24,000 nucleotides of DNA, from assembly GCA_005223125.1 (NCBI GenBank), contig NJBH01000011.1:77055-101054 (forward strand). The letters run 5' to 3'. Origin of the DNA: Promethearchaeota archaeon Loki_b32 (GTDB taxonomy: Archaea; Asgardarchaeota; Lokiarchaeia; Sigyniarchaeales; SOKP01). Position 1 is the first letter of the stretch; every line of letters begins with the position of its first letter. The notes below the pieces were generated by a model, which was not told the DNA's origin, ran no database searches, and was given only the letters and a program-made list of their open reading frames with translations. Positions 1 to 24,000 of the stretch are shown in pieces. The position numbers and the translations under genes are program-made.

Positions 1-356
1 TATTAATGGGCATTGGTGCATTAATTCATGCTTCCATGATCCCTATAGCAAATACTATGTTTCTTACAATATTGCAAACAAAAATACCTACAGAAACACA
101 GGGTAGAGTCTTTTCATTCGTTATTAGTATTGCAGCAGCTGTTACCCCCCTCGGAATGATAATCTCTGGCCCTTTAGCAGTGATTTTTGGAATTAGGTTA
201 CTTTTCATAATAGTTTTGTATTTACAATTTGTAAGTGTTATGGTAATCTGGTTTTTTACTAATCTTAAAAATGTGATACGCACAGAATCTAAAGATGAAT
301 CAAGAGAGAAACCAGAAGAAGTAAGTCTAAGGCCAGAACAAATTGAATTACAATAA
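1..356 (+). CDS. MFS-type transporter, C-terminal fragment (gene continues upstream of the window)
   Basis: The reading frame is open from the window edge. The translated tail has hydrophobic helices (GRVFSFVISIAAAVTPLGMIISGPLAVIFGIRLLFII, VMVIWFF) like the last TMs of MFS permeases, then a charged cytoplasmic tail. A T-run follows the stop. Confidence 0.5.
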   Translation, partial: LMGIGALIHASMIPIANTMFLTILQTKIPTETQGRVFSFVISIAAAVTPLGMIISGPLAVIFGIRLLFIIVLYLQFVSVMVIWFFTNLKNVIRTESKDESREKPEEVSLRPEQIELQ

Positions 357-457
357 TTTTTTATTCATTTAGACCATTAGGCAATAAATTTTAATTAGTA
401 TTTTAATTCTTTAAAAATATCCTAAAAGATTTTTAGTACAATCACTTAATTCTTACA

Positions 458-1594
458 ATGACAAGAGGAATCATAATATCAGGTGGCTGGGGAACTCGTT
501 TACGACCATTAACTTGTACAATCCCTAAATCCTTGATTCCAATAGTTAATAAGCCTGTTATTGAGCGCCAAATCTTATTATTAAAATCCGCGGGGATAAA
601 GGATATTATTTTAGCTGTGAGTGTAATGAGTGATGTATTGAGAAAATATTTTGGAGATGGAGATAAACTTGGTATAAATATCCAATACACGGATGAAAAA
701 ACCCCACTGGGAACAGCTGGTGCTATTAAGTTAGCGGAAGATTATCTTAAAGAAGAAAACTTTTTTATGTTGAATGGTGATGTCATTTTAAATTTTGATT
801 TTAAAGAATTGATTCAAGCTCATGCCAGATATGAAGGGTTAGGTGTAATTGCTAGTAAAGTTGTTCCTGATCCGTCAAGATATGGTGTTATAATTGCTGA
901 AGAAAAATCAAACAAAATTTTAAAATTTCTTGAAAAATCGGAATATACGCCTCCGGACGGAAAGCATATTCCAATGCCTATCAATGCTGGAGTTTATATT
1001 TTAGAACCTGACATTTTTCAATATATTAAACCTAATAAAAAAGTTTCAATTGAACATGATATTTTTCCGATTCTCGTAAGTGAAGAGAAATTGTATCATT
1101 ATTCTATTCCAGGAGTTTGGAAAGATATCGGTAAACCTGAAGAATTATTAGAAGGTAATATTCAATTAATGAATGATATGTTAAAAAACCTACAAACGAA
1201 AAAAGAAAATTTAATTGATGAGAATTTAGATGTTGAGGGTAAAGTTTTAATAAAACCTCCTGTTACTATTGGAGAAAATGTTGTTATTAGAAAAAATTGT
1301 CAAATAGGACCAAATGTAATAATTGGAGATAAAGTGTATATAGGAGCAAATACAGAAATTAAAGATTCTTTGATTTATAACGAAACGTACATTTCAGAGA
1401 ATGTCAAATGTGAAAAAACAATTATAGCAGATAATTGCCTACTTCACGATGGAGTTCAATTAATCGGAAATAATCAAAATTTAGTTATTCTTTCTTCATA
1501 TGTAGAAGTTTTAGATAACATAAAGTTAATTGCTCCTTACAATAACTCACTTGCTATATGTCATCATGAAGTAGTTAGATTGGATGTATCCTAA
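458..1594 (+). CDS. NDP-sugar pyrophosphorylase (mannose-1-phosphate guanylyltransferase / GMPPB-like) with C-terminal left-handed beta-helix
   Basis: The N-terminal signature GGWGTRLRPLTCTIPKSLIP matches the GxGTRLxPLT nucleotidyltransferase motif. PLGTAGA and LNGDV motifs are present. The C-terminal half has hexapeptide-like repeats (IGENVVIRKNCQIGPNVIIGDKVYIGANTEI). Confidence 0.85.
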   Translation: MTRGIIISGGWGTRLRPLTCTIPKSLIPIVNKPVIERQILLLKSAGIKDIILAVSVMSDVLRKYFGDGDKLGINIQYTDEKTPLGTAGAIKLAEDYLKEENFFMLNGDVILNFDFKELIQAHARYEGLGVIASKVVPDPSRYGVIIAEEKSNKILKFLEKSEYTPPDGKHIPMPINAGVYILEPDIFQYIKPNKKVSIEHDIFPILVSEEKLYHYSIPGVWKDIGKPEELLEGNIQLMNDMLKNLQTKKENLIDENLDVEGKVLIKPPVTIGENVVIRKNCQIGPNVIIGDKVYIGANTEIKDSLIYNETYISENVKCEKTIIADNCLLHDGVQLIGNNQNLVILSSYVEVLDNIKLIAPYNNSLAICHHEVVRLDVS

Positions 1595-1856
1595 TTAAAG
1601 TGGTTATATCTCTTCACGGAGTTTTATAATTATTTCTTTCTTGTATTTGGTTTAACATAGCCCAACAAGCCTTTAGATTTTTAGATAAAAAACTATTTGA
1701 AAGATACTAAGGGGGAATATTTAAAAATTTAAATTAACAAATATAATCTCAGTTCAAAGATAAATATTTATCAAGAAATAGAACTTTAAAGATCGTGAAT
1801 TAGAGGAAAAAAACCTAGAAATGGATTTTAGCTAAAATTATGAGGTTTATTTTGAA

Positions 1857-3332
1857 TTGAAAGATTACCGAATTGATGATGATTGGATATTAAATCGAAT
1901 TTCGGGGCAAAGTAATAGTTTTAGTCAATGGCTTTCTAATATAATGAATTCCGTTGAAAAAACTTTAGAAGAAGTACATCCTGAAGCACTTGAAGAATTC
2001 AAAAAAGATAAAAACTTGGTATCATTCAAAGATTTGGATAAGGAATTAAGCGAAGCACAAAAAGAATTGGATAAGTTAGGATTTTTTGGAAAAAGCATTT
2101 CAAACTTTACCACGAAAATTCTTAGCGGGATTCAAAAACCAATTGAAAAACATATTAAAAAATCTTTAAAGGATATTGAGGGCTTAGATCTTGATTTAGA
2201 TTTTATAACTGGAAAGAAAAAAGATTTATCTACTGCTCTTTTTGATGTATCTAAAGAAAGGGGAATAGAATCTGAAGGTTTACTATATCTTATACGAGCT
2301 TTACCCGACCTTGAGGCATTTCTTTATAGTACCAGTGTGAGAAAATATTATCGAGATCATACGGAGCATGCTCTCCGTGTTGCTGTTTTAGGAGATTTTC
2401 TTTTAGAACAAGATTTAGGACAAGGATCTCTAGAAGGCATGATTTCTGAATTAACAGAACTAGACAAGAATTTATTAAAGGATAAATTTTGGTGGATCAC
2501 GGGGTTACTTCATGATATCGGTTATCCTTTAGGAAAAATGACAACAGCAGTTAACTATTCACTTCTTAACCAATTATTAAAGTGTTATCCTACTCTTGAT
2601 TTAGAATTCATCCCTTTTGAAATAAATTTAGCATGGAAAGGCGAACAAGAAGAGTATCTGAAAATTATAGAAGAAGGACTTTCTAAAGAAGCTCGTGAAT
2701 TATTAAGGCAAGGAGCTGGCTTTAAATATCAAAGCAGTTCTGCTCAAGATATACAGACTTTCTTAAATCAGCCAAATGGACATCCTGAATTTAAATATAA
2801 GAACCCTGTAGAATTAGATCATGGTGTCATTTCTGCGCTTTCTCTTTTGAAGGGTCTTGGAACTCCGCACGAAATTAAACAAAATGATGAATATGTCGGA
2901 TATATTCTATGTGCAAGAGCAATGGCATTACATAATTTTAAAGCATCTCTTAAAGACTATGTTTTTAAAGAGCAACCATTAGCATTTTTCTTAATGTTAA
3001 TAGATGAATTGCAGGAGTGGGGGAGACCTATTCCTGTTCAAATACGTGATACATATTTTACCACTGAATTGACAAAAGTAACATTGTTAGATGAACTTTT
3101 ACTTAGTTTAGATGAATTTTCATGGTTAATGCAGTTTAAAAATCAACAAGCTAAAGACTTAATGAAATTTAATTTTAATTTATTTTCAAATGATAAGAAA
3201 AAAACATTCGGACGGTTAAAAAGTGGAGACCTGTTTCCTGAAACTACAATCAACCTTCAAGATATTAAAATAATTAAAGAAAAAAAGGAAAAGAAGGAAA
3301 ACATCATAGCACAAGATACAATTATTATTTGA
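1857..3332 (+). CDS. HD-superfamily metal-dependent phosphohydrolase with N-terminal coiled-coil extension
   Basis: H...HD...D pattern: RDHTEHALRVAVLG, then GLLHDIGYPLG, LDHGVISA and LIDELQEWGRP. The first ~130 aa are K/E-rich and helical. The start is uncertain (TTG at 1857; first in-frame ATG at 1944). Confidence 0.6.
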   Translation: MKDYRIDDDWILNRISGQSNSFSQWLSNIMNSVEKTLEEVHPEALEEFKKDKNLVSFKDLDKELSEAQKELDKLGFFGKSISNFTTKILSGIQKPIEKHIKKSLKDIEGLDLDLDFITGKKKDLSTALFDVSKERGIESEGLLYLIRALPDLEAFLYSTSVRKYYRDHTEHALRVAVLGDFLLEQDLGQGSLEGMISELTELDKNLLKDKFWWITGLLHDIGYPLGKMTTAVNYSLLNQLLKCYPTLDLEFIPFEINLAWKGEQEEYLKIIEEGLSKEARELLRQGAGFKYQSSSAQDIQTFLNQPNGHPEFKYKNPVELDHGVISALSLLKGLGTPHEIKQNDEYVGYILCARAMALHNFKASLKDYVFKEQPLAFFLMLIDELQEWGRPIPVQIRDTYFTTELTKVTLLDELLLSLDEFSWLMQFKNQQAKDLMKFNFNLFSNDKKKTFGRLKSGDLFPETTINLQDIKIIKEKKEKKENIIAQDTIII

Positions 3333-3340
3333 AGTGAGAT

Positions 3341-3625
3341 ATGATTATGGAAAGTATTAAAAAAAATGGTATAACAATATATAGTGCTCTATTTGAACGA
3401 AAAAAAGTTGTTGAAATCGATGACATTGAATATCCAATTAAGAGATTTTCAAGTGGTATTCGATATGTAGATCTTTTTGGATATAGATACATCGAACAAA
3501 ATCGCAATAAAAAATCAGAATGGGGTAAAAAAGCAAGAGAGGGTCATAAGATCATGTGGGTTATTAAAGGTAGACGCTATATGGCAAGGATAATGGATGG
3601 AGAATATGTAGATTTAAAAAAATAA
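3341..3625 (+). CDS. small basic hypothetical protein (94 aa), probably co-transcribed with the HD protein
   Basis: The ORF starts 8 nt after the stop of the HD gene on the same strand. It is K/R-rich (NRNKKSEWGKKAREGHKIMWVIKGRRY). I recognise no family. Confidence 0.4.
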   Translation: MIMESIKKNGITIYSALFERKKVVEIDDIEYPIKRFSSGIRYVDLFGYRYIEQNRNKKSEWGKKAREGHKIMWVIKGRRYMARIMDGEYVDLKK

Positions 3626-3765
3626 TGTTTAACTCTTTTAATTCTTAGGTTATTTTTTACATAAAAATTGGTCTCCATTTTGTTATTATACTATTATATT
3701 CATTTTGTAATTAGTGATACAAAGAAAATTAGATAATATGGTATTACCTTTTCCATTTCCATAAT

Positions 3766-3797
3766 GGGTGTATTTTTAAAAATATACCCATTTTTTT
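3766..3797 (+). terminator. GC-clamped hairpin followed by T7 run between convergent genes
   Basis: gggtgtattttt/aaaaatataccc (3766-3789) forms a 12-bp stem with one G-T pair. It is followed by a, then ttttttt (3791-3797). It lies between the 3' ends of 3341-3625(+) and 3801-4400(-). Confidence 0.35.
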
Positions 3798-3800
3798 CCT

Positions 3801-4400
3801 TTATTCTCCCTTAAACTTATCTGATATCAGTTCTAAGTAAGACTTTCTTATAGATTCTTCCTTTTTAATATCAAATATAGTTAAAAATTCAAATAGAACT
3901 TCTCTAGAACTGTTGAGGTTTTCAGCTGATTCTACTAAATATTCAACTTCAATAAAATACTGTTCTAAAATTGGGATGTAATCAATTAACGCTTCGATAT
4001 GGTAGGTTTGAAATTCGAATTCAAATAATTCTCTTTCTTTCTTAACAGTAAAAATTTCTTGAAATCCTAATAGCTTTAACATATGTCTTATTTTTTCAAT
4101 ATCTTCTATTTTAACATCAATTTCTTCACGCGTTTTTGTAGTTATATCTATTTTTTTCCCCTTATAGGTTATATAATAATTAATTGTTTTCTCGATGGGT
4201 TTGTCAAATTTATCAATCTCGACAGATTTCCTCAATCTTAAAGCTTCATCAGTCTCTTTAAAATCTCTTAATCCTTTTGGCATATTAAAGTAAGTGTCTT
4301 CATGATATAATGATAATTTGTATATACCTCCATGATCCTTAAACTTATTTATCATGACCTCTGGATCTGAGATTTTTACCTTAATTTCTACCTCAATCAC
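3801..4400 (-). CDS. CYTH-domain protein (class IV adenylate cyclase CyaB / triphosphate tunnel metalloenzyme family)
   Basis: It starts MIEVEIKVK, the ExExK motif that defines CYTH. EALRLRK, ITYKGKK and FIEVEY follow in the usual order for CyaB/ThTPase-like proteins. The length (199 aa) is typical. Confidence 0.8.
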   Translation of the reverse strand: MIEVEIKVKISDPEVMINKFKDHGGIYKLSLYHEDTYFNMPKGLRDFKETDEALRLRKSVEIDKFDKPIEKTINYYITYKGKKIDITTKTREEIDVKIEDIEKIRHMLKLLGFQEIFTVKKERELFEFEFQTYHIEALIDYIPILEQYFIEVEYLVESAENLNSSREVLFEFLTIFDIKKEESIRKSYLELISDKFKGE

Positions 4401-5448
4401 GTTTCTAATATTTACTCTGATAACAATTATAATTTATAATTTTTTATTAGTATTAATAGAATGGAATCGAGTTGATATATCTATTTCACAAATACAAGAA
4501 GATGCTAGAAAACTCGCAGAAAAATATGGTTATCTCCCCTATATGGTACAAAGATATATTCAATTCCTCGGGTTAGATGACACATTAAAATTGTTAAAGG
4601 CAAATGAGCAACCACTAACACCGTCAATCCGAGTTAACACTCTTAAGATATCTGTATTAGAATTAAAAAATCGATTAGAAAAAAAAGGATTTGAGTTAGA
4701 GCAAATTGACTGGGTTCCAAATGGATTTAAAGTAATTAAAGAAGCTTTCAATTTGGGATCTTCACACGAATTCCTACAAGGATATTATTATTTACAAAAC
4801 ATTGCTTCAATGTTATCCGCAGTTATTCTCAATCCTAAGCCAAATGACATTGTAATCGATATGTGTGCTGCTCCAGGAAGTAAATCAACACACCTAGCTC
4901 AACTCATGGGTAATAATGGAACACTCATTTTAATTGATAAAAATAAAAACCGAATTCCTGCTCTAGAAACTAATTTACGCCGAATGGGAATTATTAATTC
5001 AATTTTACTTAATATAGATGCCATTAATTTACCAAATCTGAATGTTAAAGCTAATAAAATTTTATTAGACGCCCCATGCACAGGAGAAGGATTAATAAGA
5101 CAAGATCCAAGTAGAAAAGTTAGTAAAAAAATGAAAGATATTGAAAAAATGGCTCCAATTCAAAAAAAACTATTAAAAGCAGGATTGAACTCATTAAAAT
5201 CGGAAGGTGTGTTACTTTATTGTACGTGTTCAATCGCTCCTGAAGAGAATGAACTAGTTGTAAATGAAGTAGTGGATAAACTAGACAATTTTACTATAAG
5301 TGAAATATCTAAGAATTACGGTGTGAATGGCTTAACGGAAGTTTTTGGAATTAAACTATTAGAAGATTTAAGATTCTCACAACGCTTGTATCCTCATATT
5401 CATGATACTATAGGTTTTTACTTCTGCCTAATAAAAAATTTAGATTAA
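4354..5448 (+). CDS. NOL1/NOP2/Sun-family RNA cytosine-C5 methyltransferase (archaeal Trm4/NSUN-like)
   Basis: SAM motif DMCAAPGSKSTHLAQLM, catalytic motifs LLDAPCTGEGLIRQDP and LLYCTCSIAPEENE, and IRVNTLK at the N-terminal domain. The start is uncertain. ATG 4354 overlaps the 5' end of the divergent CYTH gene by 47 nt and adds a hydrophobic leader. The next ATG (4543) would remove a conserved-looking helix (ARKLAEKYGY). Confidence 0.85.
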   Translation: MTSGSEIFTLISTSITFLIFTLITIIIYNFLLVLIEWNRVDISISQIQEDARKLAEKYGYLPYMVQRYIQFLGLDDTLKLLKANEQPLTPSIRVNTLKISVLELKNRLEKKGFELEQIDWVPNGFKVIKEAFNLGSSHEFLQGYYYLQNIASMLSAVILNPKPNDIVIDMCAAPGSKSTHLAQLMGNNGTLILIDKNKNRIPALETNLRRMGIINSILLNIDAINLPNLNVKANKILLDAPCTGEGLIRQDPSRKVSKKMKDIEKMAPIQKKLLKAGLNSLKSEGVLLYCTCSIAPEENELVVNEVVDKLDNFTISEISKNYGVNGLTEVFGIKLLEDLRFSQRLYPHIHDTIGFYFCLIKNLD

Positions 5449-5545
5449 TTTTTTTTTTGTAGAATTTTAGTCCATATGATTTTATAGGAGAATTTGTATT
5501 ATTTAATATGTATTAATCTTTGAAATTCAACATTTTTCTGTAAAA

Positions 5546-6598
5546 ATGACTTCTATTACTATTTTTAATGAGAAAATAAAAGATAGTATAACAATGTCTA
5601 ATACTTTAGATAATATAGAAGCGATAATCTTAAAGTATGAGTGTACATTTAAAATACTACTTAGAAAAAGATCCTGGTTATTAAGACTTTCAAGAAAATT
5701 GTGTCCCACTTCCAAGATTTTGTTCTTAAAAGAAGATTTATATTTATATTTATTAAGAAACAATCTTTATATAAAAAACACCACCATTAGGAAATTAATA
5801 AAACCAGAAATTCTTAAAGCCCCCGAATTTCGAGTATACTGTTTATATCTCAATTATATAATACAATTGGTTATCTCTATTATGAAAATCCAGATTTTAT
5901 CTAAGTCTATAGGATTCGAGCATCCTAGTGTGAAGAGAGTTATAGAGATAGCTGAGGATATTATGAGTAAGAACAAAATATTAAATGTGGAAACTCTCTA
6001 CAACGTGGCAAAAAAAATATTGAAATTACCTAGAAACGGACTCTTATTTATAATACAATTTTTAATAAATAAAAAAATTCTAATTGAAGGTTCAAAATTC
6101 TCCAAGGAAACAGTTCTTTTAAATTCCATTAGAAAAAGTGTTTATAATTATATTAGATTGAACCCGGGAGTACATTTTTCTATTTTAAGAAGAAAGGCGC
6201 TATCTGATAAATCAGGAAGTTCGGGACAATTAGTATGGCATTTAGAAATGTTGCTAAAATTTAACTACATTAATAAAATTAAAGTGGGTAATTATACAGT
6301 TTTCCTTCCTTTTGATATGTCTGAGGATATTGGAAAATTAATTTTTCTTCTAAGAGATCAAATAACAAATAAAATAGTTCATTTATTAGTTGGTAAGGAA
6401 ACTTTAGTTAAAGCTGAGATATATAAACAATTAGAAGAAAAAAGAGAAAATGTCTATTATCGCATTAACAATTTACAAGATCATGATGTAATTGCTATAA
6501 GTGAGAGTTCAGATAAAGAAATATGCTTAAACTCGAATAAAAAGGAGATTATTATTGACATTTTAAAATCATTAAAATTAAATACTGAAAATAAATAA
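5546..6598 (+). CDS. multi-winged-helix (tandem wHTH) DNA-binding-type protein
   Basis: At least two clear wHTH units: VYNYIRLNPGVHFSILRRKA...GQLVWHLEMLLKFNYINKIKVGNYTVFLP and ITNKIVHLLVGKETLVKAEIYKQLEEKRENVYYRINNLQDHDVIAI. The frame stays open for 112 codons upstream of Met113 (5882), which is unlikely by chance in DNA this AT-rich, so I use the long ORF. Alternative starts are 5594 and 5882. Confidence 0.5.
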   Translation: MTSITIFNEKIKDSITMSNTLDNIEAIILKYECTFKILLRKRSWLLRLSRKLCPTSKILFLKEDLYLYLLRNNLYIKNTTIRKLIKPEILKAPEFRVYCLYLNYIIQLVISIMKIQILSKSIGFEHPSVKRVIEIAEDIMSKNKILNVETLYNVAKKILKLPRNGLLFIIQFLINKKILIEGSKFSKETVLLNSIRKSVYNYIRLNPGVHFSILRRKALSDKSGSSGQLVWHLEMLLKFNYINKIKVGNYTVFLPFDMSEDIGKLIFLLRDQITNKIVHLLVGKETLVKAEIYKQLEEKRENVYYRINNLQDHDVIAISESSDKEICLNSNKKEIIIDILKSLKLNTENK

Positions 6599-6623
6599 CG
6601 GTGAATTAGGAAGAGGTATTAAA

Positions 6624-7937
6624 ATGATATTAAATTGGAATATTGAGGTTATTGTTAATTTTCTGGTAGCTGCTGTTGGATTAATTTTTACGATAACTAC
6701 TTACTATTCTCCACAAGTTAAGAAAATTAAATCATTATTTTATATTAGATTAGGATTTACCGGTTTTTGGGTTTTCATGCTATTAGATGGATTAGCATTT
6801 CTATTTTTGAGTGAATTCCTTGGATTAATTAACTGTATAAATATATTTCTCGCAACTATATTTATAATTATTGGTGTAAATTATACAATCAAAGAAACTT
6901 TTTATTCTATTGGGTTAATTATAGCTATTGGCTTAGGCGTACTACTTTTTTATGTGGGAACACAACCTGGTGCTGTTGATATAGAATTACAATCCGGGTA
7001 TCTAAGAGTGAGATGGTTGGGATTATTTAATACCTTGGCGATGATATTGAGTGGTGTTGCATTGTATTATTTATTCTATTGGGGAATAAAGACATACAAA
7101 CATGCACCATTTTTAATTAAGAAGGAAGCATCCATATTTTTTATAGGGATTTTAATAGCTTCTCCTTTAAGTCTTACCTTTTATTTCCTTTATATTTTTG
7201 AACCCATTTTAATTCTAGCAAACGCCATAGCCATGTTGGTTGGTGCTATAATCATTACCCTTACAGTTATTAGTGAACCAAAATTGTTATATATATTACC
7301 TTTTACAATTCATCGAATAGTTGTGAAAGATAAAGATGGTCGACCATTATATGATCATGACTGGTCTGAATCGAATATAACTGAAACTATTTTTACTGGA
7401 TTCTTAAACGCTGTACAACTAATGAGTGAAGAGGTAATGCATATAGGAGGATTACTGGATATTCAATTAGAAGAGGGCATTTTAATTTTAAAAGAATCTA
7501 ATCGAATAACAGTAGGGCTTGTATCTTCAAAATCATCAAAATTATTAAGAGATTCAGTAATTAAGTTCACTGAAGATTTTGAGAAAAAATTTGACCGTGA
7601 ATTAAAGAGATCAGAAACGGAGATGTCTCACTATGATGGAGCATTTGAACTCATAGAAAAATACTTTTCTAACTTTCCTTATAAGATTATTAAAAGTAAA
7701 ACAGAACCACTATTATTGAAGGGAAAGTATTTAAAAATTCCATTAGAATTAGAAACCAAACTCCGAAGTGTATTCCCAGATGATAAAGAATATGAGGCAA
7801 TTAAAGCTGAATTATTGAAAGCTCCCCTTTCTTTCGCCTCTGATTTTTTCAAACTCCATGATGATTTGAAAGATGAGATGGAACGAATTTCAGGTGAAGA
7901 AGTTAAATATTTAGATGAAAATTATGAGGAAAATTAG
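6624..7937 (+). CDS. 7-TM membrane protein with cytoplasmic longin/roadblock-like (SNARE-like fold) domain and acidic helical tail
   Basis: Residues 1-220 contain seven hydrophobic segments. Residues ~222-325 (IHRIVVKDKDGRPLYDH ... ETIFTGFLNAVQLMSEEV ... LLDIQLEEGILILKESNRITVGLVSS ... LLRDSVIKFTEDFEKKF) follow a beta-beta-alpha-beta-beta-beta-alpha pattern like sigma-adaptin/longin domains. A purine-rich aggaagagg lies upstream of the ATG. The fold assignment is by eye only. Confidence 0.5.
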   Translation: MILNWNIEVIVNFLVAAVGLIFTITTYYSPQVKKIKSLFYIRLGFTGFWVFMLLDGLAFLFLSEFLGLINCINIFLATIFIIIGVNYTIKETFYSIGLIIAIGLGVLLFYVGTQPGAVDIELQSGYLRVRWLGLFNTLAMILSGVALYYLFYWGIKTYKHAPFLIKKEASIFFIGILIASPLSLTFYFLYIFEPILILANAIAMLVGAIIITLTVISEPKLLYILPFTIHRIVVKDKDGRPLYDHDWSESNITETIFTGFLNAVQLMSEEVMHIGGLLDIQLEEGILILKESNRITVGLVSSKSSKLLRDSVIKFTEDFEKKFDRELKRSETEMSHYDGAFELIEKYFSNFPYKIIKSKTEPLLLKGKYLKIPLELETKLRSVFPDDKEYEAIKAELLKAPLSFASDFFKLHDDLKDEMERISGEEVKYLDENYEEN

Positions 7938-8068
7938 TAATTTTATTTTGAATTTGACTTAAATCGCTTTTTCCATAATTTTAATTTTTTTGTAAAAATT
8001 TGGTCCTAGTAATTTTAAATATCTTGAAGATAAAAAGATTCATAATCTATTTTTATTATTGATTATAG

Positions 8069-8096
8069 GGGAGATTTGGGCGAAATTCTCCCTTTT
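8069..8096 (+). terminator. GC-clamped hairpin plus T-run between convergent genes
   Basis: gggagatttgggcgaaattctccc (8069-8092) has a 6-bp GC-rich outer stem gggaga/tctccc, followed by tttt (8093-8096). It lies between the 3' ends of 6624-7937(+) and 8100-8678(-). Confidence 0.3.
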
Positions 8097-8099
8097 AAT

Positions 8100-8678
8100 T
8101 TATTGACTTACTCTTAAATAAATACCTTTATCAATTAAATTAATAGCAATAATATCTTTTGGTTTAACTTCCTGAATGTCTTGATAATCAAATTTAGACC
8201 TAATTAATGCCAGGACTTCCTCATATTTATTGATAACTAATAAGAGATCTTTCTTTCTTAAAGAAATAGGAAATTTAATTATCATATTTTTCAAAATATT
8301 ATTTCCATAAAGAATTGATTTTTCTCCTTTATCATTCACATAGATTCTTCTAAAACTAGAAAGTTTATTGTTTTTATATAAAAATTCAGCGCCTTCTAAA
8401 CTTATATGGAAATTTCCTTTCTTAATAAAACCAAAATATAAACCTGCTGAGATTATTCTATCACTTTTCAAAGATTGTAATAAGGTATATTGATCTTTTG
8501 AAATTAGAAAAATATTTGGGAATATACTTCTTGATGTTAAACTTTCTGTTGAAAAATATAAAAATTTTTTAAAATTATTAATAATTTGCTGGAAATCTGA
8601 AGAGATTTTAGTAAGTGAAGTAATTATTATTTTCTCTTCAATTTCATTGATCCTTCTAAACTCCAATGTTTCACTCAT
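8100..8678 (-). CDS. NIP7-like ribosome-biogenesis protein homologue (UPF0113 N-domain + PUA domain)
   Basis: It is collinear with eukaryotic NIP7: ISAGLYFGFIKKGNFHISLEGAEFL (compare GICLGKFTKTGKFRLHITSL), GEKSILYGNNILKNMI (compare GEMPFLYGNHVLKAHV), and the C-terminal PUA ending IDKGIYLR (compare DIGEYLR). Confidence 0.65.
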   Translation of the reverse strand: MSETLEFRRINEIEEKIIITSLTKISSDFQQIINNFKKFLYFSTESLTSRSIFPNIFLISKDQYTLLQSLKSDRIISAGLYFGFIKKGNFHISLEGAEFLYKNNKLSSFRRIYVNDKGEKSILYGNNILKNMIIKFPISLRKKDLLLVINKYEEVLALIRSKFDYQDIQEVKPKDIIAINLIDKGIYLRVSQ

Positions 8679-8757
8679 AATTAATTAAAATAAAAAGAAA
8701 TAAGAGGTTTTATTATTATTAATCTATAAAGGTATTAAAAAATAGTGTTATCTAAAA

Positions 8758-9471
8758 ATGGGTATTCGTAAGATAGAAGATGAGATTGATTTAAAAGAAG
8801 CGATGAAAAAAAAAGCAACAGAGCTAAAGATGAAAGATATGCAAGCAAAAGCCTCTGTTGAAAAATTTACGAAAGATAAGCTTAGAGAATTAGCTAAGCA
8901 ACATGGTATTTTATTAGCTCTTACACCAGAATTAAGACAAGAAGTAAAAGAGTTGCAGAAAAAGTACAATATTCCATCTTCAAAAATTATTACTGAACAA
9001 ATTACTGAGCATGACGTATTGAGAAAATTCTCTAAAATTGATTACCAAAAATTGGGAATGTTAGCATATCAGAGAGTTTTAATGAGTAAAGAAGAAACTG
9101 GAGGAATAATCCCTTTATCAGAAGTGTTTGAATTAGTGAGTACTGGAATCTTGAAAGGCAATCTTGATGTGAAAGATGTGGAAAAATCTTTAAAACTACT
9201 GAAGAAAACAAGAGTTATTGAAGACGTAACTGAATTAGATTCTGGTGCTATTATTGTTCGGTTTTTTCCGATTCAATATACAGGGGATGAAGCGAAAGTT
9301 GTTAATTTGGCTAAAGAAAAAGGCGTCCTTACTTTAGAAGATGTATGTAGTAATTTAAACTGGTCACAAGATCGTGCTATAAGAGCATTAAAGTCGCTCG
9401 AAATAAGTGGTATTACAAAATTTAGAGAAAATCTCTTAACAGGGAAACAATGGTATTTCCCATCATTATAA
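8758..9471 (+). CDS. ESCRT-II subunit, EAP30-domain protein (Vps22/Vps36-like)
   Basis: The EAP30-type core is GGIIPLSEVFELV ... KDVEKSLKLLKK ... DSGAIIVRF ... LTLEDVCSNLNWSQDRAIRALKSLEISGI ... KQWYFPSL. This corresponds to the two winged helices and the WFP(S/A)L tail of Vps22/Vps36. An N-terminal charged helix resembles the Vps22 helical extension. Confidence 0.8.
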   Translation: MGIRKIEDEIDLKEAMKKKATELKMKDMQAKASVEKFTKDKLRELAKQHGILLALTPELRQEVKELQKKYNIPSSKIITEQITEHDVLRKFSKIDYQKLGMLAYQRVLMSKEETGGIIPLSEVFELVSTGILKGNLDVKDVEKSLKLLKKTRVIEDVTELDSGAIIVRFFPIQYTGDEAKVVNLAKEKGVLTLEDVCSNLNWSQDRAIRALKSLEISGITKFRENLLTGKQWYFPSL

Positions 9472-9486
9472 TAATAGCATAATTTT

Positions 9487-10380
9487 TTATTCTAATTCAA
9501 TTTTAAACGCTAATTTTCCATTTTCTAACTTTAGGATTTTAGCTCTACGATTCTTTGCTAAAATCTTGAAAATCTCCTCCAAATCTTCAAGGGGAAGTGT
9601 ACTAAAATCTTCTTGTTTTGCTTCTCTTAATTCATATATCATAATAGGTTCGATTTTACCGTTATCATAAGCCCATTTCCATATCTCATCAGACCATACT
9701 TCAAGAGTTTTCCAGTATACTCTTAATCCTTCTTTTTTTTTTGATAACCACTTAGCTTGTTTTTGGCTAATTAATTCTTCAGCAATTTCTATTATATATT
9801 GTTCACGTTTGGTGAAATTTACAAATGGTTTATGTGTAATTACCTCTCTGGTGTATAATATATGAAGAACAGCAAATCTTACATAATCAAAAAGAACTTT
9901 TGCCCATTCTGTTTTCCATGAAATATAATCGTTTTTATTTTTATTTTTATCAGGCATTGTATACATGAATTTTTTCCTTTCTTCCTCTATCCATGGATAA
10001 GCAGTTAATAAATTTTCATAAGCAGTTAATTTTTTTTCTAATAAACCCTTTTCTCCGATAATTTCTTCTTCTAGAGTTTGCAATTCGGCTTCAACTTGCT
10101 CTGCATGCTTTTGATAAACTTTATGATCGATCTCTCCTAATTTTGAAGATAATATATCTTCTAGTTTTTCAAATTGATCTTCTATATAATCTAACTCAGT
10201 AGATTTAATTTCATCTTCTTTTATGATTTGCTTTTGAGCAGCTTCTATTTCTAACTGTTCTTTTTCTTGTTTTAATTTTCTTAATCTTGCTAATTCTTTC
10301 CTTAATTCCTCTAGCTCTTTTTCAGCTTGTTCCTTAACTTCTTTAGGAATTTCTGTAGATTTTTCTCTCTGTCTTTCCAT
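9487..10380 (-). CDS. ESCRT-II subunit Vps25-like, with long N-terminal coiled-coil extension
   Basis: The C-terminal ~165 aa is collinear with eukaryotic Vps25: YPW...ISWKTEWAKVLFDYVR ... HKPFVNF ... IIEIAEELISQKQAKWLSKKKEGLRVYWKTLEVWSDEIWKWAYDNGK...MIYELREAKQEDFSTLPLEDLEEIFKILAKNRRAKILKLENGKLAFKI. I prefer ATG 10380, which is preceded by a GAGGA-like site, over TTG 10392. Confidence 0.75.
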   Translation of the reverse strand: MERQREKSTEIPKEVKEQAEKELEELRKELARLRKLKQEKEQLEIEAAQKQIIKEDEIKSTELDYIEDQFEKLEDILSSKLGEIDHKVYQKHAEQVEAELQTLEEEIIGEKGLLEKKLTAYENLLTAYPWIEEERKKFMYTMPDKNKNKNDYISWKTEWAKVLFDYVRFAVLHILYTREVITHKPFVNFTKREQYIIEIAEELISQKQAKWLSKKKEGLRVYWKTLEVWSDEIWKWAYDNGKIEPIMIYELREAKQEDFSTLPLEDLEEIFKILAKNRRAKILKLENGKLAFKIELE

Positions 10381-10398
10381 AGTAATCCTCAAAATTTA

Positions 10399-11610
10399 TT
10401 ATACTTCTCCGAATTCCTCTGCCCAATCGTTATATTGTTTTAGTAGTGCTGGATGTGTCATTGGTTTTACTTTTTTGAGTGTTTTTTTGAAATCTTTCAA
10501 ATTAATATCTCTAACATTAACTTCTTTATTAGAATCTTCTAAAAGACCACTCATATCTAATTCACGTACTGGCAACATTATTACCTCACGACATACATTT
10601 GCAATATCTCTACCGGAATAACCCTCACTTCTAACAGCTAATTCAACGTAATCTTCATTGGATAATGCTGAATCTACTCCTTCAGTATGAATCTTAAAGA
10701 TTCCAGCTCTAGCTTTTAAATCTGGAAGAGGAACATGCACTCTTTTTTCAAATCTACTTAACATAGCATTGTCTATATCCCAAGGGCGATTTGTTGCCCC
10801 TAATACCAATAATATTTTGTCATGAGTTGATTTCAATCCTTGTATTTCACTTAATAACTGTGTTTTAACTCTTCGCTCGCCACCACTCTCAGAACCCTCT
10901 CCCCGTTTTGTTGCTACTGAATCTATTTCATCCATAAATATTAAACTAGGTGCTTTTAATCTCGCAACTTTAAACAAAGAACTGATTAATTTTTCACTTT
11001 CACCTAACCATTTGCTTAGTAAATCAGCAGAAGATGCACTAAAAAATGTAGCATTACATTCAGTTGCAGCTGCTTTCGCTAATAATGTTTTACCACATCC
11101 AGGAGGTCCAAAGAGTAATATCCCGGACCAAGGCCTTCTCGCTCCGGTAAATAATTCTGGTTTTGCTATTGGTAAAACTATAGCTTCTCTTACAGCTTGT
11201 TTAACATTTTCTAAACCTGCAATATCATTCCATTTTACATTAGGAGATTCTGTAACAATTGTACCCGATATCATATCTATGAGTTCTTGTTCTTCGGATG
11301 ATACTCCAGCTTCAGCTTTCGATTTATCATCACCCCCTGACACACCCGGTCTTCTAGAGAGTCTCGCGCTTCTAGGTCCACCAAGCTGAGATTTCAATAT
11401 TTTTGCGCGATCAACATATTCTTCGATATTTTTTTGACATAACATTCTCATCTGAGGGTTCTTATTATATTTCATAAATTGCATCAATATTTCAGCTGCA
11501 CGTTGATATTTGTTTATAGCTTGTCTGTATTTGCCCTGACTATCTAGAGCAACTGCCTCCTTTGCTGTCGATACAGCATATTGATAAAGTTTCGAATCTA
11601 CCGACGACAT
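10399..11610 (-). CDS. vps4: Vps4-type AAA+ ATPase (MIT domain + AAA + Vps4_C)
   Basis: N-terminal MIT-like three-helix region (AKEAVALDSQGKYRQAINKYQRAAEILMQFMKY...EEYVDRAKILK). Walker A GPPGCGKT, Walker B LIFMDEIDS, second region of homology GATNRPWDIDNAMLSRFEKRV, and C-terminal helix LLKQYNDWAEEFGEV. Confidence 0.93.
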   Translation of the reverse strand: MSSVDSKLYQYAVSTAKEAVALDSQGKYRQAINKYQRAAEILMQFMKYNKNPQMRMLCQKNIEEYVDRAKILKSQLGGPRSARLSRRPGVSGGDDKSKAEAGVSSEEQELIDMISGTIVTESPNVKWNDIAGLENVKQAVREAIVLPIAKPELFTGARRPWSGILLFGPPGCGKTLLAKAAATECNATFFSASSADLLSKWLGESEKLISSLFKVARLKAPSLIFMDEIDSVATKRGEGSESGGERRVKTQLLSEIQGLKSTHDKILLVLGATNRPWDIDNAMLSRFEKRVHVPLPDLKARAGIFKIHTEGVDSALSNEDYVELAVRSEGYSGRDIANVCREVIMLPVRELDMSGLLEDSNKEVNVRDINLKDFKKTLKKVKPMTHPALLKQYNDWAEEFGEV

Positions 11611-11628
11611 GATAACTTTATAAAAACA

Positions 11629-11706
11629 ATTTTATTATTTATAGCTATTCTAATTTAACAATCAGTAATATTAATAATTCTAACCGTATATATCAAATTT
11701 ACTCTT
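11629..11706. repeat. 78-bp direct repeat, copy L (pairs with 15738-15815)
   Basis: Ungapped hand alignment at an offset of 4109 bp gives 71/78 identical positions. Mismatches are at 11635, 11648, 11652, 11677, 11680, 11683 and 11685. The repeat begins 19 nt from the vps4 start codon. Confidence 0.9.
11636..11644 (-). promoter_or_regulatory. candidate TATA box of vps4 (ctataaata on the minus strand)
   Basis: It lies 25-33 nt upstream of the vps4 ATG (11610), the spacing expected for an archaeal promoter with a very short or absent leader. It is inside direct repeat copy L. Specificity is low in AT-rich DNA. Confidence 0.3.
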
Positions 11707-11910
11707 AGAAAGAAAGATAAAATATTCAACATTTATATTATTGACATATTTTAAATATAATGGAAGAAAAAGAAAAGAATTTACGCATGAACCTTTCTAG
11801 AATTCTGTTGTCAATTTAACAATTAAGTTTTATGGAATTATAAAATGTAATTATATATTTATATTTTTGAATTACCTTTATTATTTTAAAAGACAAATAT
11901 AAGAAGTGAA

Positions 11911-13101
11911 ATGGTAGAGTTCAAGATCAATAAATATATTACATTAAAACTTGAATGGAAAAAGACTAATATCTACGTAAATAACAGACTATTTAATCAG
12001 TGTAAATACATATTAACAAGAAAAAAGATCTCTGATTTAGAAGATCTCCTTGAAATGGAATCAGTCGATGAATTATCGGAAAGTTCAATAGACTCTTTTT
12101 TAGAGAATTCATGGGATGACCTTAGGGATTTTGAGCCTGAATTCATAGACATCCCAATAGAAACAAGATTCTGGGTTCATTGTTCAAATTTACAAGTCTG
12201 GGCAGAAAATAATTATGATACAAGATTACTTCATAGTAACCTCTCATTTCCCTTATTGAAGCGATTGGCGAAAGCAGGTGATCCTACTGCTAAAATGGTA
12301 TTCAAAGAAGAAATTGCTAAAAGATTTGCATCAAACTACCCTTCAGTGATAAACTTTCTCACTGAAAAGGGGTATGATGAATATTTGAGTAGGGAAGAGT
12401 TTTTTAATAGTATTCTTTCTAATAATCAAGCCGATACTATGATTGAATTAGAAAAAGTAGTGAATATGAGATACAGTCTGAATGATACTGTCAATAAACC
12501 ACTTAGGGAAGATAATGGAGAAGAAGTATACTTTGCTATAGATAATAGAAATGTCGTAGAACTTGAACTTTATTACAATGAAACACATCCAGAATATTTA
12601 TTAGATTTAATTCATAATTTCAATAAGCTAAAAGTACTATATTTATATCTTAGTGAATATACTGAAATATTTCCTAAAACATCACGGAAGTTCAATTCTT
12701 TGTTAGAATTAAAAGTTGCGATATATGGTTGGACAAAGATTCCAGATATATTTGATAAATTTCCAAATTTGAAGACTTTAGAGATTCATGGAGAAGGAAT
12801 TGTGAATGAACTAAATTCAATTACCAAACTCAAACAATTAGAAACCTTAAAACTGATCTATGTGAATATAGATAAGCTTCCAGACTCATTAGGAGACCTA
12901 AAATCGTTAAAAAATTTATTAATAAGTAATACAAATATTGATACTCTTCCAGATTCAATTGGAACCTTAAAAAATTTATCTTATCTTAGGCTATTAAGAA
13001 ACCCGTTAAAAGAATTACCGAGTTCAATAAAAAATCTAAAAAATCTAAAAAAAATAAAGTTAGATAAAAATCTTCTAGAAAATCTCAGACAAGAGAAATA
13101 A
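11911..13101 (+). CDS. leucine-rich repeat (LRR) protein with uncharacterised N-terminal domain
   Basis: The C-terminal ~150 aa consists of canonical LRRs (LKTLEIHGEGI..., LETLKLIYVNIDKLPDSLGDLKSLKNLLISNTNIDTLPDSIGTLKNLSYLRLLRNPLKELPSSIKNLKNLKKIKLDKNLL). The N-terminal 230 aa has no motif I can name. Confidence 0.8.
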   Translation: MVEFKINKYITLKLEWKKTNIYVNNRLFNQCKYILTRKKISDLEDLLEMESVDELSESSIDSFLENSWDDLRDFEPEFIDIPIETRFWVHCSNLQVWAENNYDTRLLHSNLSFPLLKRLAKAGDPTAKMVFKEEIAKRFASNYPSVINFLTEKGYDEYLSREEFFNSILSNNQADTMIELEKVVNMRYSLNDTVNKPLREDNGEEVYFAIDNRNVVELELYYNETHPEYLLDLIHNFNKLKVLYLYLSEYTEIFPKTSRKFNSLLELKVAIYGWTKIPDIFDKFPNLKTLEIHGEGIVNELNSITKLKQLETLKLIYVNIDKLPDSLGDLKSLKNLLISNTNIDTLPDSIGTLKNLSYLRLLRNPLKELPSSIKNLKNLKKIKLDKNLLENLRQEK

Positions 13102-13351
13102 TCTAATCCTCAAGAAAGATATCTCTTATCGTCTTATCGTATTTAGTAGTCCCATTCTTGATTTTATGCATATAATTTCTTATAATAACTACTTTTGAAT
13201 TCGTAAAATTAATTCTATAATAATATTCTCTATATATTATTCAATCTAATAATTTGATTTATAAATTAATTTAATAGAAAAGTTAAACTCTCAAAAAATA
13301 TATCAAAATTTATTAATTTTTGTTTAAAAAGTTTGGATTGGATACTATTCT

Positions 13352-14125
13352 ATGCTAAGTAAAATACAAAAAATTACTCTGGGTACTAAAGAGTGGGCAG
13401 ATAGCAATGTAAACTGCTACTTAGGCTGTTCAAATAATTGTCGATATTGTTATGCGAAAAAAATGGCAATAAGATTTAATAGGAGGACTGAGGATACGTG
13501 GAGAATAATGATCCCTAATCAAAAAAACATTAAAAAAGGGTATGCTAAGAGAAAAGGGAGGGTCATGTTCCCCAGTTCTCATGATATTACATATGAAAGT
13601 TTAGAAGGCTGCATTATTGTATTAGAGAAACTTTTAAATGCAGGAAACGATGTGTTGATTACTACTAAACCTAGATTAAAATGTATTAAAAAGATTTGCA
13701 GGCTTTTTTTTAAAAAAAAAGAATTAATCCAATTTAGGTTTACCATAACTTCACTTTCAAATGAACTATTAAAATTTTGGGAGCCCTTTGCTCCTTTATT
13801 TGAGGAAAGAATCAATGCATTGAAATTTGCATTTAATAAGGGTTATATGACTAGTGTCTCAATTGAGCCCTTTTTAGATGAAGACCCTTTTACCTTGGTC
13901 GAAACTCTATATCCTTATATAACTGAATCAATATGGATTGGGAAAATGAATTATGTTTTCACCAAGAATATAAAGTCTAAATTCATCAATTTTTATAACC
14001 ATATTGAAAAGATAAACTCTAAAGAAAATCTGTTAAGGATCGTAAAGAGAGCAAAAAATTATGATGAATCTATTATTAGAATTAAGGATAGCATTCATAA
14101 TTTTTTAAATAAAAACAATATATAA
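13352..14125 (+). CDS. radical-SAM-like three-Cys-motif protein (SplB/COG1533-like or phage Gp37/Gp68 DUF5131-like)
   Basis: The N-terminus KEWADSNVNCYLGCSNNCRYCYAKKMAIRF contains CxxxCxxC immediately followed by YA. This resembles both the DNA-repair-photolyase-like rSAM family (NPYxGCxxxCxYCYA) and the Gp37/Gp68 family (WNPxxGC...C..CYAxxMAxR). A TATA-like tttaaaaa lies ~25 nt upstream of the ATG. Confidence 0.65.
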   Translation: MLSKIQKITLGTKEWADSNVNCYLGCSNNCRYCYAKKMAIRFNRRTEDTWRIMIPNQKNIKKGYAKRKGRVMFPSSHDITYESLEGCIIVLEKLLNAGNDVLITTKPRLKCIKKICRLFFKKKELIQFRFTITSLSNELLKFWEPFAPLFEERINALKFAFNKGYMTSVSIEPFLDEDPFTLVETLYPYITESIWIGKMNYVFTKNIKSKFINFYNHIEKINSKENLLRIVKRAKNYDESIIRIKDSIHNFLNKNNI

Positions 14126-14291
14126 TAATTAAATCAAGATTTAAAATATTTAACAAAAAATTACTAAACTTATTATCATTGGGAAATTAAAACAATTATT
14201 ATTTTTAAATTCTATAAAGTAAAAATCGAATCTTTATGTCGGTTTTTGTCGGTTTTTATGTAATTTATACAATAATTACCTAATAATTTTA

Positions 14292-14299
14292 TTTATAAA
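14292..14299 (+). promoter_or_regulatory. candidate TATA box (tttataaa) for the TcmP-like gene
   Basis: It lies 26-33 nt upstream of ATG 14325, which favours that ATG over GTG 14301 as the start. Specificity is low in AT-rich DNA. Confidence 0.3.
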
Positions 14300-14324
14300 G
14301 GTGTTCCTTAACATTATTCATCAA

Positions 14325-15329
14325 ATGGCTAATACTAAGAAGAAAACCAATTTTGAATTTCATCTGCAAAATATAAAGAAGTTAGATAATGATTGGAGAT
14401 TTTTAGAAAAAATTCCAAATTTTCCTTATAAAAATCCAAATTTTTACTATTCTAGGGGTGATAATAGCGGATGGTGGATGGCTATCAAGCAAACCGCTTT
14501 CAGAGGATATATAACCGCATATCTCTCAATTTTGGGGAAAGTAAGTGACCGGAAACTTTATTTTATTGATCCTTTAAGTAGTTATGGTTTGGTTAGAGTT
14601 ACGAAAAATCAGGGAAAAGATAGATTTACATTCCCTGGTACTTCTATTAATGCTGAATTAATATCTAATCGTAAAAAAAAAGGATTTGATGGTTTTTATA
14701 TAAATGATTTAAAGCCTACAGAAAGAAAAATATTAAACGAGAGAATGTTGTCAATTAAAAATTATTATAAAAGTAATAGTGAAATCAACATTGACTTAAG
14801 TAACGATAGAATTGATTCTAATAAATGGCTCATTGATACAATGAGAGTTATCGATGAGGAAAATAGTTTTTATCATTGTTTGATCATAATTGATAATCAA
14901 GCTATGGATATCTATTATGATACTATTCAGCAAGTTAGAGAAATCAGTGAATTTAGTGATGTTATAATTACTTTTCAAGACGCTAATATTGCTCGAGCAG
15001 TTCCCTCAGGAACTCCAAAGATTAAGAAGTTTTTTGGATGTGAAATTCCCACTGACACAAAAGATCCAAGAAAAGTCTTATGTAATATATATTGTTCCCA
15101 ATTAAGCAAAGTTAATTTACCTAAAATTCAGAAAATGAAAGTGGCTTCTGAAAATAAATTTTACTATACATTATTATTTTGTTGTCGACAGAAAGCCACA
15201 GGAAAATGGTTTAAAATAATCAAATATTACAATGATGAAAGATTTAAGAACTTCACAGATAGAGATCAAAAAAGAATGTGGGACATTAAGGAAGGTAAAC
15301 AGCTAAGTCTTACTCATGATTGGAATTGA
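14325..15329 (+). CDS. TcmP-like (three-Cys-motif partner protein-like) hypothetical protein
   Basis: It lies immediately downstream of the CxxxCxxC gene on the same strand. The pattern W..IKQTAFRGYITAYLSIL......LYFIDPLSSYG, and later YYTLLFCC, matches my recollection of the TcmP family layout (K...L..YL..Y..IL....Y.D.F.G.G ... Y.L.F.S). Family membership is not verified. The ORF opens at GTG 14301. Confidence 0.45.
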   Translation: MANTKKKTNFEFHLQNIKKLDNDWRFLEKIPNFPYKNPNFYYSRGDNSGWWMAIKQTAFRGYITAYLSILGKVSDRKLYFIDPLSSYGLVRVTKNQGKDRFTFPGTSINAELISNRKKKGFDGFYINDLKPTERKILNERMLSIKNYYKSNSEINIDLSNDRIDSNKWLIDTMRVIDEENSFYHCLIIIDNQAMDIYYDTIQQVREISEFSDVIITFQDANIARAVPSGTPKIKKFFGCEIPTDTKDPRKVLCNIYCSQLSKVNLPKIQKMKVASENKFYYTLLFCCRQKATGKWFKIIKYYNDERFKNFTDRDQKRMWDIKEGKQLSLTHDWN

Positions 15330-15531
15330 AACGTTTTAATGATTTTTTACTATTATCCTCCTTTTTATGTTATGAAATTTGTATTATAATGTAAAAAAAA
15401 TTTCGATTAAAGAGTATCATATGACAATTTTTCCTATTTATTATTAAAATCTAATTCCCTTATTTATTAAATCATTAAAAGAACTTCATAAAATAAATAT
15501 AACATTAAGTTCATTCTTATTATTTGAGATA

Positions 15532-15738
15532 ATGCATAAAATTTTCTTTCGGAATCAAGGTCAAGGAAAAGAGATCTCATTATCTGAAGATCATCTTCTA
15601 AATATACTTATCAATGAGTTTCAATTTGCTAATGATATTGAAATTAACTTATGTTTGTTCGGGAATCTAGGGAATGAACTTTTTCTTGACCCTCACCTAG
15701 AAAGGAAATTAGAAAATGAAATTAAAGATAGAAGCTGA
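15532..15738 (+). CDS. hypothetical 68-aa ORF (doubtful)
   Basis: An open frame only, with no recognisable motif. Its stop codon abuts direct repeat copy R. Confidence 0.2.
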   Translation: MHKIFFRNQGQGKEISLSEDHLLNILINEFQFANDIEINLCLFGNLGNELFLDPHLERKLENEIKDRS

Positions 15739-15815
15739 TTTTACTATTTATAGCTAATCTTATTTAACAATCAGTAATATTAATAGTTTTATCAGTATAT
15801 ATCAAATTTACTCTT
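15738..15815. repeat. 78-bp direct repeat, copy R (pairs with 11629-11706)
   Basis: See copy L. It has the same orientation and ends 92 nt upstream of the ESCRT-III ATG (15908). It contains an identical copy of the tatttatag element (15745-15753). Confidence 0.9.
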
Positions 15816-15869
15816 TAAATGAATGAGAATAAAGAATGGTCTCCAAAAAATTAAATACCCATCATAGCA

Positions 15870-15877
15870 TTTATATA
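15870..15877 (+). promoter_or_regulatory. candidate TATA box (tttatata) for the ESCRT-III gene
   Basis: It lies 31-38 nt upstream of ATG 15908. Specificity is low in AT-rich DNA. Confidence 0.25.
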
Positions 15878-15907
15878 TTATATAATTACTAATTAGATTT
15901 GATAAAT

Positions 15908-16543
15908 ATGGGTTTTCTAAAGGATATTTCAAAATGGTTGTCTGGTGGTAAGAGTAAAGATGGTCCCCGCTCTGCTGCGATTAAATTGAAAGTATTTAAT
16001 AAAAGATTGATGAGACAAACAAAAAAATTAGAAATTAGCGCAAAACTTGCAAGAGATAAAGCCGTAAATTTAAGAAAACAGGGAGATTTAGACGGTTCAA
16101 AATTTCATGCGAGGAATTACCTTCAAGTAAAGAAGCAAGCGAGAGCTGTGGAAATGTTTCGCACCAATTTGGAAGGGCTCCTTTTCAAATTAGAACAAGC
16201 AAATGCAGTTAAAGACGTATCTCAAATCATGACAGGTATTGCCCAGTCTCTAGCAACTTTAAAAAGCCAGCTTTCGGTGCCACAAATGACACAATTGATG
16301 AGTCAAATCGACATTGACATGGAAGAATTTGCCGTTACTGCTGATATCGCAACAGACGGTATGGATAGTATCAGTATTGATACTGCTGTGATGGATTCAG
16401 ACGTATCTGAGGTTCTCGGAGAAATTGATGCCGAAATCCAGGTAGAAATGGGAGTTGCTTTACCAAGTGCGGCTTCTGGTGCTTCTGATGAGAAGATAGC
16501 TGAATTAGAGAAAGAATTAAAGCGATTGAAATCTGACGAATAA
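15908..16543 (+). CDS. ESCRT-III subunit (Snf7 family, Vps2/24/46 = CHMP1/2/3-like) with C-terminal MIM1-like helix
   Basis: A basic N-terminal helical hairpin (AIKLKVFNKRLMRQTKKLEISAKLARDKAVNLRKQGDLDGSKFHARNYLQVKKQ) is followed by an acidic C-terminal half. LSVPQMTQLMSQIDIDMEEF parallels CHMP2 MNLPQIQKIMMEFERQ. The tail is DEKIAELEKELKRLK. ATG 15908 is preferred over TTG 15899. Confidence 0.87.
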   Translation: MGFLKDISKWLSGGKSKDGPRSAAIKLKVFNKRLMRQTKKLEISAKLARDKAVNLRKQGDLDGSKFHARNYLQVKKQARAVEMFRTNLEGLLFKLEQANAVKDVSQIMTGIAQSLATLKSQLSVPQMTQLMSQIDIDMEEFAVTADIATDGMDSISIDTAVMDSDVSEVLGEIDAEIQVEMGVALPSAASGASDEKIAELEKELKRLKSDE

Positions 16544-16745
16544 AGTTAGTCTTTTTATTATTCACTTAATTTAATCACTCGGCAAAATTGAGGCAAGTTT
16601 GATTTTTATATTCAATTTTTAATCAATAATCAAGATCTTTTTTCAAAAGATAAGAAATAATAAAAAATATAAGTATTTCCTTTAGATTAAATTTAAAAAG
16701 ATACTAAATAATTATTGATTTAATTATATAACTATTTTGAGCAGA

Positions 16746-17297
16746 ATGGATTTTAACTTTAAAGTTATTATTATTGGACCTCCTGCTGTGGGTAAGACAA
16801 GCCTTCTAAATAGATTTATACATAACGACTTTAAATTGAGTTATAAAATGACTGTTGGTGTTGATTTTTTAACTAAAGCTTTGGAATATGAACCATCCAA
16901 ATTTGTTAAACTCCATATTTGGGATATAGGAGGTCAAGAAAAATTTAAATTTCTCCATCGTAGCTTTTACGAAGGCGCATTTGGTGCATTTATTGTATTT
17001 GATCTCTTAAGACATCAAACATTTTCAAGTATGAAAACTTGGCTTTCAGAAATGCGTAGCATTGTAATTGATGATATTCCTAAAGTAATAATAGGAAATA
17101 AGTCCGATTTAATACCTGAAATTGGTCAGATTATAGATAGGAGTGAAGTAGAAGAATATGCAAAAAAAAAAGGCTGTTTTTATGTTGAAACATCAGCTAA
17201 AACCGGAGAAAATGTTGAAAATGCTTTTCTCGAACTTACAAATCGCATGATAGAGAAAATGGGGAAGATTATTAACAATAATAAAGAAAATCTATAA
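16746..17297 (+). CDS. Rab/Ras-like small GTPase
   Basis: All five G boxes are present: G1 GPPAVGKTS, G2 TVGVDF, G3 WDIGGQEKF, G4 GNKSDL, G5 ETSAKTGENV. There is no C-terminal Cys prenylation motif (the protein ends NNNKENL). ATG 16746 is preferred over TTG 16737. Confidence 0.9.
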   Translation: MDFNFKVIIIGPPAVGKTSLLNRFIHNDFKLSYKMTVGVDFLTKALEYEPSKFVKLHIWDIGGQEKFKFLHRSFYEGAFGAFIVFDLLRHQTFSSMKTWLSEMRSIVIDDIPKVIIGNKSDLIPEIGQIIDRSEVEEYAKKKGCFYVETSAKTGENVENAFLELTNRMIEKMGKIINNNKENL

Positions 17298-17436
17298 AAT
17301 CAATTAAATAAAACCAAGAATTAAAGCTATTTTTTCAATTCTCTAAACAGCATTTCTTAGCAAAATTATTAAAAGACTTATTTCTATTTTAAACTTATTC
17401 TACAAATCAAAATTTTGTATTTATTAAGTGATAATT

Positions 17437-18450
17437 ATGAATTTACCAGAATTAATTACAATTGGAAGTAATACCTTAGATATAATAATCGACATCGATG
17501 ACATATTACGCTTCGAGCTATTCGATAAAGATATAATAAAAAAATATACTGCAATTGAATACTCTCGTAAATTAAATGTAAAAAACGTCCGGTTTATTCC
17601 AGGAGGGTCGGGGGCTAATATAGCTGCAAATTGTTCTATGCTTGGTTTAAATAGTACATATATTGGAGTAATGGGGAATGATTTTTCGGCAGAAATTTGC
17701 TTAACTGACTTAAAGAAACGAGGTGTAGATCTCTCTCAAGTGATTCAAACTGATGCGGATACTACAGCATTATCAATAATTTTAAGGACACCTTGGGGAA
17801 AAGATCGTAGTATACTTGCTTATAAAGGTGCTAATAATTTATTAAAACCTTCAGACGTTAAAGAAGAACTATTTAATAATATTAGAGCGTTCGCATGGAC
17901 ATCCTTAACAACAGAGGATAGTTGTAAAGCTATAGAAAAAGCAATAACTCTTACAAAAAACAAGGGAGGTATGGTGTTTGCAGCACCTAGCATGTCAATT
18001 ATAAAAAATGCTCCAAATTGGGCAAAAATCTTGATTTCCAATTCTGATGTTGTTTCACTAAATTTAGAAGAAGCCCAAGAGTTTACAGGAGAAAGTAAAA
18101 AAACTCTTATGATTAAAATTTTCTTAGATATGGGAATAAAACTGATTTCTATCACTGATGGACCAAATGGATCAATTATTTCTGATGGTAAAACCATTAT
18201 CAATAGTGGAGTTTATAGCGCAGGTAAGGTCGAAGATACGACAGGCGCAGGTGATGCTTTCTTAACTGGAATCTTAATTTCTCGTCTTAACAATATTTCT
18301 CTTGAAAAAACTTCAAAGATAGCTACTGCTATGTCTTTCTTAGAAAGTAAAGAAATTGGAGTTCGTGAAGGATTACCCAATAGCATACAAGAACTTGAAG
18401 ATTTTGTAAGTAATTACACTATCAAACAAGTTATTTCGGAAATTGTATAA
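17437..18450 (+). CDS. PfkB-family (ribokinase-like) sugar/nucleoside kinase
   Basis: PfkB signature 1 region (PGGSGANIAANCSMLGL) and signature 2 (DTTGAGDAFLTGIL). The start is either GTG 17428 or ATG 17437. Confidence 0.85.
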   Translation: MNLPELITIGSNTLDIIIDIDDILRFELFDKDIIKKYTAIEYSRKLNVKNVRFIPGGSGANIAANCSMLGLNSTYIGVMGNDFSAEICLTDLKKRGVDLSQVIQTDADTTALSIILRTPWGKDRSILAYKGANNLLKPSDVKEELFNNIRAFAWTSLTTEDSCKAIEKAITLTKNKGGMVFAAPSMSIIKNAPNWAKILISNSDVVSLNLEEAQEFTGESKKTLMIKIFLDMGIKLISITDGPNGSIISDGKTIINSGVYSAGKVEDTTGAGDAFLTGILISRLNNISLEKTSKIATAMSFLESKEIGVREGLPNSIQELEDFVSNYTIKQVISEIV

Positions 18451-18516
18451 ACAATTAGAATTTCTAAGAATCATTAAATTTTAATTTTTTAATATATTCT
18501 TATTATTATTAAAAAT

Positions 18517-18588
18517 GCGCTCTTAGTATAGTGGTTAGTATGCCAGGTTGCCAACCTGGCGACCCGGGTTCAATTCCCGGAGGGCGCA
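18517..18588 (+). tRNA. tRNA-Gly (anticodon GCC)
   Basis: The cloverleaf folds by hand. Acceptor stem gcgctct/agggcgc; anticodon stem ccagg/cctgg with loop ttGCCaa; T arm ccggg-ttcaatt-cccgg; discriminator a. It is 72 nt with no encoded CCA, and a T-run follows. Confidence 0.9.
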
Positions 18589-18623
18589 TTTTAAACTATT
18601 AATCTAAAATTAAGGAGTCTAAT

Positions 18624-19640
18624 ATGAGTATAGATATATCAGATGGTATTGAAAGTGGTAATTTAACGATTAGAATTTTAACAACAAATACAGTTATTTC
18701 AACTTTATTGACCGATGAAAAATTTGAAGGAAAAATTATACAACCTCATACAAATGGAAGTAAATATTTAGCAGAACATGGACTTGCTATGAGTATAGAA
18801 ATAAAGCAAGGAGAAGAGATAAAAAAATATCTTTTGGATGCAGGAGGGCTTAAGAATTCTATAATAATGAACGTAGAAGCTATGGGCTTAGATTTCAAGG
18901 ATTATGACAAATTGATATTAAGTCATGGTCATGTTGATCATTATGGTGGTTTAATGAATGTCCTTCCTAAATTAAAGGAAGGATGTGAGATAATGTTGAC
19001 ACCCAGTTCCTATAATCAAAATATAATCTTAGTTCCAAAATCAGGTCAAGCATTTTATTCACCTGAAGTTTTAACAGAAAAATTCCGTGATTTACAAAAA
19101 GAAAACAAATTTCTTTTAAATATTAAATTGCCTTCAATGAACAAATCTATAATTGAAAACTTAGTCAATCAAAATAATCTTAAAATTATAGAGATAAATA
19201 AACCAATAAAACTAACATCAGGAATTACTACAAGTGGAGAAATTGAAATATTTGACGAAAAAGAACTTACCAAAGGTTTTTATCTAATGAAAAGTAGAAA
19301 AGAATTTGAAAAAAATACGTTTAGAGACGAAATATCAATCTATATTAATGTTAAGGATAAAGGACTTGTAGTAATTACAGGATGTGGACACACAGGGATA
19401 GTAAATACCATAAAACATGGGCAACAATTAACTGGGATTAACAAAATTTATGCTTTAATCGGCGGATTTCATAAGGAATGGGAAAAAACTGAAGATATTG
19501 AAGAATCAGTTCGTTTTATTGAAGGATTAAATCCAGAAATAACGTGTGGAATGCATTGCACTGGTTTTGAGTTTAATAAAATCATGTCGAGACATCCATC
19601 TCATACTTTTGGAATAGTTGGAACTGAGTTTCACTTATAA
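18624..19640 (+). CDS. metallo-beta-lactamase-fold hydrolase (COG1237-like)
   Basis: HxHxDH motif LSHGHVDHYGGL, AEHGLAMSIE near the N-terminus (typical of the COG1237 group), a later GCGHTG motif, and a C-terminal MHCTG. aaggag lies 8 nt upstream of the ATG. Confidence 0.75.
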   Translation: MSIDISDGIESGNLTIRILTTNTVISTLLTDEKFEGKIIQPHTNGSKYLAEHGLAMSIEIKQGEEIKKYLLDAGGLKNSIIMNVEAMGLDFKDYDKLILSHGHVDHYGGLMNVLPKLKEGCEIMLTPSSYNQNIILVPKSGQAFYSPEVLTEKFRDLQKENKFLLNIKLPSMNKSIIENLVNQNNLKIIEINKPIKLTSGITTSGEIEIFDEKELTKGFYLMKSRKEFEKNTFRDEISIYINVKDKGLVVITGCGHTGIVNTIKHGQQLTGINKIYALIGGFHKEWEKTEDIEESVRFIEGLNPEITCGMHCTGFEFNKIMSRHPSHTFGIVGTEFHL

Positions 19641-19782
19641 ATACATTTAATTTAATTAGATATATATTTGTTTAAAGAAATCAATTAAGTAAATTTAAAC
19701 TAAATAAATTTTGAGTGAAATAAATTCTGACAAGAGATATTTAAAAAGTATAAAAAAAAGCAACAAAATTCATTTTCAAATT

Positions 19783-20037
19783 TTATGTCCCTTTTTGGAT
19801 ATCAAAGCACCACATATTTTTACAATCTTTAGAACAAAAATTATGTATCGTTGTTGTTTGGCATATATTTATATGTTGCTTTAATCTTTTACCGCGTAAT
19901 TTTCTACCGCAATAATCACAATCATTATGATTTATGCTTAAGAAAGTTTTCAATACAGGTTGTTCCTCAGTTAAACCTTCAATAATTTCTTGATAGTTTA
20001 CTAAAGGCATTCTTGGATAATCATTATGAAATTTCAT
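19783..20037 (-). CDS. small zinc-finger protein (TRASH / zf-FCS-like CxxC...FCSxxC)
   Basis: CDYCGRKL ... HNFCSKDCKNMW resembles the C-x2-C-x(n)-FCS-x2-C arrangement of TRASH/FCS-type zinc fingers. It is 84 aa and has no other support. Confidence 0.45.
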   Translation of the reverse strand: MKFHNDYPRMPLVNYQEIIEGLTEEQPVLKTFLSINHNDCDYCGRKLRGKRLKQHINICQTTTIHNFCSKDCKNMWCFDIQKGT

Positions 20038-20348
20038 TTTTAAAAATGAATTGAATTATGAATACAAGAGATAATAAGGAAATGTTCTATAAATATATTT
20101 GTTTATAAGGAAACATTTCCTTTTTCCTCACATCCATAAAAGTCCTATAGTGAATGCTGTATTTCCTTATTATTTAAATAATATTTAGAAATTGTTAAAA
20201 TAATAATCGAAAAAAATAGATTCTTTTTATGAGAGAAAAGAAGAACTAAAAAAGTTCAAATGATTAATGTTATATTCCGGAGATAATACCAACATAATAC
20301 CCCGAAATATATAACAACACGTGAAAGGTCTGTTTCACGAAAGTTTAA

Positions 20349-20612
20349 AAAATTGATCATGAATTTTTATATGATACTCTTCAGTATGTAAAAAACAGAA
20401 ACCTCGCTCTTAATGAATGTATAAGAGTTCTTAAGGGTGATGGTGTAATTGTAGTTATAGAATGGAACAAAAAGCAAATTGAAAAAGTGTACAAGAAATA
20501 TGGCTACAAAATTGAATTTATGGACCCTAGAGGTTATCTTAAAAGGAATGATATTTCATTTGATGTTTTAAAAGGAGATATAGTAAACATATACCTACTT
20601 TGGAAAAAATAG
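20349..20612 (+). pseudogene. 3' remnant of a class I SAM-dependent methyltransferase (no start codon, lacks the SAM-binding N-terminal half)
   Basis: Hand translation gives KIDHEFLYDTLQYVKNRNLALNECIRVLKGDGVIVVIEWNKKQIEKVYKKYGYKIEFMDPRG...LLWKK*. This matches the post-motif-II part of Methyltransf_11-type enzymes (h.h...AL.E..RVLK.GG.hhh.-w). The frame is closed by TAA at 20346, and no GxGxG motif I is found upstream in any frame. Confidence 0.5.
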
Positions 20613-20642
20613 CAGAATATATTTAGAAATATAGGTAATTTT

Positions 20643-21278
20643 TTAGGGATCTATATCTCTTAATTTATTGAAAAATTCATCGGGATCATCTATTCCCGAC
20701 CTTAATAGCACACATTCCTTATGTATATCAAGTTTTTTGCTATTTAATTCTAGATAATCCTTATCTAATTCATTTTCAAAACGTAACCAACACCCCAAAG
20801 CATCAGAATAATCTTGCCACCCTCCAAATACTAGTTTACTCAATATGTAATCTTCTTTTGAGGCGACCCAACACTCAATTCCGGCAAAATTAATTTTAAG
20901 CCTTCTCTTTAGACCTAGTGGTCCAATTTTTTTATAATTACTAAGGCTTTTTTGATCAATGATATAATTATCAAATTTAATAATTTGTTGCTTATCTAAA
21001 AATTGTAATAAATGGATATCCTTAGCAAGTTTTGCAGCTGAATCCCAGTCTTGTATAGGAAAAAATTCATTTTTTTTTAATATTGTTATATATGTATCTA
21101 AATTATGATTAACTGAATAAATATCAACAACGAAATCAATATCTTGAGTTGTTCTCGTTTCAGAATAAATGCTCACTAAAATTCCCCCAACTAAATAATA
21201 TTTAATACCAAATTCTCTCTCAATTTTTTCTAAAAAATTAACAATTTGAAAAAAAGCTTTTTCATATCGTATTTCCAT
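20643..21278 (-). CDS. nucleotidyltransferase-fold protein (AbiEii/DUF1814-like or DUF6036-like; putative toxin)
   Basis: YYLVGGILVSIYSETRTTQDIDFVVDI matches the GG-x(n)-R-x-[ST]-x-D-[IL]-D minimal NTase motif seen in AbiEii-type toxins. It lies 3 nt downstream of a 77-aa ORF on the same strand. Confidence 0.55.
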   Translation of the reverse strand: MEIRYEKAFFQIVNFLEKIEREFGIKYYLVGGILVSIYSETRTTQDIDFVVDIYSVNHNLDTYITILKKNEFFPIQDWDSAAKLAKDIHLLQFLDKQQIIKFDNYIIDQKSLSNYKKIGPLGLKRRLKINFAGIECWVASKEDYILSKLVFGGWQDYSDALGCWLRFENELDKDYLELNSKKLDIHKECVLLRSGIDDPDEFFNKLRDIDP

Positions 21279-21281
21279 AAT

Positions 21282-21515
21282 TCATTTTCTCCTTTTCATT
21301 TTTTCATTGATTTTAAACATTTTGATAATGATATCTTTAATAGATTTATTCGGATATCTCTCCTTTTCTATATTAATGTAATTATTTAAATTAAAATTAC
21401 ATAGTTCAAAAAAAAGCGATATAGAAGCTTCAGTTGGTATTTTTTTCATCAATTCTATTCTTCCTTTAAAATTTCGTGCTATTTTTCTAAAATTTTTGTT
21501 TGAGTCAATTGTCAT
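21282..21515 (-). CDS. small 77-aa protein, putative partner (antitoxin-like) of the nucleotidyltransferase
   Basis: It is tightly coupled to the downstream NTase gene (3-nt gap). It has a basic C-terminus (KMKRRK) and no recognisable motif. Confidence 0.35.
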   Translation of the reverse strand: MTIDSNKNFRKIARNFKGRIELMKKIPTEASISLFFELCNFNLNNYINIEKERYPNKSIKDIIIKMFKINEKMKRRK

Positions 21516-21640
21516 TTATTCTTTCATCTAAGATTTTATCTTTATAATGTTGATTCCTTTAAATATAATAATAGGAAAAAGGTTTATTAATATTTTAGAA
21601 ACCTTTAGATTTTCATTATCCTTACTTGTTAATTTATATT

Positions 21641-22489
21641 TTAAAGGAATCCTAAAAGATTTGTTACTCCATCAATTTTAGGAACTTCTACTTTAAAATA
21701 ATAGCGAACAATATCAATTAAATAATTTAAATAGGGCCTTTGTATTTTTTCTTCATGTTTTTCAGAGACTAGATCAATAAGTATTTTGGAGGTTATCGGT
21801 TTTCCCTTTTGACTCTCAATAAATTCAGCTATAGTTTTAGAAAATTCAAAAATTTTATTTAACTCGTTTCTTAATATGATCAAACCAGCCATTAAATCAT
21901 ATTCGGCAAAAAATTTATGTACAATAGCTTGCTCCGTTTCTAATTTTTTTGGATTAATAAATTTATTTTTATCTCTTACAATTTCAAGCTTTTTAAAAAC
22001 AAGATGTTCTTTATATTGTCCCTTATTTATTTTATAGTCTTCTTCTGATATAATATCTATATCAAAATCGAATGATTTATCAAAAATATATCGAAAGAAA
22101 TTATTAATGTGATTATAAAGAAATTCCTCATCTAATATAATAACAATTTTCCTTCCTAAAAAAACGGCTCTAACAACATAAACCAGCAATACTTCAGGTA
22201 TATTTAATTTAATCAAATCAAATTTGATAGCATCTGTTTCAGGAGTAACAACTTCTTCAGCTTCCTCAGTGGGAATACTTTCTGGAAGCTCAATTTTAAA
22301 GTCTGCTACTAAACAATCCCTAACAATTAAATTTTTGTCTACATAAGCGATAAATGAATGTTCACATATCATTCCTGCTGCTATATTGATTGCTAAAAGT
22401 CCTTTTGCAACATTTTTGGTCGCATCATCTGCAACCTCGATGTATTCCCATTGTGAGCAAATTGGACAACGTATTTCGAGCCTTGCCAT
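21641..22489 (-). CDS. hypothetical protein with N-terminal CxxC...CxH zinc-binding-like module
   Basis: MARLEIRCPICSQWEYIEV...GMICEHSFIAYVD, then an acidic linker (PTEEAEEVVTPETD) and a ~190-aa alpha/beta domain. I cannot assign a family with confidence. Confidence 0.5.
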   Translation of the reverse strand: MARLEIRCPICSQWEYIEVADDATKNVAKGLLAINIAAGMICEHSFIAYVDKNLIVRDCLVADFKIELPESIPTEEAEEVVTPETDAIKFDLIKLNIPEVLLVYVVRAVFLGRKIVIILDEEFLYNHINNFFRYIFDKSFDFDIDIISEEDYKINKGQYKEHLVFKKLEIVRDKNKFINPKKLETEQAIVHKFFAEYDLMAGLIILRNELNKIFEFSKTIAEFIESQKGKPITSKILIDLVSEKHEEKIQRPYLNYLIDIVRYYFKVEVPKIDGVTNLLGFL

Positions 22490-22617
22490 ATTATATCAAA
22501 AACAAATATCTTTGAAAATAATTTACACAATTGAATTTTAAATTTATATAATAAATGTTGCATTATTACTTAATAAATTTGCTCAATAATGATAGGTAGT
22601 TTAAATTAGAGCATTCC

Positions 22618-23097
22618 TTAAAATCTTTTAACTCGACCGTAATTTCTCTCTATTAAATTGGCAATAAGTAGACAAAAAGTCGCACTTAGGATCTCTGCAG
22701 CTAAAAATGCCATAGAATTATGTAAAAATAATGTAGAGATAAAGAATGTACTAAAGAAAAATATGTTAAAAACAATGAAAATTATTAATAAAGGCTTTGT
22801 TATTGGAAAATTTAAGAACCTTTTCAAGGTTGATCCTTTCGAGGTTTTTTTGCCAAATCTTCTTCTTAATCGTTCTCTTCTCTCGACTTGAGCATAACTT
22901 TCAAAGACAATAAGCGCAGCAAAGAAGATAGCCACCCAAACTCCAACTGGAATTAAAACTACTATAATATGATTTCCCATCGCCAAGAAGTATTGACCCA
23001 CAAATATAAAAAACAATTGGAACATTCCGCTCATCCCCAATAATAGTAAACCAATACCAAAGTACTCCTTAGATGTCCAGCGAATTCTTATCGGCAT
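22618..23097 (-). CDS. small integral membrane protein (4 predicted TM segments)
   Basis: There are two hydrophobic helices, then a basic loop (RRERLRRRFGKKTSKGSTLKR), then two more hydrophobic helices. I recognise no family. The gene starts 27 nt downstream of tRNA-Val on the same strand. Confidence 0.5.
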   Translation of the reverse strand: MPIRIRWTSKEYFGIGLLLLGMSGMFQLFFIFVGQYFLAMGNHIIVVLIPVGVWVAIFFAALIVFESYAQVERRERLRRRFGKKTSKGSTLKRFLNFPITKPLLIIFIVFNIFFFSTFFISTLFLHNSMAFLAAEILSATFCLLIANLIERNYGRVKRF

Positions 23098-23124
23098 AAT
23101 AATCTTATTTTAATTGTATTTTAG

Positions 23125-23227
23125 TGGGCCCGGCGCGATTTGAACGCACGACCTTCCGCACGTCAAGCGGACGTCATACCGAGTTTTCCGAAACTCAGAA
23201 AATGAGTTTCCTCTAGACCACGGGCCC
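23125..23227 (-). tRNA. tRNA-Val (anticodon GAC) with a ~30-nt insertion/intron in the D-loop
   Basis: The reverse complement reads gggcccg tg gtct ag[aggaaactcattttctgagtttcggaaaactc]ggta tgac g tccgc ttGACgt gcgga aggtc gtgcg ttcaaat cgcgc cgggccc a. Acceptor, anticodon and T arms all pair. The D-loop is interrupted by ~29-32 nt (about 23181-23212) that contains the hairpin gaaactca/tgagtttc. Confidence 0.75.
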
Positions 23228-23362
23228 AGTGTAATTTTGAAATTTAAAATCTATTTGTATTAATTTATGGTATTAAAAAATAAATATTTTATTAAAAATG
23301 TTAATTTCTACTATACTTTCGAATACTTAAGAATAAAATAAAAAAGTAAAAAGAATAATTAT

Positions 23363-24000
23363 TTAAGCTTTCTTTTCCCTTAAAGCTCTTATCATTGGTA
23401 AATCTTTTCCAGATAGAATTTCCAACATTGCACCACCTGCAGTTGAAATAAAGGAAACCTCATCTGCTTTTCCTGCCATTGAAGCTGCAGCTCCCATTTC
23501 ACCGCCACCTATTATTGTAAGTGCCTTATTTTTCTTGGTAGCGTTTACCATTGTGTTTACAATTTCATTTGTTGCTTTTCTAAAAACCTCCTTCTCAAAA
23601 ATTCCAGGTGGACCATTAGCAATAATGGTTTTACATTTCATCAGAACCTCGTTAAATTTATCTATAGTTTTTTCACCAATATCTCCAGTCGTTGTATTAT
23701 AAGTACCAGCTTCATCGATTCCAATGGTTTTTCTATTACCATTATCATCAATAATCAAATCTTCTGGGAGAATGATCTTATCTTTATATTTCTCATAAGT
23801 ACCTATTATCATATCTTTATTTACTTCTAAATCTTCAGCTATTATTTTATGATTTGGTTCTCCCATGTTTTTTCCTAGTGCTTCAAAGATTAAAATTGCT
23901 GTTAATCCTGAGCACAAAGCATAATCTAATTTTTCATTATCAAAATTAAATCTCATAGCTTTAAATTTATCTATTGCTTTTGCTCCTCCAATTAACATTG
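23363..24000 (-). CDS. pgk: phosphoglycerate kinase, C-terminal part (gene continues beyond the window end)
   Basis: The C-terminal domain motifs ANGPPGIFEKEVFRKATNEI, IIGGGEMGAA and FISTAGGAMLEILSGKDLPMIRAL match the PGK signature (WNGPxGVFE ... GGGD ... STGGGAxLE.L.GK.LP). The frame is open to the window edge. Confidence 0.85.
   Translation of the reverse strand, partial: MLIGGAKAIDKFKAMRFNFDNEKLDYALCSGLTAILIFEALGKNMGEPNHKIIAEDLEVNKDMIIGTYEKYKDKIILPEDLIIDDNGNRKTIGIDEAGTYNTTTGDIGEKTIDKFNEVLMKCKTIIANGPPGIFEKEVFRKATNEIVNTMVNATKKNKALTIIGGGEMGAAASMAGKADEVSFISTAGGAMLEILSGKDLPMIRALREKKA

Follow-up and report, generated by a model that had tools for sequence, protein, structure and literature searches.

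Does this stretch of Loki_b32 DNA encode ESCRT machinery of the eukaryotic type, as a first-pass annotation had proposed from the letters alone, and is anything about it new? We analyzed a window of 24,000 nucleotides from this metagenome-assembled genome (MAG), whose source lineage is Promethearchaeota. All four ORFs that had been assigned to ESCRT exceeded Pfam gathering cut-offs, so the genes listed in Table 1 stand. The region almost certainly encodes the core eukaryote-like ESCRT machinery of Lokiarchaeia (Asgard archaea) and is orthologous to Lokiarch_37450-37480. The subfamily calls are based on how profiles scored relative to each other, on motifs, and on synteny. Chance is excluded as an explanation because E values reached 1e-10 to 1e-40 and the four proteins are 65-93% identical in amino acids across more than 40 related loci.

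Table 1. Features of the ESCRT locus and its surroundings (window positions)
Feature	Position	Strand	Details
NIP7-like pre-PUA/PUA (UPF0113)	8100-8678	-	UPF0113 46.7 bits, pre-PUA_NIP7 31.9 bits
EAP30 / Vps22-like	8758-9471	+	237 aa
Vps25-like	9487-10380	-	297 aa
Vps25-like, tandem winged-helix core	9487-10005	-	~aa 126-297
Vps25-like, N-terminal extension	10006-10380	-	aa 1-125
Vps4	10399-11610	-	403 aa
Duplicated segment, copy 1	11629-11720		92 nt, 87% identical to 15738-15829, spacing 4109
Insert	11707-15737		4,031 bp, strain-specific, outside ESCRT system
LRR protein gene	11911-13101	+	Pfam LRR_14
Radical-SAM/DUF5131 gene	13352-14125	+	Pfam Radical_SAM
TcmP-like gene	14301-15329	+	Within insert
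HExxH-protein gene, truncated, 5' end	15532-15738	+	68-aa ORF
Copy 2 and ESCRT-III-proximal control region	15738-15907		Segment itself 15738-15829
Snf7 / ESCRT-III	15908-16543	+	211 aa
Rab-like small GTPase	16737-17297	+	Pfam Ras 160 bits

The EAP30 protein, whose translation contains the peptides GGIIPLSEVFELV and QWYFPSL, matched Pfam EAP30 (PF04157) at 46.6 bits against a cut-off of 26.8 (aa 1-219; profile positions 1-214 of 219). It appears closer to Vps22 than to Vps36, as judged by PDB matches (SNF8, 8.7e-8; Vps36, 0.012) and by profile A5 (SNF8, 1.4e-10; Vps36, 1.5e-3). The Vps25-like protein, counted from the ATG chosen in the first-pass annotation and annotated by NCBI (the mechanical ORF begins at a TTG at 10392), matched Pfam ESCRT-II (PF05871) at 39.2 bits against a cut-off of 27. 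Solved Vps25 structures were matched at 1.4e-45 (9uyv, aa 102-294) and 1.2e-19 (7pb9, aa 126-287), human VPS25 at 1.2e-5 (3cuq_C, aa 159-289), and yeast Vps25 at 1.5e-5 (1u5t_C). Its winged-helix architecture rests on alignment to these structures because the predicted model is of low confidence (mean pLDDT 57.7), and the fold search was uninformative. Could both proteins instead be generic winged-helix-turn-helix regulators, acting apart from ESCRT-III and Vps4? Archaeal regulators commonly use winged-helix domains, the EAP30 protein gave weak, sub-threshold matches to TrmB (0.053) and other HTH families, and the Pfam ESCRT-II match is confined to the second winged helix (aa 198-261). However, the matches obtained were specific to the EAP30 and ESCRT-II families and above gathering cut-offs, with near full-length coverage for EAP30, and they span both winged-helix domains of solved Vps25 and Vps22. 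The tie to Vps4 and ESCRT-III is invariant in more than 40 genomes, and interactions are known for the Loki orthologues (Vps22-Vps22, ESCRT-I-Vps22, and Vps25-ESCRT-IIIB; PMC9192718). We consider generic regulators highly improbable.

The description of the Vps25-like protein as a double winged helix holds for the core but is incomplete, as a conserved, helical N-terminal extension of 125 aa is present besides. No Pfam or PDB match was found for aa 1-125, which are acidic (pI 4.8), show many invariant positions among 25 orthologues (alignment A2), and are predicted to form three long helices (13-49, 64-78, and 86-127; pLDDT ~60-78). Only 17 of 1.84e9 cluster representatives matched the extension; a Vps25 domain is present in the three longest (P0287, P0294, and P0295), the four shorter ones scanned (133-191 aa) had no Pfam domain, and no domain other than Vps25 was found in the matches scanned. 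The extension is clade-specific but of a known kind, with extra N-terminal subdomains known from Asgard Vps25 proteins (PMC10936438; bioRxiv 10.1101/2025.11.01.685982).

The Vps4 protein carries every domain and motif attributed to it, with MIT (55.2 bits), AAA (137.4 bits), AAA_lid_3 (38.8 bits), and Vps4_C (25.5 bits) all above cut-off; Walker A (GPPGCGKT), Walker B (DEID), and pore loop 1 (KWLGESE) are kept in 40 loci, and the SRH reads AMLSRFEKR. Yeast Vps4 aligned in a single stretch (aa 13-361, 328 bits). The Snf7 protein matched Pfam Snf7 (PF03357) at 51.8 bits against a cut-off of 27.3, and profile A4 recovered CHMP2A (2.9e-11), CHMP1B (1.7e-10), and Vps24 (1.6e-5) ahead of CdvB (1.1e-4), Asgard IIIB proteins (1.9e-3 and 8.7e-3), and yeast Snf7 (>1). 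These relative scores place it in the Vps2/24/46 class (CHMP1/2/3, “ESCRT-IIIA”), as first proposed, and not with CdvB or Snf7/Vps20. The C-terminal DEKIAELEKELKRLKSDE and N-terminal MGFLKDISKWLSGG are conserved across loci, charge is asymmetric (pI 10.5 for aa 1-120; 4.05 for aa 121-211), and the C-terminus bears a MIM1-like helix in which Glu replaces the Arg of the eukaryotic consensus.

A Cdv-type division system like that of TACK archaea, with CdvB and CdvC accompanied by unrelated winged-helix regulators, would account for the top NCBIfam models, which were CdvC for the ATPase (285.7 bits) and CdvB for the Snf7 protein (21.9 bits), and for the A4 match to a solved “CdvB, Vps2 like protein.” These models rank best because NCBIfam lacks Asgard and eukaryotic models, and neither score comes near its equivalog cut-off (650 and 370, respectively). 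CHMP2A and CHMP1B beat CdvB by ~10^6-10^7, the Snf7 protein has a MIM1-like helix but no CdvB-type C-terminal winged helix, the winged-helix proteins match the EAP30 and ESCRT-II families specifically, and in a scan of 28 window ORFs or segments, none resembled CdvA. These results effectively refute the Cdv-type system, to which we assign next to no probability. The specific ESCRT-II matches and the Vps2/24/46-class Snf7 protein bear out the eukaryote-like ESCRT reading.

Within this eukaryote-like cluster, Vps4 and Vps25 probably form an operon because they are co-directional, with Vps4 18 bp upstream. EAP30 runs toward Vps25 (15 bp separate the stop codons) and away from the NIP7-like gene. 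Transcription is probably organized in two units that share one bidirectional control region, with the Vps4-Vps25 operon on one side and the ESCRT-IIIA gene, pointing the opposite way, on the other. The four-gene block recurs in more than 40 Lokiarchaeial genomes; 43 species representatives in GTDB and two complete chromosomes have the order Snf7(-)/Vps4(+)/Vps25(+)/EAP30(-)/NIP7(+), and the EAP30 protein is 67-91% identical across 40 loci. The cluster is not new: Lokiarch_37450-37480, its equivalent by synteny, was described in 2015 (PMC5840170 Table 1). Novelty had been made to depend on an undescribed source lineage, and the source is a Lokiarchaeial MAG from an Asgard clade already described; the Vps25-like and Snf7 proteins are 100% identical to CEE43_08880 and CEE43_08910 of Loki_b32, respectively. 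Lokiarch ESCRT-IIIB (16760), Vps23-like (16740), and Vps28 (10170) are located away from 37450-37480 (PMC5840170). Pfam and profile scans of the window ORFs found no ESCRT-I or ubiquitin genes, and of the two ESCRT-III paralogues of Asgard archaea the window has just one, ESCRT-IIIB not being in it.

The first-pass annotation had also pointed to Rab-like GTPase, LRR, and longin-like genes nearby. The Rab-like label holds. Every top PDB match of this GTPase is a Rab (Rab11, 2.8e-39; “Thorarchaeota Rab,” 3.8e-38), its gene adjoins Snf7 in ~19 of 32 distinct loci (~60%), and it has no C-terminal Cys for prenylation. No longin or roadblock signal was found in the window ORFs, even at E <= 10. The LRR gene is cargo of a strain-specific insert, is missing from all 49 related loci covering the site, and belongs to no conserved eukaryote-like neighborhood. 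On the other side, the NIP7-like gene adjoins EAP30 in most loci reaching that far and lies 1.4-2.6 kb from EAP30 in L007, L009, L016, and L042 (38-61% identity); it is a conserved neighbor with no sign of a functional tie to ESCRT.

The sole unusual feature of the Loki_b32 cluster is a strain-specific insert of ~4 kb that parts two of its genes, such that 4.3 kb between Vps4 and Snf7 fall outside the ESCRT cluster. In 39 other loci the two genes are 183-278 bp apart without an insert, including in strains 97-99% identical and strains with a 100%-identical Vps25. The highly conserved control region (~190 bp) contains a Vps4-proximal segment of ~90 nt, conserved across species, and two copies of this segment bracket the insert. 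A TATA-like box in copy 1, CTATAAATA (minus strand), precedes the Vps4 ATG by ~25-33 nt, and a TATA-like ATTTATATA in the region that begins with copy 2 precedes the Snf7 ATG by ~35 nt. Homology to L045, a strain without the insert, stops at 11706, and identity to L045 is 84-93% from 15738 to ~16236 and 97-100% elsewhere. Copy 2 is nearly identical to copy B of L054 and to the single copy in L011, and 15738-15907 is part of a more divergent allele. Acquisition by recombination with a divergent relative is suggested because the imported tract runs ~330 bp into the ESCRT-IIIA gene; a foreign Lokiarchaeial fragment of 4.0 kb would thereby have been placed inside the control region of Loki_b32 only. 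The cargo DNA had no match in L001-L050. Its radical-SAM/TcmP part is present in other contexts in L051-L053 (79-93% nt identity), and PADLOC matches (PDC-M41A, 7.7e-12; PDC-M41B, 1.4e-6) make this pair a candidate PDC-M41-like defense system. An L053 protein of at least 206 aa shares 81% identity with the 68-aa ORF over its first 67 aa.

It is unlikely, though worth weighing, that the segment is an assembly chimera of the MAG and no real insertion. The insert was observed in one contig only, neither junction was matched exactly in JGI metagenome contigs, the ~90-nt repeat at its borders is the type of sequence at which assemblers mis-join, and a right flank from another allele is expected if two strains were merged. 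However, independent assemblies (L054 and L055) show two promoter-segment copies around different cargo, with the left junction common up to 11721. The right junction cuts a gene at codon 67, and the long k-mer in common that a de Bruijn chimera would need is missing between the L053 native context and the promoter segment. Identity climbs smoothly back to 97-100% within Snf7, as in a recombination tract, and the deposited record annotates the genes contiguously, judged by tag spacing from 08880 to 08910.

What would this module do? TACK archaea use ESCRT-III and Vps4 as a division machine (PMC5840170), the window links neither ubiquitin nor ESCRT-I genes to the block, and Lokiarchaeota keep ubiquitin and ESCRT genes in two separate genomic regions (PMC9192718), as might suit a role in cytokinesis (cf. 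Sulfolobales). We regard this as the less probable function, set against ubiquitin-directed sorting or vesicle formation: ESCRT-II, whose eukaryotic counterpart connects with ESCRT-I and ubiquitinated cargo, is present, and yeast two-hybrid data tie Loki ESCRT-I (Vps28 and a steadiness-box protein) to Vps22 (PMC9192718). Window content alone discriminates neither role. From the eukaryotic pathway and published Asgard biochemistry, we infer that a Vps22-like homodimer and Vps25 would form an ESCRT-II-like platform at the membrane; Loki Vps22 self-associates as a homodimer (PMC9192718). Vps25 would bring in a Vps20/32/60-class ESCRT-IIIB subunit encoded elsewhere in the genome, and a co-polymer of ESCRT-IIIA and ESCRT-IIIB would deform or constrict the membrane. 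The Vps4 MIT domain would then grip the MIM1 helix, and the polymer would be disassembled by pulling through the central pore. In yeast two-hybrid assays, Vps25-ESCRT-IIIB and Vps4-ESCRT-III pairs interact (PMC9192718); MIM1-like helices are present in Asgard Vps2/24/46 proteins, and Asgard Vps4 partly rescues yeast that lack vps4 (PMC7240154). Compared with eukaryotic Vps4, the ATPase encoded here has a much reduced beta-domain and a single Arg in the SRH (LSRF instead of RRRF), so ATPase assembly and Vta1-type regulation may differ.

We confirmed the four ESCRT ORFs that the first-pass annotation had drawn in the window, each at the position it had given (see table), with family-specific Pfam scores that exceed the curated cut-offs. 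The ATG starts it had chosen for the Vps25-like and Snf7 genes (10380 and 15908) agree with 297-aa and 211-aa proteins in public records, CEE43_08880 and CEE43_08910 of Loki_b32 (on a contig of 107.6 kb), to which the respective products are 100% identical. The NCBI lineage of Loki_b32 reads Archaea; Promethearchaeati; Promethearchaeota, and close homologues number in the hundreds, from Lokiarchaeial MAGs. The annotation had made the novelty of the cluster depend on an undescribed source lineage; the source is a Lokiarchaeial MAG, and the cluster is the equivalent of Lokiarch_37450-37480. The system is already known: the Lokiarchaeial ESCRT-II/ESCRT-IIIA/Vps4 cluster was described in 2015 and later studied biochemically and structurally. 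The new details here are population-level only, namely a cassette lodged between duplicated promoter segments and an exchanged 5' half of the ESCRT-IIIA gene.

Coordinates of ESCRT genes, insert features and other variable or unannotated spots (window positions unless another contig is named)
Feature	Position	Strand	Remarks
491-aa ORF	1857-3332		noted together with region 1590-3121
Multi-wHTH protein gene	5546-6598
7-TM protein gene	6624-7937
EAP30 gene	8758-9471	+
Vps25-like gene	9487-10380	-
Vps4 gene	10399-11610	-
SRH of Vps4	10552-10578	-	aa 279-287
Direct repeat (promoter-segment copies)	11629-11720 and 15738-15829		92 nt, 87% identity, 4,109 bp spacing
Insert	11707-15737		4.0 kb
Insert cargo: LRR protein			Pfam LRR_14
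Insert cargo: radical-SAM/DUF5131 protein			CxxxCxxC motif (CSNNCRYC)
Insert cargo: TcmP-like protein			PADLOC PDC-M41 A component, 7.7e-12
Three-gene module, window copy	13352-15738
Three-gene module, contig L052	5027-8180
68-aa ORF	15532-15738		truncated 5' end of HExxH-motif protein gene, cut exactly at repeat copy 2 junction
ESCRT-IIIA (Snf7) gene	15908-16543	+
Promoter-segment copies, contig L054	609-699 and 1402-1487
Possible insert variant, contig L011	1-1684
tRNA-Gly(GCC)	18516-18589
Changed tRNA region, sister strain L045	about 5700-5950
Second strain-specific insertion	20341-21557
DUF6036 nucleotidyltransferase gene	20643-21278
77-aa ORF	21282-21515
282-aa conserved protein gene	21641-22489
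Large-protein gene, sister strain L049	12311-15403
Large-protein gene, CP070831.1 (L001)	12303-15728

The EAP30 protein scored 46.6 bits against PF04157 (gathering cut-off 26.8), with aa 1-219 covering profile positions 1-214 of 219. Sequence alignment supported an N-terminal helical region and two winged-helix (wH) domains as in Vps22/SNF8: residues 19-222 of the SNF8 chain 2zme_A aligned to aa 15-220, and yeast Vps22 to 28-219. The protein had been annotated as Vps22/36-like, and it falls on the Vps22 side. A profile of its orthologues (A5, 14 sequences) matched SNF8/Vps22 at 1.4e-10 and Vps36 at 1.5e-3, about 10^7 times worse, and no GLUE/PH domain of the Vps36 type or other N-terminal cargo-binding domain was found in its 237 aa, which leave no room for one; for these two reasons we regard it as Vps22-like and not as Vps36. 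In this it differs from eukaryotic ESCRT-II: the window encodes no Vps36 with a GLUE domain, and published yeast two-hybrid and biochemical work on Loki orthologues indicates a Vps22 homodimer instead (PMC9192718).

The Pfam ESCRT-II profile (PF05871) matched the Vps25-like protein at 39.2 bits (cut-off 27), covering only aa 198-261 and profile positions 65-129 of 138. Its tandem wH core matched the solved structures 9uyv_A (E = 1.4e-45, aa 102-294), Odinarchaeal Vps25 (7pb9_A, 1.2e-19, aa 126-287), human VPS25 (3cuq_C, 1.2e-5, aa 159-289) and yeast Vps25 (1u5t_C, 1.5e-5), and both wH domains aligned with those of human VPS25. The entry 9uyv, "ESCRT-II complex subunit", is probably the crystal structure of VPS25 from Prometheoarchaeum syntrophicum MK-D1 (bioRxiv 10.1101/2025.11.01.685982), in which case this core is shared with both Asgard relatives. 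A double winged-helix protein, as annotated, is thus a correct description of the core and an incomplete one of the whole: at 297 aa the protein is not of the compact, ~180-aa two-wH form, and it carries a conserved N-terminal extension of 125 aa that eukaryotic Vps25 does not have. In eukaryotic Vps25, an N-terminal PPXY-type motif docks onto Vps22/Vps36. The segment YPWIEEERKKFMYTMPDK of the Vps25-like protein aligns with the N-terminus of the Asgard Vps25 structures and is invariant in orthologues, and it contains no PPXY motif. AlphaFold2 modelling of the full protein from a 25-sequence alignment gave a mean pLDDT of 57.7 with a poorly modelled winged-helix half, probably owing to the shallowness of the alignment (at least 76% identity). 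We discarded a Foldseek search of this model against the PDB, in which no match fell below E = 0.2, BAR-domain helices came top and a genuine Vps25 chain, 1w7p_D, ranked 28th.

The extension itself is acidic, conserved nearly as strongly as the wH core among orthologues (alignment A2), and predicted with moderate confidence to form three long helices. It had no Pfam or PDB match, and only 17 proteins matched it among 1.84 billion cluster representatives, which were searched exhaustively. In the three that were sufficiently long (P0287, P0294 and P0295) a Vps25 domain stands behind the extension, and the four shorter ones that we scanned (133-191 aa), which had no Pfam domain, may be fragments. 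We rejected the idea that the extension is a steadiness-box or ESCRT-I-like module occurring elsewhere, as only Vps25 orthologues and fragments matched it. Earlier work describes additions at the N-terminus of Asgard Vps25 (PMC10936438). An N-terminal extension is reported for MK-D1 VPS25 too, in a model called unstructured (bioRxiv 10.1101/2025.11.01.685982), whereas the extension in the window shows strong conservation and a helical prediction. It is a known kind of feature in a clade-specific form, confined, judging by sequence, to the narrow clade of those 17 representatives.

For Vps4, all four Pfam domains scored above their cut-offs (MIT, 55.2 bits versus 30; AAA, 137.4 versus 21.2; AAA_lid_3, 38.8 versus 27.2; Vps4_C, 25.5 versus 21.3), and the protein aligned in a single stretch both with yeast Vps4 (328 bits, aa 13-361) and with human VPS4B (318 bits). 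Walker A (GPPGCGKT), Walker B (IFMDEID) and pore loop 1 (SKWLGESE) are kept in 40-41 loci, in keeping with the annotated MIT domain, Walker motifs and Vps4_C helix, and pore loop 2, KRGEGSESGGERRVK, holds three arginines. Eukaryotic Vps4 has RRRF in its SRH, with paired arginine fingers, and a beta-domain insertion that binds Vta1/LIP5. The SRH in the window reads AMLSRFEKR, with a single arginine, and is kept in 40 of the 42 Vps4 tblastn hits; with LSRF in the place of RRRF, one of the paired arginines is probably a serine here. Compared with ALRRPGRFD and ALLRAGRFD of VAT, this SRH aligns with a 2-residue gap. Between lid and C-terminal helix, the beta-domain is cut down to about 17 residues. 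Since 42 residues remain after the end of the yeast alignment (aa 361, versus yeast 364 of 437) and the Vps4_C match covers the terminal helix only (profile positions 22-61 of 61), the part that would bind Vta1 is likely to be reduced or absent. An "arginine collar" has been described in Asgard Vps4, and the Loki protein is reported to have ATPase activity and to complement yeast in part (PMC7240154). The departures from the eukaryotic proteins (Vps25 extension, SRH and reduced beta-domain) do not, in our assessment, conflict with function.

The fourth protein matched Snf7 (PF03357) at 51.8 bits (cut-off 27.3), with aa 30-195 covering profile positions 6-170 of 171. When searched as a single sequence against solved structures, it retrieved CHMP2A (4.6e-9), CHMP1B (5e-8) and Vps24 (3e-5) ahead of the Loki Vps20/32/60-like protein 9fn1 (9e-5), CdvB (1.5e-3), Heimdall ESCRT-IIIB (1.6e-3) and yeast Snf7 (0.02-0.05). 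The gap was wider with a profile of 22 orthologues (A4), for which CHMP2A (2.9e-11), CHMP1B (1.7e-10) and Vps24 (1.6e-5) were followed by CdvB (1.1e-4) and by the ESCRT-IIIB proteins of Loki (9fn1, 1.9e-3) and Heimdall (8.7e-3), with yeast Snf7 unreported at E ≤ 1. The isoelectric point is 10.54 for aa 1-120 and 4.05 for aa 121-211; the halves of Lokiarch_37480 have values of 11.1 and 3.2 (PMC5840170). The N-terminus, MGFLKDISKWLSGG, is invariant. At the extreme C-terminus, SDEKIAELEKELKRLKSDE forms a MIM1-type, Leu/Ile-rich helix that is invariant or near-invariant in all loci and has L/I-xx-L-xx-L-K spacing, with Glu for the consensus Arg of the Leu-rich MIM1 motif (D/E)xxLxxRLxxL(K/R) (PMC7240154, PMC10936438); a Pro-rich MIM2-type motif is absent from this C-terminus. 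Lu et al. described a MIM1-type helix in Asgard Vps2/24/46, and published trees place Loki Vps2/24/46 proteins with eukaryotic ones (PMC7240154). The profile ranking, the oppositely charged halves and the C-terminal helix together argue for membership of the 211-aa protein in the Vps2/24/46 (ESCRT-IIIA) class, the type under which it had been annotated.

A scan of GTDB species representatives yielded 43 loci with the cluster. The order Snf7(-)/Vps4(+)/Vps25(+)/EAP30(-)/NIP7-like(+) is common to these loci wherever the contig spans the block, with the NIP7-like gene displaced by 1.4-2.6 kb in four of them, and the block is also found in two complete chromosomes, CP070831.1 and CP070805.1. We rejected eukaryotic contamination as a source of these genes, given the prokaryotic density of coding in the window, its AT-rich composition (24-33% GC), its archaeal housekeeping neighbours and the presence of the same locus in complete Lokiarchaeial chromosomes. 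Across species, amino-acid identities of Snf7 to the window's protein cluster at 74-82% and at 86-93%, a division that does not follow the identities of Vps4 or Vps25. Organism names in NCBI are inconsistent: eight loci (L006, L008, L010, L014, L015, L018, L031 and L039) are named as Thorarchaeota, Hodarchaeota, Hermodarchaeota or Odinarchaeota, and the homologous protein P0225 as Heimdallarchaeota. The ESCRT proteins of the loci so named are about 67-93% identical to those of the window, and the labels are unreliable for these MAGs.

The ESCRT cluster of Lokiarchaeum sp. GC14_75 is credited to Spang et al. (2015). It consists of the identical four genes in the identical order, Lokiarch_37450 (Vps22/EAP30), 37460 (Vps25), 37470 (Vps4) and 37480 (Vps2-class ESCRT-III; PMC5840170 Table 1), the last encoding 209 aa as compared with 211 aa here, with a basic and an acidic half in both. 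GC14_75 nevertheless belongs to another Lokiarchaeial lineage, its proteins being absent among the best 120 matches, all at least 76-78% identical, and only in the window are Vps4 and ESCRT-III split by a 4.0-kb insert. As in the window, the ESCRT-IIIB and ESCRT-I genes of GC14_75 lie outside the cluster (ESCRT-IIIB, Lokiarch_16760; Vps23-like, 16740; Vps28, 10170; PMC5840170). A scan of 28 ORFs or segments, for eight of which the threshold was E ≤ 10, gave no match to VPS28, Vps23_core, Mod_r, UEV or ubiquitin, and the ESCRT-IIIA gene is the sole Snf7-family ORF among them; nor was there any ESCRT-I, steadiness-box, longin or roadblock signal in small or unannotated ORFs or N-terminal extensions (E ≤ 10). 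Genes for ESCRT-I, ESCRT-IIIB and ubiquitin are located elsewhere in Loki genomes (PMC9192718, PMC5840170).

With eukaryotic ESCRT-II, ESCRT-III and Vps4 the window shares homologous domains throughout, the MIT-MIM1 logic, pore loop 1 (KWxGESE), the arginines of pore loop 2 and the charge asymmetry of ESCRT-III; it differs in that a single ESCRT-III gene is linked here and there are no Vta1, Bro1 or ESCRT-0 genes. The Cdv system of TACK archaea (CdvA, CdvB and CdvC) also has homologous ESCRT-III and Vps4 genes adjoining each other, whereas the window has no CdvA, includes ESCRT-II subunits, and has the MIM1-like helix instead of the MIM2 motif and wH tail of CdvB. The equivalog cut-offs of NCBIfam NF041006/NF041008 were not reached (CdvC, 285.7 bits versus 650; CdvB, 21.9 bits versus 370).

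Separated by a gap of 18 bp, Vps4 and Vps25 probably constitute an operon; EAP30 is convergent with it, and ESCRT-IIIA is divergent from Vps4. By extension from what eukaryotic ESCRT proteins do and from published experiments on Asgard proteins (yeast two-hybrid and biochemical; PMC9192718), a Vps22-like homodimer and Vps25 would make up an ESCRT-II platform, from which Vps25 would recruit an ESCRT-IIIB encoded elsewhere; ESCRT-IIIA and ESCRT-IIIB would then co-polymerise, and engagement of the MIM1 helix by the MIT domain of Vps4 would lead to disassembly of the polymer. In 39 loci the spacer between Vps4 and ESCRT-IIIA has a median length of 188 bp (range, 183-278 bp). Within it are blocks of strong conservation, among them TATA-like boxes that lie ~25-35 nt ahead of either start codon, and an element of 41 nt that is identical between species with Vps25 only 83% identical; these blocks and this element suggest that the spacer is a shared and constrained bidirectional control region. 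A sigma-70-type promoter scan (69 sites versus 55 ± 6.5 expected) was ignored as meaningless for an AT-rich archaeon.

Vps4 and ESCRT-IIIA are 4,297 bp apart in the window. Compared with sister strains whose Vps25 is 100% or 99% identical (L045-L047 and L049), identity is 97-100% until 11706 and resumes at 15738; the empty site in related strains is 189 bp, and 78 bp of the single-copy intergenic region occur on both sides of the insert. Beyond the insert, the sequence matches the sister strains at only 84-93% from 15738 to about 16236, a stretch that includes the spacer and the 5' ~330 bp of ESCRT-IIIA, and then at 97-100% again. Because identity drops on this flank and recovers inside the gene, the foreign tract would run from the cargo through the divergent control-region copy into ESCRT-IIIA, of which it takes in the first ~330 bp; this is the signature of a tract acquired from a more distant relative by recombination. 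Among L001-L050 the best match to the tract was 88%, and no donor was found.

The cargo includes an LRR gene, which the first-pass annotation had counted among the eukaryote-like neighbours; the gene is present, and as insert cargo it is no part of the conserved context. The radical-SAM/DUF5131 protein matched the B component of the PADLOC candidate defence system PDC-M41 (1.4e-6), adjoining the match to the A component. NCBI names the homologues of the latter TcmP, all 45 detectable homologues are Lokiarchaeial, and other contigs from Lokiarchaeia, L052 among them, also have the two genes side by side. The matches are weak (TIGR04470, 44.5 bits versus a cut-off of 410), and the third gene of the local module, encoding an HExxH-motif protein, is truncated here, unlike in PDC-M41; we regard the pair as putatively PDC-M41-like. 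A module of radical-SAM/DUF5131, TcmP-like and HExxH (~340 aa) genes recurs in Lokiarchaeial contigs, the HExxH protein having at least 206 aa in L053 and 340 aa in L052. As its gene in the window is truncated after codon 67, right at the second repeat copy, the cargo is a fragment of this three-gene module. The cargo contains no recombinase gene and has no viral relatives in IMG/VR.

Two independent ENA contigs (L054 and L055, Snf7 94% identical) also have two copies of the promoter segment, which flank a different cargo of 0.7 kb with a 75-aa ORF; the left junction is common with the window up to 11721. In L011, from another species, the conserved element upstream of Vps4 is followed by 1.6 kb without Snf7 to the contig end, and this contig may carry a third insert variant. 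Judging from L054/L055 and L011, the site appears to be recurrently occupied. Some residual probability must be left to a chimeric assembly as the origin of the window's insert, whose junctions had no exact match in JGI metagenome contigs; the breakpoints, however, have no long k-mer in common, and L054 and L055 share the two-copy architecture. If the insert is taken as genuine, near-identical strains display at least three states of the site: empty, occupied by 0.7 kb with the 75-aa ORF, and occupied by 4.0 kb with the LRR gene and the PDC-M41-like module. The control region tolerates cassette insertions flanked by duplicated promoter segments and perhaps attracts them. A stronger reading, in which foreign cassettes are captured there repeatedly within this species group of Lokiarchaeia and spread by homologous recombination that replaces the 5' part of ESCRT-IIIA as well, is one that we put forward tentatively and consider rather unlikely to hold in full.

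Of the other neighbours that had been taken as eukaryote-like, the Rab-like GTPase held up, all of its top structure-database matches being Rabs, including a Thorarchaeota Rab; its gene adjoins ESCRT-IIIA in only about 60% of loci. The supposed longin-like gene did not: no ORF carries a longin or roadblock signal, and the sole candidate is the cytoplasmic domain of a 7-TM membrane protein (6624-7937). A single-sequence AlphaFold2 model of this C-terminal domain was unusable (pLDDT 42), and its order of elements, beta-beta-beta-alpha-beta-beta-beta-alpha, is only suggestive; a longin- or roadblock-like fold is possible from this low-confidence model, without sequence support. The gene pairs with one for a multi-wHTH protein (HTH_HVO_0163_N, 30 bits, slightly below the cut-off), and about half of the loci have this pair close to the ESCRT block.

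Several other spots in the window vary between strains. A second strain-specific insertion, of 1.2 kb in place of 27 bp in L045 and L049, encodes a DUF6036 nucleotidyltransferase with a weak AbiEii match and a 77-aa ORF, which look like a toxin-antitoxin or abortive-infection-type pair. Near 8099, between the 7-TM protein and NIP7-like genes, L045 has 112 bp more than the window, and L049 and CP070831.1 have a gene for a protein of 1030-1141 aa without a Pfam domain. The genes for PfkB and a metallo-beta-lactamase flank a tRNA-Gly(GCC) gene, inside whose region L045-L047 have 248 bp instead of 34 bp and ARAGORN calls no tRNA; an intron, an insertion or disruption of the gene could each account for this change. 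The 491-aa ORF, which had no Pfam hit, is 73-91% identical in many other species and missing in the sister strains L045 and L049, which have probably lost it. A zinc-ribbon-like N-terminal motif (CPIC...C.H) marks a conserved protein of 282 aa that is shared by many loci at 51-70% identity and matched no Pfam family at any threshold.

The Lokiarchaeial ESCRT-II/ESCRT-III/Vps4 cluster belongs to the founding evidence that eukaryotic membrane-remodelling machinery predates eukaryotes. This has been established since 2015, and the window, a further orthologous copy from a public MAG, leaves that picture unchanged. Re-examination does stop an over-reading of the surroundings, since part of the "eukaryote-like neighbourhood" (LRR, longin) is an artefact that a strain-specific insert creates. 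If the insertions are real and site-specific, they would represent a new kind of insertion hot spot, one through which ESCRT-III and Vps4 could lose their common regulation, or have it rewired, in Asgard populations in nature, and the exchange of the 5' half of ESCRT-IIIA between diverged lineages may interest students of gene flow and regulation in Asgard archaea.

Follow-up and report, generated by a model that had tools for sequence, protein, structure and literature searches.

For flexible genomic islands, whether of the replacement or the additive kind, homologous recombination within conserved flanking sequence is the route of exchange; they are known from marine bacteria and from haloarchaea such as Haloquadratum. 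The duplication–degeneration–complementation model describes the subfunctionalisation of duplicated genes with modular enhancers. Archaeal att-flanked elements carry integrases of the SSV or pNOB8 type, and Asgard elements have been described at tRNA genes (PMC8813620, PMC11529989). The locus analysed here, within a window of 24,000 nt from Promethearchaeota archaeon Loki_b32, holds a strain-variable islet of accessory genes within the promoter region that vps4 and ESCRT-III, a divergent pair, share in a Lokiarchaeia clade. Its features are listed below, "donor" referring to an islet-bearing lineage close to L024 and "recipient" to empty-site relatives such as L004.

10399..11610, minus strand: vps4, an AAA ATPase with MIT and Vps4_C domains; recipient-type flank
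11611..11628, minus strand: 18-nt spacer from the vps4 ATG to copy L
11629..11706, no strand assigned: copy L of the 78-nt element C; holds the vps4 TATA box
11683..16183, no strand assigned: L024-like foreign tract, running from the right end of copy L through the islet, copy R and the ESCRT-III promoter to nt 276 of ESCRT-III
11707..11813, plus strand: left end of the islet, AT-rich with TATA-like motifs
11814..13183, plus strand: LRR module, a conserved upstream block and a 396-aa leucine-rich-repeat gene (11911-13101)
13224..15367, plus strand: two-gene module, a radical SAM protein (13352-14125) and its 342-aa TcmP-like partner (14301-15329)
15532..15738, plus strand: doubtful 68-aa ORF whose stop codon shares the first base of copy R
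15738..15815, no strand assigned: copy R of element C, donor type, with an exact 23-mer core
15816..15907, plus strand: variable linker and ESCRT-III core promoter (TTTATATA / TTATATAA boxes)
15908..16543, plus strand: ESCRT-III, Snf7 family; donor type over 15908-16183, recipient type from 16184

The original prediction started from two same-orientation 78-bp repeats, identical at 71 of 78 positions and offset by 4109 bp. A recount of 11629-11706 against 15738-15815 returned the same figures, and element C is the longest direct repeat of the window, the runner-up being 45 nt long at 76% identity. Extended to 11629-11720 and 15738-15829, the repeat has 80 of 92 identities at the same spacing, although the extension to 11720 is weak. 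The window has two exact occurrences of the 23-mer core common to both copies, where shuffles predict 0.01. ORF coordinates agree with the placement of copy L next to the vps4 ATG and of copy R 92 nt before the ESCRT-III ATG at 15908, and the TATA box that copy L was said to supply to vps4, CTATAAAT, lies inside it on the minus strand, at -33..-26 from the ATG. The 18-nt spacer is single in the window and outside the duplicated segment, and from the TATA-to-ATG geometry the vps4 transcription start region would be placed within it. Copy R bears a spare vps4-type TATA directed leftward into the islet, in keeping with the suggestion that it might drive transcription in that direction; the window has no minus-strand ORF downstream of it. 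Neither an Rfam family nor a tRNA was found at the locus.

If one repeat and the intervening DNA were deleted, vps4 and ESCRT-III had been expected to form a divergent pair about 188 bp apart (18+78+92 = 188 nt), and this arrangement is seen in relatives. In at least 10 Lokiarchaeial contigs, close and distant, the two genes are directly divergent with a 189-bp spacer that contains one 78-mer (L001, L002-L008, L009, L012/L014 and L019), and the empty site is present in every close relative examined as well as in distant ones, including the most distant, L009 and L012. Three species-level genomes have one C copy per contig, at this same locus, and a second copy is seen only at loci in which the two genes are separated. 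Extended matches to the 78-mer in public genome and metagenome collections were all located in the vps4/ESCRT-III spacer; the sole match off the locus, in L015, is limited to the 23-mer. The reading of C as a dispersed repeat was rejected on these copy-number and locus data. The occupied state is recovered elsewhere, as contigs assembled independently from two further sequencing runs match both islet junctions at 100%, contig L021 being identical to window positions 11650-14384 and L020 to 13154-15774; the two contigs cover the junctions and stop short of the two mosaic switch points described below.

Other relatives carry different occupants. In L018, L013 and L025-L027 a single SBBP beta-propeller gene lies between two C copies, and in the L018 type its start codon is 33 nt from the TATA of the R copy, the spacing that vps4 has from its own TATA, so that a gene sits where vps4 would be. 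L024 has a 7.2-kb islet with HEPN, DUF4365 and an inverted LRR gene, and the occupied alleles of L016 and L017 are seen in part only. In most relatives the site is empty; the cargoes found in it (beta-propeller; LRR, radical SAM and TcmP-like; LRR and small ORFs; HEPN, DUF4365 and LRR) are partly related and make up islets of 1.5-7 kb. Some pieces are common to several islets, namely the LRR module, the right junction with a 75-aa gene in L016 and L024, and the left end in L017 and L018; the left end of the window's islet has at most a loose similarity to that of L017. Beside the ESCRT-III-side copy of L011 we found decay remnants, a 41-nt NIP7 fragment and a 46-nt vps4 fragment; L010 and L011 are separate contigs of one binned genome, and their linkage is assumed. 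No vps4 remnant adjoining copy R was detected in the window or in L018.

Domain searches bore out the identities of vps4 (AAA, MIT and Vps4_C), ESCRT-III (Snf7), the LRR protein and the radical SAM protein. The LRR module is 99.7% identical in L016, in the same orientation, and 94% identical in L024, where it is inverted. The partner of the radical SAM protein had been called TcmP-like; this label is backed by a match of the 342-aa protein to PADLOC PDC-M41A (7.7e-12) and by homologues of 46-50% identity, some of them called TcmP by NCBI, whereas NCBIfam families gave no match of any kind. The radical SAM protein matches PDC-M41B (1.4e-6) and, weakly, the "mobile pair B" family TIGR04470 (44.5 bits vs a cut-off of 410). 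By these matches the adjacent genes resemble the candidate defence system PDC-M41, and the pair is a Lokiarchaeia-specific subfamily of putative function, also found as a two-gene module in other genomic contexts of other Lokiarchaeia (L022, L023). The 68-aa ORF, already listed as doubtful, has no family match and no homologue in the fetched loci beyond the identical contig L020, and stays doubtful as a real gene. Composition did not mark the cassette as foreign, the islet being native-like in this respect.

The affinity of the sequence changes along the locus. Outside the tract the window is 97-99% identical to its closest empty relatives, the vps4 flank showing this identity to L004 and L005. 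From the islet through copy R and the ESCRT-III promoter to nt 276 of ESCRT-III, by contrast, it matches at 99-100% a lineage to which its identity elsewhere is ~87-93%; these tracts of discordant affinity were read from assembled contigs and might include an assembly chimera of co-occurring strains. On the left side, mismatches to L004 are sparse as far as 11683/11687: copy L is the L004 sequence save at these two positions, and both variants are also present in the L copy of L024. Copy R equals the R copy of L024 and L016 across the shared 73 nt, and the linker and promoter (15816..15907) are 100% identical to L024 and ~80-87% to close empty-site relatives. Within ESCRT-III, 15908-16183 is 99.3% identical to L024 and 87% to L004, and from 16184 on the gene is 99.2% identical to L004; mismatches to L004 number 60 per 446 nt over 15744 to 16183 and then drop to about 1.6%. 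This places the right crossover between 16183 and 16257 and the left one inside copy L. The ESCRT-III protein is that of the empty-site L001 and differs from L004 at 2 residues despite 39 nucleotide differences. L016 is a second, different mosaic, in which an islet-type copy R is joined to a type-A linker and ESCRT-III over 24 shared bases. The pattern has the look of a segment imported through homologous recombination, the crossovers lying in copy L and ESCRT-III. Elsewhere on the contig, a NIP7-like gene forms another divergent tract.

Element C is more strongly conserved than synonymous sites: it is 92-95% identical between lineages in which vps4 third codon positions are 63-75% and the linker and promoter 63-76% identical. 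Recent recombination with single-copy alleles, instead of selection, could be a partial cause of the conservation of copy R. The repeat boundaries vary among alleles. The start of the right copies falls on position 1, position 6 or roughly position 9 of the 78-mer, or else lies 64 nt outward within a vps4 remnant, and left copies finish at +78, +97 or about +178. The 23-mer core is exact in all five R copies and mutated or deleted in two of the four L copies, and the left end of the R copies is degraded; L and R copies diverge by 9-14% within one genome. Across the four or five alleles compared, the losses in L and R copies seem complementary.

The reading that we favour, with moderate confidence, is that of an islet bounded by a duplicated cis-regulatory element C and imported by homologous recombination, not an att-flanked insertion; transfer was probably by ordinary recombination and not by a self-mobile element. 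The conserved repeat and ESCRT-III would have acted as homology arms when the islet entered through recombination with DNA from a relative that carried an islet. C would be a duplicated piece of the bidirectional promoter and no recombinase attachment site, with both copies kept because each essential gene, once apart, needs its own: copy L would give the TATA to vps4 and copy R the conserved upstream core to ESCRT-III. This regulatory role of C, like the promoter activity of copy R, is suggested by position and conservation. The duplication may have arisen once or twice, by segmental duplication or additive recombination, and the redundant parts would then have decayed unequally, making the repeat boundaries variable. 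The spare vps4-type promoter of copy R could drive islet genes, plausibly so in the L018 type, and in this window it would yield antisense transcription.

The original prediction of an insertion with duplication of an att-like target holds for its first half, the insertion polymorphism, and finds no support for its second, given the lack of a recombinase, the variable boundaries, indels without repeats, a native-like composition and an acquisition that looks like homologous recombination. An att origin would make the islet a decayed integrative element, inserted by a tyrosine or SSV-type integrase at an attB equal to the 78-mer, with the repeats as attL and attR, the integrase and most of the element lost and other cargo gained by the remnant. 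Direct repeats around the insert, exact single-copy empty sites, a left junction that falls right after ACTCTT in the window and in L017/L018 alike, and a radical SAM/TcmP-like pair of the kind annotated in mobile contexts and found at other loci all speak for it. Yet no integrase, transposase or remnant is present, and for integrase and transposase the original prediction had said as much of the window: Pfam scans found no such domain in any large ORF there, and precomputed Pfam hits contain no recombinase in any occupied allele. The alleles also lack the fixed boundaries of an att core; the Asgard integrative elements known so far target tRNA sites (PMC8813620); and 446 nt of donor chromosome past the repeat came along, unlike in site-specific integration. 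Exact-match searches, which diverged copies may escape, found no free or elsewhere-located (attP) copy of the 78-mer in genome, metagenome and viral collections and 0 matches of the 23-mer core in viral contigs, the core in L015 standing alone. We therefore regard this origin as quite improbable. Less credible still, and very improbable, is a dedicated cassette-capture site, at which a recombinase encoded elsewhere or an unrecognised protein would insert or exchange promoter-less accessory genes, integron-like, under the spare vps4-type promoter; if true, variable genes for surface or defence functions would have their expression linked with the ESCRT/cell-division programme. Same-orientation repeats around an insert would also be produced by a transposon target-site duplication, or by a dispersed MITE-like or promoter element lying on both sides by chance, but a variable duplication of 78 nt or longer is far above known target-site lengths, the insert ends have no terminal inverted repeats and no transposase is present, and C, confined to this locus, has one copy per genome unless the site is occupied, so that the chance of either is next to nil. 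No repeats flank two further indels of the window.

The mosaic part could also be an artefact in which the assembler, at shared k-mers in copy L and in ESCRT-III, connected the islet of an L024-like strain with flanking DNA from an empty-site strain that co-occurs with it. The switch intervals are indeed stretches of identity, 34 nt (11649-11682) and 73 nt (16184-16256), in other runs short contigs end within the repeat, and several lineages co-occur in such sediments. Such a chimera would, however, require two independent switches, one over only 34 identical bases, and the islet differs from that of L024, with an LRR module that is inverted relative to it at 94% identity and with different genes besides; the different mosaic of L016 across only 24 shared bases and the further divergent tract at the NIP7-like gene also count against it, and we consider it unlikely. 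Alternatively, the occupied state may be old, the two genes having long been separate, each with its own C, and repeat recombination having repeatedly deleted the islet so that empty sites are secondary. Direct repeats of 78 nt favour deletions, the L/R divergence within a genome looks old, and islets of separate lineages have pieces in common; but empty sites occur in all sampled lineages, L009, L012 and all close relatives included, the hybrid empty site with a type-A' vps4 and a type-B linker expected from a window-type deletion is missing, and the origin of the two copies from different lineages accounts for how far L and R diverge in the window. This history, too, we hold to be unlikely.

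Set beside known systems, the radical SAM/TcmP-like pair shares its adjacent gene arrangement with PDC-M41 and with the radical SAM "mobile pair" or DUF5131 and three-Cys-motif TcmP, although its scores are far below curated NCBIfam cut-offs, as for TIGR04470 above. Like att-flanked archaeal elements, the islet lies between direct repeats and has a single-copy empty site in relatives; unlike them, it has no integrase, a non-tRNA target and variable boundaries, was co-transferred with donor chromosomal DNA past the repeat, and has no free form in the collections searched. As in duplication–degeneration–complementation, a shared regulatory region was duplicated, R copies seeming to lose the vps4-proximal end and some L copies the core, but only a promoter module was duplicated, the two genes differ, and the parallel is drawn from sequence. 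With flexible genomic islands the islet shares different accessory cargo or none at one position among related strains, flanking recombination tracts of differing affinity, surface- or defence-type cargo and the lack of dedicated mobility genes. In contrast to them, it is very small, lies midway in the bidirectional promoter that two core ESCRT genes share and not at tRNA or housekeeping gene ends, and is bounded by a duplicated promoter segment. With its presence/absence polymorphism, alternative cargo and discordant flanks, it is a variant of the flexible genomic islet.

The window is AT-rich (GC ~28%) and carries the genes of a Lokiarchaeial (Asgard) ESCRT cluster; the top homologues of its Vps4 all come from Lokiarchaeia/Promethearchaeota. 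The relevant features are as follows:

8100-8678, minus strand: NIP7-like PUA protein
8758-9471, plus strand: EAP30/Vps22-36
9487-10392, minus strand: Vps25
10399-11610, minus strand: Vps4
11911-13101: LRR protein, between vps4 and ESCRT-III
13352-14125: radical SAM protein, between vps4 and ESCRT-III
14301-15329: 342-aa protein, between vps4 and ESCRT-III
15532-15738: 68-aa ORF, between vps4 and ESCRT-III
15908-16543, plus strand: ESCRT-III/Snf7
16737-17297, plus strand: Ras-like GTPase

The 78-bp direct repeats of the original prediction are real and the distances it gave are correct: the copy beside vps4 (copy L, 11629-11706) and that beside ESCRT-III (copy R, 15738-15815) have the same orientation, an offset of 4109 nt and 71 of 78 identical positions (80 of 92 when extended). 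The pair is the longest repeat in the window, twice the length of the next, and its exact 23-nt core, TTTAACAATCAGTAATATTAATA, occurs twice in the window against an expectation of 0.01. Short contigs, each from another sequencing run, are 100% identical to the window at the left (L021) and right (L020) junctions of the islet, the accessory-gene DNA enclosed by the repeats.

Orthologous loci favored the predicted insertion. L001, a 1.3-kb contig, encodes an ESCRT-III protein identical to that of the window; there, vps4 is divergent from ESCRT-III across a 189-nt spacer with one copy of the 78-mer. The same empty site was found in every contig with a 97–98% identical Vps4 (L002–L008 and L019) and in the distant lineages L009, L012, and L014 (~82% nucleotide identity). 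To the left of their single copy, the empty contigs have the sequence that precedes copy L in the window, and to its right they have the counterpart of what follows copy R. Extended matches to the 78-mer were confined to the vps4/ESCRT-III spacer, and the repeat is thus not a dispersed multicopy element. Its 23-nt core had 4 matches in one-genome-per-species contigs, 7 in JGI metagenomes, and none in 2.9 million viral contigs, and all but one of these sit in the same spacer. The exception, an exact core at 1381-1403 of the 361-kb contig Ga0208647_1000003 (L015), lies at an unrelated locus, has no similarity outside the core, and is probably a chance match in AT-rich DNA.

The 78-mer is strongly constrained, being 92–95% identical across lineages and thus conserved above both the third codon positions of vps4 (63–75%) and the linker and promoter (63–76%). 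On the minus strand, its left end carries CTATAAAT at −33 to −26 from the vps4 ATG, which, given the geometry of archaeal promoters, fits a TATA box for a leaderless or nearly leaderless vps4 mRNA. Counted from the ESCRT-III ATG, the repeat spans −93 to −170, and the predicted TATA boxes of that gene are outside it, within the 92-nt flank. When the two copies were folded on each strand, z-scores ranged from −1.05 to +1.14, giving no signal of a structured RNA, and an RNA gene in the repeat was rejected, as Rfam at E ≤ 0.1 returned just a tRNA-Gly and a chance tmRNA fragment, both elsewhere. The tRNA-Gly(GCC) gene (18516-18589) lies between genes for a PfkB-family kinase and a metallo-beta-lactamase-fold protein and has no insertion associated with it.

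The original prediction had read the repeats as an att-like target duplication. We found no recombinase in the window or in occupied relatives, and neither the islet nor those relatives contained a tRNA or tRNA fragment that could serve as an attachment site. The boundaries of the duplicated segment vary among alleles, with the repeat extending further only in L024, a contig of donor-like lineage (by 19 nt), and in two contigs of one binned genome, L010 (whole spacer) and L011 (a vps4 fragment). A longer hidden duplication, with remnants of vps4 or the ESCRT-III promoter beside the repeats, was rejected since neither the window nor L018, a relative with different cargo, gave local alignments better than those of shuffled sequence. 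Two other indels distinguishing the window lack flanking repeats, a DUF6036-containing pair at 20341-21557 and a 1030-aa gene found only in L002. Together, the variable boundaries, the repeat-free indels, and the lack of a recombinase favor reading the repeat as a duplicated part of a bidirectional regulatory region, not as the footprint of an integrase. The original interpretation is thus partly supported: the empty sites bear out an insertion, but one of att or mobile-element type is not supported, given the variable boundaries and missing recombinase.

As to the two indels themselves, the 1.2-kb DUF6036 insert consists of a nucleotidyltransferase gene (20643-21278, minus strand) and a 77-aa ORF (21282-21515, minus strand), possibly a toxin-antitoxin-like module, and the close relative L002 has ~30–40 unrelated bases in its place. 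The 1030-aa gene, at 13513-16765 of L002 between the NIP7-like and 437-aa genes, has no Pfam match; it is absent from the window (~8093-8099), with no long repeat at the junction.

Both copies of the 78-mer may survive because vps4 and ESCRT-III each need one. The 23-nt core is exact in five of five R copies and mutated or partly deleted in two of four L copies, and the vps4-proximal end is lost or altered in R copies, a pattern that, in these small numbers, fits such a need. The original prediction also had copy R as a possible driver of antisense transcription into the cassette, which we consider plausible from the arrangement of motifs and ORFs. In alleles of the L018 type, a beta-propeller gene begins 33 nt from the TATA motif of copy R, the spacing of vps4 from its own, and in L016 and L024 a 75-aa minus-strand ORF begins ~70 nt from it. 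In the window, no minus-strand ORF of at least 20 aa starts near copy R.

Different relatives hold different cargo at this position, which makes it a hot spot. In the L018 type (L018, L013, L025, L026, and L027), seen in at least four samples and on contigs up to 81 kb, the order is vps4, copy L, a single SBBP beta-propeller membrane protein (447–459 aa, minus strand), copy R, and ESCRT-III. The 7.2-kb islet of L024 (a 69-kb contig of GCA_030619785.1) encodes a HEPN_RiboL-PSP protein, a 347-aa protein, a DUF4365 protein, 97- and 75-aa ORFs, and the LRR gene of the window, 94% identical and inverted. L016 has the LRR gene of the window (99.7%) followed by ~670 nt of differing DNA, the 75-aa ORF, and copy R, and L017 combines copy L, an L018-type left end, a block ~90% identical to the DNA upstream of the LRR gene in the window, and the beta-propeller gene. 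In the binned genome SCS4bin.30, the pair is split another way: L010 has vps4 and the entire spacer, then a peroxiredoxin-like gene beginning at the expected ESCRT-III start, while in L011 (JAZGEW010000021, 5397-5477) the spacer and ESCRT-III are immediately preceded by 41 nt from inside NIP7 joined to 46 nt from the 5′ part of vps4. Such remnants suggest that one or more of these duplications started as a far larger copy of the ESCRT-II/vps4 segment and then decayed. As the islets share pieces, they are related by descent and rearrangement rather than by independent insertions, with L010/L011 as a possible exception.

Several details of this cargo deserve mention. The LRR gene with its upstream block (11814-13183 in the window; reverse complement of 16350-17710 in L024) is inverted between the window and L016 on one side and L024 on the other, and our search for inverted repeats bounding an invertible module gave just a weak, unconvincing 19-nt pair (79%). 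L024 5383-9297, with the DUF4365 (restriction-endonuclease-like; weak PADLOC PDC-M02A match) and HEPN_RiboL-PSP proteins, suggests cargo of defense type at the same site. Within the AT-rich islet of L016, positions 1030-1130 form a GC-rich, hairpin-rich segment with a GGAUCCUUCGGUGUC-like stem-loop, possibly a small RNA, that matched neither a tRNA nor an Rfam family.

In the window islet, the radical SAM protein has weak matches to DUF5131 and TIGR04470 ("radical SAM mobile pair protein B"). In PADLOC it matches PDC-M41B, and the 342-aa protein matches PDC-M41A. The 45 homologues of the latter are all from Promethearchaeota or unnamed metagenome sequences, two of them named TcmP by NCBI, and the pair recurs in other contexts (L022 and L023); it is a plausible but unproven candidate defense module. 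A viral origin of the cargo was rejected, as the LRR and TcmP-like proteins had no relatives in viral contigs and PHROG matches were to families of unknown function. The islet is not compositionally distinct either: its GC is 0.266 against 0.264–0.300 in other windows, and its tetranucleotide distance falls within the native range, though near the top. The compositional comparison suggested with the original prediction was thus uninformative.

Compared with L004, the closest relative with an empty site, the stretch of the window that runs from Vps25 over vps4 to copy L is 97–99% identical, and its final mismatches fall at 11575, 11683, and 11687. On the right side, the 446 nt spanning 15744-16183 contain 60 mismatches and the next 248 nt contain 1, and the rate is ~1.6% after that. 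Against L024, the linker and ESCRT-III promoter (15816-15907) are 100% and the first 276 nt of ESCRT-III 99.3% identical, while the remainder of the gene is 91.7% identical to L024 and 99.2% to L004; two odd bases of copy L (CTAACCGT) also match copy L of L024. The identities thus delimit a tract, ~11683-16183, of L024-lineage affinity between outer flanks of L004-lineage affinity. The simplest reading of this mosaic is that the islet-bearing allele was imported by homologous recombination, with one crossover in copy L and one in ESCRT-III. The encoded ESCRT-III is the same as that of L001 and differs from that of L004 by 2 residues despite 39 nucleotide differences. A metagenomic assembler switching strains at the 34- and 73-nt identical stretches could produce such a mosaic, but we regard such a chimera as unlikely. 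Beyond this tract, L016 shows a different join, with an islet-type copy R beside a type-A linker, and the NIP7-like gene (8100-8678) is ~90% identical to L002, L004, and L007 against 98–100% for the adjacent spacer and EAP30 gene, making it a second recombinant tract whose donor lineage is outside the sampled set. Given these two cases, such exchange seems common.

To our knowledge, almost nothing is known about the regulation of Asgard ESCRT genes. The natural "split-promoter" alleles offer a concrete handle on it by revealing what stays linked to vps4 and what to ESCRT-III. The locus is also a clear-cut case of gene flow across Lokiarchaeial lineages ~10% apart, with crossover points at base level and one of them inside an essential gene, ESCRT-III, whose protein is unchanged. 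It is further a warning for work on Asgard metagenome bins, in which strain-variable cargo can interrupt ESCRT synteny and assemblies break at the 78-mer. The main value lies in the conserved, putatively regulatory element and in a recombination between lineages that is resolved to the base. No insertion, interruption, or promoter at this site is mentioned in papers on Asgard ESCRT clusters (PMC9192718) and Asgard mobile elements (PMC8813620). With an att-flanked integrative element, the islet shares only the direct repeats and the empty site, and it fails the other defining features among those that could be tested. Although inserted, it does not represent a new kind of mobile element, and the closest known kind is a flexible genomic islet exchanged through homologous flanks.
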